Shown: one piece after another, positions 1 to 64,000 of the stretch
Numbering within the stretch: position 1 is the stretch's first letter
How the letters are laid out: each line of letters starts with the position of its first letter
DNA from: Bdellovibrionales bacterium
GTDB lineage: Bacteria > Bdellovibrionota > Bdellovibrionia > Bdellovibrionales > UBA1609
Reading direction: 5' to 3'
Length of the DNA: 64,000 nucleotides
Assembly (NCBI GenBank): GCA_027317865.1
Contig: DAHVQG010000001.1
Span: forward strand, 295,925-359,924
Position numbers and translations under genes: made by a program
The notes under the pieces: generated by a model
Databases searched by the model: none
What the model was told of the DNA's origin: nothing
What the model saw: the letters and a program-made list of their open reading frames with translations, nothing else

Positions 1-2
1 AA

Positions 3-311
3 CGCTACAAAGTTTTTACGGCCCCAAGCGGCCGCACAGCGCTCGGCATACTGTCGGAAATCGCTCAACCAGACTTAATACTTCTTGATATGCAAATGGC
101 TGAAATGTCAGGTTTAGAGTTCATAACCGAACTTGAGAACACACGCCCCAGTATTTTAAAAAATGTTCCAATTGTTTTTCTTACCGGGATGAATGAGGTG
201 CCTGAAAGCAAAGCAACTGGAGTCATTAAAAAGCCGGTGGACATCGAAAACCTTTTAGTTTCAGTTCGCCGATTCATCGAACAGGGTCCGAAGCACCAAA
301 ACTCGCATTGA
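3..311 (+). CDS. CheY-like response regulator (5'-partial)
   Basis: Frame is open from the window edge: RYKVFTAPSGRTALGILSEIAQPDLILLDMQMAEMSGLEF...VPIVFLTG...KKPVD, which carries the receiver-domain motifs. Confidence 0.85.
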   Translation, partial: RYKVFTAPSGRTALGILSEIAQPDLILLDMQMAEMSGLEFITELENTRPSILKNVPIVFLTGMNEVPESKATGVIKKPVDIENLLVSVRRFIEQGPKHQNSH

Positions 312-3300
312 TTGAGATCAGTCCGTCAAAACTTTAAGGCCCCCAGAATGAGCAAGAGTAAGAAATCAAAGCAACAACGCAGACGAATTCCTATTGTTGG
401 CATCGGCGCTTCGGCGGGCGGACTTGCCGCCATTATCGAAGTACTTCACTCTTTGCCACGGGACTCGAACGTTGCAATCGTACTCATCCAGCATCTTGCT
501 CGTGACCACGAAAGTCTTGGGCCCGAGATCTTATCGCGTAACACCAAGATACCTGTGCTCGTAGCTGAAAATAATATGATGGTTGAAGTAAACCATGTGT
601 ATTTGATTCCACCAAATTTCGAAATGACCCTGTTACGCGGTAGATTGAAATTAAACCCGCTAGAAAAGAAACGTATAGGCCACCAATTGGTGATCGATTC
701 GTTTTTTCGATCGCTTGCAAATGATCAAAAGCAGCTCGCAATTGGAGTTGTCTTATCCGGAACCGCGACAGACGGAACTCAAGGACTTCAGGCAATAAAA
801 TCCGTCGGCGGACTGACAATAGTCCAAGACCCCAACACGGCCGAATATCGCGGAATGCCTGAAAGCGCGATCGCTTCAGCGGCTGTCGACTTAGTTTTAT
901 CCCCACAAAAAATTGCTAGCGAGTTGGTTAGATTTGCGAAAAAACCTCATAAGAAACGTATAGACGGCGCCACAGATTCACCCGAAGGCAGGGCACTACA
1001 AACAATATATTCGGTGTTAAAATCACAGATGCATATTGATTTTGCCGATTATAAACAATCGACCTTAGTCAGGCGCATTAAACGGCGAATGATGACGAAG
1101 CGACATCGTGACTTTGCTGCCTATGCTAAATTTTTAAGAAAAAATCCCAAAGAGGTTAAAGATCTCTACGCCGACATTTTCATTCATGTGACCCAGTTTT
1201 TTCGCGATCCGAAGTCGTTTGAAAAGCTTCGAACCGTCGTCTTTCCGCAAGTTGTAAAAAACAAGAGTGCAACAAAAGCGGTACGAATTTGGGTTCCGGG
1301 TTGTTCGACAGGCGAAGAAGTTTATTCAATTGCAATTATGCTGATAGAATTTTTAACCCGTACTAAACTTTCAATTCCGATTCAGATATTTGCGACGGAT
1401 ATCAGTGAACCCGCAATACGAAAGGCAAGATTGGGGGAATATTCGAGTGATATAGAACATTCAGTTAGCAAAGACCGGCTTCGAAAGTTTTTCGAAAAGA
1501 CCGAAAAAGGCTATCAGGTCAATCAGACCCTGCGCGACATGTGTCTGTTTACAAAACATGACGTATCTGTTGATCCGCCATTTTCAAAGCTCGATCTCAT
1601 TTCTTGCCGCAACGTTTTGATTTATTTTGCGACCGACTTACAAAAACGGGTTATACCTCTGTTTCACTACGCATTGAATCCGAACGGGTTTCTATTTTTG
1701 GGTGGCTCTGAAAGTCTGGGGAGATATTCAAACCTCTTCACCCCTGCCGACAAAGCTTCAAAGCTCTATATGAAAAAAAACGTACCAACACCTGCCCTGC
1801 ATCAAGCTCTGTTGGCCATAGGCGAAAAAGCGGTGCGTATACCGCGCTTACCATTTGCGAAAATGGCCCGCGCTAGTGATAACCAAAGATACGCCGACAA
1901 GATCGCGATATCGAGGTATGCCCCGCCCTCGGTTACGGTTAGTTCTGACTTGGAGATTCTGCAGTTTCAAGGACGAACCGCCCCATATCTCGAACCGAAC
2001 ACTGGCCCGCCAACCAATAATCTATTCAAGATGGTTCGCCCCGAACTTCTGCACAACCTTCGCTCTGCCGTTCATTCGGCCATCAAAAGAAATAGGTCTG
2101 TTCGATTAGCGAATTTATCGGTCGAATTCGAGGGCGATCGCAAATATCTCAATATTGAGGTGGTACCAGCAAACCCGGCGGCTCCCCCAAAGCTTCGTAA
2201 TTATGTGATCTTTTTCGAGGATGAAACCCTCCAACACGTTAAAGTTAAGGACAGCCAAAAAAGACGTCCCGCGAGAAAAACAATTCGTGAGAGCCGTAAA
2301 GACCGCATCGACCAATTGGAACAACAGCTGTTTGATAGTCGGCGCGCAAATAGTGATTTAGCCAAAGAGTTCGAGACAGTTCAAGAAGAGCTGACTGATC
2401 TGAACGAAGAGTTACAAAGCACGAATGAAGATTTGCAAAGTACGAATGAAGAGGTTGAGACGTCCAAAGAAGAACTGCAATCATCTAATGAAGAACTGAC
2501 CACAATCAATGATGAGCTGCAAAGTCGAAACGCCGATTTAGTGCTGCTCAGTAGTGACCTGAACAACGTTCTGAACAGTGTTGAGATACCGATTGTCATT
2601 GTCGGCAAATCGTGTCGAATTCGACGCTTTACGCCGCCCGCGCAATTTTTATTTAACTTAATTCCTGGCGACATCGGTCGGCCGCTCAGTGACATTAATC
2701 GTAGTTTCGATCTCAATTTAGAAGCTCTCGTAAAAAAGGCCATGAAGGCTCGTAGCCAACAAGAATGCGAGATTCAAATCCGGTCGGGCAAGTGGATGCG
2801 CCTTCAAGTTCGCCCAATTAAAACCGTTGAAAATCGGGTTGATGGCGCGGTTATTTCATTGATTGATATCACATTTCTAAAAGAAAATCTTATCGAAAGC
2901 CAATCGGCCCTAGAATATGCCAAAGCCGTTGCTGATACGCTTCCGCTACCTTTGCTTGTTATTGACGAAAATCTTCACTTATTGTCGGCAAATAAGAGCT
3001 TCGAAAAATTATTCAAAATAGATCTAAGCAAAAACACCGGAGTTAATATTGTAAGATTACTAGGTCAGTATTCTGATAAACTCAAAAGTATCAAAAAGCA
3101 TCTCAACGATGTGATTCACAAGAACCGCGAATTTACCGGTCACGAAGTCTCGATCGAGGTGCCTGGTTTAGGAAATCGACAGTTCTCGCTCACCGCAAAT
3201 TTAATTAGATGGCGAACGTCGATGCCGAGAGCTCTTCTGTTGTCGATTGAAGACGTTACGGAACGCAATCGCTTGTTAAAAAATGAAAAAAAGGCTCGCG

Positions 3301-4517
3301 CGCTGGCCGATCAGGCTCTAAGGGATGCGAAGCTCGCCAGTGAAACCAAAGATCTTTTTCTCGCGACCTTATCTCATGAATTGAGAACACCGCTATCTTC
3401 CATTTTGTCTTGGGCTCAATTAATTCAAAGATCGGATTTAGATCCTGAGAAGCTAAAGCACGGACTTGAAACAATTGAACGGTCGGCGAAAGCTCAAGGT
3501 CAATTGATCGAAGATCTTCTCGATATTGCACGAATTCAATCGGGTAAACTCAAGATGAACTTTAAAGACGTCAATCCATTTGAGCCGGTTAACTCCACTA
3601 TTACGGCTCTACGCCCAGTAGCGGAAAAAGCCGGTATCAAGATTAATTTTGAATCAAATCTGAAATCAGAGATAATTTCGGGCGCCCCAGAACGCATTCA
3701 ACAAATGGTATGGAATCTTCTCAGCAACGCGATTAAATTTTCGCCGGGCGGCTCTACAATTGATGTCGCTCTTGGCGTCAGTTATGAAGGCACCAGAAAA
3801 TTCGTTTCGATTAAAGTGATCGATCATGGCAAGGGCATAAAACCTGATTTTTTGCCTAGGCTTTTTGAACGATTTTCGCAGGCCGATAACAGTTCCATTC
3901 GATTGCATGGCGGACTGGGATTGGGATTGGCGCTTGTTCGCGAGCTATCGGAGCTTCAAGGCGGTAAAGTGAGAGCCGAAAGTGCCGGACTGAATCAAGG
4001 TGCGACTTTCACGATCCTTCTGCCGGTGAAATCAACGGTTGCGAGCAGTTCGGGCAATATTGCACCTGATGACAAAGATTCTATCGAGCCAAGCATACCT
4101 CCGAGCCTCTCTGGCATCTGCGTGATGGTTGTCGAAGACGACGTCAACACGTTAGATGCGTTAACAGAAACGCTGATTTCATTTGGTGCAAAAGTTATTC
4201 AACATTCAAACGCTCCGGCAGCGCTTAACGATTTTCCGATAAGCAAACCAGACTTACTGGTGAGTGATATCGGACTACCTGGTGAGGACGGTTATAGTCT
4301 TATTCGCAAAATTCGAAGCCTTAAACCTGAACAAAATAACAATATCCCAGCGCTGGCTCTGACCGCTTACGCGAAACAGGTCGACATCAATCGCGCTCTA
4401 GATGCTGGTTTTGATGATCATATGTCTAAGCCATTTGATACTCACAAACTCGGCAATGCCATTGCAAAACTCGCTCGATCATTACCACGCTTAAAAAGCG
4501 CAGTCGACATTCCTTAA
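312..4517 (+). CDS. CheB methylesterase-CheR methyltransferase-PAS-histidine kinase-receiver hybrid
   Basis: GIGASAGG (CheB), VTQFFRD / WVPGCSTGEE / DLISCRNVLIYF (CheR), EELQS coiled coil, SHELRTPL H-box, NAIKF, GLGLGL and a C-terminal receiver (SDIGLP, KPF). The start may be ATG 348. Confidence 0.93.
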   Translation: MRSVRQNFKAPRMSKSKKSKQQRRRIPIVGIGASAGGLAAIIEVLHSLPRDSNVAIVLIQHLARDHESLGPEILSRNTKIPVLVAENNMMVEVNHVYLIPPNFEMTLLRGRLKLNPLEKKRIGHQLVIDSFFRSLANDQKQLAIGVVLSGTATDGTQGLQAIKSVGGLTIVQDPNTAEYRGMPESAIASAAVDLVLSPQKIASELVRFAKKPHKKRIDGATDSPEGRALQTIYSVLKSQMHIDFADYKQSTLVRRIKRRMMTKRHRDFAAYAKFLRKNPKEVKDLYADIFIHVTQFFRDPKSFEKLRTVVFPQVVKNKSATKAVRIWVPGCSTGEEVYSIAIMLIEFLTRTKLSIPIQIFATDISEPAIRKARLGEYSSDIEHSVSKDRLRKFFEKTEKGYQVNQTLRDMCLFTKHDVSVDPPFSKLDLISCRNVLIYFATDLQKRVIPLFHYALNPNGFLFLGGSESLGRYSNLFTPADKASKLYMKKNVPTPALHQALLAIGEKAVRIPRLPFAKMARASDNQRYADKIAISRYAPPSVTVSSDLEILQFQGRTAPYLEPNTGPPTNNLFKMVRPELLHNLRSAVHSAIKRNRSVRLANLSVEFEGDRKYLNIEVVPANPAAPPKLRNYVIFFEDETLQHVKVKDSQKRRPARKTIRESRKDRIDQLEQQLFDSRRANSDLAKEFETVQEELTDLNEELQSTNEDLQSTNEEVETSKEELQSSNEELTTINDELQSRNADLVLLSSDLNNVLNSVEIPIVIVGKSCRIRRFTPPAQFLFNLIPGDIGRPLSDINRSFDLNLEALVKKAMKARSQQECEIQIRSGKWMRLQVRPIKTVENRVDGAVISLIDITFLKENLIESQSALEYAKAVADTLPLPLLVIDENLHLLSANKSFEKLFKIDLSKNTGVNIVRLLGQYSDKLKSIKKHLNDVIHKNREFTGHEVSIEVPGLGNRQFSLTANLIRWRTSMPRALLLSIEDVTERNRLLKNEKKARALADQALRDAKLASETKDLFLATLSHELRTPLSSILSWAQLIQRSDLDPEKLKHGLETIERSAKAQGQLIEDLLDIARIQSGKLKMNFKDVNPFEPVNSTITALRPVAEKAGIKINFESNLKSEIISGAPERIQQMVWNLLSNAIKFSPGGSTIDVALGVSYEGTRKFVSIKVIDHGKGIKPDFLPRLFERFSQADNSSIRLHGGLGLGLALVRELSELQGGKVRAESAGLNQGATFTILLPVKSTVASSSGNIAPDDKDSIEPSIPPSLSGICVMVVEDDVNTLDALTETLISFGAKVIQHSNAPAALNDFPISKPDLLVSDIGLPGEDGYSLIRKIRSLKPEQNNNIPALALTAYAKQVDINRALDAGFDDHMSKPFDTHKLGNAIAKLARSLPRLKSAVDIP

Positions 4518-4599
4518 TTGCTGCCCGGGCGCTGCCGTTAAGAAACGCGCTTGTGGGGCCTCCGAGAGCGAGATACTTGCCAACTACGCCGAATCGATT

Positions 4600-4619
4600 T
4601 TTTGCCACACTTTTGCCAC
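4600..4619 (+). repeat. Tandem TTTTGCCAC direct repeat, candidate integrase arm-type sites
   Basis: TTTTGCCAC at 4600-4608 and 4611-4619, about 125 bp from the tRNA fragment. Confidence 0.5.
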
Positions 4620-4743
4620 GAAATGGGCTCAAAAGTGCTCAACTCGGATAAAATTCGATAAACTCTAGACAACGTGGGTAAGCTCTCGTGGTTATTTGTT
4701 TTTTGCCGCTAACTCAACTACTTATGTTTACTCGCTTCGCCAG

Positions 4744-4788
4744 TTCGTAATGCGTAGGTCGCCGGTTCGATTCCGGCCGTCGGCTCCA
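4744..4788 (+). tRNA. 3' half of tRNA-Thr(CGT); probable att-site duplication, not a full tRNA
   Basis: TTCGTAA anticodon loop, TGCGT, AGGTC, T-arm GCCGG-TTCGATT-CCGGC, acceptor strand CGTCGGC-T-CCA. The upstream sequence lacks the matching 5' acceptor, D-arm and ACGCA anticodon stem. Confidence 0.8.
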
Positions 4789-4965
4789 CAAAATCACAGT
4801 TAGATTTCGCCCGTCTCACGCAAAGCTAGAAAAGTTCAAACGCAACAAGTAGTTGAAATTACTGGGGGCCGATTTCGTTCCTTTTCGCAAACAACAGCCA
4901 AGAACAGCGCAAACCAGTCACGTTCCCTGCTGATATGTAGTGCTCCCCGGATTTCAACACTAATT

Positions 4966-5787
4966 TTACGCAATTTTTTGGATGGTTTGCCTCCTTTCGT
5001 AGTACTGAACGGGCGTTAAATAGTTTAACGACTGATGGGGCCGGTCGTTGTTGTACTTTGAGATCCATTCGTCGACCGCGGCCTTGGCTTCGACAAAGTT
5101 TTCGAAGCGATGTTGCCAGACGCATTCTTCTTTGAGTGATCTAAAGAACCTCTCGACAACGGCGTTGCCTTTTGGCGTGTTAACCATCGTTCGCGTGTGA
5201 TTGATTCCAAGGCGCCTAATTTCATCTTTGAAGATCCTCGCGCCGTAGTGGCAACCATTATCAGAGCGAAGCTCAAGACTCTCTACGGGCCTTGCGCTTG
5301 CCGCTTCAGCCAGTGCCATCACACCACCAAGAGCCGAGCAGCTTTGACTGAAGTGATATCCAAGTAAATTTTTATCATGGTGGTCGATGACCGCATGAAG
5401 GTAGCACCAGGCATCTTTGCCGCACCAAATGTAGGTCATGTCGATTCCCCACAGTACATTCGATCGTTCGGCTTGTGTTTTGTGTGCAAACGGCACACCC
5501 TTAAACATTTTCTTGTGCGAGTGCGATGGTGGCATCAGCAATCCCTTTTGTCGCATGATCCTGTAGACGCGTTTTCGACTGATCGTTAAGCCGTATTTCG
5601 CTCTTAAAACAGCCGTGACTCGACGATAACCGTAAACCGGTAATTCTCGTGCGATCTCTTCAATATTTTTTAGCACTTGTTCGTCGCTTTTCATTTTTTT
5701 ATTTCTCCGTTTCTTTTTTATTTTGTTTTTCAGAATAAAATAAACCCTTTGGCGTGAGAGCCCGAGTGCCTGAGCAAGGGTTCGCAC
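4966..5787 (-). CDS. IS3-family transposase OrfB (DDE/rve)
   Basis: YGYRRVTAVL HTH_21, WGIDMTYI, SDNGCHY, NAVVERFFRSLKEE, YNNDRPHQSL. Confidence 0.93.
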   Translation of the reverse strand: MRTLAQALGLSRQRVYFILKNKIKKKRRNKKMKSDEQVLKNIEEIARELPVYGYRRVTAVLRAKYGLTISRKRVYRIMRQKGLLMPPSHSHKKMFKGVPFAHKTQAERSNVLWGIDMTYIWCGKDAWCYLHAVIDHHDKNLLGYHFSQSCSALGGVMALAEAASARPVESLELRSDNGCHYGARIFKDEIRRLGINHTRTMVNTPKGNAVVERFFRSLKEECVWQHRFENFVEAKAAVDEWISKYNNDRPHQSLNYLTPVQYYERRQTIQKIA

Positions 5788-5833
5788 GTCATACTGATCT
5801 CGATATTTTTCGATGATCTGGCGGGTTTTAGAT

Positions 5834-6205
5834 TTACTCGTCGCTGATTTTTTTTAAGAGCTCTTTTTCAAGAGTCAGCTCACCAATGCAACGTTCGAGA
5901 ACTCGAATTTTTTTCTCGAGTTCACCTTCGCGTTGGGTTTTGCCACCGTTGGCCATGAGCCCTTCTTTGCCCGAAGCCAAAAACTTCTCTCGCCACTCGT
6001 AATAGAGCGACGGGGTCACATTATTAAGCTTACAAAGAGTCGTAACTGGCACTTTGCCGTGCATTCCATTAAGTACCAGTTGAACCTTTTCATCAGCTCG
6101 CCAGTAGTCTTCTAGTTGCCTCTTAACTACATAGCTTGAATAGTCGGGGGTATTAGCCATTTGCTGCTCCATAAGATACTCCATATCTAACATAAGTTGG
6201 GTCAA
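5834..6205 (-). CDS. IS3-family transposase OrfA (HTH)
   Basis: EKVQLVL...VTPSLYYEWREKF...LEKKIRVLERCIGELTLEKELLKK. Exact start is uncertain. Confidence 0.85.
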   Translation of the reverse strand: MTQLMLDMEYLMEQQMANTPDYSSYVVKRQLEDYWRADEKVQLVLNGMHGKVPVTTLCKLNNVTPSLYYEWREKFLASGKEGLMANGGKTQREGELEKKIRVLERCIGELTLEKELLKKISDE

Positions 6206-7302
6206 GGGTTCGCAATATTGCTGACAGACTCTCCGGATGATACTGTCAACGACTTATCGGGGAGCAGTATAAAAACCTGACTTAAGTTAATCTTTCGTTT
6301 GTTGAAGCAAATACGTCCACAGCAGGTGACTGTGATTGTCTTGTCGTGCATTGGGTATTCGACGTTTGGCAGGCCGTTGTATTTGCGATTTGAAGTTGTG
6401 TAGTGATCAGCTGGGCACTTCATCTCAAGTGCCTGGTGTGGACGTTCGTGGTTAAACTCTTGTTTAAAGGCATCGAACTTTTCTTGCTGCTGTAAAAGGT
6501 TTTGTCCCGGTGGTCTGGTGGTTTCTTTTTTGAGTGTTAAATGCATGCGCTCATGCCGGCCGTTTTGTTCGGGGTGACCTGGTTTTATGCGCTCGATTTC
6601 GATGCCAAGGCGAAGCCACCAGACCGATAGTTTGCTTAAACCAAAGATCGAATGAGCGCTGGCAAACGGTACTCCGTTGTCTGTTCGTATCGCCTTTGGC
6701 AACCCATACTCTTTGAAGGTATTTTCAAAAACTGTGAACGCAAATTGTTCTTTTGTTGTCTCAAGCGCTTCGCAACAGATGAGATAGCGGCTGCTAAAAT
6801 CAGTTATTGTCAGTGGGTAACAGTAGATCTTATTGCCCATCATAAACTCACCCTTGTAATCTGCGCACCAGAGATCATTTGCCTGATTTGTGTAAGACAG
6901 TGCTGTACCTTCAGCCCTATACCGTCTGCGCTTTCGTTTTGTGACAAGACCGTGACGATCAAGCACCGCATGTACAGTACTTGTGGCAGGCACCGGAATT
7001 TCGGGGTACTTTTTAATTAAGCGCTCACGGATTTTTGGTGCTCCCCAATTTGGTTTGTCGTTTTTTAAATGCACAATGAGATTTTCAACTTGAATCGGCA
7101 AACGATTGGCTAATTTGTAAGGTCGACGGCTACGATCAGACAGAGCCTGAAGCCCTGTTGCATGGTATCGACTCCAAATCTTGTATCCAGTTTTTCGAGA
7201 AATCCCGAACTCGCGGCACACTACCGCCATTTTCTCGCCATCTAGTAACCGAGCGACAAACTTCAGCTTTTCATCCATGACACTTAGCTCCCTCCAAGGC
7301 AT
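6202..7302 (-). pseudogene. IS481-family transposase, C-terminally truncated
   Basis: MPWRELSVMDEKLKFV, WCADYKG, RTDNGVPF, QNGRHERMH, NHERPHQAL. After KINLSQVF the ORF reads into the IS3 IR (ILLPDKS...). Confidence 0.85.
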
Positions 7303-7379
7303 AAGGCTCCCCCCTATGCCAAAAAAGTGTAACCTATGTCTCCGGAATAAAGTGTTACCTATGTGTCGGGAAGCTCACA
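6272..7379 (-). mobile_element. IS481-family element, 3'-truncated
   Basis: The intact end reads TGTGAGCTTCCCGACACATAGGTAACAC... on the minus strand, with an internal repeat ACATAGGT(A/T)ACAC. The opposite end is replaced by the IS3 element. Confidence 0.8.
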
Positions 7380-7471
7380 CTACACGAACCAGCAGTATAC
7401 TAATCGGATTTTCGTTGCGTGTAGTTCAGCGAATTTTGACTTAATTTATTCACTAGGTTAGTTGGAAGCAC

Positions 7472-7945
7472 ATGAAGTATTTGATGGTCCTACTTTTGTG
7501 TTCGGCAGTGAGCGCTTGTTCAACAAGCACAGAAACTCGTGAGGCGCCTCGAATGGCACTTACAGCTCTAGATGCCGTTGCGGGGGGCAACGAAATTGTA
7601 TTTAGTAAGCCCGGTGGCGTCGGTCCATACGACATAGACAACAAAACTCAAATTACGGTTCGAAGTCAAATTCCAATGGATTTATCGTGCGTCTCATTAA
7701 TGAACCATTTGGCCGTTGAGGTAATTGGCCCGTTGCCGACTTCGCATTTAGTCGCAACCGGAAAATTCAACAAAATTGGCAAATCAACTCTAATTACCCT
7801 AGCCAAGCGCGGAACGTACGATTTGACCCTGATTGATTCAAAAGGGGATCGAAAAATTCAATCAATTGCGTTTAGATCGACCATAGACGACGACCGCTTC
7901 AATCTTTATTTTCAGACTTGTACTAAGGCCCCGCGTCGTCGATAA
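7472..7945 (+). CDS. Hypothetical lipoprotein
   Basis: Signal peptide with lipobox VSAC. Confidence 0.65.
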   Translation: MKYLMVLLLCSAVSACSTSTETREAPRMALTALDAVAGGNEIVFSKPGGVGPYDIDNKTQITVRSQIPMDLSCVSLMNHLAVEVIGPLPTSHLVATGKFNKIGKSTLITLAKRGTYDLTLIDSKGDRKIQSIAFRSTIDDDRFNLYFQTCTKAPRRR

Positions 7946-7949
7946 CCTC

Positions 7950-8735
7950 TCAGCCGAGTTCAATTGGGGCATTGTTTGTCGCGCACCATTCGCTCCACGA
8001 GCCAGGGTATAGTTCAGACGGCATTTCTAATTCGGCTGCTATTAGAAGTAAAACGGCTGCGGTCACGCCAGATCCACAGTAGAAGACCGGATGTTCAAAA
8101 TTCAGTAGAGTTCGTAACTCGTTTAAAGGCAGAAATTTTCCGTCATTCGACATTGCACGCTTATAGTACAAGTTCACAGCGCCAGGGATGTGGCCCGCCT
8201 TCGGATCGATGGGCTCAACTTCACCGCGATATCGTTCGGGTGCCCTTGCGTCCACCAATTGACGCCCAAGAATCTGTTCTTTAGAAACAAAATTTATTAA
8301 AGGCGGGCGTTTGGTGAAGTTCTTTGCCTGAGGTTTTGTCGTTTCACCGCTTTCGATTGCCTTACCCGCTCGCCGCCAGGCCGACAAACCACCATTCAAA
8401 ACATAAACTTTTTCGTGCCCCATCCAACGCAACAACATCCATAAACGAGCCGCGCCGGAATGGTCGGTATCATCGTAAGCAACTACCGGGGTGTCTTGAT
8501 CAATGCCCAAGCGACAAAATAATCTGATAAGATCGGGCTCTGAGGGTAGCGGATGCCTTCCGTTTTGACCCGTTTTACGGCCAGAAAGATCAGACTCCAA
8601 GTCAACAAAAGTCGCTCCCGGGATGTGCGCCTCTTTGTATAGATTCACTGCTAATTTTGGGTCGCTTAATCGAAAACGAGCATCAATTAACCGCGCGTTG
8701 GGCGGAATATCTTCTATTTCAATTATATTTGTCAT
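7950..8735 (-). CDS. sseA: Two-domain rhodanese / 3-mercaptopyruvate sulfurtransferase
   Basis: HIPGA twice, GRHPLP, AARLWMLL, DARAPERYRG, CGSGVTA active site, YPGSWSEW. Confidence 0.9.
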   Translation of the reverse strand: MTNIIEIEDIPPNARLIDARFRLSDPKLAVNLYKEAHIPGATFVDLESDLSGRKTGQNGRHPLPSEPDLIRLFCRLGIDQDTPVVAYDDTDHSGAARLWMLLRWMGHEKVYVLNGGLSAWRRAGKAIESGETTKPQAKNFTKRPPLINFVSKEQILGRQLVDARAPERYRGEVEPIDPKAGHIPGAVNLYYKRAMSNDGKFLPLNELRTLLNFEHPVFYCGSGVTAAVLLLIAAELEMPSELYPGSWSEWCATNNAPIELG

Positions 8736-8773
8736 GTCGACAGTGTAGCTTCTTTAGGCTGGCAACGGTAGTT

Positions 8774-9757
8774 TTATGCCGCCTCAACCAATTTATGGCT
8801 GTAATGCGGGCGCACACGATCACGGAGAATTTCGTAAAGCTCCTCGCGCGATTGACCATTTGGATGAAGCCAACGATCGATATTGTTTGGCTTTAAAAAA
8901 ACGGGGCAACGTTCGTGGCCGGTTTCGGCAATTTCTTTTGGTGGATCATCCGTGATGATCGCGCAAGAATATAAATCAGGTTTGCCTTTTTGCTTATTCA
9001 CATCCCAGATCGTCGGGATGATCATGTAATCGGTATTGTCAGGTTCAAAAGAAAGAATCACACTTTTTCGCTCACGAAGTTCAGGGGCTAGCGAAAACTT
9101 CTCTAAATACTTTTCGGTAGGGACATGTTCATAAAATTTAGATACGATGACGATGCCGTGCTGCGTGCCGAAGACGGGCCGCCAAAATGGGTTCTCGAGA
9201 TTATCGAGACGGGCATTGTAGCAACCGCTAAATTTGCGATCGAAACTTTCGGCTTTGCCGCGCGGGCGCATGTGGTACCGAAATGGGGCCACAATTTTTT
9301 CGCCGGTTTCATCAACTGTAATCATTGAAAGATAACTCAATGGGAAAACGCTTTTTTCATCTTCAGAAATGTAGTCGGACGTATTGAATTTTTTAAGTTT
9401 AAATTTGATTTGGTCAATTTTATTTGTGGCAATTCGTTTTTCTTCAAGCGCTTTCTTCGTCGATTTTGCGCTCAAGCTGCGTTCGGCCAGCGTGAGTCGC
9501 GCTTGTTGTTTGAAAAGCTCTTCTTCAAGGAGGGTAATCTGATCTTTTCGCCATTTCAAAATCATCTCGGCGATATGCTTTTCTTGCGCTGATTTGGGGG
9601 CAACGAGAAACGGGTTCTCCATCGCTTTGTTGATCGTAAGTTTTTCGCCCTTTGCCCGCCGGGTAAAAATGTCCTCGTACATGTCGAGTTGCACACGAAC
9701 GCCGAATTTCATTCCGATTTCTTTTGCGTCTTGTTGGACCATCGCCGAGTAGCACAT
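8774..9757 (-). CDS. SOS response-associated peptidase (SRAP/HMCES family)
   Basis: N-terminal M-C-YSA with catalytic Cys2, YNARLD, FYE, AIITDDPP, GHERCP. Start reassigned to ATG 9757. Confidence 0.88.
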   Translation of the reverse strand: MCYSAMVQQDAKEIGMKFGVRVQLDMYEDIFTRRAKGEKLTINKAMENPFLVAPKSAQEKHIAEMILKWRKDQITLLEEELFKQQARLTLAERSLSAKSTKKALEEKRIATNKIDQIKFKLKKFNTSDYISEDEKSVFPLSYLSMITVDETGEKIVAPFRYHMRPRGKAESFDRKFSGCYNARLDNLENPFWRPVFGTQHGIVIVSKFYEHVPTEKYLEKFSLAPELRERKSVILSFEPDNTDYMIIPTIWDVNKQKGKPDLYSCAIITDDPPKEIAETGHERCPVFLKPNNIDRWLHPNGQSREELYEILRDRVRPHYSHKLVEAA

Positions 9758-10009
9758 GAACGGCATTATAGCGCTCGACGAAGAAATGCACAAATCTTCG
9801 AGCGGGAGGTTTTAAAAGCCATTAGCGTTGTCACACTCCTCCATCATTGTGGCTAGATGGTCTGTATCCATATCTAAACTCAGTTGAAATTTCACCTTGA
9901 TACGCGCGGCAATTTTTAACTCGAATCGACCGGCTCGGTGTCTATTTTTTATTCACTTGGGGGATTTGGACCAAAGTGTTGGCCCCCTAAGGCTGAATAA
10001 TCGGGGGAA

Positions 10010-11830
10010 ATGAAAATGAGGCTAATTCAAAAACTCGCGCTGATTGTGATTGCAACGGCCGTGTCAATTTCAGCTCAATCCATGACAATGAAAGTGCTGG
10101 GGGAGCATGTACCTTACTCCGCCATGGCGAGTGCAGTGCGCGTGGGGCAACTCGCCGCCAACACGCCGATGAATCTCACTGTGGTTTTGAATTTGCGAAA
10201 TACGCAAGCGCTGCAAACTCTGGTTAGCCGCCTATATAACCCGAATGACCCAATGTACGAGCATTATTTGACTCCCCAAGAGTTTCGCGCCGAATTTGGT
10301 CCGACCCGTCAGGATTTTGCGCAAGTTGAACAATATCTGAATTCACACAATTTGCGAATCATTCGCGAGACGACAAACACAGTTCAATTTCAAGGCACAT
10401 CGGCTGATGTTGAAAGCGCATTCGGCGTGCAGATGCAGAATTATTTGCAACCAAATGGCACGTTGGCCTACGCGCCCAGCGGTAACCCGCAGGTGGCAAG
10501 TCAAATTGCACCTGAAATTGCTGGCGTATTAGGGCTTAACACCTTCTCGCATTTTGTCGCTCACTATATCAAACGTCAAAATACCGAGCTGTCGCAATTT
10601 CAACCATTTGGCAGCGGACCTAACGGCGGTCTCTCACCGTCAGATATACAAACGGCTTACTCATTGGCAAATACGGGCGCAACCGGTGCGGGTCAAACGC
10701 TCGCGTTGATGGAGCTTGACGGTTACAATCCATCAGACATTTCAACTTACGCACAGACCTTTAATATTGGCTCGACGCCGGCATTGCAGAATATTTTGGT
10801 CGATGGTTATAACGGTTCAGCCGGGTCTGGTGCTGACGAAGTGACTCTGGATATTGAACTTATGATTGCCGTCGCGCACAGCGCCTCTAAAATTTTGGTT
10901 TACGAAGGGCCCAATACCGAAACGGGGCCCATCGACGTTTACAGTAAAATTGCGGATGACGACATCGCAAAAGAAATCAGTACTTCATGGGGCAGCCCTG
11001 AATCGCAAAATACTCAGGCGTTTTTGAACTCCGAAAATACAATATTTGAGCAAATGGCCGCGCAAGGGCAAACCATTTATGCCGCTTCAGGCGACTCGGG
11101 AGCGTACGACAACGGTTCAACTTTGGGCGTGGACGATCCCGCATCGCAACCCTACGTGGTTGCGGCCGGCGGCACGACACTCAATACGGCGACAAACGGA
11201 TCTTATATCAGTGAAAGCAGTTGGGGAATTCCAGCCAGCCCACAAAACCAATTACAAGGAGGCGGCGGCGGAATCAGTAGTGTATGGTCGATACCGAGTT
11301 GGCAGACTGGTGTCGCGAATAGCTTGAACAAGGGTTCAACAACAATGCGAATGGTTCCGGATGTTTCAGTCGAAGCCAACCCGCAAACTGGATACGCAAT
11401 CTACGTCGGCGGAAGTTGGGGCGTCTTCGGTGGGACAAGTTGTGCTGCGCCTATTTGGGCGGGATTTACGGCGCTGGTTAACCAAGCTCGTGCGAGCAAG
11501 GGTTTGAGTCCTCTCGGCTTTGCCGACCCTGCACTCTATAAATTGGGCGAGAGCTCAGCATACACAACTCTGTTTCATGACATCGCCGACGATTCGACCA
11601 ATTTATTTTACCCTGCCGTGAGCGGATATGATTTGTCGACGGGTTGGGGTTCAATGGTGGGGCCAAATTTATTATCGGCTCTCGTTGGTTCATCGGTAAC
11701 GCCAGCACCCACACCGACACCCACACCGACTCCCACGCCGACACCCACACCGACACCGACACCAACGCCAGCGCCGAGTGTGCCGCCGACACCAACAAAT
11801 TTAACGGTCGTTTCGGTTACGCCGAACTAA
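10010..11830 (+). CDS. Secreted S53 sedolisin/kumamolisin-type protease with Pro-Thr linker tail
   Basis: Signal peptide, pro-kumamolisin domain (YLTPQEF), EVTLD, SGDSG, RMVPDV, GGTSCAAP, GYDLSTGWGS, then (PT)n. Confidence 0.93.
   Translation: MKMRLIQKLALIVIATAVSISAQSMTMKVLGEHVPYSAMASAVRVGQLAANTPMNLTVVLNLRNTQALQTLVSRLYNPNDPMYEHYLTPQEFRAEFGPTRQDFAQVEQYLNSHNLRIIRETTNTVQFQGTSADVESAFGVQMQNYLQPNGTLAYAPSGNPQVASQIAPEIAGVLGLNTFSHFVAHYIKRQNTELSQFQPFGSGPNGGLSPSDIQTAYSLANTGATGAGQTLALMELDGYNPSDISTYAQTFNIGSTPALQNILVDGYNGSAGSGADEVTLDIELMIAVAHSASKILVYEGPNTETGPIDVYSKIADDDIAKEISTSWGSPESQNTQAFLNSENTIFEQMAAQGQTIYAASGDSGAYDNGSTLGVDDPASQPYVVAAGGTTLNTATNGSYISESSWGIPASPQNQLQGGGGGISSVWSIPSWQTGVANSLNKGSTTMRMVPDVSVEANPQTGYAIYVGGSWGVFGGTSCAAPIWAGFTALVNQARASKGLSPLGFADPALYKLGESSAYTTLFHDIADDSTNLFYPAVSGYDLSTGWGSMVGPNLLSALVGSSVTPAPTPTPTPTPTPTPTPTPTPTPAPSVPPTPTNLTVVSVTPN
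11698..11775 (+). repeat. 6-bp coding repeat for the (Pro-Thr)n linker
   Basis: ACACCG/ACACCC-type hexamers encoding TPAPTPTPTPTPTPTPTPTPTPTPAP. Confidence 0.9.
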
Positions 11831-11842
11831 AGGAGTAAAGAC

Positions 11843-12163
11843 GTGAAAAAAATACTTCTGATCGCCTTTTTCGGACTTCTAATAGTGGGTTGTAATTCGC
11901 ACATACCGTCACAGAGTTCAATGCGTGCGGGCGCAACGATGAACGTCAACTTGGCTTGGCAATCGGTGCCCGGCGCTCAACTCGGTTTTGACATTGAAGA
12001 GTCTGTCGACGGCAAAAACTTTATGCAAATTTTGACCGTGCCCGATGGAGTCAACTTTGCTAGTATTCCGGTTACATCGGGCTCGACCTATTACTTTCGC
12101 ATGCGCAGCTTTAACTCGGTTGGTACTTCAAATTACACTCCGGTAGTTACCGTTAGGCTGTAG
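11843..12163 (+). CDS. Lipoprotein with fibronectin type III domain (apparently lacking strand A)
   Basis: AAGGAG RBS, lipobox IVGC, VNLAW...GFDIE...GSTYYFRMRSFNSVGTS FN3 motifs. Confidence 0.8.
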   Translation: MKKILLIAFFGLLIVGCNSHIPSQSSMRAGATMNVNLAWQSVPGAQLGFDIEESVDGKNFMQILTVPDGVNFASIPVTSGSTYYFRMRSFNSVGTSNYTPVVTVRL

Positions 12164-12200
12164 TGCTTGTTTGAAATTGTGGTCCAGCGGCAAACCATGA

Positions 12201-12779
12201 TTACTGTGAGTTGCTAAGAAACGGGATGAGCATCGGAACGCGCTGTTTGTAGTCCTCATAAACGTGGGCACCCAATTCGCTTGCCAGCCATTGTTCTTCA
12301 AGACGCGCTTTGAGCCAAAAGCTAAAGATGATTAATATTCCGCCGATTACCGCGTTAATCGTCCCGTACTGTATTACAGTCGCCACAATCGCGAAGCTCA
12401 CACCCGTGTAAATGGGATGTCGGACAATTTGGTACGGGCCCGTGTCAATTATATGGTGATTTTCTTTGTGTGTAATTGAACCGGACCACAATCGTCCAAT
12501 GTGTATACGTGCCCACCAGGCAAACGCGAATCCGACGGCAACAAGCCCTAAGCAAAGCCACGCAATCGCATTGTTGACACTCCATAAATGCCACGAAGCT
12601 TTCGTGCTTTGAGCGGGTAAAACAAAGAGTAAAAACAGACCAAAAAACGTAACAGCCCGATATTTAAGTTCAGCGCGCAAGTTTAGACGCCTTACGGTTT
12701 TGTTGGTCCAAAAGGAAGCGGCAATCCACGAAGCAAACCAGGCGATCCACAATAAACCGGTCAAAAAAATAGTTTTCAT
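12201..12779 (-). CDS. Isoprenylcysteine carboxylmethyltransferase family membrane protein
   Basis: WARIHIGRLWSG, TGPYQIVRHPIY, EEQWL, YKQRVPMLIP. Confidence 0.88.
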   Translation of the reverse strand: MKTIFLTGLLWIAWFASWIAASFWTNKTVRRLNLRAELKYRAVTFFGLFLLFVLPAQSTKASWHLWSVNNAIAWLCLGLVAVGFAFAWWARIHIGRLWSGSITHKENHHIIDTGPYQIVRHPIYTGVSFAIVATVIQYGTINAVIGGILIIFSFWLKARLEEQWLASELGAHVYEDYKQRVPMLIPFLSNSQ

Positions 12780-12894
12780 GCGCTTATACAATACTTCTTT
12801 TTACACTTGAGCGGAAGGGGCTGTGCAAGTTTTAGCATCGTCAAAATCTTGATGGTTACGTGCGGATCTGTTAAAAATCGCGCAGGGAGGGCTC

Positions 12895-13287
12895 ATGCGG
12901 TTGCTCGGAAACCTGATTTGGTTTATTTTTGGCGGCTTTTTCATGGGGCTTGCGTGGTGGTTAGCCGGATTGTTGGCTGCTCTTACGATTATTGGCATTC
13001 CATTTGCTATTGCCGCGTTTCGTATCGGCACGTTTTCATTTTGGCCGTTTGGCCGCCAAATTGTGCCGCAACCGAACAGAGGTGAAGTCCATGAGCTACT
13101 CGATTTTCTAGCCAATATTTTGTGGATCATCTTCGGCGGTTTGTGGCTGGCCATCGGGCATCTTGTTTGGGCACTGATTTTCACCATCACGATAATTGGA
13201 GTACCGTTTGCCGTTCAGCATTTGAAATTAGCCCGTCTTTCTTTCACGCCGTACGGCAAACGGATCGTGGCAGCGGCACAGGTGTAA
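12895..13287 (+). CDS. yccF: YccF-domain inner membrane protein
   Basis: Duplicated NLIWFIFGG...TIIGIPFA...WPFG repeat. Confidence 0.9.
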   Translation: MRLLGNLIWFIFGGFFMGLAWWLAGLLAALTIIGIPFAIAAFRIGTFSFWPFGRQIVPQPNRGEVHELLDFLANILWIIFGGLWLAIGHLVWALIFTITIIGVPFAVQHLKLARLSFTPYGKRIVAAAQV

Positions 13288-13460
13288 TGACATTTTCGCT
13301 CGCCCGGTTCAACTGTCAGAATTTTTGACAATCAAGAACATTGTTCATGCGAATCAATTGGGCGTGTTTGATGCTGCAAGATGTGGCTGTCAAAAATAAT
13401 AACATCTTTTTACTGAATTTCGTTCATGGCATATTGACGTGTGTGAAAGCTAGGGTTCGG

Positions 13461-14513
13461 ATGATTTCGCGAATCATGTTTATTTCTTTTCTTATATTAT
13501 CATCGGTAAGTTACGCGAGTAATTTCGACAGTGGTGTGCCGTTAAAAAACCGGTACAGTAGTTATTTCGACCAATTCGACGAATTGGATCCGAAGCCTTC
13601 GCAATTTCTGGCGCCAAATGAAACGCAGCCTAAAGATTTGCTGCCGATTTTAGTCAATGCGCAAAAGGGCGTGTATGTCAGTGTGGGGACAGAACGCGGT
13701 TTTATGGCCGCGGGTCTATCAGGCGCGATCACAGATCTTGTGCTTGTTGATCTTGATCCAAGCATCGCGTTCTACAATACGATAAACATCGAATTGCTAA
13801 AGGCGGCTAAAAATAGGGAGCAATACGTTTACTTGCGTACGAAGGCTACCGAGAGCGACTGGCAAACCGCGCTGAACGGTCTAGTGGCACATGATCAGAT
13901 CGCGAAACAGTGGGAGTGGTGGCGCGACGCCGTTTTGCCAGAAGCTCGAATGGATGTTTTTCATATTGACCCGACAAAATCGAAATATCCAAATCCGTCG
14001 TTTGAAGATGCGAATTACTTGTACCTCGAGAAAAACTTCAAGCGGGTGAAACGACTGGCGGACCACGATCGCATTCAAGTGCTAGAGGCCGATATAAAAA
14101 ACAGTAAAGTCTTGAATTTGTTTGAGCGGTTTAAAAAATCCGGACAACAAATTTCAGTTATCGATATCAGTAATTTGTATGGCCCGGGTCACGCCGGGGC
14201 AAAATATACCGCTGCATTTTTAGAAAGCATAAGGTCTGTTGTTGATGAAAAAACTATTTTGGTTTACACAATCGGGCGCGGAGATTCTTCGGGTGAATGG
14301 TTCTACGTTGGGTTTCGTTTCGGCAAAATTTGGCATGAGGGTGTTTATAAATTTGTCGATGAGAACCTAAAACAGCGCCCACCATATTTGAATCGCTACA
14401 ATCACTCTACGTTTTTCGAAGGCGAACCTGCCTATGTGAATGTAAAACCCCAGAATCAATCCTGTGGCCGCATTTTGCGTTCAACTGGACCAAGGTATAG
14501 TCCCACTATTTGA
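13461..14513 (+). CDS. Secreted hypothetical protein, possible Rossmann/SAM-methyltransferase-like fold
   Basis: Signal peptide (SVSYA); YVSVGTE..., VLVDLDP, IDISNL motifs. Confidence 0.55.
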   Translation: MISRIMFISFLILSSVSYASNFDSGVPLKNRYSSYFDQFDELDPKPSQFLAPNETQPKDLLPILVNAQKGVYVSVGTERGFMAAGLSGAITDLVLVDLDPSIAFYNTINIELLKAAKNREQYVYLRTKATESDWQTALNGLVAHDQIAKQWEWWRDAVLPEARMDVFHIDPTKSKYPNPSFEDANYLYLEKNFKRVKRLADHDRIQVLEADIKNSKVLNLFERFKKSGQQISVIDISNLYGPGHAGAKYTAAFLESIRSVVDEKTILVYTIGRGDSSGEWFYVGFRFGKIWHEGVYKFVDENLKQRPPYLNRYNHSTFFEGEPAYVNVKPQNQSCGRILRSTGPRYSPTI

Positions 14514-14609
14514 CAACCGATTGCCCTACTTGTTTCAATTACCTATGACTTTTGTCGAGTAGCCGCGAGCAGTACGCGAAATGGCTGCATCGACTTCAAG
14601 GAGGGGACA

Positions 14610-16076
14610 ATGGGTAAGCGTGGACTTTTATTTTTAGCGATCAGTATCGTTGCGATGACCGCTACGGCGGCAGTGGTTGGATTTGAATTGACCACTGAGA
14701 TCAGTGCCGATCCTTATACGCAGCAACCGATAAAAACTGAAGTTGAGCCCGATACGTATTCGTTCGGTTCAACAATTGTCGGCGCGTTTCAAGTCGGCCG
14801 TTTTGCCGACGGCGGAGCGCTCGACATTGGTTGGGCGACGTCAAACGATAACGGCAAAACGTGGCACCATGGTTTTCTGCCCGGGATAACCAAATATCAA
14901 AATAATGGCCCGTATGATCGCGTGAGCGATGCGTCGGTAGCCTATGATGCCAAACATAAGGTTTGGATGGTTTCTTCTCTTGCGATTTATGATTTAAACG
15001 GCAACATTACGAGCCCGGCGATTATCGTCAGCCGCTCCACCGACGGCGGTCTCACGTGGCAAAATCCGGTGACCATTCATGGCGAAGCTAAAACTGCGGG
15101 CCTCGATAAAAATTGGACCACTTGCGATGACTGGAAAACATCGCCCTATTATGGTCATTGCTACACCGAATGGGATGCTCCCGAAAATTTCAACGAAATT
15201 TTTATGAGTACATCTACCGATGGCGGTCTCACGTGGAGTGCGCCGCAAACAACCGGCGATCAGGCGAGCGGTCTTGGAGGGCAACCGGTCGTTCAACCTA
15301 ACGGCACAGTAATAGTTCCGATTGGCGACGCCGACGTGGGTAATCTCCTGTCGTTCGTGTCTCGTGATGGTGGTCAAACGTGGAGTGCTACGACAACCGT
15401 CACCGCACTGACTGTTCACACCGTGGGCAATAATCTTCGTACAGCACCCCTGCCTAGCGCGGCAGTGGATAATACGGGCAAAGTATATGTTGTGTGGCAA
15501 GATTGTCGGTTTGAATCGAATTGTTCAGCCAATGACATTGTCATGTCGACGACAACTGATGGTATAAATTGGTCGCCTGTGGTACGTATTCCAACTGATT
15601 CTGTTGGGAGCAATGTCGATCATTTTCTTCCCGCTATTGCCATTGATCGCAATACCGGGGGTGCAACGGCGCACTTAAGTTTGACCTATTACTATTATCC
15701 AAACGCAAATTGCTCCGGTACAAGCTGTGAGTTGCGTGTGGCGACTGATCAATCGACCGACGGAGGCGCCAGTTGGACCCAGCCCATGGAGATCGGCTCT
15801 AAACCTGTCAATTGGAATACTGTCCCCGAAACCGATATGGGTCCGATGGTTGGCGATTATATATCAGCGTCATTTGTTGACGGTGTTTCAATCCCGATAT
15901 TTGCAATGAGTTCGTCACTCGATGGCTTAACTATGAATTCAATTTCAGCAAATTTGAATTCGGTTCGCGAACTGGAACTTTCAAGCTTCGCTCTCCCGCG
16001 TGAAAATGTGAGCTACGGGCCGATTTTAAGTGTGCCATCAGGACACGTTGAACCGCATTGGACGCGTTTATTTTAA
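14610..16076 (+). CDS. Secreted sialidase-family / BNR (Asp-box) beta-propeller protein
   Basis: Repeated Asp-boxes SNDNGKTW, STDGGLTW (twice), SRDGGQTW, STDGGASW; GDYIS; GGAGG RBS. Confidence 0.85.
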   Translation: MGKRGLLFLAISIVAMTATAAVVGFELTTEISADPYTQQPIKTEVEPDTYSFGSTIVGAFQVGRFADGGALDIGWATSNDNGKTWHHGFLPGITKYQNNGPYDRVSDASVAYDAKHKVWMVSSLAIYDLNGNITSPAIIVSRSTDGGLTWQNPVTIHGEAKTAGLDKNWTTCDDWKTSPYYGHCYTEWDAPENFNEIFMSTSTDGGLTWSAPQTTGDQASGLGGQPVVQPNGTVIVPIGDADVGNLLSFVSRDGGQTWSATTTVTALTVHTVGNNLRTAPLPSAAVDNTGKVYVVWQDCRFESNCSANDIVMSTTTDGINWSPVVRIPTDSVGSNVDHFLPAIAIDRNTGGATAHLSLTYYYYPNANCSGTSCELRVATDQSTDGGASWTQPMEIGSKPVNWNTVPETDMGPMVGDYISASFVDGVSIPIFAMSSSLDGLTMNSISANLNSVRELELSSFALPRENVSYGPILSVPSGHVEPHWTRLF

Positions 16077-16094
16077 ACACAGGTTTCGCGCTTT

Positions 16095-16646
16095 TCAGCT
16101 GAGCGATTTAACAATATCGCTCTCTGAAATGCCAGTCGCATCGGCCATTCGTTTAATCCGACCTTTTGACCGGCGCTCATAAGTGCCGGTGATGTGTGCG
16201 GTCGCTATGGTATAACCGCGCATGGCCTTCATTAGCGCTTTTTTGTCAGCGCCAGGTTCGAGTTTTAACTTTCCGCCTAGGGCGTAAATTGTAAACACAT
16301 AATGGTGAACTCCCGAGTCGACGGGTGGCATTGGCCCATAGTAACCGATTTTGCCAAAAGAATTTAAACCCTGTGCCGCCGCCACAGGAGATCGCATCTG
16401 CGTTTCTAGCGGAATCCGCTCGGGCAGCGATGTCACATTAAACGGAATATTGTAGATTAGCCAATGAGTAAAAGGATGGTCTTGGCCAGCCGTTTTCGGA
16501 GCATCAGGATCTTCGCAAATAATAGCAAATTCTTTGCAACCGGCGGGTACAGACCAGCTCAGCGCCGGCGAGATGTTTTCTCCTTCGAGCGCATGTCGTT
16601 TGGGGATTGGCTCGTGATCTTCAAAAGTATGAATACGAAATTCCAT
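16095..16646 (-). CDS. YbhB/YbcL (PEBP/Raf kinase inhibitor-like) protein
   Basis: GENISPAL, EDPDAP, FTHWLIYNIP, GYYGPMPP, HHYVFTIYAL. Confidence 0.92.
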   Translation of the reverse strand: MEFRIHTFEDHEPIPKRHALEGENISPALSWSVPAGCKEFAIICEDPDAPKTAGQDHPFTHWLIYNIPFNVTSLPERIPLETQMRSPVAAAQGLNSFGKIGYYGPMPPVDSGVHHYVFTIYALGGKLKLEPGADKKALMKAMRGYTIATAHITGTYERRSKGRIKRMADATGISESDIVKSLS

Positions 16647-16661
16647 TTTGCCTTTTCTAGT

Positions 16662-16677
16662 TGCAATTCAAGGGCCG
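16662..16677 (-). promoter_or_regulatory. Candidate sigma-54 promoter
   Basis: Minus strand CGGCCCTTGAATTGCA = GG-N10-GC, upstream of ATG 16646. Confidence 0.4.
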
Positions 16678-16729
16678 ACTTCCACGAAAAATAACGGACA
16701 ACCTTGCACATTGAGGCGGAAAAATTCCA

Positions 16730-17305
16730 CTAAATTGGAGTCCGCAAATGACCCGAACGCCCAACACGAATCATCGATGTGACTTGCGGCCCCTTTTCAC
16801 CAATCTCTTCGGAAAACCGGACTTCATCGCCAATTTCTAATTTATCAAATTCGTTGTTTAAAACGGAATTCTTATGAAAATATAATTCGCGGCGATCGGG
16901 CGTAGTAATGAATCCACAATCTTCATTCGGAAAAATGCGCTTCACCTTGCCATGCATGGGTACGTTTTTTGTTTTTACAAAATGCCGCTTTTTTCGAGTT
17001 AAATCTTCAAGTTTTCGTTTGGCGGCTTCAAAGGCGTCACGGATGGCGACATACACGTCTTTGTGGGCGGGATTGTATTTGTGTTCGTTCGTAATATTGA
17101 GATCTTCGCCCGGAAGACGCAAATCGATTTGCACGACGTAGACATTTCCGTTTCGGCGATGGTGGTGTGGCGCCGAAATAGTCACCCGGCACGACATGAT
17201 CCGGTCAAAAAATCTTTGTAGCTTTTCGGTATGGTCCCAAACGTCATTCCAAACGAAATCGGAATGTGTCATGTTGCGAAAAAGTATTTCAATCGGAAAG
17301 GTCAT
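16730..17305 (-). CDS. HPF/RaiA ribosome-associated protein fused to cold-shock domain
   Basis: IMSCRVTI..PHHHRRNG, DVYVAIRDAFEAA, GFITTPDRRELYFHKNSV, GEKGPQ. Confidence 0.9.
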   Translation of the reverse strand: MTFPIEILFRNMTHSDFVWNDVWDHTEKLQRFFDRIMSCRVTISAPHHHRRNGNVYVVQIDLRLPGEDLNITNEHKYNPAHKDVYVAIRDAFEAAKRKLEDLTRKKRHFVKTKNVPMHGKVKRIFPNEDCGFITTPDRRELYFHKNSVLNNEFDKLEIGDEVRFSEEIGEKGPQVTSMIRVGRSGHLRTPI

Positions 17306-17322
17306 GGCGTCCCTCACAGTCT

Positions 17323-19686
17323 CTAAGGTTCAACAAGTGCGGCGTCAATGCCTTGGCGAATTTCGTCGACAAACAAAATCTCCATTTCTTTAAGCGCTTC
17401 AGCAGGCAAGTCGGATAAGTCTTTTTTATTTGGGCGCGGCAAAATGACTCGGCGGATCCCGGCCCGACGGGCCGCGAGAAGTTTTTCTTTAATTCCACCA
17501 ACCGGCAATACCAAACCGCTCAGGGTAATTTCGCCAGTCATCGCCGTATCAGTACGCATTGGGCGGCGGGTATACAGCGATGCGATGGCGGTCGCAATGG
17601 CAAGACCGGCCGATGGCCCGTCTTTGGGTATCGCGCCAGAAGGGACGTGAACGTGAATTCCGCTTTTAGGTGGAATATCCATTGTGCCGAGTTCGCCAGA
17701 AGACACATAGCTCAGAGCAGCTTGAATCGATTCGCGCATTACGTTGCCCAATTGGCCGGTCATAGTAAGACCTTCGTGGTCTTTGATTAATTTTGTTTCA
17801 ATGTATAAAACTTCGCCGCCATATTCCGTCCATGCGAGTCCTGTAGCGACGCCGATACGGGCTTTTTCACGGGCGGTTTCTTCGAAAAAGTGTTCGGGGC
17901 CCAAGTAATCAGACAAATTTTCAATATGAATTTCAATCGATTTTACCTGGCCGTGCGCAATCTGCACCGCAACTTTTCGGCAGACGCGTCCAAGCGTTCG
18001 CTCAAGTTCGCGCAGTCCCGCTTCGCGCGTATACCGGCGGATAATACTTTTAACGGCGTCGTCGTCAATTTTCAAATTCACCTGCGACAAGCCCGAAAGT
18101 TCAAGTTGCCGGGGCCAAAGATATTTTTTGGCGATGACGAGTTTTTCTTCTTCGGTATATCCTGAAAGCCGCAGAACCTCCATGCGATCGAGCAGCGGAG
18201 CGGGGACAGTTTCAAGCGAATTTGCCGTTGCAATAAAAAACACTTTTGATAAATCAAAATTTAAATCCAAATAGTTATCGCGAAACGTGACATTTTGAAC
18301 TGGGTCGAGAACTTCCATTAAAGCGGCGGCGGGGTCGCCTCTAAAATCGCGCCCCAACTTGTCGATTTCATCGAGCATAAAAAGCGGATTATTCACTCCT
18401 GCACGCCGGATGCCCTGAATGATTCGGCCGGGCATTGCACCCACGTAAGTTCGCCGGTGACCGCGAAGTTCCGCTTCGTCGTGCATGCCGCCGAGACTGA
18501 TGCGCTCGAAAACACGCCCAAGAGCTTTTGCGATTGATTGGCCAAGCGAAGTTTTACCCGTACCAGGCGGGCCAACAAAACAAAGGATCGGCGATTTAGC
18601 CTTTGGGTTGAGTTTCAAAACGGCAAGCTGTTCGATAATTCGATCTTTTACTTCTCTAAGATTGTGGTGATCGGTATCAAGAATTTCGCGAGCACGGTCG
18701 AGATCGAGATTGTCGGTCGTCGATTTGCTCCACGGCAATTCTAAGATTAAATCAATATAGGAGCGAATGACCTGATATTCGGAGGCTGAAGGGGGCAATG
18801 CAGTCAAACGATTAATTTCACGTTCAACTTCGGGTAGAACTTCTGGCGGGAGTCGAGCGTCGTCGATTCGTTCTTTTAGGGCTTCAACGTCGGCTTCTCC
18901 GCTGCTTTCTTCACCGAGTTCGGCTTGAATTGCGCGCAATTGCTGGCGAAGGACGTACTGACGCTGCTCTTTGCTCATTTCACTGCTGGTTCGCGATGCG
19001 ATCTGCTTTCTTACTTCCAATACCTGCTGCTCGTGAGTGAGATGCTCAATCATAAGTTTTAGCGTACCAGTTGCCGATTTCGTTTCGAGCAAAGCTTGCT
19101 CTTTTTCATAATCAAGCCCGATGAGCGTCGCAAGCAAATAAGCCTTAGCCACGGGATCCTTGATACTTGCGACAATGTCAGGGATTGAAATTTGAGTTTC
19201 GGACTCGCTAACCGTACCGTCGCGCTTGTCCGCGCCAAAAGACAGCTTGGCTCGGCCGAGCATTTGAATGTTAGTAGCTATCTCAAGCATATTGGCTTCG
19301 AGTGCTTCTACTTGAACCGGATCGTCGGGAGACATCAAAAAAGGTTTATACTCAGCAAGCAGATAACCATCTTTCGTGGTCAAACTCGTAATTTCGACCC
19401 GTTCGATTCCGCTGACTAAAATAGTGACGACGTTGTGGGATTGTGTAATTTGCTTTATTGACGAACGCGTCCCCACTTTAAATATATTGTCAAATGTCAC
19501 ATCTTCGTCTTCGATGCGTCTCTGCGTAACCGTAATGAGCGATTTATCTTCACTTGCTAAAGCGGTGTCGATCGCCGCTCGAGACAAGTGGCGTGCAGCT
19601 GATATCGGGAAGAACAAGTGCGGAAATACCACCGTGTTTTTAAGCGGCAATAACGGTAATTGACGGAGAAGCTTCGAAGTGGCCAT
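17323..19686 (-). CDS. lon: ATP-dependent Lon protease
   Basis: LON N-domain, [35 protein letters not shown]. Confidence 0.96.
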
Positions 19687-19817
19687 GCTGAATTTATCCA
19701 GCAAGAAGTGCACCAATCAACAGTGCGAACAGTATAATGGGTTATAAGCCGGGCTACGTGGCAAATTGGGGATTTGACGTGGCCCATCTGGACATTGTGG
19801 TTTTGCAGTTGAACCGC

Positions 19818-20300
19818 TCAATGGCGAGTTTCGCGTTCTTTTTTGTGTTGTAAATCAGTGAGCGATGCAAGGTCGTCGAGGGTTTTTGTAAGTGTTTTAA
19901 AAATATCTTGTGCGGAAACAAAACCCGTTAAACTTCCAGATTTATCAACAACGGGCAGGCGGCCGATCCCGTGGTTTTTCATTTTATTTACAAGCGCAAA
20001 AACATCGTCTGTTTCATGGGCCACATCAACCGGCTTGGTCATAATGTCACCGACGAGTATTTTATCGGTAGGCACATCTTGTGCACATGTTTCAATGGTA
20101 ATGTCACGGTCTGTGATAATGCCTACTGGAATCATTTTACCGTTGCGTTTATCCACGACAACAACGTCGCCAATATGATTTTCGCGCATCAATTTTGCGG
20201 CATCCGTTACCGTAGCCATTGTATCGATGCAGACGACATTCGCGGATTGAATAAATTTTGACTGATTCGATTTCTGATAAGATTTTTGAACTGGTTCCAT
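19818..20300 (-). CDS. CBS-domain pair protein
   Basis: AAKLMRENHIG, GIITDRDI, GIGRLPVVD; AAGGAG RBS. Confidence 0.9.
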   Translation of the reverse strand: MEPVQKSYQKSNQSKFIQSANVVCIDTMATVTDAAKLMRENHIGDVVVVDKRNGKMIPVGIITDRDITIETCAQDVPTDKILVGDIMTKPVDVAHETDDVFALVNKMKNHGIGRLPVVDKSGSLTGFVSAQDIFKTLTKTLDDLASLTDLQHKKERETRH

Positions 20301-20395
20301 ATTTTGCTCCTTTTGAATACTGTTGTTCAAAAAAAGCAAAAAATGTTCCACTTAGAAATGAAGTGGCTCGGCTATATTAAAGCATAATGAAGCAA

Positions 20396-21238
20396 TTAAC
20401 CGGCGCGGCGTACCGCTGGACGGGCGATAAGACGTCGCGAATTTGTATTTCGGTTTAGAATTTCAGAACAGTTGGTCTCAGCATCAGGGGATGAAGCCTC
20501 GCGAATCAAGTCTTCAATATCCATGGATAATTGAATCTCCCAAGCAGTAGCGCCGGTCTTCGATAAAAGCTGAGCTGCCGCGTAACGCGGTGTTGGGCCA
20601 GCTAGGCCAAGTTCTCGCCATCGAAAAATTTTGGTCACAGTCCAATCGACGATGCGTTCAAGAATTTCCAATTGTTTACGTGTTCGCGATATTTGTTCAC
20701 CCGCAGCTAAACGTGCTTGTAGGTGGGCCATTTCACTCGGCATAGTTTTGCGCAGTGCTTGCAAGCGATTCTTATATAAGACCTGATAAAGTTGTTTATA
20801 GAAAGTGTTTTGTTTGTATATTCCTTCGATGCGATTGGTTTCGTCGCGTGTATTAATAAAGTTGTTTCGTTCGGCTCCTTGCAACTTGCTACCGTCAATT
20901 CCGTCAAATCGCGCCAGGCGCGTCGCGAGATCTTCCGGTCCGTTGTAGCCATATTTTTGCAGTGATTCGATTTGCTGCAGTTTTGGCCAATCATGAAGTG
21001 CTGCATATTGTTCGACGAGTCTCAAATTTAAATCCGGGAATACTTTCATAACGCGAAACGATCGGTCTTGCGCAATTAAGTAAGCGATAGGCATGTACAG
21101 CTTAACCAATTCGATGTGCTCGATCGTATGAGAGCGAAATTCGTTCGCGGTGAGCGCTACAGCGTATCGGCCAGTGCCCGCGCTCAGTACAATTATAGAC
21201 GTTAAAACGAAAAGTTGACCCTTCAGTTTCAAAAACAT
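20396..21238 (-). CDS. Secreted hypothetical protein with HD-domain-like motifs
   Basis: Signal peptide (AVA); HTIEH...ALHDWPK...ERIVD. Confidence 0.55.
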   Translation of the reverse strand: MFLKLKGQLFVLTSIIVLSAGTGRYAVALTANEFRSHTIEHIELVKLYMPIAYLIAQDRSFRVMKVFPDLNLRLVEQYAALHDWPKLQQIESLQKYGYNGPEDLATRLARFDGIDGSKLQGAERNNFINTRDETNRIEGIYKQNTFYKQLYQVLYKNRLQALRKTMPSEMAHLQARLAAGEQISRTRKQLEILERIVDWTVTKIFRWRELGLAGPTPRYAAAQLLSKTGATAWEIQLSMDIEDLIREASSPDAETNCSEILNRNTNSRRLIARPAVRRAG

Positions 21239-21378
21239 AACAGTTGCATACTATCACGAGTCAGTTTTCGATAAGAAAAAATTAATCACCAGCCTCAAAA
21301 CTTAATGACACCGCGCTGAACCGACAAAATCCGGCGCGTGTAAAAAAGTTCGACAAAAAATTCAAGTAACAATATTAA

Positions 21379-23742
21379 TTAAAGTTTTGCCGAACGCAGG
21401 CGCAATGCATTTGATATGACCGAGACCGAGCTAAAACTCATCGCCGCCGCAGCGATGATGGGGCTTAGTAGAAGTCCAAAAAACGGGTAGAGCACACCTG
21501 CCGCAATCGGAATTCCAATTGAGTTGTAGACGAAAGCAAAAAATAAATTTTGCCGAATATTTGAAAGCGTGCGTTCACTTAAGCTTCGCGCTTTTAAAAT
21601 TCCTGAAAGGTCGCCTTTGACGAGTGTGACGTCCGCCGATTGAATGGCGACGTCCGTGCCGGTTCCCATTGCGATGCCTACCTGGGCTTGCGCCAAAGCT
21701 GGAGCATCGTTTACGCCGTCACCAGCGACAGCGACGATTCGACCTTGATTTTGCAAATCGCGTACAACGTCACGCTTTTGCTTTGGCAATACTCCGGCAA
21801 AAACGCGCGGAATGTTCAGCTTTTTCGCGACCACTTGAGCCGACACATTGTGGTCGCCTGTAACCATAATGATTTCGACGCCATGATCTTGCAAACTACG
21901 AATGACTGCAGTCGCGGAATCTTTAATAGGGTCGGTAATCGATAAAATACCAGCTAATTGTTTGTCGATGGCAAGATAAACTACAGTTGCGCCGCTTTCT
22001 CGCCATATATTGACGGCGCTTTCGGCAAGTGAAACGTCAATATTTTGTTTATTCATGTAGGTGACGTTGCCCACGTCTGTTTGATGAGTCGTGGTCGAGT
22101 TTGGGGCGTGTACAACAGCTGTTGCTCCCATGCCGGTTTCGGAGCGAAAATCGGTAACGGGCAAGATCACGGTGCCTGAGGTTTTTGCGGCTGCGACGAC
22201 CGCTGCGGCTAGAGGATGTTCGCTTGCTGCTTCTACGCTAGCTGCAAATTGCAAAGCCGTTCGTTCGTCAAACGATTGAAAAGTTTTAAGCGCTGAAAAT
22301 GTAGGCTTGCCCGTCGTTAACGTGCCAGTTTTATCGACAACAAGGGTATTAACTTTTCGAAGGTGTTCAATCGCTTCGGCGTTACGAAACAAAACGCCCA
22401 TGGTCGCACCTCGGCCCATTGCAACAGTAATAGAAACCGGTGTCGCAAGACCTAAAGCGCACGGGCACGCAATAATAAGGACGGCAACGGCGTTAACAAG
22501 CGCGTGCGCGAATCGCGGCTCCGGTCCCCACACGAACCAAACGACAGCCGTGACAATAGCGCACAGTACAACGGCAGGAACAAAATAACCGGCCACCGTA
22601 TCGGCGAGCTTTTGAATAGGTGCGCGCGATCTTTGCGCTTCAGAAACCATCTGTACGATTTGCGAAAGGAGGGTGTCGCGCCCGACGTGTTCGGCACGAA
22701 TCAAAAGTGAGCCGGTGCCATTGATTGTGCCGGCAATAACTTTGGCGCTTACAGCTTTTTCGATAGGAATCGATTCGCCCGTTACCATCGACTCGTCTAC
22801 TGATGAGGCTCCTTCAAGCACCACGCCATCAACGGGAATTTTTTCGCCAGGTCGAATGCGCAGGCGGTCACCGACAATAACGCTTTCGATAGGTACATCG
22901 TTTTCTGCGCCATTGAGCTCAATTCGCCGTGCTGTTTTGGGTGAAAGTCCCAAAAGTGATTTAATGGCGGAGGTTGTGCGGTTACGCGCCCGCAGCTCAA
23001 GCACTTGGCCGAGAAGCACAAGGGTGACGATCATCGATGCCGCTTCAAAATAGGTGGCCACACCACCCGTGCGCGGATCGTGAAATGACGGCGGGAATAA
23101 CCCGGGCAACAAAACCGCGACTAAACTGTATACATAAGCGACAAGTACGCCAAGGCCGATCAAAGTAAACATATTGAGGTTTCGGTGCTTGAGAGACGCC
23201 CAAAAGCGAACAAAGAACGGGAACCCCGCCCACACCACGACCGGCGTTGAAAGAACCAGCTCAATCCATTTTGAACTGCGAGCTAAGAACCCGTGCAAAT
23301 CGTGTGCGCTCATGGCCAAGAACATGGCCGGTACACTTAAAGCAACTCCAAACCAAAACCGTTTCGACATATCTTTAAGTTCCGAATCGTCTTCAGGTGC
23401 ATCCGTGATCAAAATGGGCTCAAGGGCCATGCCGCAAATCGGGCAGGCTCCTGGGCCTATCTGCTTTATCTCGGGATGCATGGGGCACGTGTATTCAGCA
23501 TTCGAAGCGTGAATTATTTGCGTTGAATGCGCGTGATCGGAGTGTGCGTGGTTTGGTTGCGAATGATGTGAGTGAGAATGATTTGTCGTTTTGTTTAAAT
23601 ACGACTCGGGATTCTGCTCGAATTTTGCTTTACATTTGGGATTACAAAAATAGTACGTTTGCCCATTGTAGTCTGTGTGACCGCCTTTTGCAGTTTGTGG
23701 ATTGACGGTCATACCGCAAACAGGATCTTTAACTGAGTCCAA
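21379..23742 (-). CDS. copA: Cu(I)/Ag(I) P1B-type ATPase with YHS, His-rich and CPMHP domains
   Basis: [52 protein letters not shown] start after GAGGAG. Confidence 0.95.
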
Positions 23743-23944
23743 GATGTGCTCCTCGCAAACAAGTACGTCTAACACGAAACATTGCTGTTGTACCGACGTG
23801 CAGGGTAAAGAAAAAAATTCACCCACGACGACGCTTTTTGTTTATCTCTCATATTCAGGGGTCGAAGTGGCCCTTAACGGGTCGGAATTGTCTCTTTAAC
23901 CGTAAGATTGCCTATTACGCAACTGTAATTTAAAGCTGATCTGC

Positions 23945-23960
23945 TGGCATAGATACTGCT
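23945..23960 (+). promoter_or_regulatory. Candidate sigma-54 promoter
   Basis: TGGCATAGATACTGCT = GG-N10-GC, upstream of ATG 24007. Confidence 0.55.
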
Positions 23961-24006
23961 AACCCTCCCATTAAGTGCTTTAAGAAACTTACGGCGGAGG
24001 TGTGCG

Positions 24007-25242
24007 ATGTGGTCTTGTGTCCCCAGTCGGGTGGTCATGGTAGACGATGACGCAGATGACTTTCATCTTGTGCGCAACCATTTGCGCGAATTGTACGGAT
24101 CGTCCTGTGCCGTGGAATGGGTCAATAATTTCGCTGTGGCAAAAAATGAGATTCTCAAACAAGACGCAGATGTTTATCTAATTGATTATTTACTCGACGG
24201 CAAAACGGGAGCTGAATTGCTCCAAGAGCTTCAATCGTATAAATTGGCGCGCCCGATGATTTTTTTAACCGCTATTGAGGACCGAAAAATTGAAGGCGAA
24301 ATTATGGCGAGCGGTGCGGCTGATTTCGTATCGAAAAGTTCACTGAACTCAGATTGCATTAAGTGTTTGGACCGGTCGATCCGTTATAATATCAAACGCG
24401 TGAGAGATCTGGAGAAAATCAAAGAAGCCGAAAAAATGCGAGCCGAAGCGCGAGCTACGCAAGACACAGCGGCGCTCAAAACTCGGGTTTTAGCAAAGAT
24501 AAATCATGAGTTGCGAACTCCGCTTACGGCCATACTCGGGTACATTAGTATCGGGCTTGAAGACGCACAAACTCTTGAAGAAAAAAATCGATGTTTACAA
24601 GTGGTCGAGCGCAACAGCCAGCATTTGCTTGAGATTATTAACGATTTTCTTGATCTATCGAAAATCGAAGCTGGCTGCGGACAATTTACTAAAGCGAAAT
24701 TTGATCTGACGTCGGCTATTGAGCAGGTCACGGAACTTATGCGCCCGGGCGTCGAAGCAAAAGGTTTGAAATTTAACCTTGAAGGTTTCTGCATGCCGAT
24801 CGAAATCGAGAGCGACCGTCAACACCTGCGCCAAATATTGCTCAACCTGATCAGTAACGCGACCAAATTTACGAAGTCGGGTTCAATTTCGGTAAAGTGT
24901 AAGCGGCACGAAGCATCTGTTGAAATCGCAGTCAGTGACACAGGTATCGGAATCTCAATCGAAGAACAAGAAAAGCTATTTCGCCCTTATTATCAGTTGC
25001 TCGCACGAAATTCGAGTCAGAGTCACGGCACGGGGCTTGGGCTTGAACTTTCACGGCAAATGGCAAGCGCTCTAGGAGGTCGCCTTGATCTCGCAAATAG
25101 CGCACCGGGCGTGGGCAGTACGTTTGTTCTCACCTTGCCGCTCGCGGCTGGAATGTCGCTCGCGCAAGATTCGAAATTAAAAACTTGCGGGCCATGTTTC
25201 GGGGAGCAATCCCTTTTCGAGGGCACTGGGCAGTGCTCTTAG
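24007..25242 (+). CDS. Hybrid receiver-histidine kinase
   Basis: VDDD, LIDYLL receiver; HELRTPL, NATKF, DTGIGI, GTGLGL. Confidence 0.9.
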   Translation: MWSCVPSRVVMVDDDADDFHLVRNHLRELYGSSCAVEWVNNFAVAKNEILKQDADVYLIDYLLDGKTGAELLQELQSYKLARPMIFLTAIEDRKIEGEIMASGAADFVSKSSLNSDCIKCLDRSIRYNIKRVRDLEKIKEAEKMRAEARATQDTAALKTRVLAKINHELRTPLTAILGYISIGLEDAQTLEEKNRCLQVVERNSQHLLEIINDFLDLSKIEAGCGQFTKAKFDLTSAIEQVTELMRPGVEAKGLKFNLEGFCMPIEIESDRQHLRQILLNLISNATKFTKSGSISVKCKRHEASVEIAVSDTGIGISIEEQEKLFRPYYQLLARNSSQSHGTGLGLELSRQMASALGGRLDLANSAPGVGSTFVLTLPLAAGMSLAQDSKLKTCGPCFGEQSLFEGTGQCS

Positions 25243-27780
25243 GGCGGTCGTTTTATCAATGAAAATGAACCGATCATATCGCTCCGACCATTTTGTCGGT
25301 ACGTATTGGCCTCGGCGCGATTCGTGCGCGCCTTGATAGACCACTCCCACTGCGCGGTGGCCATGAGGCAACGCCAGTACCGGGGTCGCATGTTGTTCGC
25401 TTGGCAAGGGGGCGTGCGAAGAATCGGCTTTTCTGGCGGCAAAATCAAATGAGACAAAAAATGTTGAAGAATGAATGTCTTGCGCAACTTGATGTAAATA
25501 AGCTTCAAGTGTGCCGACCGGCGCCGGCGGTAGTTTCATAATTTCCGGTTTGGCGCCCCAGGCACGACCGGCCAGGACGTTCCCCTCGTATGTTCCAAAG
25601 CCGACAAGACAAACGTTTTCTACGCCCCATTTTTCGCGAGCCAAACCGCCGAGGTTCACATAACCGGCTTGAGCCATGTCAGTTGCGTGATAGTCGCCAA
25701 TATGGGTATTGTGCGCCCAGACGATTCCTTTAGCGCCGGGGCCATGCATACGCATGAGCGAGTCAAGTGTCTCGAGCATGTGCTCGTCGCGGATGTTCCA
25801 AGACTGAGTGTCGCCTTCGATCATGGCCCGATAGTAGCGATCCGCATTGTTCATAATTTTGGCGTTTTGGCGTAAATTAAAGAGTTCACTTTGCCGAAGT
25901 TTAGTTTGCTCGATACGCAGCCGCAAAATTGCCCGCAGACTTTTAGTTACCTCGGCCGTGCACCCGGTCGGAAGTTTCATTAGTGATCGAGCGTACGCAA
26001 TTTCATCGCGATGAAAGGACTCGAAACACGAAAACGCTTCAGTGACCCGCTCGCGTGTTTCAGTTGAAATTTTGTCCGCATATTTTTTTAAAAGATCCAT
26101 CGATTCAAAAAGCGAATAGACGTCAAGACCGTAAAAGCCGGTGTTGCGGCCTTTGAGCCACTCAATAAATTCCGCCGTTTGTGTATTCGCCCACATCCAG
26201 CTTGGCCAGCGCTTGAAGTGGCTCATGATTTCAGCGGCCGAGCCGCCGTGACCGGCTTGAACATATTGATTCAGTTGATCGCAATCCGGCCAATCGCCCT
26301 CAACTGCGACAAATTTAAAACCGTAGTGCGCTATCAGTTCGCGCGATATTTTTTGCCGCATTTCATAGAATTCTTCGGTCCCGTGCGTCGCCTCGCCGAG
26401 CATCACGATCGGATATTTTGCAATTTCACCCGCAAAGTCGTGAATTGATTCTTCGCTCAACATGGGATTTGCCAATTTTTTTGTCACATTGACCAATTCG
26501 TTGTGCGGTTGAACATCAATATGCTGCGAATCTTCGCGGAGAGTCTGATGAAACCAATCGGTTGCAAGTTCGATGACTTCATCCAGTGTGCCCGGTTCTT
26601 CGAACAGATGACCAGCCCCCGGTATAATTGAAATTCGAGCATTAGAAAGCGACTGCTTCGCCTTTTCGTTGAGCGTGATCACTTCATGATCATCGCCGCC
26701 TACAATCAATAACACGGGAATTTTGATTGCCGGTAAATCTTTTGCCGCCATATCGGGCCGACCGCCGCGACTTACAACTGAGCGAATGCCTGGCGTATTT
26801 GCGGCAGCAGTCAGCGCTGCGGCGGCTCCGGTGCTTGCGCCAAAATAGCCAACGGGCAGATTTTTAAGTTCGCCGATTGACCTCACCCAATGTGTTGCGT
26901 GTTGGAGTCGTTCAGCGAGAAGATCGATGTTGAAAACATTGGGACGGTATTGCGCCTCACGATCGGTTAATAGGTCAAAAAGGAGCGTTGCAAATCCCCG
27001 GTCATTGAGCGCCTTCGAGACTTTTTGATTACGCGGGCTTTTGTGACTGCTCCCGCTGCCGTGAGCAAAAATCACGACGCCTGTTGCTTTCTCTGGAATA
27101 GCCAGTGATCCGGGCAGCTCGGTCCCTTCAAGGTTTACCACGACATCGCGAATGCTCGCGTGACCGTTTTTGCCTTTCAAAAGATTTTCGACCTGCTCGT
27201 CGCTGACTTGTTCAAAATTTTCGTACCACTGGCCGACTGAAAAAAATGGAGTGGGCTCAGCTAAGATAAACAATTCGTCAGCGATTTGACGAATTTCTTT
27301 GATAATTGTAGTGGCGGCGACTGGTACGGCAACAACGACACGTTTTGCGCCCCGCTTTTTTACGAGCTGAATGGCGGCTTTCATTGTCGCGCCTGTGGCC
27401 AGGCCGTCGTCGACAATAATCGCGGTTCGATCTCGAATGGGCAACGCGGGTTGAAGGCGTCGCCATTGTTCCGTCTTAGCGGCGAGCTCCTTTTTGGCGC
27501 GAACAGCCAGCGGTTCGCGTTTGACGTGTGGCATTTCTTCAAGCCAAATAACTTCGCCGTCTTCTGAAACCGCACCGATGGCGAGCTCCTCTTGACCCGG
27601 AAAACCAATTTTTTTTACAAACAAAAGATCAAGAGGAGCTTTGAGTTCTTGAGAGACTTCCCATGCGACGGGCACGCCTCCTTTTGGTAGGGCGAGAATA
27701 CAAGCATCGGCCCAATCGTGTGCATCTTTTAATTTGCGAGCTAAAAGCTTTCCGGCTTCGTGCCGATCTTTGAAGATCAT
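25177..27780 (-). CDS. Phosphoribosyltransferase / dienelactone hydrolase-like / erythromycin esterase family fusion
   Basis: FKDRHEAG, VDDGLATG (PRT); HGSGSS, GASTG, SRGGRPD, HLFEEPG (alpha/beta hydrolase); GEATHGT, EGDWPD, WAHNTH (EreB-like). Confidence 0.9.
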   Translation of the reverse strand: MIFKDRHEAGKLLARKLKDAHDWADACILALPKGGVPVAWEVSQELKAPLDLLFVKKIGFPGQEELAIGAVSEDGEVIWLEEMPHVKREPLAVRAKKELAAKTEQWRRLQPALPIRDRTAIIVDDGLATGATMKAAIQLVKKRGAKRVVVAVPVAATTIIKEIRQIADELFILAEPTPFFSVGQWYENFEQVSDEQVENLLKGKNGHASIRDVVVNLEGTELPGSLAIPEKATGVVIFAHGSGSSHKSPRNQKVSKALNDRGFATLLFDLLTDREAQYRPNVFNIDLLAERLQHATHWVRSIGELKNLPVGYFGASTGAAAALTAAANTPGIRSVVSRGGRPDMAAKDLPAIKIPVLLIVGGDDHEVITLNEKAKQSLSNARISIIPGAGHLFEEPGTLDEVIELATDWFHQTLREDSQHIDVQPHNELVNVTKKLANPMLSEESIHDFAGEIAKYPIVMLGEATHGTEEFYEMRQKISRELIAHYGFKFVAVEGDWPDCDQLNQYVQAGHGGSAAEIMSHFKRWPSWMWANTQTAEFIEWLKGRNTGFYGLDVYSLFESMDLLKKYADKISTETRERVTEAFSCFESFHRDEIAYARSLMKLPTGCTAEVTKSLRAILRLRIEQTKLRQSELFNLRQNAKIMNNADRYYRAMIEGDTQSWNIRDEHMLETLDSLMRMHGPGAKGIVWAHNTHIGDYHATDMAQAGYVNLGGLAREKWGVENVCLVGFGTYEGNVLAGRAWGAKPEIMKLPPAPVGTLEAYLHQVAQDIHSSTFFVSFDFAARKADSSHAPLPSEQHATPVLALPHGHRAVGVVYQGAHESRRGQYVPTKWSERYDRFIFIDKTTALRALPSALEKGLLPETWPASF

Positions 27781-28006
27781 CGCGTTGTCGCTCCTCAGGC
27801 AATACCGGATTATCTTCTAAGCTTCCCACTATGCGGTTTAAGGTGTCGTCAAATAAACATTATAAATGATTGGTGGGATATTTTGTCATCGAGACGTGGT
27901 GAACTTCCCTAATGAATGTTGCCGTTAGGCACGGTGATCGTTGCGCATTGGCCGCGCCCGATTGGAATGAAAATTGAATAATTGTATGATTATGAGCGAT
28001 TCGGTT

Positions 28007-29344
28007 ATGCGCTTCGCTAAGACGGTAATCACTTTTATTTGCGCTGGGCTCGTTGCGATCCCGGCGTGGTCGCTTTCGCCGCAATCGACACCCTCGACGG
28101 TACAACAAAAGCTGCCGACAGTTCAACAAAGTGCTGCTGAGTTGAAACGAGAATTGGATCAAACACTCAAACAATACGGGACACAGACACTTTCGACATT
28201 TTTGCGACAGCAAGCGGAGGCTGGACTTAATTTAGGGCCGCTGCGCCAATATTTTTTTAAAAAAAATCACGGCAGCGTTGAAGTGATCGACGTTCGAATC
28301 CCTGTAAATGCGCAACGAATGATTACGTTTGCAAATCAGCAATTGTCACTTTCTGGGATCGATTTTATTCAGTTTAACGGTATTGTGGATCCCTCACTCC
28401 CGCCGTTGACTCAACCATTGCCCGATCAGGCTGCGGCTTATAAGGAATGGGTGCATGCGCGTGCGACCATATTTCCGTTGATGGGTTTTGCCGTTACGCT
28501 TTTCGAAGCGGGACTCGGCCGACTACAGGATTCAACTGGTGAATTAGCCGCAAGTCTCGCGCGTGCGTTCACAGTTTTAGGACTTGAGGTTCAATTTTCT
28601 GCTTTCAGTGCGCAGTGGAATAAATTGTGGGTTCAAGACCAAAGTCTCATTCCGTGGCGTTTTAATGAACAAACGCGCGATTTTGCCGGAACGGCGCATT
28701 TGCTCAATCGCTTTCTTGATTCCATTCGCGGCGTCACACTCGCCCACGTTTGGAATTATTTAGTAAACTGGGGCTATACGCTTTTACTATACGGCGTTGG
28801 TGTGGTTGCGCTTCGTCGGTTTGGCGTCGCGCCGCCGGGGATCGCGCAAATGATTCGCAGCAGTTGGGTGACCAATACGGGTGGATATTTGGCCTTTGGG
28901 CTAACGCAAGTTATGCTTGGCAAATCATTTGCTCGCGGTGAGATATCTGAACTTCTTCGCTATCAGCTCGAAACTTTGGCGGTTGGTTGGGGCGGATTTT
29001 GGCGTGCCGTCGCGACTGTCCCCGGATTAAGCTCCGTCGGCAATACTATGCTCTATTCATTTGGTTTACTGGTGACCGCACCGCTTTTTGTAAAAACGTA
29101 CAATGCGTCCGCCTATGCGCGAAAGACGGGCAAATTATTTGAGGCCAATAGTGAGGCGGCTCGCCACGCAATTGAACAGCAAAATCGCACCAGCGATTTT
29201 TACGCCGTAACGCCTTATTCTAAAGAAATCACTTCTGGTTCGCTTCTCAAGCAAACGTATCACAATCTAATTCGATTTTTTTGCTGGAGAAAGCGCCGGT
29301 GTCATTTGAAGCAAATATTGTTTAACATCAATACTTCGCTGTAG
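28007..29344 (+). CDS. Hypothetical exported/membrane protein
   Basis: Long ORF with signal peptide and several hydrophobic segments; the 3' end overlaps ptsI convergently. Confidence 0.6.
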   Translation: MRFAKTVITFICAGLVAIPAWSLSPQSTPSTVQQKLPTVQQSAAELKRELDQTLKQYGTQTLSTFLRQQAEAGLNLGPLRQYFFKKNHGSVEVIDVRIPVNAQRMITFANQQLSLSGIDFIQFNGIVDPSLPPLTQPLPDQAAAYKEWVHARATIFPLMGFAVTLFEAGLGRLQDSTGELAASLARAFTVLGLEVQFSAFSAQWNKLWVQDQSLIPWRFNEQTRDFAGTAHLLNRFLDSIRGVTLAHVWNYLVNWGYTLLLYGVGVVALRRFGVAPPGIAQMIRSSWVTNTGGYLAFGLTQVMLGKSFARGEISELLRYQLETLAVGWGGFWRAVATVPGLSSVGNTMLYSFGLLVTAPLFVKTYNASAYARKTGKLFEANSEAARHAIEQQNRTSDFYAVTPYSKEITSGSLLKQTYHNLIRFFCWRKRRCHLKQILFNINTSL

Positions 29345-31075
29345 CCCCAAAATCAAATCGAGCTTCGGTTTAATTTCGCTAATTCGCAGTTGAGAAATAA
29401 TGGCTCGCACGCGAAGCACCGACGTGGGGTTAACGCTCCATTCGTCGAGACCGCAGGCCAGAAGAAACGCAACAAACTCGGGTCGTGCGGCAAGGTCGCC
29501 GCACATGGCAACTGGTATTCGTTTTTTGTGCCCCGACTTAATTATCGAATGAATTGTGCGCAGCACGGCCGGATGGTATACGTCGTATACGCTTGCCACT
29601 TCGTTATTTTGTCGATCCGCTGCAAGCAGGTATTGTACCAAATCGTTAGTTCCAATACTCAAAAATTGCACGTGGTCGGCGAGCTCTTCAGCGCATATCG
29701 CAGCTGATGGCACTTCAACCATGGCACCGATCTTAAAACGGCTAGTTTGATGTTCATGGTCACACTCCGCCAGAATGTGTTTAGCCGATAAAATCTCTTC
29801 AACTGAGGCCACCATCGGGAACATGATGCTCAGGTTGCCAGCATGACTGGCACGAAGCAGTGCGCGAAGCTGGGTTTTAAATAAATCGATATTTTTTAAA
29901 CTGTATCGAATGCCACGCAAGCCGAGAAACGGATTGAGTTCAGGGGAACGTTCAAGATACGGGACAATTTTATCTCCCCCAACATCGAGCGTGCGTATAA
30001 CAGTTGGGCGTGGCCCCATTTTTTTCAAAATGCGCGAATAGATGTTGAATTGTTCGTCTTCAGTAGGCGCGCGGGTACGATTCAAGAATAAAAACTCCGT
30101 TCGAAAGAGCCCCACGCCTTCGGCATCATTTTGAAGCGCGATATCAATGTCTTGTTCGCCTCCGATGTTCGCGTAAATTGCGGCAGTGAACGCGTCCGCC
30201 GTGCGGCTGGGGCACCCGATATATTTTTTAAGAGATGCAAAATCTTGCATTTGTATCTCGCGCTTATGTTCCAGTTCGCGCCGGACGGCGGAGTTTGGAT
30301 TCAAATAAACGGTGCCGGTTGTTGGCGAACTGCTCGTTTCGATATTGTCCGAGCGCGCATCTAGCCCCAACCACTGCCGGTCTTGAACCCGCGAAGTTGC
30401 GTCGTTAACTCCGATAATGGCCGGAATCGAAAGGCTGCGGGCCAAAATGGCGAAGTGTGATTCACGGCTGCCATGCTCGGAAATCATTCCGGCTAATTTC
30501 GCGACTGGCACTTGCGCGATATCGGAGGGACTTAAATCATCGCCCACAAGAATTATTTTCTCAATTGGCGGACCTTCCACAACTGACTCGGTCTGCAGCG
30601 GCGCGCGAACTTCTAGGTCATATAAAAAACTCAAGACGCGCGCGCTTAACCCGCGAATGTCTGCGGCGCGTGCACGGGGATAATCGGATGGCAGCCGTTC
30701 GATTGCTTTTGCGAAATCTTCAAAAGCGCCGGTGATTGCAACCGAAGCTGTTTCGTTTTTGTCACGAATTCGGTTTTCAATTCGAGTTAAAAGTTCAGGA
30801 TCATCCAGCATCAAGGTCTGCGCCTCAAAAATAGCCAGTTCGTCTTTGTTGAGCCGCTTTGTTAGTTCTAAAATTTCGGCTGCCACAGCCTTTTTTGCAT
30901 TAGCTATTGCGGAGTGAACGTTTGCGATTTCTTTTTCTGCCGCTAACACTGCCGAGTCATGACGGGTTTTGTCAGGCCCAGGCGGCGGCTTTAAAATCAC
31001 GGCTTGGCCGACGGCCACTCCAGAGGCGACGGCTGTGCCCGTCAGTCGAACCTTATCAATATTATTACTCGCCAT
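29267..31075 (-). CDS. ptsI: PTS enzyme I (phosphoenolpyruvate-protein phosphotransferase)
   Basis: GSRESHFAILARS, GVGLFRTEFLF, RTLDVGGDK, NPFLGLRG, SIGTNDL, MCG. Confidence 0.95.
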   Translation of the reverse strand: MASNNIDKVRLTGTAVASGVAVGQAVILKPPPGPDKTRHDSAVLAAEKEIANVHSAIANAKKAVAAEILELTKRLNKDELAIFEAQTLMLDDPELLTRIENRIRDKNETASVAITGAFEDFAKAIERLPSDYPRARAADIRGLSARVLSFLYDLEVRAPLQTESVVEGPPIEKIILVGDDLSPSDIAQVPVAKLAGMISEHGSRESHFAILARSLSIPAIIGVNDATSRVQDRQWLGLDARSDNIETSSSPTTGTVYLNPNSAVRRELEHKREIQMQDFASLKKYIGCPSRTADAFTAAIYANIGGEQDIDIALQNDAEGVGLFRTEFLFLNRTRAPTEDEQFNIYSRILKKMGPRPTVIRTLDVGGDKIVPYLERSPELNPFLGLRGIRYSLKNIDLFKTQLRALLRASHAGNLSIMFPMVASVEEILSAKHILAECDHEHQTSRFKIGAMVEVPSAAICAEELADHVQFLSIGTNDLVQYLLAADRQNNEVASVYDVYHPAVLRTIHSIIKSGHKKRIPVAMCGDLAARPEFVAFLLACGLDEWSVNPTSVLRVRAIISQLRISEIKPKLDLILGLQRSIDVKQYLLQMTPALSPAKKSN

Positions 31076-31316
31076 TGAGAATTTTCTCCAGTTGGTCGAA
31101 TGCGGTTTTGTCGTCCGGTCCACTGACGATGAGCTTTATTAAGTCGTTTTTATTTAATCCCAGACTTAAAATGCTTAGAATCGATTTCCCGTTTACTCGT
31201 TTACCGTGAGATTCAATGTCAACATTCGATTTGAATTTCGCAGCAGTTTGTACAAACAGTGCGGCCGGGCGTGCATGAAGACCATGGTCGTTTTTGATGA
31301 TTAACTCTTTTTCCAT
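31065..31316 (-). CDS. ptsH: Phosphocarrier protein HPr
   Basis: GLHARPAALFV, NGKSIL. Confidence 0.95.
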   Translation of the reverse strand: MEKELIIKNDHGLHARPAALFVQTAAKFKSNVDIESHGKRVNGKSILSILSLGLNKNDLIKLIVSGPDDKTAFDQLEKILNGE

Positions 31317-33271
31317 TGTTTAGCTGTGATCTCCAGTAACGGTTGACCGGCTTGGATGGCATTTTTATTCGTCTGCTCTAATGTTGTGCGGCTAATGTTA
31401 AATAAGTCAGGATTGGTTACAACAATCGGTGAAATTGTGGAGGGTGCCTGTTTACTTATAATGCCGAGGTCAAAATCAATTAATTTTTGACCACGGTGAA
31501 CGCGGTCGCCTTGGTGCGCGAACGCCGTAAACCCACGGCCTGCCAGTTTAACCGTATCGATTCCGATGTGAATGAGAATTTCAGCGCCAAAATCGGTCCG
31601 AATACCAAGCGCATGATGGGTCGGGAATAACGTCACAAGCGTCCCATCGCATGGAGAAATGAGCTCGCCGCGCGTTGGTTTGATGGCAATCCCTTCGCCG
31701 GCAATTTTTTTTGCAAAAGTTGGATCAGGAACATTTTCAAGAGCGATAATTTCGCCGGTAAGTGGTGAGTCGAGAGTCGTAGAATGGATAAGCTTCTCGA
31801 TATGTTGACGCAGTAGATCTGACTCCACGCCGAACACAATTTGAAAATTTCCGGCTCCGGCGTTTAGTACCCCTGCCGCGCCAAGGCTTTTGAGGCGATT
31901 TTCATCCACGAGTTTAGGGTCTTTAGCCGTCAAACGTAATCGCGTAATACAAGCGGTTAAACTCAAAATGTTTTCAGCACCACCAATGGCTTTTAAAGTC
32001 CCGGCAGCCCTTTGCGTAAGCGCATCGCGTGTGACTTTTGCATTGGCGTCGGCGGCGACAATTTCAGGTTTAACTGCAGCTGCGGTTATTGGTGCTATCG
32101 CCGGCGATGTTCCGGCGAGGGCAAAGGCAAGTCCGTTACCGCGGCCTGGAGTCTTAAAGTCGAATATACCTATGAGCCAATAAAAGAGAGAAAAATAGAG
32201 AATCGCCATCAAGGGGCCGACAATCAAAAAAAGTTTAGCACTGTTGCGTGCATTAAAATAACCAAGAACGTAATCGATGGCCGAACCCGAAAACGTATAA
32301 CCAAGATGGATATGATAGTATGCTGTCAAGCAACCCGAGAGAAATGCTAGAAGCACGTGAACTGCGTATAAAAGTGGTGCTACAAATATAAACGTAAACT
32401 CAATGGGTTCGGTAATGCCGGTTAGAATCGACGTGAGTGCCGCCGACAGCATGACGCCGGCAACAACTTTGCGCTGAGAGTGTTCGGCGCGTAAAGTAAT
32501 GGCAAGTGCTGCCGCCGGTAGACCAAAAAGCATTATGGGATATTCAGAAGCCATAAACCGGCCCGCAGTAGGGTCGCCGGCAAAATAGCGGGCGGCGTCG
32601 CCATAAACCGTTTCACCATTTGGCAACGTGTACTTGCCAAACTCGAATAGAAACGGAGGGTAGTACACGTGGTGAAGTCCGATCGGGATAAGAAGCCGTT
32701 TGCCGGCAGCGTAAAAGGCGGGGCCCCAAGCGCTACTTGCAACGTGAGCGCCGAACGTATTGATCGAATTTTGTACCGGTGGCCACAAAAATCCAAACGC
32801 GACGCCGACAAAAAGTGCGGCAATAACAGTAAGGATCGGCACCAGGCGTTTGCCTGAAAAAAAACCGAAAATGGGGTTGAGCTGTGTTTGGTAGAACCGG
32901 CGATAAATTGCGGCAGCAACTAAGCCGATCACAATACCGCCGAAAACACCCGTATCGATTTTAAATGGTAAATTGAGAAGTTGAGTCATCTGCGCCAAAA
33001 CTTGCGTCATGGTGACGTAACCAACAGCAGCGGCAAGTCCGGCCGCACCCTCGTTTTCAGTAAAACCGATTGCCACACCGACAGCAAAAATCAGGGGTAA
33101 ATATTCAAATATTGAGAGTCCGCCGCTGACGAGGATTTTTGCCACGCGCGCATTTTCAGATTGCGTGAGCCGGCCGATTGCAACCAGTAAACCAGCCGCA
33201 GGCAACACCGAAACGGGGAGCATGAGCGATTGCCCGATCTGTTGCAAGTAACCAAACCATTTCGATCCCAT
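31301..33271 (-). CDS. Glucose/GlcNAc-family PTS EIICBA
   Basis: LMLPVSVLPAAGLL, GLHH, GITEPIEF (IIC); ACITRLR (IIB); HALG..HIGIDTV (IIA). Cannot distinguish ptsG from nagE. Confidence 0.93.
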   Translation of the reverse strand: MGSKWFGYLQQIGQSLMLPVSVLPAAGLLVAIGRLTQSENARVAKILVSGGLSIFEYLPLIFAVGVAIGFTENEGAAGLAAAVGYVTMTQVLAQMTQLLNLPFKIDTGVFGGIVIGLVAAAIYRRFYQTQLNPIFGFFSGKRLVPILTVIAALFVGVAFGFLWPPVQNSINTFGAHVASSAWGPAFYAAGKRLLIPIGLHHVYYPPFLFEFGKYTLPNGETVYGDAARYFAGDPTAGRFMASEYPIMLFGLPAAALAITLRAEHSQRKVVAGVMLSAALTSILTGITEPIEFTFIFVAPLLYAVHVLLAFLSGCLTAYYHIHLGYTFSGSAIDYVLGYFNARNSAKLFLIVGPLMAILYFSLFYWLIGIFDFKTPGRGNGLAFALAGTSPAIAPITAAAVKPEIVAADANAKVTRDALTQRAAGTLKAIGGAENILSLTACITRLRLTAKDPKLVDENRLKSLGAAGVLNAGAGNFQIVFGVESDLLRQHIEKLIHSTTLDSPLTGEIIALENVPDPTFAKKIAGEGIAIKPTRGELISPCDGTLVTLFPTHHALGIRTDFGAEILIHIGIDTVKLAGRGFTAFAHQGDRVHRGQKLIDFDLGIISKQAPSTISPIVVTNPDLFNISRTTLEQTNKNAIQAGQPLLEITAKQWKKS

Positions 33272-33285
33272 TACAAGCAACAATG

Positions 33286-33301
33286 AGCAAACGCTATGCC
33301 A
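33286..33301 (-). promoter_or_regulatory. Sigma-54 promoter of the PTS operon
   Basis: Minus strand TGGCATAGCGTTTGCT, a near-consensus -24/-12 element. Confidence 0.65.
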
Positions 33302-33325
33302 ACAATAGAGCTCTGTGAGAGATTT

Positions 33326-33697
33326 TTATTTTTTGCGCAGACTTCTTACGTATTCCGCAACTGCATGCCGGTCGGCCGATGAGAGTTGCGGAAAGCCGGC
33401 CATCGCCGTCCCAGGCAAACCGTGGGTGGCGACCCAGTAAATTCCAGCAACCGAACCACCGCCGTGTTTGTTTAGAAATTTGCCATTTGGCGCAGTTGGA
33501 TCGACAAAATTGCGCGGGCGAGGATTCATGTATTGACCCACTGGCCCCATGCCATTTCCTTTAACGCCGTGGCAAGGTACGCAATTCTGCATAAATACCT
33601 TTTTACCTTTTGCAACGAGTGCGGGATTTAATACGGTATGAGCTGAAACCGGTAGCGGCCCCATTAAAAATGCTAAAATTAAAAATGTTTTTTTCAT
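33326..33697 (-). CDS. Periplasmic monoheme cytochrome c
   Basis: Signal peptide, CVPCH, GNGMGP..MNPRPRNF, distal Met in GTAMAGF; GAGG RBS. Confidence 0.92.
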   Translation of the reverse strand: MKKTFLILAFLMGPLPVSAHTVLNPALVAKGKKVFMQNCVPCHGVKGNGMGPVGQYMNPRPRNFVDPTAPNGKFLNKHGGGSVAGIYWVATHGLPGTAMAGFPQLSSADRHAVAEYVRSLRKK

Positions 33698-33727
33698 GTT
33701 AATACCTCGTTAGTTAAACGTTTTTGG

Positions 33728-34984
33728 TTACATTAAAAACCGCAATACTACGCCTACGTCGGTTGTTTGGCCCTGTGCAATAGCGTCTTCAGATAAGGCA
33801 GATACTGTGCTGTTGATATGGAACACCAAAATTCGATTCGAGTACGGAATGCTGGCTTGTAGTGAATAGCCAGTCGCGCTCTGACTTGAATTGTAATTGT
33901 ATTTATCACCGCGCAGGGCAATTACTAAGTGCGGTAAGGCATAATAAAAGGCGCCAACAAATCCGCCATTACTATCGAATGTCCCCTCTGGGGTGGTCGT
34001 TGTTGTCACGTAGTGATTTTGGGCCCAACCGGCACCTGCGACGATGTCGACTTTAGGTACGGCGTGATACGTAACGTAAATTCGCTCTTGATTGAAATCG
34101 TCGAGCCAAGTGTCAGGCCCGGCACCAAATACGAGTGGAATCGACCCATTGTAGTAACCCAAAGTCACTTCGCCGATATTACCAACGAACTGATCGAGTT
34201 GAACCTTGACGTCGCGAGACCCGGCACCGTGGGCTTTAATGTTCGCGGGTGCAATGCTCCCCGAAGTTCCATCGAATCCGTCGTAGTAGCCAAGAGTTAA
34301 ATGCGACTCTCGATAATTAAGGCCAGCTTCAAACCCTTGTTGTACGCCTTCACCCATGGCGCCAAAGGGTAAGGCTAAAGTGTTTTGATTTTTGAACGGA
34401 CTAAGTTGATCCATTAGCGGGATATTGCCATCGTCGAGCCATTGATCGGAGGCGCCGTAACCTTCGGGTGCCAACCAACCCGCGCGAAAATTGTAAAACA
34501 AATTGGGTGTACCAAACGCGTAGCGAACATCCGCCATCCCCATGGCAAGCCCGCCGCCACTAGTTGGGGGAGCGGCATCCATCTCTGACCAAACACCCCA
34601 ATTGCCGAGAAAACCACCGACGAGAGGCCAAATTTCGACTTCGGGAATTTCAATCCCGTTATCGTTCAAAGTCGTTGAACCGGCCGCTGTGGTAGCGGAG
34701 TATTTATAGCCTACGTTTACACCGACCGCCATGTGGTTCGTTATTGTCATCCCTTGGGCATCGGCCTGTTTGTTGCCGAGTTCACCGGGCAGGTGAAACG
34801 CCATTCTTCTAAAAATGTAACCAAATTCTGTTAAATGGGGAGCGGCGCCATTTGTGTGACATACGCTACATTTGAAATTGTACCGCCTTGCAAACGCAGG
34901 GAGTGCCTGGGCAACAGGCGCGATTAAAGAAAAAGCTAGTAGAACTATTGAAGCGGCAACTATTCGCGAAGATCGAGTTATCAT
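33728..34984 (-). CDS. cyc2: Cyc2-like cytochrome c-porin fusion
   Basis: Signal peptide, then ALPAFARRYNFKCSVCH...PHLTEFGYIF, the Cyc2 N-terminal signature, followed by alternating beta-strands. Confidence 0.8.
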   Translation of the reverse strand: MITRSSRIVAASIVLLAFSLIAPVAQALPAFARRYNFKCSVCHTNGAAPHLTEFGYIFRRMAFHLPGELGNKQADAQGMTITNHMAVGVNVGYKYSATTAAGSTTLNDNGIEIPEVEIWPLVGGFLGNWGVWSEMDAAPPTSGGGLAMGMADVRYAFGTPNLFYNFRAGWLAPEGYGASDQWLDDGNIPLMDQLSPFKNQNTLALPFGAMGEGVQQGFEAGLNYRESHLTLGYYDGFDGTSGSIAPANIKAHGAGSRDVKVQLDQFVGNIGEVTLGYYNGSIPLVFGAGPDTWLDDFNQERIYVTYHAVPKVDIVAGAGWAQNHYVTTTTTPEGTFDSNGGFVGAFYYALPHLVIALRGDKYNYNSSQSATGYSLQASIPYSNRILVFHINSTVSALSEDAIAQGQTTDVGVVLRFLM

Positions 34985-35269
34985 TAGAGCAACCCCCTAT
35001 TCTTAGATGCATGAATCATTCGTTAACCCGCGAATTATATTACGGCACAATTTTAAAAAGAAACAAGGGGTGAGCTGAAGTGTGTTGCAATGTGGTCTAT
35101 CGTCCGTGTGCACGGTAGACAAAATGTCGCGCACTTGGCCAAGCTGTCAGTTTATTTAGGGGCATAATGGCCAAACGGACCGTGCGGATGATCTTGTGCA
35201 AGAGAGGTCTATCGAAGCTCAGCCAAAATCTAAGCCGAGCCTCGATTGTACTTATGTATCTTTAAGCCG

Positions 35270-35779
35270 TTAATGAATGGCGATGAGTATTTGCGCCAAC
35301 ATTTGGGGACCATTTACAACAGCCAATGGGAGAAAATCGGAGTTCCACCATTCATTATTTTGTTGGGTAACGCCACCACCCGGGCGCATGTTACGCTGAG
35401 TTAGGTATACGATTATGTTATCTGCCGCCAGTACTCGCTGGAGATCCGTATTTTCAAGCGCGAGAATCGAGGACTTATTGAGTCCCGCAAATTCGGTAAG
35501 TCCTTTGGTGGCGTAAGCCTGAAATTCATTGATCTGAGCGCGAGTAAAACCGCTCGATTGGAGTTCGGTGACTTGTAGAGCAATTTGCTGTTGATAATCG
35601 GCAACAATCTGATCTTTTGACATTGTCTCATGCCGCGCGATCAATTGATTTAAGCGTTGAACAATTTCAGCCTTTATTAGTTTAGCGTCTCTTGTTCCCC
35701 CCAATTCGGCATTTGCTACGTTTGGCAGTGAAACCACGACTGCCGAAAGAAACAACACGACCAGAGTTTTGACGTTCAT
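35270..35779 (-). CDS. Secreted hypothetical helical protein
   Basis: GGAG RBS, signal peptide ending ANA. Confidence 0.65.
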   Translation of the reverse strand: MNVKTLVVLFLSAVVVSLPNVANAELGGTRDAKLIKAEIVQRLNQLIARHETMSKDQIVADYQQQIALQVTELQSSGFTRAQINEFQAYATKGLTEFAGLNKSSILALENTDLQRVLAADNIIVYLTQRNMRPGGGVTQQNNEWWNSDFLPLAVVNGPQMLAQILIAIH

Positions 35780-35989
35780 ACGACCTCTCCTTTTTTGGGG
35801 CTAGAAGCCTCAACTGTTAGCTTTTTGCATATGAAACGCATTGCAGCATATGACTTGCACGATAGAAAATCAATATCCTGCAATTAGAATAGAAAACTTT
35901 TCGGGTTTGATCATCGCGCTCGGCACATTTGTTTTTAATTCGAAATTGGTAGTACCAATAACGTAGGACAAAATTGCTCAAACGCAACG

Positions 35990-37072
35990 TCAGAAGTAAT
36001 AATGTCCCATGAGATAGGCGCCATCCGACCATTGCGAAGCCTGAATCGTCTTATCGTATTCGCCCGAAAGCTCGAGATGCGGCCTCGGGAAGAAATGAAA
36101 ACCCAATCCAAAAGTCATTGCTAAAGTCGAATGATCGGACAAATTGTCCTGCTCATGCTGGTACTCAAAGTAAGGTATAATCCCTTTATAGATTTCGTAG
36201 GCAAATTGACTGAGGCCATAGGCTCCATTCTCAAAATTTCTGTACTCGAGGTCGAACTCGCTTAGGTTATAAAACCGTTTTGTAAATCCGAAGATGCCGT
36301 GTACGCCGATGATGTGGCGACTGATTTCAGGACCGTGTCCGTCCCAGTAACTGATGCCCGCCCGCATTCGATTAAGAAATGAATAATCCACGAGTAGTGT
36401 GCGCACAGTCTCTTGTGTCGACAACGGATAATCTGCAGGAGTTTGACCGGCATCGGCTTGAATTGTCCAATTCTCACTGAGGTAGTCCGCCTCAACCATG
36501 TTGAGGTTAAAATCTGGGATAACTTTCGCGATCATTTCTTTGATGGTTGTGGTGTGGTCGGGAATGTTGAGACCAAATGCCGGCTCGAAACGCCCGAAGC
36601 GCAGAACGAAGTTATCCGGCAAGTTCAACATACCGTAGTACTGGGTGGCATAAAAATTACCGTGCAACCCGCCTTGCATGGGATTAGTTAACTGACCAAC
36701 TGAAACAACACCGGTAAACCGGCCCGTCTTATATGCGGCTTGTATATTGGCCATCATGAGGAACAATTGCGCGGTATCCGGATTCGTTGTGTAGGTTTGA
36801 ACTCCACGCACATCGCCACCAAAGAAGATCCCTTTCTTTTCAAGCTTCTTGGACCATTGGGAATTCATGAATTGAGCTTCATGGGCGTATGACCACGTAC
36901 TAATTAGGGCGGACGAAAGTTCGCGGCCGTATTCTGTCAAAATACCACCGCCAGTCGGTGAAATATGGCAGGCGGTACATTGAGTGTACCCGTGGCCGAC
37001 CATGTAAGGGAACGCCCAAACTTTGCTACAGAACACAGTTAAAAGAACGAGCAACGTTGTCTTGATCGCCAT
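35990..37072 (-). CDS. CXXCH-containing outer-membrane beta-barrel (second cytochrome-porin fusion)
   Basis: Signal peptide, FPYMVGHGYTQCTACHISPTGGGILTEYGR, beta-strand pattern, C-terminal aromatic HYYF. Confidence 0.8.
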   Translation of the reverse strand: MAIKTTLLVLLTVFCSKVWAFPYMVGHGYTQCTACHISPTGGGILTEYGRELSSALISTWSYAHEAQFMNSQWSKKLEKKGIFFGGDVRGVQTYTTNPDTAQLFLMMANIQAAYKTGRFTGVVSVGQLTNPMQGGLHGNFYATQYYGMLNLPDNFVLRFGRFEPAFGLNIPDHTTTIKEMIAKVIPDFNLNMVEADYLSENWTIQADAGQTPADYPLSTQETVRTLLVDYSFLNRMRAGISYWDGHGPEISRHIIGVHGIFGFTKRFYNLSEFDLEYRNFENGAYGLSQFAYEIYKGIIPYFEYQHEQDNLSDHSTLAMTFGLGFHFFPRPHLELSGEYDKTIQASQWSDGAYLMGHYYF

Positions 37073-37087
37073 GTTGAAAATCCCCTT

Positions 37088-37651
37088 TTAGAGCGCGACG
37101 ATTTTCTTGATCTGAACATTAATTTTGACATTGTTGGCGACAGTGACGCCGGCAAACGATGGCAGATCAATGTTATATTTGCTGAGTTTCACTGAAAATT
37201 TCGCATGAACAGTGCCATCGTCATTTACTGAAAACTTGCCGTGCACCGGCCGGGTCACGCCATGCAAAGTTAGCAAGCCGTCAAAATGTGCCCCATTGAT
37301 TTCAGGTTTCGCTAAACTCCAGCCCGGTGCGATCGAATGCACTTTTTGAATAACCAGTTTGGCATCAGGATATTTTTGTATCTGCAAATATTTATCTTTC
37401 ATGTGCTTATTGCGCAGAGAGATCCCGGTATCAAGCGAGTCCAAAGCAAAATTGAATTCACCACTGACGTGATCACCGTTGATCTTCAGTGTTCCTGTCG
37501 GAGCAGATCCGACGCCGTGAATTTTGATAAAGCTCGGCCGGCCAATTGCGAGAAAATCAACGTGACCACCTTTAGCCGATAGTTTCTGAACCATGGCCCA
37601 ACTTGGCGCAGACATCGAACAAAGCAGGCACAATAAAATTGCGATTTTCAT
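37088..37651 (-). CDS. YceI-family periplasmic lipid/polyisoprenoid-binding protein
   Basis: SLDTGISLRNKHM, KYPDA, GLLTLHGVTRPV. Confidence 0.9.
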   Translation of the reverse strand: MKIAILLCLLCSMSAPSWAMVQKLSAKGGHVDFLAIGRPSFIKIHGVGSAPTGTLKINGDHVSGEFNFALDSLDTGISLRNKHMKDKYLQIQKYPDAKLVIQKVHSIAPGWSLAKPEINGAHFDGLLTLHGVTRPVHGKFSVNDDGTVHAKFSVKLSKYNIDLPSFAGVTVANNVKINVQIKKIVAL

Positions 37652-37870
37652 ATCCCCCCCTTTATTTTTGACCAGAACGTCTTTCGTCTTTGCTATAAAT
37701 GCATAAATTCTAAAGCTTGAATAGAGAATTCTTCGCCTTTTTAATTTTAGGTGAATATATGAATCAAAATCGACACAGATGCGCTTAGCAATTCAAGATT
37801 TCAAAAATGTCAGATGTGTTGATGTTGCTACGCTTTTATTTTTATTGCGTTAGGCTGAAAAATTTTAGTG

Positions 37871-38956
37871 CTAAAAAAACACAATTCGTACGTTGTTTTC
37901 AGCCGGTACGACTTTGCCGATAATGTCCGTGGCTCGAAAACGGGATTTCAAACGCTCGACAACAGTTGCAGCGCATTCAGCGGATACGGCCAAAAGTAAT
38001 CCCCCCGATGTTTGAGGGTCTACCATGAGAAGCCGTGTCGTATCCGAAACGGCGTCGGCGTTGACTTCGTTCTTTACATATTCCCAATTGGTTCGGTGCG
38101 CCCGGTTCAAAATTTTATTTTCAATACATTCTCGCGCACCAGGCAGTACGGGAACCATTTGGGTATCGATGTGAAAATTAACGTTACTTGCGCGCGCCAT
38201 TTGGAGTGCGTGGCCGGCAAGACCGAATCCGGTGACGTCCGTGGCCGCATGAATTCTAATGGTATCGGTAGCGCCAGAAGATTCGCCCGGTTTTATTTGC
38301 GTCAACATCTCCGGCGCATTGTTGAGCTGTTTCATACTTTCGATGGCGCCGGCAACAATGATATCGCTCACTTCGCGCCGCTTGAGTGCCGAGGTGATTG
38401 TACCGGTGCCAAGAGCTTTCGTGAGAATGAGTACATCGCCAGGTCTGGCTCCCGCATTGGTCCACGCTTGATCGGCGGGTACAAACCCGGTCACCGAAAG
38501 TCCAAATTTAAGTGTGTCGTCGTCGATCGTGTGACCTCCAGCAAGGCACGCGCCCGCTTCATGAATTTTTTCAAGAGCTCCGCGTAGAAGAGGTTTAAGA
38601 ATTTCAATTGGCAACGTCTGCGTCGGAAAGGCCAAAATACTCAGACAAAGTTTTGGCGAACCGCCCATTGCGTAAACGTCGCTAATGGCGTTGGCTGCGG
38701 CGATCGCGCCGAAATCGTACGGGTCATCGACTATGGGAGTAAAAAAATCGAGCGTTTGTACAAGATTTTGGCCATTCGCGAGGCTCCAGAGGCAAGCGTC
38801 ATCCATGGTCTCTGCGCCTAGAATGAGTGACGGCGGCTTTGACAATTCCAGCTCTTGTAAAATCTCGCGTAGTTGACCCGCAGGGAGTTTAGCCGCACAG
38901 CCGCCTTTTTGTACGGTTTCAGTCAGGCGAATTGACTTTGAATCCAGTTCCGGCAT
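37871..38956 (-). CDS. selD: Selenide, water dikinase (Cys form)
   Basis: GGCAAK, QTLDFFTP, ANAISDVYAMGG, GGHT, TDVTGFGL, DPQTSGGLL. Confidence 0.96.
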   Translation of the reverse strand: MPELDSKSIRLTETVQKGGCAAKLPAGQLREILQELELSKPPSLILGAETMDDACLWSLANGQNLVQTLDFFTPIVDDPYDFGAIAAANAISDVYAMGGSPKLCLSILAFPTQTLPIEILKPLLRGALEKIHEAGACLAGGHTIDDDTLKFGLSVTGFVPADQAWTNAGARPGDVLILTKALGTGTITSALKRREVSDIIVAGAIESMKQLNNAPEMLTQIKPGESSGATDTIRIHAATDVTGFGLAGHALQMARASNVNFHIDTQMVPVLPGARECIENKILNRAHRTNWEYVKNEVNADAVSDTTRLLMVDPQTSGGLLLAVSAECAATVVERLKSRFRATDIIGKVVPAENNVRIVFF

Positions 38957-39987
38957 TGGTCCCAATCTCCTTCAAACGCGATGGGGCGTTTCAGTCGTGA
39001 CTCGGCATATTGATAAGCTTTGTCGTAATAATTTTCTAGTAAAAGACGAATCCACTGTCGGTGAAGATCGAAGTTCGACTTTTTAAACGCCGTTTTGAGA
39101 CTTTCAAGGGTCAGCGCATGCATTTGACCGCCAAGGCGCGTGCGAATGCGAAAAAGGCACGTCTCGTAATGCGCTTCAAGGCGGCTCGAATCAATGCCGG
39201 TTTCAAGCGGAATTTTCACGTAGTCGCCCAAAATATTGGTCACGCGATCTTCGATATTTACATTGAGACGAATAATTGCGGAGCTCTTGATTTCATTCAC
39301 GACGGTTTGGGGGACACGCAAACTGCCGATGGCGACGCTTTCATCTTCGATAAGAACGCGCGCGCGATCGCGAAGCTGGACAAAGCGAATTGCGATTTCA
39401 TTTTCAAACGTAGTTTGGCTCGGCTGGGGCGTGCGTAATAGGGCGCCGAAGCTGCTCCCGCGGTGGCACGCGAATTTTTCTAAGTCGACGTGACAACGTT
39501 CAAATTGGTCGAGCAGTTGAGTTTTACCTGAACCGGTCGGACCGGCGATCACATAAAATGGCGGAGGTGCGCTCAATTCTTTCAAGAATTCGTTGCGCAA
39601 GGCCTTTGTACCGCCTTCGATTCGAATAACCTTTTGACCAGCCGATTGAATCCACTTTGCGGCAGTTTCGGAACGCAAACCGCCGCGCCAGCACGTCAGT
39701 AGCGGCCACTCGGTTTCTTGCAAATAGTTGCCCCACTGTTCAACAAGGCGATCGCGGTGGCCGTCGACAAGTTTGTGGCCCAATTCAATTGCCGCCTGTT
39801 GGCCGCGATTTTTGTAGCAGATACCGACTTCGCGGCGCTCGGAATTATTTAAAATCGGGATATTAATAAATTTTGGTATGGCGCCCTTTTTGAATTCATC
39901 TTCGGAGCGCACATCCACGCCCCGTACGGAATTATCAAACGCGATAAGTTGAACGGCATGTGCCGGTGTGATCGACTGCAAATCCAT
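38923..39987 (-). CDS. mnmH: tRNA 2-selenouridine synthase
   Basis: DVRSEDEF, CWRGGLRS, GPTGSGKT, HRGSSFG, QPSQTTFEN, YYD; adjacent to selD. Confidence 0.93.
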   Translation of the reverse strand: MDLQSITPAHAVQLIAFDNSVRGVDVRSEDEFKKGAIPKFINIPILNNSERREVGICYKNRGQQAAIELGHKLVDGHRDRLVEQWGNYLQETEWPLLTCWRGGLRSETAAKWIQSAGQKVIRIEGGTKALRNEFLKELSAPPPFYVIAGPTGSGKTQLLDQFERCHVDLEKFACHRGSSFGALLRTPQPSQTTFENEIAIRFVQLRDRARVLIEDESVAIGSLRVPQTVVNEIKSSAIIRLNVNIEDRVTNILGDYVKIPLETGIDSSRLEAHYETCLFRIRTRLGGQMHALTLESLKTAFKKSNFDLHRQWIRLLLENYYDKAYQYAESRLKRPIAFEGDWDQCRNWIQSQFA

Positions 39988-40013
39988 TCGCTTACGGGTG
40001 TAAGTCGCGAAAC

Positions 40014-40439
40014 TTATTGTGCTTCGCAGGCATATTGCTGGCTGTTGAGTTCCGCTCGGCCTTTGACTTGTCCGTAGCTCAACTGTGGACTCACTCTGAG
40101 TTGTATAAGCGCTTTCATAAAGCAGTGTGGAGCACCTGGATTTTTTTGCGAACAACCTACAATACCTTGATAGGTGAGGTCGCCGTGCGAATCCAACGAG
40201 GGCATCAATTTTAATTTAACTGAGCTGCCGAAGTAATCAATGAGCGTAACGGTACGCCGATCTTTTGAAAAATTAATGCTTAGACTTTTGCCGTATCCGT
40301 TCGGACTCACACAGGAATAATATTGCGTGTTCGAATTATAAGAGCGGCGCGAATACGCGTTTGCGACGTTTGAATAAACGGTTACAGACAAAGCCAACGC
40401 CGAAGTGAGCGTAGAAACGAGCACCGACAATCTTTTCAT
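40014..40439 (-). CDS. Secreted hypothetical protein (4 Cys)
   Basis: AGGAG RBS, signal peptide ending ANA. Confidence 0.65.
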   Translation of the reverse strand: MKRLSVLVSTLTSALALSVTVYSNVANAYSRRSYNSNTQYYSCVSPNGYGKSLSINFSKDRRTVTLIDYFGSSVKLKLMPSLDSHGDLTYQGIVGCSQKNPGAPHCFMKALIQLRVSPQLSYGQVKGRAELNSQQYACEAQ

Positions 40440-40572
40440 AAAAACTCCTTTTGGTGATTCGATTACGGCTAGTTGAGTGAATTAGGTCTTTAAATTTTAG
40501 GAGTCAAGCGGTCTTGGCTCAAATGGCATTAATTTGATTTTTTGAGTATTTGCGTTTTGAGGAGGTAATAAC

Positions 40573-40598
40573 GGAGCGGCCTCAGATTGAGCCGCTCC
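40573..40598 (-). terminator. Hairpin downstream of the second S53 gene
   Basis: GGAGCGGC...GCCGCTCC inverted repeat just after the stop at 40616. Confidence 0.6.
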
Positions 40599-40615
40599 CT
40601 TAGATAAGAGATTTC

Positions 40616-42313
40616 TTATTTCGATGTGAGAGCTGTGAACAGTTTGGGACCAATCATCGAACCCCAACCCGTAGAAAGATCGTAACCGGTGACGGCCGGG
40701 TAATAGAGATTGGTCGATTGGTCGGCTATATCGTGAAATAGAGATTCGTACGACGAGCTTTCTCCTAAACTGTAAAACGTTGGGTTAGCAAAACCCAGCG
40801 GTTTGAGCCCTTTGGTTGCGCGAGCCTGGTTGACAAGTGCAGTAAACGCAGCCCAAATCGGCGCCGCACAACTTGTGCCCCCAAAAATGTTCCACATACC
40901 GCCCGTATAAATCGCGTAGCCTGTATTAGGATCGGCGTCGATTGCGACGTCTGGGACCATCCGCATTGTCGTCGAACCTTCGTTCACGGTTGACGCGACA
41001 CCTTTTTGCCAGCTTGGAATGCTCCAAATGCTGCTGATGCCACCGCCACCGCCTTCGGGTTGGCCAGATGATAAACTGCCTGCGACGCTCCAGCTGGTTT
41101 CGCTTTGATAAGCACCAGAGGAGGCTGTTGTTAATGTTGTACCGCCAGCCGCAACCACATAAGGTTGCGAAGCTGGATCGTCGACGCTTAAAGTTGAACC
41201 GTCGTCATAGGCGCCGGAATCTCCTGAAGCGGCATAGATCGTTTGCCCTTGGGCGGCCATTTGCATAAAGATCTTATTTTCGGCCTGTAAAAACGCGGTC
41301 GTGTTTTGCGATTCGGGGGCACCCCAAGAACTGCTGATTTGTTTAGCTTTATCGTCATCAGCAATTTTCGCGTAAACGTCGACGGGGCCGTTTTCAGAAT
41401 TCGGGCCCTCATAAACCATAATTGCTTTAGCTTGTGGCGCAACGGCCATCATCAATTCGATATCGAGCGTCACTTCATCGGCGCCCTGGCCGGCTGAACC
41501 ATCGTAGCCGTCAACCAATACGGTTTTGAGCGGCGGTTCATTGATGTTGTAGTTCTGGGCATAGGTTGCGATATCCGACGAAGCAAAACCGTCTAGCTCC
41601 ATAAGCCCAAGAGTTTGGCCCGCACCCGTGGCGCCTGCCGCTTGTAACGAGTAAGCGTTTTCGATATCGGCTGGACCTAGACCACCAATTGGTCCAGACG
41701 GAGGGTTCGTCGGATTTGAGCTTAAAGACTGATTGGTTTTGCGTTTGATATTGAAAGCGACAAAGTGGGCAAAACTGTTAAGGCCTAAAATAGCCGTAAC
41801 TTTCGACGCCAGCGTACTCTCAACATGTGGAGCCGCATCGGGAGCGTAAGCGAGCGTGCCGTCCTGTTTTTGATATTCTTGCATTTGTACGCCAAACGCC
41901 TTTTCTACGTTTGCCGAATATCCTCGACATTGAATCGTGTTCGTCGTCGTACGCACGATTTGCAAATTGTGGCTTTGCAAATAACTGCCGACGAGCGCAA
42001 ACGTTTCGGGTGTCGGGCCAAATTCCGCTCGAAATTCTTTCGGAGTTAAATAGTGGTGATACATTGAATCGTTCGGATTATAAAGTCGGTGAATCAAAGT
42101 TTTTAGAGCTTGCTGATGCCGTAGATTGAGTACCACAGTCAAGTTCATCATGTGGCTCGGAGCCAATCGGCCGACATTCATCGCCCCGACCATGGCCGCG
42201 TAGGGCACGTCTCCTAACAGTTGCATCTGTGATGGCTTTTGTGTTTTTGCGTGCGCTGCTAACGATAGCGTAAGCGTCGAGAGTAGAAGCGCGGCCCTTT
42301 GAATCCCTTTCAT
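40616..42313 (-). CDS. Second secreted S53 sedolisin/kumamolisin-type protease (no tail)
   Basis: EVTLD, SGDSG, GGTSCAAP, GYDLSTGWGS; long identical stretches with 10010-11830. Confidence 0.93.
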   Translation of the reverse strand: MKGIQRAALLLSTLTLSLAAHAKTQKPSQMQLLGDVPYAAMVGAMNVGRLAPSHMMNLTVVLNLRHQQALKTLIHRLYNPNDSMYHHYLTPKEFRAEFGPTPETFALVGSYLQSHNLQIVRTTTNTIQCRGYSANVEKAFGVQMQEYQKQDGTLAYAPDAAPHVESTLASKVTAILGLNSFAHFVAFNIKRKTNQSLSSNPTNPPSGPIGGLGPADIENAYSLQAAGATGAGQTLGLMELDGFASSDIATYAQNYNINEPPLKTVLVDGYDGSAGQGADEVTLDIELMMAVAPQAKAIMVYEGPNSENGPVDVYAKIADDDKAKQISSSWGAPESQNTTAFLQAENKIFMQMAAQGQTIYAASGDSGAYDDGSTLSVDDPASQPYVVAAGGTTLTTASSGAYQSETSWSVAGSLSSGQPEGGGGGISSIWSIPSWQKGVASTVNEGSTTMRMVPDVAIDADPNTGYAIYTGGMWNIFGGTSCAAPIWAAFTALVNQARATKGLKPLGFANPTFYSLGESSSYESLFHDIADQSTNLYYPAVTGYDLSTGWGSMIGPKLFTALTSK

Positions 42314-42590
42314 ATAATGACCTCCCCTGGTCAAAGCTGCTTCGGTTGTGCGGTTGCTTTGGGTTTTCTTCCAAAGTGAAAAATGAATATGGTGCCTGTC
42401 GGTTAGAGTTTTCTAATGTTTGAACTAAAAAAAATTTTAGCGTGTAAAATTGAAAATGGCGCACGTAAAAATATTTTCTGGACACTCGACGGGGAGTCCA
42501 GTTGTATTTTCGACACTAGGGTATCTGAGGTGTGACATTATTTGTTTATCGAGAGCATCGAACGTCGAGTCGGCTCTGTCTAGTCTAGTT

Positions 42591-43307
42591 TTACACGAGC
42601 AACCAAAGACCTATGAGAATTAGACAAACGTATAAGAGACGGTGAAAACGCGCGCTCGATTGACGGCCGATTAACCGGCCTAAAAAAAATCCGGCAAAAG
42701 TGGGGGCGAGCACCCAAAGAAAAAAATCGTCTTCTTTTGCGGAACAAAAACCTGAAAACCAATAACCGCACATGGCGAGAGAACTCGCGATTAAAAAATA
42801 AGCCTGAAGGGTCGCGCGAAATTTTTCTGGTGGCCAGCGGCGAAGCGAACCATAAATAGCCAGCGGCGGTCCGTTCATGCCGTATGAGCCGCCAAATATT
42901 CCCGCGAAAAAACCAAACACCCAAGCGTACCGGTCGTCGGCAAGCGTAAAGCGATTGGGGCGGTCGAGTGAGTAGCCTGAAAATAAAATTAGAATGGAGG
43001 CCAAAATATCTTTGATAATTACTTCGGGGACGATTTTGAGAAGCAATATTCCGATGGGTAAACCGAAAAGAGTCGAAATAATTAGAAGGCGCGCCCCGCG
43101 AAATTGTATATGCTCCCAATCCAAAATCACCGAACTACCGGCGATGAGAATTGACACGAATACGGCAATTGGCGCCGCAGACGGCACGGGGAGGATTAAC
43201 GCAAGAAGTGGAACCGAAATCAGCGCTTCGCCGAAGCCAAACGTCGTGCGAAAGGTGGCTGCTATAAACACTATAACGGCGATTTCTGCAGACGTTACGG
43301 TAAGCAT
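42591..43307 (-). CDS. TauE/SafE sulfite exporter family protein
   Basis: GFGEALISVP, GGSYGMNGPP, FRATLQ; multiple TM helices. Confidence 0.88.
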   Translation of the reverse strand: MLTVTSAEIAVIVFIAATFRTTFGFGEALISVPLLALILPVPSAAPIAVFVSILIAGSSVILDWEHIQFRGARLLIISTLFGLPIGILLLKIVPEVIIKDILASILILFSGYSLDRPNRFTLADDRYAWVFGFFAGIFGGSYGMNGPPLAIYGSLRRWPPEKFRATLQAYFLIASSLAMCGYWFSGFCSAKEDDFFLWVLAPTFAGFFLGRLIGRQSSARFHRLLYVCLILIGLWLLV

Positions 43308-43367
43308 TTCGAGAACCTATGGTTAAAATTCGCGCTGTAGCGAAAGATTATATTTCAGTTCTGTATG

Positions 43368-44291
43368 TTACACTTGTTGCCGCTCTTCAATAACCAAATG
43401 TTTAAGATCGAACCGATTAGTCAGACGCTTGCGGTAAAAATCTGTTCCCATAAGCTTTGAAGCTGTCACTACGACTTCGCAGGCTACGGCGTTCGGAGCT
43501 ACCCTCCATGTGTGCACGTCCAAAACTCTCGCGCCAGTTGATTCGATCTCGGAGCGAACGCGATGGGGCGGAATTTTTTTAGAATGTACGTCGAGCAGTT
43601 CAAAACCCGTATCGCGGCAAAGGCCGTATGCCCACTTTAGTATAACGAGCGAACCGACTATTCCCATCAGGGGATCCATCCATGTCCAACCAAAATATTT
43701 GCCGAGCGTAAGCGCTATAATGGCAAGTACGGAGGTCAATGCGTCGGCGAGAACATGTACGTAAGCGCTATGTAAATTATAATCGTGGGTTTCGTGTTCA
43801 TGTTCATGTTCATGTTTGTGCGCGTGATGATGAGCAGAATGATCATGATGATCACGAAGAATCCATGCGCTTAACAAATTGACGCAAAAACCTAATGCCG
43901 CAATGGCAATAGCCTCGTTGAATTGTATTTGCTCAGGGTGAAAAAAACGGTCGATCGAATCAACCGCCATCAAAAACGAAATCATGGTCAGGACGAGAGC
44001 GCTTGTGTAACCTCCGAGAGGGATAAGCTTGCCTGTTCCAAATGAAAGATTTAGGTTGAATTTGGACGACCGGCTTAAACGATAAGCTATCAACGAAATT
44101 ACCATTGCCGCCGTGTGCGAAGCCATGTGCCAACCGTCAGCAAGAAGAGCCATAGAGTGGTCCAAGCTCCCGGCCGTAATTTCGGTTATCATTGTCACTG
44201 CCGTTATTATCAATACCCAAGTCGATTTTTTTTCATTGATAATTAGCGAATTATCTTCAAGTAGGTACTGGTGAGGGTAAGATGAATCCAT
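43368..44291 (-). CDS. dmeF: CDF Co/Ni efflux transporter
   Basis: SMALLADGWHMASH, His-rich loop, HVLADALTS, WMDPLMG. Confidence 0.9.
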   Translation of the reverse strand: MDSSYPHQYLLEDNSLIINEKKSTWVLIITAVTMITEITAGSLDHSMALLADGWHMASHTAAMVISLIAYRLSRSSKFNLNLSFGTGKLIPLGGYTSALVLTMISFLMAVDSIDRFFHPEQIQFNEAIAIAALGFCVNLLSAWILRDHHDHSAHHHAHKHEHEHEHETHDYNLHSAYVHVLADALTSVLAIIALTLGKYFGWTWMDPLMGIVGSLVILKWAYGLCRDTGFELLDVHSKKIPPHRVRSEIESTGARVLDVHTWRVAPNAVACEVVVTASKLMGTDFYRKRLTNRFDLKHLVIEERQQV

Positions 44292-44313
44292 ACTCTAAAC
44301 TCCTAAGGCAATA

Positions 44314-44586
44314 TCACTTCCAGAAGCTTTTCATAATATCGATTAATTCTTCGCCGGATTCCGTTGCGATCTTTTTGTTTTCCGCCTCGACAATATGCTC
44401 ACGGATATGTTGTTCAATTACGTCACCCATCAGTCCGTTTAGCGCGCCTCTGCAAGACGATAAAAGTTGCATGACCTGATAGCATTCTTCTTCGGAGTCA
44501 ATGGCTTCAGCAAATGCATCGAGCTGCCCCTTTAATCGATTGACCCTAGAAATAATTTTTGATTTTTCCCGAATTGTTTGGCTCAT
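44314..44586 (-). CDS. RcnR/FrmR/CsoR-family metal-sensing repressor
   Basis: RVNRLKGQL, C..VMQ, RGALNGLM, HIREH. Confidence 0.9.
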   Translation of the reverse strand: MSQTIREKSKIISRVNRLKGQLDAFAEAIDSEEECYQVMQLLSSCRGALNGLMGDVIEQHIREHIVEAENKKIATESGEELIDIMKSFWK

Positions 44587-44600
44587 AGACGAACCCAATT

Positions 44601-44618
44601 AGTATAGGGGGGTATACT
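44601..44618. promoter_or_regulatory. RcnR/CsoR-type operator
   Basis: AGTATA-GGGGGG-TATACT, an inverted repeat around a G6 tract, next to minus-strand TTGACA (44620-44625) and directly upstream of the repressor. Confidence 0.8.
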
Positions 44619-44695
44619 ATGTCAAATAAAAAACAAAACGAATTGCAAATTAATTTTGACTCAATTGATATGCTACTTGTATAGGTTTGTCGCAA

Positions 44696-46012
44696 ATGAA
44701 ATTCGCAATTTGTGGTGTTTTTATTGTAATATTTCAGCTGGCGGCGGGGCGTGCCTATTCTGAAGTTGTTTCTGCTCCGACTGACGCGAACTGGAGTATT
44801 CATTTTCAAACTACGACGATCTCGCAAGGGCATCCTGGATTTTCAGCGGCATACAGTGGCACAAACAGCCTCAGCCCATCGCCCGAATTCGACACCTCGC
44901 TTACATCGACTCTATTTTTAGGGAGAAGACTTTGGCATAACGGTCAAATTTACTTTGATCCCGAACTCGCGGGCGGCAGAGGCGTGAGCTCGACACTTGG
45001 TATTGCCGGATTTCCGAACGGTGAAATTTATCGAGTGGGGTCAAGCGCCCCCGAGATACATGTTGCAAGATTATACTTGAAGCAAATCTTTAGTTTGGGC
45101 AATGCCCGAGAGTATCTTCACGACGACGAAAACCAAATTCGTGGTTATATACCGGTACATCGAATTACCCTAATCGCCGGCAGATTTAGCCTGAGCGATT
45201 TTTTTGACAATAACGAATACAGCCACGACCCACGCACCCAATTTCTTAACTGGGCACTTATGGATAACGGGGCGTGGGACTACGCCGCTGATACGACGGG
45301 CTATACATGGGGCGTGTATTTGTCATACAACGAAAAAAATTGGGCGTTGAGGCTTGCCACAGCAATGGAGCCTGAGCAAGCGAATCAAATGGAACTTGAT
45401 ACGGACCTACGGCAGGCGCACGGCGATCAAATTGAAGTTGAACGGCGTTACCATATTGGCAAACATCGCGGAGCGGTGCGGGTGATGTACTATGAAAACC
45501 ATGCCGACATGGGCAGCTATGCGGAGGTTCTTCAGAATCCTGTGTATAACATGAATATTGTAAAAACCCGCGCGTACCGAACAAAATATGGTTTTGGACT
45601 TAATGTTCAACAAGAGTTAACTCACGATTTAGGTGCCTTCGGCCGACTCGGCTGGGATGATGGTGCAACAGAGTCTTGGGCGTTTGCTGAAATTGACCGT
45701 ACCGCAAGTATAGGCGCGAGTCTTAAAGGTGCAAATTGGCACCGACCTGCTGATCGCGTTGGATTAGCCGCAGTGGTTAACGGTCTTTCAGAAGATCATG
45801 CGGCCTATCTTGCCGCCGGCGGCTACGGGTTTATGATCGGTGACGGTAGACTTAATTATGCTCCCGAAGAAATTGGTGAAGCGTATTATTTGTGGCAGCC
45901 GTTTAACTATCTTGGCATCACAGCTGATTTTCAGTTTGTGAATCACCCAGCATACAACAAAGATCGAGGTCCCGTTTACCTTTATGCACTAAGACTGCAT
46001 TATGAGATATAG
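44696..46012 (+). CDS. OprB-family (high-affinity Mn2+/carbohydrate) porin
   Basis: GFPNGE, YSHDPRTQFLNWA, AWDYAAD, DFQFVNHPAYNKDRGP. Confidence 0.85.
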   Translation: MKFAICGVFIVIFQLAAGRAYSEVVSAPTDANWSIHFQTTTISQGHPGFSAAYSGTNSLSPSPEFDTSLTSTLFLGRRLWHNGQIYFDPELAGGRGVSSTLGIAGFPNGEIYRVGSSAPEIHVARLYLKQIFSLGNAREYLHDDENQIRGYIPVHRITLIAGRFSLSDFFDNNEYSHDPRTQFLNWALMDNGAWDYAADTTGYTWGVYLSYNEKNWALRLATAMEPEQANQMELDTDLRQAHGDQIEVERRYHIGKHRGAVRVMYYENHADMGSYAEVLQNPVYNMNIVKTRAYRTKYGFGLNVQQELTHDLGAFGRLGWDDGATESWAFAEIDRTASIGASLKGANWHRPADRVGLAAVVNGLSEDHAAYLAAGGYGFMIGDGRLNYAPEEIGEAYYLWQPFNYLGITADFQFVNHPAYNKDRGPVYLYALRLHYEI

Positions 46013-46058
46013 TGTTAAAAATAAGCAGTTAAAATGGCAGTATTAAAAGGCGGAGGCG

Positions 46059-46547
46059 GTGGATAATATTTATTCATTTAATGTGAAAAAAGCGGACGGC
46101 GGCGTGCAATCGATGGCGGATTTTAAAGGCAAAGTCTTATTGGTTGTAAACGTGGCGAGTAAGTGCGGTTTTACTCCTCAGTATGAAGGGCTAGAAGAGC
46201 TCTACAAAAAATATTACGAAAAGGGGTTCGTCATTGTTGGCTTTCCGTGCGATCAGTTTGGTCATCAAGAGCCGGGCACAAACGATGAAATTCAACAATT
46301 TTGTCGCACGCAATACGATGTGCATTTTCCGGTAATGGCGAAGATTGACGTTAACGGCGATCAAGCGGATCCGCTTTATGTGTGGCTTAAGGCGTCTGCT
46401 CCGGGGTTTATGGGTATCGAAGCGATCAAATGGAATTTCACTAAATTTTTGATCAATCGTCACGGTCAAGTTTGCGAACGGTTTGCTCCCCAAACAAAAC
46501 CCGAAAGTATTACCGCTTCAATCGAAAAGGCTTTAGCTGATTCTTAA
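46059..46547 (+). CDS. Glutathione peroxidase (Cys type)
   Basis: VNVASKCGFTPQY, FPCDQF, KWNFTKFL. Confidence 0.95.
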   Translation: MDNIYSFNVKKADGGVQSMADFKGKVLLVVNVASKCGFTPQYEGLEELYKKYYEKGFVIVGFPCDQFGHQEPGTNDEIQQFCRTQYDVHFPVMAKIDVNGDQADPLYVWLKASAPGFMGIEAIKWNFTKFLINRHGQVCERFAPQTKPESITASIEKALADS

Positions 46548-46564
46548 TTCGTCGCTGCCCATAT

Positions 46565-47791
46565 TTAAGGGTTCGTCAGCCAATTGAGCTCCGAGGTTAC
46601 GACTTGTCGGACGGCGTAGCCCAAGGGGCCGAACATTTTTCGAATGACATTGAAGTACTGTTGGCGTGCTGGCGATGAATGCGCTCCCGCCGCTTCTGTT
46701 TTTGCCCACCATGTGGCGTCTTCGAATCCTATTTTGTGCTGTGGAGGAACAGGCACCCCCATTTCGTGGTCTTTGAAACGCGGGTCCATGGTCAGATAAT
46801 CTTCGTCGATTTTCGGAAAGAATTTGATACTTGCGCTGCCGGCGGCTGCGGCTTGTTTCATCCCTAAATGCGCCATATGGCGAACGAGTCTTGCCATATT
46901 GTGGTCTTGATAGGAAAGCGAACGTGGTCCGTGTTTTTCCGCCGACAAATACGCTAAGAATTGATTGCCGGCAATGTTACCGCTTCCATTCAGTGCGTTT
47001 ACCATCACTTTTGCGACGAAGTCTTCAAACGAAAAGTGATAGTATACGATGATGTTTGTCATCTGTTCGACAAAGTGGTGTAAGCCGTGGCCGTATTTAC
47101 TAAAAAATGGAAAGTATAGAAACTTTATCGTTGGTACTTGGACCGTGTGATAAGGTTGTGCGCAGTCTTGAAGATAATGAAGTGCATCCGCGAGAAATCG
47201 CACGGACCAGTAGGGTTGGCCTTTGGCGTGAGCTTCGCGAGAAAGCTGCACAAAAAGAGCGGCTCGTTCGGGTGCCTGCCCCATCGATTTGAATTCTTTG
47301 TTCAACGGTAGTTTAAAAGTTTCAAACGGGTGCCAAATATCAAACGCTTGCCAGTACATGTGTCGAAACGCTTGCGAGGGCACGCCAAGTTTGCCACCCA
47401 TCATCGAATAAGCCGGGTCCCATAGTTGCGGATATTCATGTGGCCCAAATAGTTCTTGATCCATCCCCCAGTCGGGTTCATCGGAATATTTCGACAATAT
47501 AGCGAGTACAGAGATTTGTTGACCGGGTTTTTCTCCTAGCTTCGGGGCAAAAACATAATGCTTTGAAATTTGCATGTGCGTATTGAAGTCGATCCGGTTC
47601 GCGTAACCGAGAGCATGAACTAACGATTGAAAACTCGTGTACGGTGCGGTCTTACCAACAAGACTTGTAACCGGCCTGAGGGCTCCTGTTGTGATAGTAT
47701 AGTGATCCGACCAAGCCAAAGCCGGCGACGAAAACGCGCCGACAAGAAGCGGAAGAATCAACAGCGACGAGGCAACGAACAGCTTGCGCAT
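46565..47791 (-). CDS. Secreted Zn-dependent phospholipase C / P1 nuclease-like protein
   Basis: Mature N-terminal Trp (ALA|WSDH), DEPD, FRH, LHYLQD..QPYH, H..FE. Confidence 0.7.
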   Translation of the reverse strand: MRKLFVASSLLILPLLVGAFSSPALAWSDHYTITTGALRPVTSLVGKTAPYTSFQSLVHALGYANRIDFNTHMQISKHYVFAPKLGEKPGQQISVLAILSKYSDEPDWGMDQELFGPHEYPQLWDPAYSMMGGKLGVPSQAFRHMYWQAFDIWHPFETFKLPLNKEFKSMGQAPERAALFVQLSREAHAKGQPYWSVRFLADALHYLQDCAQPYHTVQVPTIKFLYFPFFSKYGHGLHHFVEQMTNIIVYYHFSFEDFVAKVMVNALNGSGNIAGNQFLAYLSAEKHGPRSLSYQDHNMARLVRHMAHLGMKQAAAAGSASIKFFPKIDEDYLTMDPRFKDHEMGVPVPPQHKIGFEDATWWAKTEAAGAHSSPARQQYFNVIRKMFGPLGYAVRQVVTSELNWLTNP

Positions 47792-47797
47792 ACGATT

Positions 47798-48208
47798 TTA
47801 TGGTACGTAGGTCGAATATCCGTAGGGTGTTGTGTAGTAATATCCCGTGTTGTAACCCGAATAACCTGAATAACTACTCGGATAATTTTGATAACCGTAC
47901 CCGCTATAATTATAGTTACTTGGGTAATTGCCATAACCGGAGTAACCGTAATTGGTTGTGCAACCCATGCCGGGAGTTATCATTTGCCCCTGCGGACCTA
48001 TGCAAGAGCTACCGTTAAACGAATATCCATATTGTTGGCAGAGCGGTTGCGATGGCGTGACTCCTGTAGGTAAGCAGCCGCCGTTTGCACCGTATGTGCC
48101 ATACATGTTCGGGTTATAGTAGTTTGGGTTATTGTTGCTCGATTTGCCGCAACCAGCAAGCCCAACCACCGCCATTAAACTAATTATTGTGTAAGTTAGT
48201 GTTTTCAT
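47798..48208 (-). CDS. Tyr/Gly/Asn-rich lipoprotein
   Basis: Lipobox LAGC, four further Cys, low-complexity YSGYG tail. Confidence 0.7.
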   Translation of the reverse strand: MKTLTYTIISLMAVVGLAGCGKSSNNNPNYYNPNMYGTYGANGGCLPTGVTPSQPLCQQYGYSFNGSSCIGPQGQMITPGMGCTTNYGYSGYGNYPSNYNYSGYGYQNYPSSYSGYSGYNTGYYYTTPYGYSTYVP

Positions 48209-48222
48209 ACTTTTCGTAGAAG

Positions 48223-48238
48223 TACAAGATGCGTGCCA
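48223..48238 (-). promoter_or_regulatory. Candidate sigma-54 promoter
   Basis: Minus strand TGGCACGCATCTTGTA; one mismatch at -12. Confidence 0.45.
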
Positions 48239-48504
48239 AACTCGAGTGACCCATAAGACTCCGATATAATTGCCAGAAGCGAAATTGTGGCGTGAACGTC
48301 ACAAATTGAGATTGTGTATAACAATTAGACAGTGACACTTTAAATTGGCCAATCCAGCAAAATGCAACCTTTAAAATGAATCACAATTGCTACACGAGTA
48401 GTAGGAATATGACGGTTTTATAATTCGACCGCAGCGCTCAGCTCATCTAGATTTTTACAGGCTAGGTAAGTCGTTATTTCGCTGCCAAAAAATGGGGGTT
48501 CGAT

Positions 48505-49356
48505 ATGAAGACCGCAATTATCGCCACTTTTCTGATAACCGTTTGGAGTCAATTTTCGTTAGCTCAGGTTAAACTGGCAAAATCCAAAGCGCCATTTACT
48601 AAAGTGCTTATTGTCATGTTTGAAAACTGCAGCTACCAAAACGCGCTGGAGCAGCCTTACTTTTCGAAGTTTGCGCAAGAAGGGGCTCTTCTGACTCATT
48701 TCAGCGCTGAAAGCCACCCGTCACAAGGGAATTACATCGCGCTCGTTTCTGGCGACGAGTATAACGCAAGATACGATCGTAGTGTGATCGTGCAAGCTCA
48801 AAATATTGGCGACTTACTGACCGAGAAAGGTCTCACCTGGAAGAACTATGCCGAAGGGTACCCGGGAGGTTGTTTTCTTGGCTCTCGATACGGTCGTTAC
48901 GTTCGTAAGCATGTCCCGTTTATAAGTTTTGCCGACGTCGAAAACAATCCTGCGAACTGTTCAAATGTTGTTAACGCCAGTCAATGGCAATCGGATCTGG
49001 CCGCAAATTCGCTCCCCACGTTTTCATTTTACTCGCCCAATATCGACGATGACGGGCATAATACGGGGCCGGCATTCGCTTCGCAGTGGTTTGCGAACTT
49101 TATGCACAATCTGAAGCAATATCCGAAGGCCACGAAAGGCCTTTTAATTATTGCGACATTTGATGAGGGTTCCCGATCCTCCTATACGAATCACATATAC
49201 ACGGCCCTATACGGCGCAGGAGTAAAACCCGGGAGTTCGTCAAACTTACCCTACAACCATTATAGTTTGCTGCGAACAATCGAAACAAATTTGAATTTGG
49301 GCACGCTGGGCAAACAAGACGCGAACGCAACGCCGATTCAAGGTGTCTGGAAGTAA
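48505..49356 (+). CDS. Secreted phosphoesterase (acid phosphatase family)
   Basis: VMFEN, HPSQGNYIAL, YVRKHVPF, DDGH, TFDE, YNHYSLLRTIE. Confidence 0.88.
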   Translation: MKTAIIATFLITVWSQFSLAQVKLAKSKAPFTKVLIVMFENCSYQNALEQPYFSKFAQEGALLTHFSAESHPSQGNYIALVSGDEYNARYDRSVIVQAQNIGDLLTEKGLTWKNYAEGYPGGCFLGSRYGRYVRKHVPFISFADVENNPANCSNVVNASQWQSDLAANSLPTFSFYSPNIDDDGHNTGPAFASQWFANFMHNLKQYPKATKGLLIIATFDEGSRSSYTNHIYTALYGAGVKPGSSSNLPYNHYSLLRTIETNLNLGTLGKQDANATPIQGVWK

Positions 49357-49437
49357 TTGCGAGTGCTCATACAAGTTGGGGTCACGTATCATCTTCTGGC
49401 TTGACTGTTCTGCTGTTTCCGGTGACGCTCTTGCATT

Positions 49438-50403
49438 ATGAAGTTTTACTTACGCTATTTCAGTTTGCTTGTCGGAGTTTTAATTGTTGCCTCAACGGCA
49501 TTGGCGCAGACATTTGTCGCGACTGTTGTAGCCGTCAGCGGCGATGTTAAAGTTTTGCATCTCCCCCTGCCTGGCGATCACGGACCGTTTCTGAAAGTGC
49601 ATAACCGAACCTACATTTATCATCAGGCAAAGCTTGGCGCAAAGATTGACCCCGGCGAAATTATAATGAGCGGAACTAACGGAAAAGTTCGACTGGTCTA
49701 TCCGAACGGCGATACTTTTTTTGTTGCTTATGGCAGCTCGTTTGTGTTGCCGGTCGAGCTTAATAAACAGGCTAAAAACAATCGCCATCGCGCCAATTCG
49801 TTGGTCAAAATGTACTACGGTCGTTTTCGCGCTCTTATCTCAAAACTTGGCCCACGCAACCGGTTGCGCGTGGTTACGCCGGATGCTGTCGCCGGCGTGC
49901 GCGGCACTGATTTTTTCGTGCGCTCGAATGCGACGGTTGGAACCCAATTAGTGGTTTTGCGAGGGGCGGTCGCTATGCGATCCAAAATTTCTTCATCACA
50001 TTCAATTTTGGTGAAAACAGGATATTTGGCGCAGGCAAAAAATAAGGCGATAACAGTACCAAAAGTTATCTTAGTCACACGCGAAGGCCTTCAGAAAATT
50101 CGTCAAGAATCGGCACTTAAAGTAAACGCCCGAGAAGTCGCCAAGCTGCCGAAAGTGGAACAAAAAGAGATCCACGAGTTGCAGAAAAAAGCGTTCGAAT
50201 CCGTTATGGTTGATATTCACAGTCACAACCCCGCGCTTTATAAGGAATTAAAGCGGCGCAAAATCAAAAAATTGGATCAGATCAATAATGTGGTTATATC
50301 CCGTCTGTGGAATCATGCGCCAACTGCGAAAAATCAAAAACCGGCTTTAAAAATGCCAAAATCGAATAAGCATTCATATTATCGTCATCCTGTTGTGCAA
50401 TAA
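49438..50403 (+). CDS. FecR-domain exported protein
   Basis: Signal peptide, TPDAVAGVRGTDF, VLRGAV. Confidence 0.85.
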   Translation: MKFYLRYFSLLVGVLIVASTALAQTFVATVVAVSGDVKVLHLPLPGDHGPFLKVHNRTYIYHQAKLGAKIDPGEIIMSGTNGKVRLVYPNGDTFFVAYGSSFVLPVELNKQAKNNRHRANSLVKMYYGRFRALISKLGPRNRLRVVTPDAVAGVRGTDFFVRSNATVGTQLVVLRGAVAMRSKISSSHSILVKTGYLAQAKNKAITVPKVILVTREGLQKIRQESALKVNAREVAKLPKVEQKEIHELQKKAFESVMVDIHSHNPALYKELKRRKIKKLDQINNVVISRLWNHAPTAKNQKPALKMPKSNKHSYYRHPVVQ

Positions 50404-50451
50404 TGTGAAGCTTGTTCGCGTACGTTTAGAAATTTAGCGCCGCCCTTTGAA

Positions 50452-51213
50452 TTAAAACACGTATCCAATGCCCGCTTTCGCGCTAACGATTAGCAAATTG
50501 AAAGAATTTATCGTAGAAGTAACGGCGGATTGATTGCGAACCGAATACGAATATCTTTCACGCTCGGCGCCGGCTTCTCCTAATGCAAAAAACTTCGAAC
50601 TGAATTGATAGGTTAATTGAAATCTCAAAAGGCCGCCGTTCACAGGAGGTGATCCATATATATCCGAAGAATGCATTTGACCGTATAAGAACCCAAGACC
50701 GATCAGCGAAGTTAGCCGATCTGTCAAATCGAACGAGCCGGTCAACTGGAGTGCCAACTTGGTCAATTTGGCTGTTTCAAGTGCTGGTTGCCCAGCCGGA
50801 TCGACCCCCCCAAACGGCCGATTACCCCTGGTGTAAGTAAGTACAACAGCTTCGTGCCAATTGTTGAACCACTTAATATGAAACGAATGCCCGACTCCAA
50901 CTGCAGTTTCGAAGTCCGACCAGGGTACATAAACATGGGCCGGCGATAGTATATTGCCTTGAACAGAATTCAACGAAAGTACGGCGAAATAACTGGGGCT
51001 AAATTGAAATTGTCCGGATAAGTTCTCACCATAGAGGTTTGCAGCGGGTGGGTTTGGGCCATTTGAATTTATTAAAGAAATGTTTACGTTATCAATTTTC
51101 GGACCAAAAAATAGGACCGTCGGACTTTCGTTTGGGGAGCCGTAGGCGCAACTGCACAATAGTAGCCCAGATATCAAAGCGAAAACAAAGTAGTAAAACC
51201 TTTGCGCCGGCAT
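50452..51213 (-). CDS. Putative outer-membrane beta-barrel protein
   Basis: Signal peptide, amphipathic strands, C-terminal AGIGYVF. Confidence 0.7.
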   Translation of the reverse strand: MPAQRFYYFVFALISGLLLCSCAYGSPNESPTVLFFGPKIDNVNISLINSNGPNPPAANLYGENLSGQFQFSPSYFAVLSLNSVQGNILSPAHVYVPWSDFETAVGVGHSFHIKWFNNWHEAVVLTYTRGNRPFGGVDPAGQPALETAKLTKLALQLTGSFDLTDRLTSLIGLGFLYGQMHSSDIYGSPPVNGGLLRFQLTYQFSSKFFALGEAGAERERYSYSVRNQSAVTSTINSFNLLIVSAKAGIGYVF

Positions 51214-51283
51214 TTAACAACTTTGTCACAATTTTTTACTGAAGCAAGTTCATTCATTTATTCCGATTAAAAATCATGCGGCA

Positions 51284-51312
51284 GGCGGCTGTTTCATTTC
51301 GAAACAGCCGCC
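51284..51312 (-). terminator. Hairpin after the Hsp20 genes
   Basis: GGCGGCTGTTTC-ATTTC-GAAACAGCCGCC, a perfect 12-bp stem. Confidence 0.7.
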
Positions 51313-51338
51313 CGATTTGAAGGGGTGGGGCTGTGAGT

Positions 51339-51884
51339 TTATACAGCTTTCGTGTCTTTGATCTCTTTTGGGCCTTCTTTTTTTGATCCCAACAGTTTAC
51401 TAAAAAATCCATCGTGCCCGGTCTGAATCGGAACAGTACGCGCCTTAGCGCTCTCGGCTTTTGGCAAGGCCACGTTCAAAACTCCGTTTTCATAGTGGGC
51501 CTCGATCATATCCGCATTGATCGTCGAGGGGAGTGTAAAAGTGCGTTCAAATTTACCATAACTTCGTTCATGGTGAAGAGTCGCCTCGGCGTCATCGTTT
51601 TTCATTTCATAGCGTCGCTCGCCAGAAATAATGAGCTCGTTGTTTTTAACTTCGATTTTAATGTCTTCTTTTTTGACCCCGGGCGTATCGAAGCTCACCA
51701 AGTAGTGGTCTTTTGTTTCTCGTATGTCACAACTGGGCTGAAAATTGACCGTAGTTGCAACCGTAGGGCGCAAAATGCTGTCTACTACTCGGTCAAAGTC
51801 GTCAAACACATCTTCCATTACGCTGGGAGATAAGCTGCGACCAGACCACATCCATTCTGGTGACATAGAAGTTATCATTCTCAT
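51339..51884 (-). CDS. Small heat-shock protein (Hsp20)
   Basis: PGVKKEDIKI, ERSYGKFERTFTLP, YENGVLNVALPK; AGGAGG RBS. Confidence 0.95.
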   Translation of the reverse strand: MRMITSMSPEWMWSGRSLSPSVMEDVFDDFDRVVDSILRPTVATTVNFQPSCDIRETKDHYLVSFDTPGVKKEDIKIEVKNNELIISGERRYEMKNDDAEATLHHERSYGKFERTFTLPSTINADMIEAHYENGVLNVALPKAESAKARTVPIQTGHDGFFSKLLGSKKEGPKEIKDTKAV

Positions 51885-51962
51885 GGTTACCTCCTTTATT
51901 TAAGTTTGCTGATTTCTCAACATACATCTTTCAATTAAAAACTGTGTTTGGTTGAAGAAATG

Positions 51963-52568
51963 TCAAGCCCTCAACTTCGGGAATCTAAGCACAATTTTAT
52001 TTTTGCCGCGAAGTACTTTCATTTTATTGGCATAAACATCAGCGGGTAGAGGGAATGTTCTGCTGAACATTGACTTAAAAAAACTTTCGCTGGCCACTTT
52101 ATTGTTGTCACGTGAACGGGTCGAGGTTGTCTTCTTTTCTCGCGTGCCCGTAATGGTTATGTATCCGTCTTTAATTTTAGTGTTAATGGCCATAGATTTT
52201 GCGTTGCCGACTTTAATGTCGTAGTAGACATAACGGCGGTCTTCTCTTTTAGAAACTTCATTAATGCCCGCAGTATCAATCTTGTTTGAAAAAATGGGAT
52301 CAAAAGGCACGGTCACCGTGGGCATGCTGTCTTCAAACTCTTTCATGCTTTTGTCCATTTGTTGCTGCATCTTTTCTAAATCAGCGAAGGGTTGATTTTG
52401 GGCAAAAAAATTATCACTAAAAATGGGGGCAACACTCTGTTTTTTGGGGCTTGTGTTTTCGGCCTTCGATCTAAAGCTTGGGCTGACTTTAGTGGCTGCC
52501 AATACGGCGGTCCCGCCTATAATCGCGCTTACAGCGGGAATAACTATGTTTTTTAAATAGGTTTTCAT
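51963..52568 (-). CDS. Hsp20/alpha-crystallin-like protein with N-terminal hydrophobic anchor
   Basis: GYITITG, FSRTFPLP, IVLRFPK; N-terminal TM or signal segment. Confidence 0.75.
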   Translation of the reverse strand: MKTYLKNIVIPAVSAIIGGTAVLAATKVSPSFRSKAENTSPKKQSVAPIFSDNFFAQNQPFADLEKMQQQMDKSMKEFEDSMPTVTVPFDPIFSNKIDTAGINEVSKREDRRYVYYDIKVGNAKSMAINTKIKDGYITITGTREKKTTSTRSRDNNKVASESFFKSMFSRTFPLPADVYANKMKVLRGKNKIVLRFPKLRA

Positions 52569-52985
52569 AATTTCTCCTCCTGTAAATAGACGTTTGCTCC
52601 TCGTGAAAAAAATGTGTTTAGCGTTTTTGGTGTCAAGCTTAAATTTTTGACTGATTTAAAAACATAAATGATATTAATATGTTATGAGATTTCGACCGTA
52701 AATAATTAGTCCGGCTAATAGAGCCATTGCGAATAGAATATCAACAAAAGCTTCAACCGCGTGGGGCAAATGCTGAACAAAACCAACCCGGTAATCAAAT
52801 GCGATCTGTTTATCAATATTAGGATTAGGGACTAGGGATTAGAACGCAGGTCACGTTTAGGACATATACCTGACAAAAAACGAATTTGTCGATTGAACAA
52901 ATTCTACCCTTATATTTGAAATTCAGTTACGTATTAATTGGCGAAAGTCCAAATTACAATCACAAACCAAAGTGCGCAAACAGTT

Positions 52986-54608
52986 ATGATTCAATTTGCA
53001 AAGGTCACAAAAAGTTACGGCGGTAAGACGCTATATCGCGACGGCTCGTTTCAGCTCAACCCAGGTGAAAAAGTGGGATTGGTCGGGCCCAACGGCGCCG
53101 GCAAAACCACGGTGTTTCGTATTCTCGTCGGTGAGACGGGGATGGACTCTGGTAACGTGGTTAAGCCAGACGGCGTCGTTGTCGGTTATTTTTCGCAAAA
53201 CATCGAAGACATGAAAGGGAGGAGCGTACTCGAAGAAGTGAAGTCCGCGGCAGGGCACCTCCCTAAATTGCAGGCGCAGTTGTTGGAACTCGAGCGACGT
53301 CTCGGTGAACCTATGGATGACGATGAAATGGCGAAGGTTCTTGAAATTTACGGCGAACGGCAAGCTGAGTTTGAGCGATTAGGTGGGTATGATCTCGATT
53401 CGCGCGCGGCCGAAATTGTAAGCGGACTTGGGTTTACTATTGAGGACCATAATCGCGACACTTCGACGTTTAGCGGCGGGTGGAAGATGCGCATCGCGCT
53501 TGCCAAAATTTTAATTCTTAACCCTGACGTCTTGTTGATGGATGAGCCGACAAACCATTTGGATCTCGAATCGATCATCTGGCTTGAGGGTTGGTTACGA
53601 CAATTTAAAGGCGCGCTTTTGATGACGAGCCACGATCGAGATTTTATGAATCGCCTAGTGACAAGAATTATCGAAGTAGCGAATCAATCGATTACAATTT
53701 ATAGCGGCAACTACGATTTTTATGAGCGCGAAAAAGAAATTCGTCGCGAGCAGTTGATTGCAGCGGCAAGACGCCAAGACGAAATGCTCGCAAAAGAAGA
53801 AGAGTTCATCGCACGATTTGCGGCAAGAGCTTCGCATGCGGCGCAAGTTCAATCGCGAGTGAAGAAGCTTGAAAAAATCGATCGTATCGAAGTGCCGACT
53901 GAAGAAAAGGCGATACAATTTGTTTGGCCGATACCACCGCGTGGCGGCGACGAAGTGGTAAAATTTGAGAAATTGGGCAAGGTGTGGCCGCGTGAGGGCG
54001 GTGGCGAAGTTCCAGTTTTTCACGGAGCCAGTGCTCTTGTAAAACGACTCGATCGTGTCGCAGTCGTGGGGGTAAACGGTGCGGGCAAATCGACATTGCT
54101 CAAAATCATATCCGGTCAAACCGAACCGACGTCAGGTCGAATCACAGTCGGTGCGGGTATTGAGATCGGGTATTTTAGCCAGAACTCGCTTGATGTTTTG
54201 AATCCGAATTTGACCGTGGTCGATGAAGTGCACGGACGAATCCCCAATGCAAATTTAGGGTACGTGCGAAATCTACTTGGAGCATTCAAGTTTTCAGGTG
54301 ACGAAGTGGAAAAGAAAGTGTCGGTACTTTCGGGTGGGGAAAAAAGTCGCTTGGTTCTTGCGACTATTCTTGCGCGGCCGGTGAATTTGCTTATTCTCGA
54401 CGAACCGACCAACCACCTCGACGTGCAGTCGCGGGATGTTTTGCTCGATGCCGTTTGCCAATTCCCCGGAACTGTAATGATCGTGAGTCACGATCGCCAT
54501 TTCTTGCGTAAGATGAGCACCCGGGTGTTCCGATTAGATCGTCACGAGCTCACGGTTTACGACGGGACATGGGATTACTATTTAGGAAAAACCGGACAGG
54601 CGATATGA
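52986..54608 (+). CDS. ABC-F family ATPase
   Basis: Two NBDs (GPNGAGKT / FSGGW / DEPTNHLD and GVNGAGKS / LSGGE) with no TM domain. Confidence 0.95.
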   Translation: MIQFAKVTKSYGGKTLYRDGSFQLNPGEKVGLVGPNGAGKTTVFRILVGETGMDSGNVVKPDGVVVGYFSQNIEDMKGRSVLEEVKSAAGHLPKLQAQLLELERRLGEPMDDDEMAKVLEIYGERQAEFERLGGYDLDSRAAEIVSGLGFTIEDHNRDTSTFSGGWKMRIALAKILILNPDVLLMDEPTNHLDLESIIWLEGWLRQFKGALLMTSHDRDFMNRLVTRIIEVANQSITIYSGNYDFYEREKEIRREQLIAAARRQDEMLAKEEEFIARFAARASHAAQVQSRVKKLEKIDRIEVPTEEKAIQFVWPIPPRGGDEVVKFEKLGKVWPREGGGEVPVFHGASALVKRLDRVAVVGVNGAGKSTLLKIISGQTEPTSGRITVGAGIEIGYFSQNSLDVLNPNLTVVDEVHGRIPNANLGYVRNLLGAFKFSGDEVEKKVSVLSGGEKSRLVLATILARPVNLLILDEPTNHLDVQSRDVLLDAVCQFPGTVMIVSHDRHFLRKMSTRVFRLDRHELTVYDGTWDYYLGKTGQAI

Positions 54609-54625
54609 GCCGGTGCAATGGCCTT

Positions 54626-55219
54626 CTAATGAAACTTTTCGCCCTTCGCCATCATTTGCAAAATCGTTCTCATACGCTTTTCGCGTGTCTCAGGCGTCTT
54701 TGCCGTCTGAAGTCGATAAGCTATCGAATAGAGATTTGTTTTGTTTAGCGAATTAAAAAATGCCTCGGCTTTTTTGTTCCGTTTAAGGGCCTTAAGAAAG
54801 TCTTTGGGGATGCTCGCAGTGCTTTGAGAGTCATAGGCCGCCTTCCATCGTCCGTCTTTTTTGGCGGCTTCGATCTGCGCGAGTCCCGCTTTCTTCATTT
54901 TTCCAGCTCGCATGAGTCGCTCCGCGTGCTCCGTATTCCTTTTCGACCAGCCACTTCGGCGGCGTCGGGGGGTAAACCTTTGCAACCATGAGTTCTCGTT
55001 ATAACTGCGCTTCTGTCCGTCGATCCAACCGTGGCAAAGTGCAACGTCGAGGGCTTCAGCGTAAGTTAGCGATTTTTTAGCGGAAACCTTTTTTTGTAAT
55101 AGCAACCACGCTCCACTCGATCGCGCATGGTTCAAGCGCAGCCATGCTTGCCACGCTTCTACTGACTGAGCGCAGAGGACATCTTTTTCGCTCAATTTTT
55201 TTTTGATTCGAACACCCAT
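54626..55219 (-). CDS. YdeI/OmpD-associated family protein
   Basis: ALCHGWIDG, FTPRR..SGWS, AKKDGRW, AKTPETREKR. Confidence 0.92.
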   Translation of the reverse strand: MGVRIKKKLSEKDVLCAQSVEAWQAWLRLNHARSSGAWLLLQKKVSAKKSLTYAEALDVALCHGWIDGQKRSYNENSWLQRFTPRRRRSGWSKRNTEHAERLMRAGKMKKAGLAQIEAAKKDGRWKAAYDSQSTASIPKDFLKALKRNKKAEAFFNSLNKTNLYSIAYRLQTAKTPETREKRMRTILQMMAKGEKFH

Positions 55220-55322
55220 TAGGTTAACATCCTAATTGATTGTTATACTTGTGTAAATGAGTTGAGTACCTGCCGTGAAGGGGTTGGGCGGCAAATAATT
55301 TTGAGGTGAAAGAGCAAGTACG

Positions 55323-55796
55323 GTGATGAAATTAAGACCTAACGAAAAAAGATATTGGGAAGCTTATGTAAAAACATTAAGTCGAGACGCAAGACCCAAA
55401 AGCCCAAATGTGGTGGCTGAGTTTGCCGGCAGCAGAGAAATTACGGATGATCTCATAGCCCTCTATTTATCCGGTAAAAAAACTGCAGGCAGTAGTATTG
55501 AAGAAGATTTCATTTCAGCCGGCGATGATCCTCCTAAAATTGGGAATTTCTGGATTGTGCTTAACAGTACAGAGACTCCAAGCTGTATCTTAAAAACAGA
55601 AAAAATTGTCAGACATAAATTTAGGGATGTCCCTGTTGGGATCGCTATGGCTGAGGGTGAAGGCGATTTAACGCTTGAATATTGGCGACGCGTTCACAAA
55701 GAATTTTATTCGCCATATCTAAAGAAGTGGGGCCTCGAATCTATTGAAGACGCGACCGTCATCACCGAGTTTTTCACTTTAGTTTATGCCGAGTAA
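55323..55796 (+). CDS. ASCH-domain protein
   Basis: GKKTAGS, AEGEGDLTLEYWRRVH. Confidence 0.9.
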   Translation: MMKLRPNEKRYWEAYVKTLSRDARPKSPNVVAEFAGSREITDDLIALYLSGKKTAGSSIEEDFISAGDDPPKIGNFWIVLNSTETPSCILKTEKIVRHKFRDVPVGIAMAEGEGDLTLEYWRRVHKEFYSPYLKKWGLESIEDATVITEFFTLVYAE

Positions 55797-55949
55797 TTAA
55801 CGTCGCCTAAGTCGATTCTGTCCGATTTTCATGGTTATGAGTTTCTACCGTTCGACTGCCGGAAGTATTGCTGTTCGTCCTTGCTCCTTTCGTTTCGTTC
55901 GAAGGTTTGGTTTTTGCAAAAACCTTCTCACCTCACAAAAGGAGCAAAA

Positions 55950-56276
55950 ATGAAAAAGTTTCGAACATTAGAGCTGGCAATTGAGTTCTACCAAAAGGCT
56001 GACGATCTTAGCCTCACAGGCAATTTAAGAGATCAACCGTTGCGGGCCAGTTCATCGATTTCGCTCAATTTATCTGAAGGTAACGCCAAGCGAACTGAAA
56101 AAGAAAAGAAGCGCTACTATCACACGGCGTACGCTTCGTGCCAGGAGTGTAAGACCATTCTGCGACTTGCAAAGGTTAGTGAAGGCGAAATTTTAAATGT
56201 GGCGGATAATCTCGGCGCGCGGTTGTATAAGCTGCTGCAGTCGAATATTCAAAAATCGAAGTTGGGCGATACTTGA
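55950..56276 (+). CDS. Four-helix bundle (23S rRNA IVP-like) protein
   Basis: LRDQ..RASSSISLNLSEG, AYASCQEC; AAGGAG RBS. Confidence 0.85.
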   Translation: MKKFRTLELAIEFYQKADDLSLTGNLRDQPLRASSSISLNLSEGNAKRTEKEKKRYYHTAYASCQECKTILRLAKVSEGEILNVADNLGARLYKLLQSNIQKSKLGDT

Positions 56277-56358
56277 TATCGGGTATACCGGTCGCCAGGT
56301 ATACTTGATATCCGGTAAGTAAAAACCTGGCGTCCCATCGGGACCGATATCCGAACTC

Positions 56359-56829
56359 TTGTATCCTATTGATTTTTGGCCATATTATTTTAAAAGCCGG
56401 TCTCGAATTTCGCCAAATGACACCAAAATCATCGTTGAAATGTACCAAAAAGGTTGTTCGCTTACCGACGTTGCAAAGCTTGTTCATCGCTCAAAAGACA
56501 AAGTTCGGCGTGAGCTTTTGCGAAATGGGATCACGCCGCGCAGTCGACTCGCTCAAGCAACACACGTTCGTTCGCTCGAATCGGGTAAACAGTTTGCTCG
56601 CCCGTGTTACGGTTTCTGCTACTTCGAAGGCAAGGTCGTAAAAGATCCAAAAGAGTATCCGACTTTAAAGTTCATTCATCATCACTGGGTGAATGGCAAA
56701 ACGATCCATGGGATTTGTTGTGAACTCAATCGAGCCAAAATTGAGTCGCGCTTGGGCACCAAGTGGAGTTGGGCAGCAGTCAAAAAAATAGTGGATCGAT
56801 TTAAAAATAAAACAGTCGCTTTACCGTAA
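56359..56829 (+). CDS. HTH plus serine-recombinase 'Recombinase' DNA-binding domain protein (no catalytic domain)
   Basis: YGFCYFEGKVVKDPKE...ICCELN...RLGTKWSWAAVKKI. Start is uncertain. Confidence 0.6.
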   Translation: MYPIDFWPYYFKSRSRISPNDTKIIVEMYQKGCSLTDVAKLVHRSKDKVRRELLRNGITPRSRLAQATHVRSLESGKQFARPCYGFCYFEGKVVKDPKEYPTLKFIHHHWVNGKTIHGICCELNRAKIESRLGTKWSWAAVKKIVDRFKNKTVALP

Positions 56830-56841
56830 AGGAGAAAACAA

Positions 56842-57010
56842 ATGTATTTAGACAAAATAATCGAATGGATTATTGGCATCGTGCTGATCTTTGCGGTGAC
56901 GGGGCACTTGGGTGCTGCAACGGTGGATTTGGATCGAACAAGCCAAAGTCATCCATGCATCACGCACGTCAACATGGGGCGATCCGGATTTCATAAGGTT
57001 GCGCAAGTGA
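56842..57010 (+). pseudogene. Small membrane protein, probably frameshifted
   Basis: AAGGAG RBS and a TM segment MYLDKIIEWIIGIVLIFAVTGHLG; a more protein-like continuation LQRWIWIEQAKVIHASRTSTWG..* lies in another frame. Confidence 0.4.
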
Positions 57011-57254
57011 TCCGTAAGTCATTAGCTCGCAAATTTTGTCGAACAACTTCTGTCACTCCGACGGCAAGATCGCAAAGGATCCAAATGAGTATCCGACTTT
57101 AAAGCTCACCCATAATATGTTGTAAATAGGCCGTGTTTAAAGTTTAGACATTTTTTGTGCAAATGTTGTATTTATTTTTGGTTGAGCAATTATATACTGG
57201 AGTTTGCACAGAACTTATTATAAACAGGTGGCAACTCAATGCTTGGAGGACAAA

Positions 57255-57566
57255 ATGAAAAATGCGATGTTTGCGGCGTTACCGTTTTTACTACTTGGCG
57301 CTCTAGGCGCGTCTGCTCAGCAGGTTCGCCCGTCAGATGAGGCTACCAGTGTAAATCGTCAAAACGAAACCCGATTTGTCAGTTTATCAAAGCTAATGGC
57401 GATGAAAGTACTTGTTTGGGATCAACAAAATTCTCAGTGGTATCTTGATACGAGTGCTTTGAGAGAAAAAAACATCAAGCAGCAAAAAACCATTTTTGAC
57501 AACAGTGAAGTATTCGATGAGTTTTCGGGCAATAAAGGTACCAAGGGCACAGGCGGCAACTGGTAA
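57255..57566 (+). CDS. Signal-peptide-bearing 103-aa protein, candidate RiPP precursor
   Basis: GGAGG RBS, Sec signal ending ASA, C-terminal tail FSGNKGTKGTGGNW; 3 nt upstream of YcaO. Confidence 0.7.
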   Translation: MKNAMFAALPFLLLGALGASAQQVRPSDEATSVNRQNETRFVSLSKLMAMKVLVWDQQNSQWYLDTSALREKNIKQQKTIFDNSEVFDEFSGNKGTKGTGGNW

Positions 57567-57569
57567 ACC

Positions 57570-58523
57570 TTGGGCGAGCACTCGCTTCTTCGCTTTTTAA
57601 ATAAGGACTGCGGCCCAATCGTCCGGCTGCGAACGTATGGATACCCAGAGGACGTTTCGCCATATTTTTGGTATTCGCTTGCGGATCTATCCGACGAAAT
57701 AACTGGCGGATATCGATCAGGCGACGTTCTGAGCTTTTGTGGAGCGGGTTGGGCAGCTAGCCGGTTATTGTCGCAAGAAAAGGCCATCGTAGAGGCGATT
57801 GAACGATGGGCATTCAGGTATTACTCTGTACACGATTCGGGCAGCGCTTGTCTGGATTTGGACTCTACCTCGAATGGATTTGCCGCTTTGCCCGCGAGTT
57901 TCGGTCCGCTTAAAGTCCATATAAGTTCCGTTTGCGAGGCTATTGAGCGTTATGTGTTAAATCAAATTTGGATGGGTAAGGACGTCTATCTTGAAGATTG
58001 TACAACTTATTTAAGCCCTAATGTACTGCGGTTGTTCGGCCAAAGCGACGGGTCACTAAGGCTATTTAAAGCAGTTTTGTCACTAAATGACAGTGGCAAG
58101 ATAAGTCAAATCACGGGAGCCACAGATCTGAAATTTGTTATTGCGCTATTCGATCGTTCAACCGGAGGTGTCCTTCCGGGCTCGGCCTGTGGAGAGGATA
58201 TCAGTTCTGTCGCCGAGCGCGCCGGACTGGAGGCCTTTAACCATCTTGTAGCGATCAAAAATATCGAGAATGGTTATGCTCAGCCGAGCGAAACAATAAC
58301 TGACCGTCGGCTCGTGTATTTTGGGACAAGCAAATCAGCAGCAAACATGGTTTGGTCCGTAATAAATTCTTGTGCTGCAGGCTCTAGACAAATTGTTGAA
58401 CCTGATTTGATATTTATGGATAATCTTCCTGGGCCGTGGGAACCAGAGGTACATGTAGCTAGGGCTGTGGTTGATCAGTCCCCGCCTATTACGGAGGGCG
58501 ATGAGACGCGCTTTTTGATTTGA
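57570..58523 (+). CDS. Compact YcaO-like protein
   Basis: KAIVEAIERW, STSNGFAA and VCEAIERY match the YcaO ATP/Mg-binding motifs. Confidence 0.8.
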   Translation: MGEHSLLRFLNKDCGPIVRLRTYGYPEDVSPYFWYSLADLSDEITGGYRSGDVLSFCGAGWAASRLLSQEKAIVEAIERWAFRYYSVHDSGSACLDLDSTSNGFAALPASFGPLKVHISSVCEAIERYVLNQIWMGKDVYLEDCTTYLSPNVLRLFGQSDGSLRLFKAVLSLNDSGKISQITGATDLKFVIALFDRSTGGVLPGSACGEDISSVAERAGLEAFNHLVAIKNIENGYAQPSETITDRRLVYFGTSKSAANMVWSVINSCAAGSRQIVEPDLIFMDNLPGPWEPEVHVARAVVDQSPPITEGDETRFLI

Positions 58524-58524
58524 G

Positions 58525-60057
58525 ATGAAGCGACTGCTTGTCATTTTACTTCTACTATTCTCCCAAGGGGCATTAGCCGTGAAACCTAAATTTTTTAAGT
58601 ACTGGTTTTGGTGGCCAATCGACACCTACGATAATTATCAATCCGACACTCCACCGGTTATGCAGCTAGATCGGAACATCTACGCCACTCTGGTGTCTGA
58701 ATATATTGACGGCAAGGTGGAGGGCATCTTGGCAAAGAAGTGGGTCATCAGCACCGACGGTCGCACGTGGACATTTTATCTGCGTACAGACTTGAAATTT
58801 GATGATGGTACGCCAATTACCCCTGCAATCGTTTTGTTAAACTTCAAAAGAATTCTTTGGTTAACTAGAAAAAGCGGCTTAGTGCTCAATTCATTATTGC
58901 CCGAGGTTTCTAGCTGGAAAAACATGAATTCGAAAAGCAATGTTATTTTTCTGAAAAACGATTCGCAACTTGTGTTTAAATTCTCTCGCCGACCAATTGG
59001 CCTATTCTCGCAACTTGGACAACCAATTTACAGCGTAGTTAGTCCGAAATGTTTTAGCAGAAATGGCCGTTGGCGTACTCCGTATTGTGCCATTGCTTCA
59101 GGGCAGTACTCGGTAATTGGGCGAGGTAAAAATTTTATAGATTTAAAATCCCGCGGGATCTTTAAGACGGTTAAGAACTCGCCGAAATTTGTTCGTATCG
59201 AGTGGCCGGTTAGAAGTGGGGACTCTGTGGTGAAGGCTATCGGCGATGGAAGGGCTGATCTCACGGTCGAGCATAGCTTTGGATTAAGCAAAAAAACTTT
59301 GGTGACCTTGAGAAAAGAGTCTGTGCGAACAATTTATGAGCCACCTGTACGAATGCATTTTGTTGACCTGAATGCAAAACGTTTTCCCTTCAATAACAAG
59401 ACCCTTCGGCAAAAATTTCGTGATCTTTTTCTTTATAAGCTAAGCCATGATCGGGACTTTTTGTCGTCAGGAATAAAAGTGAATGACTCTTTTATTCCGA
59501 GAGGAGGGGTTGGTTATGAATATTTTCCGATTCCGCACATTAAAGTAAAGGAAAAAAGCAGAGTGATAGGGACTGCTGAAGTACTTTTGTATCCTCTATC
59601 AGCTGATCCCAAAATTCAGCACGCTATTGATAATTGTGTTATTGAAACGCTTCGCGAGCTTGGGATCGAACCTAAAATCCGAAGGTATACCGACCGGTTT
59701 GTTCCGTTTAATAAGATGCGTAGAGGCAAATTCGACGTGATGGTCCGAGGCACCGGTATTTTAGTCAACAACCCTTACGGCGATTTGAGGATGATGTTTA
59801 TGAGCAAAATCGGCGCTAATATCCCAGACCCTTCAGGTCAAATACCAGACTTGATAAGAAAGGCTGAAGTTGAGCAAAACGGCCGCAAGAGGGCGGGTCT
59901 TGTTAAAAAGATCAATCAAATAATGTTCAACGATGCAAGCATAATCACTTTTGCCCATTCGTCGCTAGTTTACCTTTATCGTGGCAAGGTTAATTTTAGA
60001 CATTATAATCTTTTTGAAGATCCCATCGAGTTTCGTGCTATCGGCTGGCAAAAGTGA
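58525..60057 (+). CDS. Family-5 (OppA/DppA-like) solute-binding protein, stand-alone
   Basis: Signal peptide, IYATLV..GILAKKWVISTDGRTWTFYLRTDLKFDDGTPIT, ASGQY, PFNNKTLRQ. Confidence 0.85.
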   Translation: MKRLLVILLLLFSQGALAVKPKFFKYWFWWPIDTYDNYQSDTPPVMQLDRNIYATLVSEYIDGKVEGILAKKWVISTDGRTWTFYLRTDLKFDDGTPITPAIVLLNFKRILWLTRKSGLVLNSLLPEVSSWKNMNSKSNVIFLKNDSQLVFKFSRRPIGLFSQLGQPIYSVVSPKCFSRNGRWRTPYCAIASGQYSVIGRGKNFIDLKSRGIFKTVKNSPKFVRIEWPVRSGDSVVKAIGDGRADLTVEHSFGLSKKTLVTLRKESVRTIYEPPVRMHFVDLNAKRFPFNNKTLRQKFRDLFLYKLSHDRDFLSSGIKVNDSFIPRGGVGYEYFPIPHIKVKEKSRVIGTAEVLLYPLSADPKIQHAIDNCVIETLRELGIEPKIRRYTDRFVPFNKMRRGKFDVMVRGTGILVNNPYGDLRMMFMSKIGANIPDPSGQIPDLIRKAEVEQNGRKRAGLVKKINQIMFNDASIITFAHSSLVYLYRGKVNFRHYNLFEDPIEFRAIGWQK

Positions 60058-61352
60058 TGGTCCGAAAAGCCAGTCTTCTGTCGCTTGCCGTGATTCTGGT
60101 GTTTATCGGTATTGTTGGCATTGGAGAGCATTATCTTTGGCATGCGATGATCAATTATCATTTCAAGCAGCTCAGCAGACAGGTCCAGACTATTTTGTAC
60201 AACGAGATATCGCAGGGAAATCTATTCGAAATTAGTGCTGATCTCGACAAACTGCGTATGTCAGGGCTAGTGGAAAACGTCGCGCTCACTCAGATGTCGG
60301 CAACTGCAAATTGGCTGTACGTTTCTAATTCAAAAATTGTGCGACTGGTGGACGGACGCAAGGCTGCAATCCGTCGTTGTTCAACTGGTAGAGTTGAGAT
60401 GAATTTCACTAACAATGACACCGCGCTGGTTACTTTTTTAATTGGTTCAAAGGGACTTGGTGAAAATGCTTGTATTGTCGTTCAGTCAAAGATTCCAGGC
60501 GAACTTACCGGACTTAGAGATAAAGTGAATTTCGTTATTATCCTGATTGTATCGCTTTCGATTGTGTTATTTGTCCTTGCAATTATCCGTATGACTCACG
60601 ATCAATTTCGCTACGAAAAAATTGCGAATGAAAAATTAAAAGAAACTGCAGAAAAGTTAAATGCCTTTGCACAGCAGGTATCGCATGACATTCGATCGCC
60701 GCTGTCAGCGCTTAATACAGTAATCGGAACGCTCGATTTGACTACCATTTCTCAAGACAAGCAAAACCTAGTCAAAAACGCCACGAAAAGAATTAATGAT
60801 ATTGCAAGCGACTTATTAAACCAGGGTAGGCGAATGTTGAACGAAAATACGAAATCAGTCGTTGATGATGCTGCAATTTCTGAACCTGGGGCTGTCGATC
60901 TTCTGCCTTGCATATATGAAATTGTGAGCGAAAAGAAAGCTCAACTTAGACCGAACATTACGCTGAAATCAGAAATCGCGCCAAACTGCCATGACGTAAA
61001 GGTTGCATTAGACCGATCAGTCTTACTAAGAGTATTTTCAAATCTAATCAATAATTCGATCGAAGCCATTCCGGCTGCCGGCAGCATCACGATTTACGCA
61101 AGAAAACAAAATGGTCTCGTCTCTATTTCAATTTCGGACACAGGCGTTGGGATCCCTCAGAAGATAATTGACGCCGTCGGTACTGTTGGTGTTTCGCACG
61201 GCAAAACAGGCGGTGCAAGTGGGTTTGGGCTTGGACTTTCGTTCGCAAAGCAAGCAATTGGAGCCGCGAGCGGTAGAATAACAATTCAGTCTCGGGTTGG
61301 AACGGGCACAATTGTTAACATCGTTTTACCTATAGCAGACCAGCAAACGTAA
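60054..61352 (+). CDS. Membrane sensor histidine kinase
   Basis: Two TMs around a periplasmic domain, QVSHDIRSPL, NLINNSIEA, DTGVGI, GFGLGL. Confidence 0.92.
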   Translation: MMVRKASLLSLAVILVFIGIVGIGEHYLWHAMINYHFKQLSRQVQTILYNEISQGNLFEISADLDKLRMSGLVENVALTQMSATANWLYVSNSKIVRLVDGRKAAIRRCSTGRVEMNFTNNDTALVTFLIGSKGLGENACIVVQSKIPGELTGLRDKVNFVIILIVSLSIVLFVLAIIRMTHDQFRYEKIANEKLKETAEKLNAFAQQVSHDIRSPLSALNTVIGTLDLTTISQDKQNLVKNATKRINDIASDLLNQGRRMLNENTKSVVDDAAISEPGAVDLLPCIYEIVSEKKAQLRPNITLKSEIAPNCHDVKVALDRSVLLRVFSNLINNSIEAIPAAGSITIYARKQNGLVSISISDTGVGIPQKIIDAVGTVGVSHGKTGGASGFGLGLSFAKQAIGAASGRITIQSRVGTGTIVNIVLPIADQQT

Positions 61353-61403
61353 GTTCGGATATTGGTCCGAGTGGCGTCCCCAGGTCGCTGCATTTCTAAT
61401 AAT

Positions 61404-61537
61404 TTGTTCCCGTGAAGCGGCCGAGTTAAACTCATGAAAGCAATTATATTTTCCGTCACGGCAAGATTGTTCCCGCATGTTAATATGGATTGTTCCCGCG
61501 TGTTGCCAGCACGAATTGTTCCCGGTTTTTGTTCCCG
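61404..61537 (+). repeat. Five direct copies of TTGTTCCCG
   Basis: Copies start at 61404, 61467, 61490, 61516 and 61529 in an intergenic region. Confidence 0.85.
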
Positions 61538-61561
61538 CAAATAACGAAAGAGGTGAATTAT

Positions 61562-61747
61562 ATGGAAAGATTAATCGAAGCTCTCGTCACACTTGCAGTC
61601 GCCTCTCTTGTTTTAGCAGGTGGCCACTATACGCTTGAACATATTGAAATAAACGTCAAGCGTATGGCACTTCAAAAGGCCGCAACACCGATGAATAGCC
61701 TTGAACATGCCGCTCAAATTATGACCGGGAGCAAGCTCGACTATTAA
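61562..61747 (+). CDS. Small membrane-anchored hypothetical protein
   Basis: GAGGTG RBS; N-terminal hydrophobic helix. Confidence 0.55.
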   Translation: MERLIEALVTLAVASLVLAGGHYTLEHIEINVKRMALQKAATPMNSLEHAAQIMTGSKLDY

Positions 61748-61811
61748 AAAATAAATTGGATGGTCCATAGGTTGGTAAAAAAGGCATCTTAACTAAGCGA
61801 GAAAAATAACC

Positions 61812-62174
61812 ATGGGCATTTTTAAAGAATTACGAATCGAAGAAGATGAGAAACTAATTAACGAGATCCGAGCCTTTCGCGCGGTTCTCGTGATCTTTGA
61901 ATCAGACGACAATCTTAAGCTAAAAGCATTACCGTTTATAAATTTTGAAAAGCAAACGATCGACTGGGACTCGATGGAGAAGAACAATACCTTTAGCGCG
62001 AATCAATGGGCCGCAGTCTTTTGGGCTAAAGCCATTTGGCATAATTATGCCTTAACAGTTCGCGATCCGTTCGATGCCGCTCACGAGATGAGACAATCAA
62101 CACAAAACGCCGTACTTAGGGCGCTCGCCATTCGGTGGGGGCTATATGAAAACTATTTTCGCGAGGCGGTCTAA
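61812..62174 (+). CDS. Hypothetical protein
   Basis: 120-aa ORF co-oriented with and upstream of the resolvase. Confidence 0.6.
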   Translation: MGIFKELRIEEDEKLINEIRAFRAVLVIFESDDNLKLKALPFINFEKQTIDWDSMEKNNTFSANQWAAVFWAKAIWHNYALTVRDPFDAAHEMRQSTQNAVLRALAIRWGLYENYFREAV

Positions 62175-62248
62175 ATGAGCGACTACAAAGACGATTCAAT
62201 GGATTTGAAAGACGGCATGAAAACCGATAAGATAAGGGCTGGTCGTAA

Positions 62249-62938
62249 ATGAGTAACCGAAAGGTTTGTCTTTACGCGAGAGTGAGTACCGATCAGCAGT
62301 CCACCGGACTTGAGGCTCAGATAAGAGCCCTGAAGGAGTATTGCAGACTGAACAACATTACCGACTACGAGCTATTTACCGACGAGGGCATTAGCGGCAC
62401 GAAAAATAGCCGCCCAGCCCTTGACCGGATGATGGCTGAGGTGCGAACGGGCAATGTTGAGACAGTCGTTGTTTATTCATTCTCAAGGTTTGCAAGAAGC
62501 ACAACACACCTTCTTGCCGGTCTTGAAAATATGAAGAAAAACAACACGAACTTCTCGTCCTTGACTGAACGAATCGATACGAACTCGCCCATTGGAAAAG
62601 CCGTGTTTGTGATTATTTCGGCAATCGCACAGTTAGAGCGCGATTTGATAGCCGAGAGAGTTCGTAACGGACTTGCCAATGCTCGCGCGAAGGGCAAATT
62701 GATAGGGAGAAAGAAGCTAAGAGATTCTGATTTAATAAGAAAGCTTCTAAAAAGTGGATTAAGCTACCGTGCTTGCGCAGTCATTGCCAAATGTTCGCAC
62801 GGAAGTATCCACCAGGAGAAGCTCGCTATGAAGCGTGACGAAGCGAAAGCAAAAGAACTCGCCGAACAGCAAGCTGCCGAAGCCCAAAGATTAAATCAAG
62901 CCCTCGAAGCGACGCAGTTTCCGGCACCGGCTGTGTAA
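62249..62938 (+). CDS. Serine recombinase (resolvase/invertase family)
   Basis: YARVSTDQQ, DEGISG, RPAL, SRFARS, AQLERDLIAER, GKLIGR. Confidence 0.93.
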   Translation: MSNRKVCLYARVSTDQQSTGLEAQIRALKEYCRLNNITDYELFTDEGISGTKNSRPALDRMMAEVRTGNVETVVVYSFSRFARSTTHLLAGLENMKKNNTNFSSLTERIDTNSPIGKAVFVIISAIAQLERDLIAERVRNGLANARAKGKLIGRKKLRDSDLIRKLLKSGLSYRACAVIAKCSHGSIHQEKLAMKRDEAKAKELAEQQAAEAQRLNQALEATQFPAPAV

Positions 62939-62950
62939 GAGAGCAAAAAT

Positions 62951-63202
62951 ATGAACTTCAAAAAAACTAAATATTTTGAAGAGCAGATTTTGCGAAAGCG
63001 TCCATATTTGAAAGAAGCTTGGATAATGAGTGTTTTGTCTCGACCAGCAAAAATTGAACCCCAAGATGACGGTCGCATTCGCCACTGGGGATTTGTTCAA
63101 GAAATTGGAAAGTATCTCAGAGTGGTGACTCTTGAAGATGGCGAAACGGTTCATAATGCTTTTCCCGATAGGGATTTTGATTCCTCAGGAGGTAAAAAAT
63201 GA
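62951..63202 (+). CDS. Putative toxin (DUF4258/BrnT-like)
   Basis: DGRIRHWG..YLRVVTLEDGETVHNAFPDR; overlaps the DUF2283 gene. Confidence 0.65.
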   Translation: MNFKKTKYFEEQILRKRPYLKEAWIMSVLSRPAKIEPQDDGRIRHWGFVQEIGKYLRVVTLEDGETVHNAFPDRDFDSSGGKK

Positions 63203-63414
63203 AGCTTCATTATTATGGCGACACAGATTCTCTCTATATAGAGCTTAGCGAAAAACCAAGTCACGAATCTAAAGAAGTGGCAAAGGGCTTAGTTGTAGAT
63301 TTTGATTCTGACGGGAAAGTGGTCGGCTTTGATATCGATCATGCATCAAAAAATCTCGATCTTGATAAACTTGAGACGGTTTCATTACCCACTAAATCAA
63401 CTAAACTTGGATGA
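63199..63414 (+). CDS. DUF2283-domain protein (putative antitoxin)
   Basis: YYGDTDSLYIEL, VVDFDSDGKVVGFDI. Confidence 0.85.
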   Translation: MKLHYYGDTDSLYIELSEKPSHESKEVAKGLVVDFDSDGKVVGFDIDHASKNLDLDKLETVSLPTKSTKLG

Positions 63415-63419
63415 ATAAA

Positions 63420-63533
63420 AAAAAGACCTTCGGAATGAAGCCGGTGGATCTGTCGCGTGTGCGGTCGATTCTGGAAGAAAACGAAAAACTGATTGAGGAG
63501 AAATGGAATGAGTTCAACAGCAGAAAAAAATGA
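63420..63533 (+). pseudogene. C-terminal remnant of a DUF4160-family gene
   Basis: Reads KKTFGMKPVDLSRVRSILEENEKLIEEKWNEF..*; lacks the N-terminal H.P.H.H half and overlaps the DUF2442 start. Confidence 0.55.
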
Positions 63534-63771
63534 GTATGATTTTAGGTTGATTAACGTCGAAGTCACGGACACTCAGTTGTGCGTGACCTTGGCCGATGGC
63601 CGCGAAGTGCATAATCCGCTGGAATTTTACCCTAAACTTGTCAAAGCAAGCAAAAAGGTCCGAAATAACTTTCGAATTTTGGCCCAGGGAATTGGTATTG
63701 AGTGGCCAGACTTAAATGAGCACTTATCCACTGAAGGTATAGTGCTCGGGCGACGTGCAATCGATTGGTAA
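63508..63771 (+). CDS. DUF2442-domain protein
   Basis: LADGREV..PLEFYPKL..AS, GIEWPDLNEHLSTEG; GAGGAG RBS. Confidence 0.88.
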   Translation: MSSTAEKNEYDFRLINVEVTDTQLCVTLADGREVHNPLEFYPKLVKASKKVRNNFRILAQGIGIEWPDLNEHLSTEGIVLGRRAIDW

Positions 63772-64000
63772 GCGTATAAAGAGCGAAGATGTGGGGTCTC
63801 AACTGAGGCCCCATTTTTTGTGCGCGTTTGTGGTCAACATACCTGGATTCTATTCACACCGCTACAGATTGCGAGCGTTAAATTCATTCAAATATATAAA
63901 ACTTAAAAGCCTGCGAACAATTTTTCACAGGCAGCCATGGAATTTAGTGGTTTTGATAACACACCTGCCAAACAAATTTTGATTTTCCTAAACGATTTAA

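Follow-up and report, generated by a model that had tools for sequence, protein, structure and literature searches.

In the window, the stretch of 64,000 nucleotides analysed here, the gene of a secreted protease ends in what resembles strand A of an FN3 domain, and the next gene on the same strand encodes a small lipoprotein whose FN3 motifs begin at strand B. The locus thus raises the question of whether two polypeptides share a single domain and, if so, what such a division would accomplish. The first-pass annotation had proposed a donor-strand tether that docks the protease onto a lipid anchor. On balance, we lean towards the view that one FN3 domain is divided between the two genes, the cut lying in the turn from strand A to strand B.

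Architecture of the locus

The features considered here and the evidence for each are listed below.

10010..11830, + strand: gene of a pre-pro, secreted S53 protease, a kumamolisin/sedolisin-type serine protease (606 aa ORF; Pfam; 1t1e alignment)
11696..11779, + strand: PT-rich spacer from the catalytic domain to the tail (residues ~563-590; the kumamolisin alignment stops at 562)
11780..11827, + strand: tail VPPTPTNLTVVSVTPN, a lone FN3 strand A and proposed donor strand (HMM alignment; codon changes; homologue pattern)
11828..11842, + strand: tightly coupled junction of TAA stop, AAGGAG ribosome-binding site (11830-11835) and 7-nt spacer (sequence)
11843..11893, + strand: lipoprotein signal peptide and lipobox, MKKILLIAFFGLLIVGC, with Cys17 as the predicted lipid-carrying residue (sequence)
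11894..11935, + strand: flexible linker, residues 18-31, NSHIPSQSSMRAGA..., variable and not strand A (low pLDDT)
11936..12163, + strand: FN3 domain, residues 32-106, with strands B, C, C', E, F and G only, and stop; proposed acceptor (AlphaFold2; structure matches; HMM)
40616..42334, - strand: S53 paralogue of 68% identity that lacks spacer, tail and partner (internal comparison)

Judged by its sequence, the protease is a full member of peptidase family S53, with a pro-kumamolisin activation domain (Pfam PF09286, 2e-30, residues 42-179) that is followed by a subtilisin-like catalytic domain (PF00082, 2.2e-8). Pro-kumamolisin 1t1e aligns with residues 29-562 at an E-value of 6.5e-66, and an N-terminal signal peptide can be read directly from the sequence. 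The stretches GGTS(CAAP), (D)EVTLDIE and (A)SGDSG align with their kumamolisin counterparts in 1t1e, and we take GGTS, EVTLDIE and SGDSG to hold the catalytic Ser-Glu-Asp triad and the oxyanion Asp. The length of the PT spacer differs among populations: a protein of 97% identity (P0006) is 16 aa shorter and has an identical tail and a visibly shorter PT run, and run X2 carries a 6-nt deletion and five substitutions in the spacer, the rest of 11600-12200 being unchanged. The paralogue at 40616..42334 had been described as having neither tail nor partner; it indeed ends in ...GPKLFTALTSK, and no FN3 lipoprotein was found downstream of it (locus L022). A tail-less S53 paralogue is also present in the congeneric genome G006 (locus L023).

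The protease ORF terminates with ...SSVTPAPTPTPTPTPTPTPTPTPTPTPAPSVPPTPTNLTVVSVTPN and a TAA stop at 11828-11830, which is overlapped by the AAGGAG motif at 11830-11835. The lipoprotein ORF begins at 11843, 12 nt past the protease stop, and ends at 12163. The sequence therefore bears out two statements of the first-pass annotation, namely that the protease ends, past a PT linker, in a strand resembling an FN3 start and that the lipoprotein gene follows 12 nt on with its own AAGGAG ribosome-binding site and lipobox; that the start codon is GTG is a detail absent from it. Both ORFs lie in one frame, with a single TAA between them, in the window and in G006, but not in the congeneric genome G005 with its 11-nt spacer. 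According to the coordinates, the spacing of orthologous and distant pairs ranges from a 1-nt overlap to 15 nt, and the start codons of the distant pairs are found 0-1 nt past the stop, in 1-nt overlap with it or 13-15 nt away. An independent run yielded a contig across 11600-12200 whose differences are confined to the PT linker, and a contig from another study covers 11748-12200 with one change, so that the junction is not an assembly artefact. Promoter and terminator sites were no more numerous in 9700-12400 than in shuffled sequence. The ORFs listed for 8500-14500 include no chaperone or usher gene beside the pair, and no pilus genes were recognised by eye among the neighbouring ORFs of the opposite strand.

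The tail and the lipoprotein as putative parts of one FN3 domain

Both proteins were compared with an FN3 HMM of 92 positions that was built from 12 complete FN3 repeats of the nearest relatives. The tail VPPTPTNLTVVSVTPN aligns with positions 1-12 at 2.3 bits, which alone is not significant; individual tails score only about -1 to 2 bits, and nine of the ten protease tails extend from position 1 through 9-13. The 12 lipoproteins of the family cover positions 3-14 to 87-89 (E 1e-15 to 2e-19), among them that of the window with 3e-17 and an alignment that extends back to residue 21. The coverage of tails and lipoproteins is hence complementary. Together with the structural models described below, it presents an acceptor without one strand and a separate polypeptide that carries this strand, which is the arrangement of donor-strand complementation.

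The tail codons of the genome holding the window (G000) and of G006 differ at nine synonymous and two non-synonymous positions, a ratio by which the tail is judged to be kept under purifying selection. At the C-terminus of ORFs of at least 150 aa, the strict tail pattern is found in seven of 2497 cases in the own genome, and tail and partner gene occur together in 10/10 loci (see below); the arrangement is thus beyond chance. A lone-strand tail was recognised by pattern in 23 of the 120 best S53 homologues, i.e. in about a fifth of them. The terminal residues of the tails are varied (N, A, Y, Q, T, P, D and H), unlike the C-terminal signal of outer-membrane proteins, which ends in an aromatic residue. 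A very similar tail is present in a second secreted, small FN3-like protein of the same genome (G000:C40), whose G006 orthologue likewise ends in it; neither has an adjacent partner gene.

The lipoprotein (11843..12163, + strand) comprises 106 aa, and its N-terminus MKKILLIAFFGLLIVGC is followed by NSHIPSQSSMRAGAT, MNVNLAWQ... and, at the end, ...YYFRMRSFNSVGTSNYTPVVTVRL. As expected of a bacterial lipoprotein, the lipobox IVGC fits the pattern [LVI][ASTVI][GAS]C, with Cys17 as the predicted lipidation site; all 12 family members have G16, and 11 of them C17. Residue +2 after the Cys varies (N, S, G or T; D in L042). The 14 residues after the Cys form the linker, which is the least conserved part of the family: its sequence and length vary among the 12 members (16-28 aa as parsed), and hydrophobic residues account for 31 of 230 positions summed over all family linkers.

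The AlphaFold2 model of the lipoprotein from 12 sequences has a mean pLDDT of 83.4, with values above 90 over residues 31-106, and contains six strands (32-38, 48-54, 61-67, 72-78, 82-90 and 102-105; block-mean pLDDT 91-98). For residues 1-30 the means of ten-residue blocks are 49, 53 and 58, with no strand there, and a model from five sequences agrees in placing no strand ahead of residue 32. Solved FN3 domains match the model with Z 9.4-11.3 and an rmsd of 1.4-2.5 over 72-76 residues, and the isolated FN3 chains 3tes, 6zzc, 6o03 and 7t82 reach Z 9.6-9.9 on model residues 31-106 (VIA-align, PDB); the solved chains superpose only from their own residue 14-16 onward. The lipoprotein accordingly superposes on FN3 domains, but its single chain does not hold all seven strands (A, B, C, C', E, F, G). 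Pfam fn3 aligns residues 25-104 with profile positions 6-83 at E 0.08, below the cut-off. As modelled, strand A is absent from the lipoprotein in cis. The earlier statement that its FN3 domain begins at strand B is upheld by the models, and the complete seven-strand fold of the lipoprotein alone that would contradict the tether did not appear. The alternative that PSQSSMRAG is its own strand A is not favoured, given the low conservation, variable length and few hydrophobic residues (31/230) of the linker. AlphaFold2 may fold the acceptor even if, lacking its strand, it is unstable, and a six-stranded FN3 domain might also function alone.

A co-fold of tail and lipoprotein had been suggested as a check. 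With lipoprotein residues 18-106 and the last 36 protease residues as input, the score was 0.52 (runs 0.54, 0.52 and 0.48) versus 0.02 for the best of three controls, a result graded as 'weak support' with the interface not returned. The runs share at least 93% of their contacts, the partner pLDDT is at least 67, and an unrelated protein in place of the lipoprotein gave a score of 0.00. Of 157 solved complexes, 116 reach the mark for this test, as do 2 of 215 mismatched pairs; just 18 of the 157, yet both passing mismatches, reach it with a score of 0.60 or below, and scores in this band are more often wrong than right unless the pairing is likely beforehand.

Conservation of the gene pair

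The tail, the stop codon, the ribosome-binding site and the lipoprotein are all kept in the congeneric genomes G006 and G005. Beyond the genus, a lone tail followed by a lipoprotein starting at strand B was found at seven metagenome loci (L036, L037, L038, L039, L041, L042 and L047), whose lipoproteins are 30-48% identical to that of the window. Protease homologues that match three of these seven loci (P0010, P0012 and P0014) are 55-58% identical to the protease of the window, and one more (P0040) is 50% identical. Six of the seven loci encode a complete internal FN3 domain before the tail, ~118-123 residues past the catalytic motif, and L047 has merely a 23-residue extension ahead of it, which documents that the tail persists with different spacers. 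The search for other lone-strand proteins beside FN3 lipoproteins that the first-pass annotation had called for gave such pairs in two congeneric genomes and seven metagenome loci.

An FN3 lipoprotein is located directly downstream in 10/10 tail-bearing loci versus 0/32 tail-less S53 loci (non-redundant, with at least 350 nt downstream); the lipoprotein HMM behind both counts was built from the same partners, which makes the positive count circular, and the ten positive loci were first spotted by reading ORFs. The metagenome query included the internal FN3 domain and the tail, so that the tail-bearing set is biased, and the partner gene was absent from the query. One further locus (L043) has kept the gene pair with a degenerate tail (TPGASSGLSSSETP), and the pair may accordingly have a function independent of the tail. 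Its lipoprotein may possess a strand of its own, TPSVTAV, as seen by eye only.

No fused FN3 domain of the lipoprotein subtype was detected among 120 S53 homologues, the best of which scored 27.8 bits versus 110-161 bits for the partners. Many S53 homologues carry C-terminal FN3 or FN3-like domains (PF00041, PF16656), each with its own strand A. None of the 206 candidates of a word-based search was a longer protein with a fused relative of the lipoprotein, which is weak evidence. The first-pass annotation would have been contradicted by homologues that are all fused, together with a break specific to this strain. Neither was encountered, with 0/120 fused homologues and a split that recurs in the genus and in metagenomes; a strain-specific break was rejected, since the split is kept in G006, G005 and distant metagenome loci.

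In genome searches at the level of the family and the phylum, the combination of tail and partner was found only in G000, G006 and G005, and the other S53 genes of the phylum end differently. The genus-level lipoprotein alignment gave no hits in a first metagenome scan, and a scan of genome contigs returned the G005 record only. A profile of 12 lipoproteins matched 53,496 of 1.84 billion representatives at E <=0.001, and the best 150 of these matches are all large multi-FN3 proteins of 845-7068 aa with 7-51 matched stretches. As the matches listed are all of this kind, the search does not give the size of the small-lipoprotein family. Clusters of small FN3 proteins (109-114 aa) from other phyla are present in the ESM Atlas and serve as leads only.

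The proposed tether, its rivals and related systems

According to the proposed mechanism, both proteins would leave via Sec and the lipoprotein would be anchored by a lipid on Cys17, from which a disordered linker of ~14 residues would lead to a six-stranded FN3 domain with an open strand-B edge. The protease would bring the missing strand A at its extreme C-terminus, past the PT spacer; in the envelope, the tail would slot beside strand B and complete the sandwich, and the protease would be held non-covalently and 1:1 on a membrane anchor via a flexible stalk. Tight translational coupling would bring both partners together. That strand A is given in trans and tethers the protease non-covalently to the lipid anchor is, in our estimate, modestly favoured. 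The anatomy, the complementary halves, the missing cis strand A, the conserved pair and the selection on the tail speak for the tether as it had been proposed; tail binding, completion of the fold, the membrane and its face, and the retention or display of the enzyme as purpose are what we infer, and the co-fold lends the docking itself weak support. Donation of strand A is plausible, because the core strands B, C, E and F of FN3 fold first and A and G pack last (PMC4330816), and because PDB 4m6a is, by its entry title, a solved FN3 domain with a swapped N-terminal strand.

Four rival explanations were weighed. There would be no complementation in trans if the tail were the remnant of a second FN3 domain since lost, or a linker end, and the lipoprotein worked alone, either six-stranded or with a weak strand A formed by its linker, the two genes being adjacent for other reasons. 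The Pfam fn3 alignment (residues 25-104, E 0.08), which takes in part of the strand-A region, would fit this reading, as would the full-FN3 HMM alignment of the window lipoprotein reaching residue 21, the 'weak support' from the co-fold and the possible cis strand seen by eye in the L043 lipoprotein. We nevertheless regard it as unlikely: a stump is not expected under purifying selection (nine synonymous versus two non-synonymous differences) or across proteases of 50-58% identity with different spacers, the partner is tied to the tail (10/10 versus 0/32 loci), and within the lipoprotein it is the linker, modelled as disordered, that shows the lowest conservation, the greatest variation in length and the lowest hydrophobicity. 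The tail might also bind the lipoprotein as an escort, sorting adaptor, regulator or inhibitor and not as a static anchor, for example by delivering the protease to the cell surface or the outer membrane, or by holding the zymogen until activation. Beyond its FN3 core, however, the lipoprotein has no conserved part able to act on the protease, and 30-120 residues, in the form of the PT spacer or a whole FN3 domain, would separate the contact from the catalytic domain. This makes such a role rather improbable in our eyes, even though complementarity and co-conservation fit it equally well, the tight translational coupling suggests co-delivery and the L043 pair persists despite its degenerate tail.

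The two remaining rivals dispense with the contact between tail and lipoprotein or with the split itself. The tail could target something else: the catalytic domain or pro-domain of the protease itself, a different envelope protein, or a secretion machine for which it serves as a C-terminal signal. The tails of G000:C40 and its G006 orthologue have no adjacent partner gene and indicate that such tails can function away from a neighbouring lipoprotein. The tail of the protease, by contrast, matches exactly what the neighbouring FN3 domain is missing, the co-fold fell to 0.00 when an unrelated protein replaced the lipoprotein, and the varied tail ends differ from the aromatic-ended signal of outer-membrane proteins; we thus give this explanation very little credence. 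Finally, stop-codon read-through or a sequencing error would turn both ORFs into one protein with an unsplit FN3 domain, and in the window and G006 they do share a frame with one TAA between them. This scenario was rejected as wholly improbable, because the frames differ in G005 (11-nt spacer) and the junctions of distant pairs are different (0-1 nt, 1-nt overlap or 13-15 nt). Its product would moreover bury the lipoprotein signal peptide within the FN3 domain, every partner has its own ribosome-binding site and start, and the junction is identical in independent-run contigs.

The closest parallels to the proposed tether come from pili. In chaperone-usher pili, an incomplete immunoglobulin-like beta-sandwich is completed by a strand from another polypeptide. 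The likeness to the proposed state of the split FN3 pair lies in a strand in trans that completes a sandwich and gives a stable non-covalent link in the envelope; a paper on DraE (PMC5625045) is among the literature found on the subject. The missing strand is the C-terminal G in the pili and the N-terminal A in the split FN3 pair. Furthermore, the strand in pili comes from a chaperone or from the N-terminal extension of the pilin that follows, resulting in polymers, whereas here it would come from the C-terminal tail of an enzyme in a 1:1 heterodimer. The Type V pili of Bacteroidota (FimA/Mfa; PMC4789730, PMC13655056) are similar in that the subunits are made as lipoprotein precursors and donate strands to each other at the outer membrane. 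Type V pilins polymerise after proteolytic removal of a strand, and fold and families differ from those of the split FN3 pair. The lipoprotein described here would be the acceptor for a protease, and a processing step is not implied.

Pili offer known examples of one polypeptide donating a strand to another. Full-text searches found no published account of a natural FN3 split by which an enzyme is tied to a lipid anchor, and such a tether is apparently not described in the literature searched. If the binding is real, it would account for the orphan strand at the end of roughly one in five of the 120 closest S53 homologues and represent a new two-gene module retaining secreted enzymes on the cell. 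It would likewise constitute a natural precedent for tag/catcher tools (~15 + ~75 residues) and a clean example of a domain that was split between genes in evolution. A broader and doubtful extension is that the lipoprotein serves as a general membrane 'catcher' and the lone strand-A tail as a portable natural tag for several secreted proteins, which would cover the S53 protease, G000:C40 with its G006 orthologue and, with equal caution, tail-bearing enzymes in other phyla. Were it true, it would amount to a widespread non-covalent tag/catcher system that sorts enzymes for display on bacterial envelopes and would be usable as a small genetically encoded docking pair.

That a short tag and an incomplete domain can act as a docking pair is known from SpyTag/SpyCatcher and split monobodies. 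SpyCatcher, a CnaB2 domain, is linked by a covalent isopeptide bond, and the split FN3 pair is presumably non-covalent. The strand-swapped FN3 domain 4m6a indicates by its title that FN3 can take strand A from another chain. All of these are cases of crystal packing or engineering, whereas the split FN3 pair is natural, genetically split and conserved. Soluble periplasmic proteases are held by an outer-membrane lipoprotein in NlpI-Prc and LbcA-CtpA; these adaptors are TPR proteins on the folded surfaces of S41 proteases, and no split domain is involved. In S53 proteases with fused C-terminal FN3 domains, each domain has its own strand A, whereas here the chain stops after a lone strand A.

Architecture of the protease–lipoprotein junction

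The gene pair and a paralogous protease comprise the following features of the window.

10010..11830, + strand: gene (ORF) of a pre-pro S53 protease, 606 aa
11696-11779, + strand: PT spacer of the protease gene, differing in length among near-identical populations
11828-11830, + strand: TAA stop codon of the protease, overlapped by AAGGAG
11843 onward, + strand: lipoprotein ORF, 106 aa, GTG start, lipoprotein signal peptide and lipobox
40616..42334, - strand: paralogous protease, whose chain stops directly behind the catalytic domain

In Pfam the protease matches PF09286 (pro-kumamolisin activation domain, 2e-30) and PF00082 (subtilase, 2.2e-8). Pro-kumamolisin (1t1e) aligns with its residues 29-562 (E 6.5e-66), and the aligned part contains the stretches GGTS, EVTLDIE and SGDSG, which presumably hold the catalytic residues. 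Kumamolisin has no counterpart past residue 562, where the PT spacer of about 28 residues is followed by the tail VPPTPTNLTVVSVTPN. The downstream lipoprotein harbors the lipobox LIVGC with Cys17; the residue after this cysteine is N in the window and differs among relatives. The 14 residues NSHIPSQSSMRAGA behind the lipobox lead to MNVNLAWQ..., and the protein ends with ...YYFRMRSFNSVGTSNYTPVVTVRL. At the paralogue, a tail and a neighbouring FN3 lipoprotein were both looked for and neither was found. The first-pass annotation had described a tail behind a PT linker, a next gene with its own AAGGAG ribosome binding site and lipobox, and a paralogue without tail or such a neighbour; its observation is thus confirmed.

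The stretch is real, since Logan contigs of other sequencing runs contain tail, junction and partner. The contig of run X2 differs from window positions 11600-12200 by 5 substitutions and a 6-nt deletion, all within the PT spacer, and a second contig, from another study, shows a single difference across 11748-12200. P0006, a protein of 97% identity, is shorter by 16 aa; its tail is the same and its PT run visibly reduced. The PT spacer drifts in length, with tail, junction and partner unchanged. By their labels, the eight runs with near-identical 11600-12200 DNA (X1-X8) are metagenomes of mine drainage (one study), wastewater and sediment, and no RNA run is among them. Acid activity is classical for S53 enzymes, which may be compatible with the mine-drainage habitat and serves as a lead only.

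Fold of the lipoprotein and position of the protease tail

AlphaFold2 models of the lipoprotein were based on five orthologues (mean pLDDT 72.8) and on twelve family members (mean pLDDT 83.4; 10-residue blocks over 31-106 average 91-98). The twelve-sequence model comprises strands at 32-38, 48-54, 61-67, 72-78, 82-90 and 102-105, which are read as B, C, C', E, F and G; those of the five-sequence model lie within one residue, with an additional short strand at 94-98. Neither model, of low confidence over the N-terminal 30 residues, has a strand upstream of residue 32. The claim that the FN3 motifs begin at strand B accordingly finds its counterpart in six predicted strands, and the lipoprotein is in neither model a complete seven-strand FN3 on its own. 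Structural comparison with the PDB returned FN3 domains throughout (Z 9.4-11.3, rmsd 1.4-2.5, 72-76 residues). Solved isolated FN3 chains numbered from 1 (3tes, 6zzc_D, 6o03_C, 7t82_E) match model residues 31-106 only from their own residue 14-16, and the part without counterpart in the model is their strand A. Conservation in the 12-member alignment is lowest between lipobox and strand B, over a stretch 16 to 28 residues long as parsed, in which 31 of 230 residues across all members are hydrophobic.

The complete FN3 domains closest to that of the lipoprotein occur as tandem repeats within larger proteins from three related genomes (G018, G088 and G033), exemplified by PAAPSNLSLSVQSATQINLAWRDNSNNESGFYIER.... 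Against an FN3 HMM of 92 positions, established from 12 complete repeats of related-genome proteins, the 12 lipoproteins start at position 3-14 and finish at 87-89 (E 1.5e-15 to 2.1e-19), and nine of ten protease tails align to position 1 through 9-13. A single tail reaches only about -1 to 2 bits and is not significant individually; the assignment carries weight because all tails land in one place of the HMM. Judged from these alignments, the protease tail is the piece missing from the lipoprotein FN3. Its 16 codons exhibit 9 synonymous and 2 non-synonymous changes between the own genome and the congeneric G006.

Conservation of the split gene pair

The tail-plus-partner arrangement is kept in two congeneric genomes, namely G006 (protease end ...PPVSVPPTPTNLTVVSITPA, spacer 12 nt, lipoprotein 75% identical) and G005 (protease end ...SSAPPPPTNLIVISVTTY, spacer 11 nt, lipoprotein 68% identical). 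The nearest protease homologues outside the genus (55-58% identical, 656-700 aa) contain an internal FN3 that is complete, strand A included, and still a lone terminal strand, e.g. ...VSVTPTLMVPQAPGNLSVNIGGQ. An alignment of their C-terminal regions, including the tail and not the partner, was used to retrieve metagenome loci, and in seven of these (L036, L037, L038, L039, L041, L042, L047) a lipoprotein gene again comes next, starting between a 1-nt overlap with the protease stop and 15 nt after it. These lipoproteins (incomplete in L038, where the contig end cuts the gene) comprise a signal peptide, a lipobox, a G/S/N/P-rich linker and an FN3 starting at strand B (QINLTW, EVNLAW, QVKLTW, QVHLSW, AQITW, QIQLSW). 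An internal FN3 precedes the tail in six of the seven loci; L047 has just 23 residues from the catalytic motif to the end.

A scripted count found the FN3 lipoprotein partner in 10/10 tail-bearing loci, a figure that is circular because these partners themselves went into the lipoprotein HMM and that includes metagenome loci retrieved with a query containing the tail, versus 0/32 tail-less S53 loci, which are non-redundant, complete at the 3' end and followed by at least 350 nt. Excluded were 6 duplicates, 5 loci followed by under 350 nt, 11 with the ORF running off the contig and 3 in which the script detected no protease ORF. A C-terminal tail pattern is matched by 23 of the 120 best S53 homologues; inspection by eye marks 2 of these matches as false and adds 2 genuine tails that the pattern missed. 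None of the 120 contains a fused FN3 of the lipoprotein subtype (top score 27.8 bits versus 110-161 for the partners). Lone-strand proteins adjoining FN3 lipoproteins are thus present in G006, G005 and the seven metagenome loci, which speaks against the strain-specific break of a fused gene considered in the first-pass annotation; by sequence comparison, the split is conserved.

Variants and possible relatives were also observed. In metagenome locus L043 (2909-3240) the tail is degenerate (TPGASSGLSSSETP), and the lipoprotein segment TPSVTAVNNRALLSW is by eye similar to the cis strand A of internal FN3 domains. This pair may represent an unsplit or reverted form and would be a useful natural control. 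The tail-less S53 proteases of L026, L028, L030, L031 and L035 belong to another family of the same phylum, and their last or second-last residue is a cysteine (...VTGC, ...AVGC, ...AIGC, ...AASC, ...SGCV). The ESM Atlas contains clusters of 53-73 small FN3-like proteins (109-114 aa) resembling the lipoprotein, from Acidobacteriota, Thermodesulfobacteriota, Actinomycetota and Myxococcota; these might be members of that partner family from further phyla.

Proposed tether and a possible second client

According to PMC4330816, strands B, C, E and F form the FN3 folding core and A and G pack last, and the title of 4m6a in the PDB describes an FN3 scaffold with a swapped N-terminal beta-strand; both make a strand A supplied in trans plausible. 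Both proteins would be exported, and the lipoprotein, anchored via Cys17, would display its FN3 of six strands at the end of a floppy linker. The terminal strand of the protease would pair with strand B and complete the sandwich, and the stalk holding the enzyme would be the PT spacer or, in relatives, an FN3. From FN3 topology, a cut in the A-B turn would let the two chains exit the domain at opposite poles, and a pull between membrane and enzyme would thus load the A-B pairing in shear.

Co-folding of lipoprotein residues 18-106 (5-row alignment) with the last 36 protease residues (3-row alignment) scored 0.54, 0.52 and 0.48 versus 0.02, 0.01 and 0.00 for controls, a score alone, without interface geometry. 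The runs had at least 93% contact agreement and a partner pLDDT of at least 67. In calibration, 116 of 157 solved complexes and 2 of 215 mismatched pairs reached the mark; just 18 of the 157, along with both passing mismatches, did so with a score of 0.60 or below. The co-fold thus lends weak support to the predicted pairing: the proposed association of tail and lipoprotein is favoured over controls, and its strand-A geometry is not part of the result.

We lean towards trans complementation serving as a tether. That no complementation takes place is rather unlikely, and the merely weak outcome of the co-fold is one point in its favour. Somewhat less probable still is a bound tail with a non-anchoring role, as escort or regulator, and we consider it improbable that the tail has another target. 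Read-through of the two ORFs is hardly credible, since the 11-nt spacer of G005 places them in different frames and thereby excludes it.

The proposed tether shares the principle of donor-strand complementation with chaperone-usher and type V pili; it differs from these in its FN3 fold, in lacking strand A, in having the C-terminus of an enzyme as donor and in its product, which would be a 1:1 enzyme-anchor pair. NlpI-Prc and LbcA-CtpA, in which lipoproteins are adaptors of envelope proteases, are similar in function, as is cohesin-dockerin tethering, and engineered tag/catcher pairs are similar in form. No description of a split FN3 beside an S53 protease or lipoprotein was found in the full-text literature accessible without subscription.

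Further FN3-like proteins are encoded elsewhere in the own genome (G000) and in G006.

G000:C40:32476-32943, - strand: secreted protein, 133 aa, own FN3-like domain, ending ...VIPSPPTNLTLTAQ
L088:1495-1905, + strand: its G006 orthologue, 69% identical, tail VIPSPPTNVTLTAQ
G000:C37:20886-21446, - strand: small tail-less FN3-like paralogue, TWTAPTTNTDG...NLAGF.IYYG type
G000:C8:2894-3397, - strand: small tail-less FN3-like paralogue of the same type
G000:C39:165169-165624 (L092:1318-1773), + strand: small tail-less FN3-like paralogue, same TWTAPTTNTDG type

The C40 protein has the motif TWTIPTTNTDG...NLAGFDIYYG and a lone strand-A-like tail at its end, and it is not followed by a gene on the same strand. 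In the G006 orthologue the tail persists behind a diverged linker, and the only matches in G001 and G004, two congeners without the lipoprotein, end before the tail. This pattern raises the possibility of more than one client, and the C40 protein may be a second client of the lipoprotein. Two of the three tail-less paralogues are lipoproteins in which a G/S-rich linker follows the lipobox; a similar linker is present in the C39 copy, which has no evident lipobox. Judged from their sequences, the C40 protein and the C37, C8 and C39 paralogues form a small family of FN3-like proteins.

Follow-up and report, generated by a model that had tools for sequence, protein, structure and literature searches.

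A compact YcaO enzyme encoded together with a small exported protein, an orphan binding protein and a sensor kinase in a Bdellovibrionales genome

Enzyme-modified ribosomal peptides are the signalling currency of Gram-positive bacteria, and for diderm bacteria the prevailing view is that small molecules mainly fill this role. Modified-peptide quorum sensing in Gram-positives is exemplified by the agr (AgrD/B/C/A) and ComQXPA systems. Sensor kinases depending on a periplasmic binding protein are represented by LuxP-LuxQ, TorT-TorS and ChvE-VirA. Stand-alone YcaO enzymes are known from bottromycin biosynthesis (BotC/BotCD), and the YcaOs of methanogens act on McrA. The E. coli enzyme (EcYcaO) is described as thioamidating the ribosomal protein uL16 (PMC13063428), and three ATP-binding motifs are stated for all YcaOs in PMC8120280. 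Bufferins and oxazolins derive from RiPP precursors with a Sec signal, modified by MNIO enzymes; the source calls such a signal in place of a leader highly unusual and shown experimentally for bufferins only (PMC12452194).

In the window considered here, the whole 64,000-nt stretch of DNA that was analysed, four tightly packed ORFs occupy positions 57255-61352 of the + strand. They encode a 103-aa small protein predicted to be exported (gene 1, 57255..57566), which is the candidate YcaO substrate and ligand, a 317-aa compact cytoplasmic YcaO-domain protein with a TTG start (gene 2, 57570..58523), a 510-aa periplasmic solute-binding protein of family 5 (OppA/NikA-type; gene 3, 58525..60057) and a 432-aa sensor histidine kinase (gene 4, 60054..61352). 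The preliminary description of this locus knew of no system with such an architecture, and no module combining YcaO, secreted peptide, binding protein and kinase was found in the literature searched.

As in agr and ComQXPA, genes for a precursor, a modifying enzyme and a sensor kinase are grouped in one locus. Unlike these systems, with which no part is homologous, the cassette would use Sec and not the modifying enzyme for export, includes an additional putative binding-protein co-receptor and has no linked regulator in the window; moreover its hosts are diderm, so that cell-to-cell signalling would need a crossing of the outer membrane. With LuxPQ, TorTS and ChvE-VirA it shares a transporter-less binding protein of the periplasm whose gene adjoins (and here overlaps) that of a kinase in which the periplasmic domain is small, and it differs from them by a family-5 (peptide/nickel) binding protein and a presumed ligand encoded and modified by its own operon, the contact between the two partners being a prediction. 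Like bufferins, it appears to have a RiPP-like precursor in which a Sec signal peptide takes the place of a leader; unlike them, it has a YcaO instead of the MNIO/DUF2063 pair, no Cys motifs and a linked sensing pair. Neither an MNIO nor a DUF2063 domain was detected in genes 1-4 or in the scanned neighbourhoods.

Organisation and conservation of the cassette

The co-orientation and tight junctions of the four genes noted in the preliminary description are confirmed by the ORF listing: genes 1 and 2 are 3 nt apart, genes 2 and 3 are 1 nt apart and genes 3 and 4 overlap by 4 nt (GTGA); the four genes are coupled in translation. The ORF of gene 1 could start at 57204 or 57255; the ATG at 57255 is preceded, 5 nt upstream, by a GGAGG ribosome-binding site read from the sequence (57245..57249, + strand). 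No sigma-54-type promoter was found, at the threshold used, upstream of gene 1 or of 23 peptide genes.

The host genome (2.65-Mb, 99.2%-complete) carries three cassettes, each with a different peptide type. The one described here is flanked on the left by an HTH_38/Recombinase-like ORF (56359..56829, + strand), part of a repeat in same-genus genomes that two of them (G006 and G004) match in several positions with 66-75% DNA identity, and on the right by a serine recombinase of the resolvase type (62249..62938, + strand; Resolvase 4.4e-44) with a 78% DNA match at a contig end of G006.

The four-gene set is conserved in homologues. Among 16 distinct close loci, one from a Bdellovibrionales MAG and the named others from Elusimicrobia MAGs, all carry next to the YcaO gene a small ORF with a signal-peptide-like N-terminus and an invariant T-x-F-D, the binding-protein gene directly follows the YcaO gene in 16/16 and the kinase gene comes next in all 13 that extend that far. 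In a phylum sample, a mini-YcaO was present in 53 of 401 genomes; of 29 loci, 27 have the binding-protein gene adjoining it and 18 have a kinase gene no more than 1.5 kb away (18/20 with longer flanks). The commonest gene order has the YcaO and kinase genes overlapping. Because it recurs in other phyla, the four-gene arrangement is far more than a chance one. Small signal-peptide ORFs with a conserved tail were also found in two further subtypes beyond the close loci, and the class of peptide varies in step with the YcaO subtype. Among the neighbours of the cassettes scanned, conservation extends to no further gene for biosynthesis, immunity or export.

The compact YcaO and its candidate substrate

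The identification of gene 2 as a YcaO, proposed earlier from its motifs, is upheld by its fold and motifs and not by its own Pfam score (PF02624 / IPR003776; E 0.0056, 16.5 bits), which stays below the cut-off of 25.7. Among 13 cassette YcaOs scanned, 8 pass this cut-off (26.2-34.8 bits), 3 are below it and 2 have no match, and a precomputed PF02624 match exists for 12 of the 23 family proteins listed, gene 2 included. The score against the SagD-type HMM TIGR03604 is 13.6 bits for a cut-off of 219.25. The AlphaFold model of gene 2 (pLDDT 92.8) is assigned to the YcaO fold by Foldseek with a probability of 1.00, and its best 14 entries in VIA-align are all YcaO enzymes (Z 11.9-20.3, covering residues 3-317), the best non-YcaO entry reaching only Z 6.1. 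E123/E126/R127 and R217/E221 were placed by hhalign on E199/E202/R203 and R286/E290 of EcYcaO, and a comparison by eye reveals E75-x-x-E78-R79 as a further ExxER motif. The ATP/Mg motifs (ExxER twice, RxxxE) are all present in gene 2 and invariant or nearly so in 23 family members; Dunbar 2014 is reported to have assigned the ATP/Mg roles of these residues. E202A serves as an ATP-site variant of EcYcaO in PMC13063428. No hydrophobic segment occurs in gene 2. On the basis of the model and motifs, gene 2 encodes a genuine YcaO of compact size, within a large clade of ~300-residue YcaOs with 749 cluster representatives.

The closest structures are those of the azoline cyclodehydratases McbD (6gos; Z 20.3, 272/317 residues aligned) and LynD (4v1u; Z 19.7), the M. 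kandleri YcaO having Z 18.0. As in azoline systems, the invariant Thr of gene 1 could be cyclised; unlike McbD and LynD, the cassette lacks a dehydrogenase as well as any McbB/E1-like or RRE partner, and its candidate substrate appears to have a single conserved hydroxyl residue against a core rich in Cys/Ser/Thr. With the stand-alone enzymes (BotC/BotCD, E. coli YcaO and the McrA-thioamidating YcaO of methanogens, PDB 6cib and 6peu) gene 2 shares the whole-protein fold (Z 14-18), the ATP/Mg motifs and the absence of a fused or adjacent E1-like partner. It differs from them by its ~300 aa, compared with 360-750 residues in the matched solved chains, by a genome devoid of TfuA, by a candidate substrate with a Sec signal peptide and by its place in a set with binding-protein and kinase genes. 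Neither an RRE nor an E1-like/Ocin-ThiF partner was found in genes 1-4 (Pfam, NCBIfam) or in the neighbours of 13 loci, and TfuA (PF07812) has no match in the genome; thioamidation would still be possible, since a TfuA-independent form is described in PMC13063428. Lacking an RRE, E1-like or TfuA partner, the recognition of a substrate by the YcaO is left without explanation, which counts against the reading favoured below.

Residues 1-21 of gene 1, as read from the sequence, resemble a signal peptide, with the n-region, hydrophobic stretch and A-S-A site expected of the Sec signal reported earlier, and cleavage probably takes place after A-S-A. The protein has no Cys, no His in its tail and no family assigned in Pfam or NCBIfam. 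Its C-terminus, GNKGTKGTGGNW, was initially singled out for its glycines, but the conserved part is instead the T-x-F-D motif with a distal Asn, here T79-I-F-D82 ... N102-W103 (57489..57563, + strand). A collinear homologue upstream of the YcaO gene of locus L016 (32% identity) has in common with gene 1 the QKT-x-FD motif and a C-terminal GNW, and 16 of the 22 listed ORFs have [P/G/S]-Asn at position +21 counted from this Thr. Besides the invariant T79, gene 1 contains the hydroxyl residues S84, S91, T96 and T99. In a second subtype, the secreted protein has 113-139 aa and ends in G-[T/S]-Q-D-[Y/F/V/I], so that a hydroxyl residue in the conserved tail recurs.

The sensing pair

Gene 3 matches Pfam SBP_bac_5 (1.2e-24) and shows 38-58% identity to 12 cassette orthologues. 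It has a signal peptide that ends in G-A-L-A and is not a lipoprotein. The preliminary description considered it a binding protein deprived of its transporter, and indeed no BPD_transp_1 permease is present on the 360-kb contig (C11), the 10 matches of the genome being located on contigs C3, C37, C38 and C42; an ABC ATPase near the cassette (52938-54608; two ABC_tran and ABC_tran_Xtn) has no adjoining permease.

Gene 4 comprises two hydrophobic segments, TM1 and TM2, that flank a PAS-like periplasmic domain of ~125 residues with two conserved Cys, followed by HisKA, with His211 in the H-box SHDIR, and HATPase_c. This layout agrees with the periplasm-sensing kinase proposed at the outset. The protein stops 5 residues past the ATPase domain, and no response regulator was found beside it among the ORFs around this cassette. 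Sigma-54 regulators adjoin the cassettes L009, L010, L014, L021, L023 and L106, the last being read from the sequence.

Proposed mechanism, competing explanations and significance

The gene identities, the fold and motifs of the YcaO, the missing transporter and the conservation of the gene set and peptide motif are established. The module is real and undescribed; its mechanism, with all binding steps, chemical steps and the direction of signalling, is what we infer from them. We consider, with a probability of about one half, that the cassette represents a subtype of a module that is widespread yet undescribed and in which a sensing pair is wired to a minimal YcaO that has no partner. Gene 1 would be translated with its Sec signal peptide and, before export, the cytoplasmic mini-YcaO would activate a backbone amide of the T79-x-F-D ... 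N102 unit at the expense of ATP. The outcome could be either conversion of the invariant Thr to a methyloxazoline or a cyclisation or cleavage that takes place at the distal Asn of fixed position with its assistance. After export and removal of the signal peptide, the periplasmic orphan family-5 binding protein would capture the modified tail and dock on the kinase at its PAS-like sensor domain, by analogy with LuxP on LuxQ; gene 4 would then autophosphorylate at His211 and signal to a regulator encoded elsewhere.

Several observations count against this wired-module reading. In gene 1 the Thr-to-Asn spacing is 23 (T79, N102) and mostly 21 in relatives, and the peptide ORF is on the strand opposite to the YcaO gene in about half of the Elusimicrobia cases. 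Opitutus-type loci have a mini-YcaO without a binding-protein gene, and locus L049 contains a related peptide ORF with neither a binding-protein nor a kinase gene within 2.7 kb. The mini-YcaO of L057 has lost the catalytic Glu residues, gene 2 itself scores under the Pfam cut-off, and the gene 2 family profile gave no match against PDB sequences. The missing C-terminal extension of gene 4, the lack of an adjoining response regulator, the negative result for sigma-54-type promoters and the lack of a conserved outer-membrane exporter weigh in the same direction.

It is unlikely, though deserving of consideration, that what the binding protein and kinase sense comes from outside, for instance a foreign peptide or metal chelate, the product of gene 1 not being the ligand and forming with the YcaO a co-regulated accessory, for example a bufferin-like protective, metal-binding or antimicrobial periplasmic RiPP. 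Regulatory genes do adjoin many biosynthetic clusters, the peptide genes are frequently divergent in transcription, and the best curated matches of the binding protein are the nickel and metallophore binders NikA (its best NCBIfam match, 9e-20) and CntA (1.7e-10); however, these scores are far under the cut-offs (70.6 bits against 393 and 40.1 against 800), and gene 1 lacks Cys and has a His-free tail. Sec-exported RiPPs with a protective periplasmic role exist in the bufferins, as described in PMC12452194, but here the 1-nt and 4-nt junctions leave the binding-protein gene tightly enclosed by those of the YcaO and the kinase, no further biosynthetic, immunity or export genes are conserved with the set, and the binding protein is its most conserved member (mean column identity of 58%, the YcaO having 47%), as would suit a dedicated partner.

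Still less probable is a mini-YcaO that modifies a signalling protein (the binding protein while still in the cytoplasm, or the kinase in its cytoplasmic part) or regulates the kinase via ATP, gene 1 being accessory. Protein substrates have precedents in uL16 and McrA, the overlap of YcaO and kinase genes in the commonest order would suit such a role, and in the Opitutus-type loci L026 and L028 the mini-YcaO adjoins a kinase gene, a binding-protein gene is lacking and inspection by eye recognised no peptide ORF; against it stand the tail-conserved small ORF of all 16 close loci and two further subtypes, and a peptide class that shifts together with the YcaO subtype. We regard as very improbable that the present cassette is a mobile-element passenger no longer signalling, its kinase having lost an output part and its regulator being unlinked. 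Gene 4 (432 aa) indeed lacks the 90-330-aa C-terminal extension of 8/8 compared homologues (523-758 aa) and an adjacent response regulator, resolvase and recombinase-like genes lie on the flanks, and the cassette has no DNA match in 3 same-genus genomes and no close protein match in 6. However, the four ORFs are intact with YcaO catalytic residues and kinase H-box kept, the gene 4 stop codon is bridged by contigs of runs X3 and X4 and a contig of X5, a run of a different study, matches as far as 61381, it is normal for a kinase to have no receiver domain, and two other cassettes of the genome carry sigma-54 regulators that are possibly shared.

Within the wired-module reading, several points speak against the term autoinducer used at first: Sec export leads no further than the periplasm, the scanned neighbourhoods have no conserved outer-membrane exporter, gene 4 has neither the C-terminal extension of its relatives nor an adjacent response regulator, and no sigma-54-type promoter was found upstream of gene 1. 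In view of the missing exporter, a loop confined to the periplasm has the same likelihood as quorum sensing, and we lean towards a ligand that stays in the periplasm in a cell-autonomous loop rather than leaving the cell. More tentatively, at odds that we place clearly below even, the mini-YcaO cassettes could form a new class of RiPP signalling in diderms, in which the YcaO would alter the backbone of a Sec-exported peptide or protein within a unit of 22 fixed residues (invariant Thr ... Asn), perhaps by new chemistry such as an Asn-assisted cyclisation or cleavage, and a dedicated peptide-binding co-receptor and kinase would sense the product, either between cells or inside the periplasm.

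Precise sites for testing the chemistry are offered by the invariant Thr and by the Asn at fixed distance from it. If the wired module is confirmed, diderm bacteria would gain a self-made peptide signal built from a YcaO, a Sec-exported substrate and a binding-protein/kinase receptor, Sec-dependent RiPP precursors would extend beyond bufferins, and a role would be assigned to the clade of ~300-residue YcaOs, partly missed by current HMM cut-offs. Should the new-class reading also be true, the three peptide types of this 2.65-Mb genome would represent a private multi-channel peptide language.

Organisation of the cassette and nature of its genes

The ORF scan recovered four forward-strand genes, encoding a small exported protein (gene 1, 57255-57566, 103 aa from an ATG), a YcaO (gene 2, 57570-58523, 317 aa with a TTG start), a binding protein (gene 3, 58525-60057, 510 aa) and a kinase (gene 4, 60054-61352, 432 aa). 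They are joined by gaps of 3 nt and 1 nt and by a GTGA overlap, exactly the figures of the preliminary description. A longer gene 1 could start from a TTG at 57204, which is less likely since GGAGG sits 5 nt before the ATG at 57255. The G+C content is unremarkable throughout the cassette region (0.42-0.49), and the promoter/terminator scan of the window gave counts not above those of shuffled sequence. A GC-rich hairpin (57572-57587) with a T-rich run lies directly 3' of the gene 1 stop and overlaps the gene 2 start; it is not significant and may mean nothing, terminator-like sites being no commoner than in shuffles. Across the window, 43 sigma-54 promoter matches were counted where 33.8 would be expected; none of them precedes gene 1, nor did any precede the 23 peptide or small-protein genes examined (GG/GC fixed, at least 9 of 11), a weak negative given this strict threshold.

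The YcaO identity first proposed for gene 2 was not recovered by the PF02624 model, its match being below threshold (E 0.0056, 16.5 bits vs 25.7), but it was borne out by fold and motifs. The SagD model TIGR03604 scored far under its cut-off, and PDB sequence searches with gene 2 and with the family profile returned nothing meaningful, leaving the fold comparison as the only informative one. The family is a real one: 23 proteins of 281-342 aa, 12 of them with a precomputed PF02624 match, were gathered from 5.8 billion clusters, and an exhaustive profile search retrieved 749 representatives at E <=1e-3, 529 at <=1e-10 and 34 at <=1e-30, nearly all being of about 280-320 aa among the matches listed. 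The significant Foldseek matches of the AlphaFold model, built on a 23-row alignment (pLDDT 92.8), are YcaO structures without exception. VIA-align placed 272 residues on McbD (Z 20.3, rmsd 3.3) and gave Z scores of 19.7 with LynD, 18.0 with the M. kandleri YcaO and 14.8 with the E. coli YcaO, the best non-YcaO entry reaching 6.1. Aligned by hhalign with the E. coli YcaO (locus L055), the SNG at 101-103 of gene 2 falls on the E. coli SNG, E123/E126/R127 on E199/E202/R203 and R217/E221 on R286/E290; by eye, the N-terminal E75-x-x-E78-R79 also mirrors E75-x-x-E78-R79 of the E. coli protein. These residues, which are invariant or nearly so across the family alignment, reportedly serve YcaOs as ATP/Mg ligands (Dunbar 2014). 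Gene 2 is, judged from its modelled fold and conserved motifs, a YcaO. In PMC13063428, E202A of the E. coli YcaO serves as an ATP-site variant, and PMC8120280 attributes three ATP-binding motifs to all YcaOs. Gene 2 displays zero hydrophobic segments and is therefore cytoplasmic. Domain scans of the window cassette and of its relatives' neighbourhoods found no E1-like, RRE, dehydrogenase or TfuA partner, and TfuA is absent from the whole own genome.

Gene 3 encodes a family-5 binding protein (E 1.2e-24) with a signal peptide and without lipobox. The own genome harbours six such proteins, three canonical (276-309 bits), two of which adjoin permease genes, and three divergent (59-81 bits). Gene 3 had been described as devoid of a transporter, and contig C11, to which the window belongs, indeed encodes no BPD_transp_1 permease, which rules out a component of an Opp/Dpp importer. 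Gene 4 encodes HisKA and HATPase_c domains, with His211 in the H-box, and its N-terminal 180 residues are predicted to form a TM helix, an alpha/beta domain and a second TM helix (pLDDT 77.7). This sensor domain, in which two Cys are kept among relatives, displays no clear structural relative; with PAS-like periplasmic or extracellular sensor domains as best, though weak, Foldseek matches (E 2.8e-3), the domain may tentatively be called PAS-like. Gene 4 stops 5 residues past the ATPase domain, whereas 8/8 compared relatives continue for 90-330 residues; Pfam weakly supports a receiver-like nature of this extension (locus L021, E 8e-4). The short form is not an assembly artefact, since the stop codon is spanned by contigs of sequencing runs X3 and X4 and a contig of run X5, from another study, matches through 61381 before diverging.

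Conservation of the gene set and of the small-protein tail

The close subfamily was found in one Bdellovibrionales MAG (L016), in seven loci of named Elusimicrobia MAGs and in metagenome loci. The gene order recurs there: of the distinct close loci with a profile E <1e-100 and no less than 800 nt of downstream sequence, 16/16 have the binding-protein gene 3' of the YcaO gene, and the kinase gene comes next in all 13 that extend beyond it. Seven distant loci of the own taxonomic order also bring YcaO-like, binding-protein and kinase genes close to one another, in varied orders. Of the 401 genomes in the sample of the window's phylum, 53 carry a mini-YcaO (45 among the 337 high-quality ones). 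Twenty-nine of these loci were fetched; the YcaO and binding-protein genes are neighbours in 27, and 18 have a kinase gene no more than 1.5 kb away. A kinase gene occurs in 18 of the 20 loci taken with 5-kb flanks, the commonest order there being binding protein, YcaO, kinase. This conservation, in the phylum sample as among close loci, rules out a chance adjacency of the genes. Sigma-54 response regulators adjoin the cassettes L009, L010, L014, L021, L023 and L106.

Exceptions were also encountered. Opitutus-type loci do not possess the binding-protein gene; in two of them from MAGs, L026 and L028 (3229-8696), the mini-YcaO gene is adjacent to and divergent from a gene for a 1251-aa hybrid kinase with a Y_Y_Y domain, a LuxR-type regulator being present, and the link between YcaO and kinase therefore persists without the binding protein. 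Locus L049 has neither binding-protein nor kinase gene within 2.7 kb. In L057 (G357:C164, 238-1176), the closest relative in the phylum sample (E 4e-65), the ExxER catalytic glutamates are gone and both genes are absent downstream, suggesting possibly a decayed or repurposed copy; it retains a short upstream ORF with the motif T-E-L-D-R-R-G-L, ending in RW.

Gene 1 was assigned to no Pfam or NCBIfam family. Its homologue in L016 is collinear (97 aa, 32% identity) and has QKT-x-FD and a C-terminal GNW in common with it. The association of the YcaO with a small secreted ORF extends to the close loci, 16/16 of their YcaO genes having an adjoining signal-like ORF of 47-59 codons, about half of these on the opposite strand. 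These ORFs open with a Lys-rich start and a run of some 15 hydrophobic residues, followed by T-x-F-D-x-x-G-[V/L/M]; over 19 ORFs, one of them a chance ORF, T is at position 0 in 18, F is found in 19 and D in 18. Of the 22 ORFs listed, 16 have an Asn, following P, G or S, at exactly +21 from the Thr; one of the 22 (in L024) probably arose by chance. By eye, the Asn also falls at +21 in two further ORFs, where it follows T or D; the remaining spacings are 20 and 22, and 23 in gene 1 of the window. Between 1 and 13 residues lie beyond this Asn, and N-W forms the C-terminus of five peptides. The Gly-rich tail emphasised in the preliminary description is not conserved among relatives.

Two other subtypes were distinguished. 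In the binding-protein-first subtype, the secreted protein is of 113-139 aa, ends in G-[T/S]-Q-D-[Y/F/V/I] and shares by eye a W-Y/V-x-[I/L/D] motif with gene 1; in the third subtype, a 51-codon Cys-containing peptide ORF lies between the YcaO and binding-protein genes. All three subtypes occur in the own genome, on C11 (the window), C22 and C39. The C22 cassette (L014, G000:C22:289970-302287, about 2295-6495, minus strand) comprises, in this order, genes for a YcaO-like protein (351 aa, Pfam 34.0 bits), a signal-peptide ORF of about 50 codons with a Gly/Ser/Cys tail (5271-5489), a binding protein, a kinase and a sigma-54 regulator, and a 1337-aa RHS-repeat gene adjoins it. The C39 cassette (L106, G000:C39:162000-174256, 4182-9954) comprises, in this order, genes for a sigma-54 regulator, a 138-aa secreted protein, a divergent family-5 binding protein, a weak YcaO-like protein (282 aa, profile E 5.9e-8) and a kinase.

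Genomic surroundings

The window cassette is flanked by a recombinase-like ORF on its left and a resolvase gene on its right, amid small genes of DUF2283/DUF2442 type. The HTH_38/Recombinase-like ORF region (56202-56893) has DNA matches of 66-75% at several places in the same-genus genomes G006 and G004 and looks like a repeated mobile gene. In three same-genus genomes the flanks match at the DNA level but the cassette does not, and no close protein matches to it were found in six. The accessory genes at 54626-56276 and 63199-63771 (OmdA/YdeI-like, ASCH, 23S rRNA intervening-sequence protein, DUF2283 and DUF2442 pair) are of the kind usually met in variable islands. A structural variant affects the small DUF2283 genes 3' of the resolvase gene: in contigs of runs X1 and X3, window positions 62922 and 63422 are joined through 216 different nucleotides. 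The cassette's right flank also varies among populations: X5 contigs match the window at 61348-61381 and then continue with unlike sequence, which by eye resembles a tRNA T-arm. A tRNA scan of window positions 50000-64000 found none.

Possible function and alternative readings

The most economical reading of these gene identities and of their conservation, from which we infer every interaction, is that, in the cytoplasm, the mini-YcaO would modify the small protein's conserved tail, that the protein would be exported by Sec, and that its tail would be read in the periplasm by the orphan binding protein, which would hand the signal to the kinase. The invariant Thr suggests the formation of a methyloxazoline. 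The Asn at a fixed distance, with an extension of variable length after it, points to an Asn-assisted cyclisation or cleavage, a speculation partly prompted by 7u58, a structural match of gene 2 whose title describes a YcaO with ATP-dependent peptidase activity. The predicted complex of gene 3 (residues 19-510, 13-row alignment) with mature gene 1 (22-103, 2-row alignment) scored 0.01, which counts neither for nor against binding.

Alternatively, the binding protein and kinase could sense an external ligand, gene 1 and the YcaO yielding a co-regulated product, which we consider unlikely. That the YcaO acts upon the signalling proteins themselves appears less probable still. The cassette has only a slight chance of being a mobile-element passenger in decay. 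An autoinducer-like circuit that makes, exports and senses its own modified peptide had been proposed; we consider quorum sensing no more likely than a loop confined to the periplasm, since Sec takes the protein no further than that compartment and the loci lack a conserved exporter.

A full-text search of openly available articles found YcaO linked in such a sense neither to binding proteins nor to kinases, Bdellovibrio or autoinducers, in keeping with the earlier statement that no described system of this architecture was known. The window adds a Cys-free T-x-F-D...N subtype common to Elusimicrobia and a Bdellovibrionales MAG, a fixed 21-residue Thr-Asn spacing, a kinase without C-terminal extension and the presence of three cassette subtypes within one genome.
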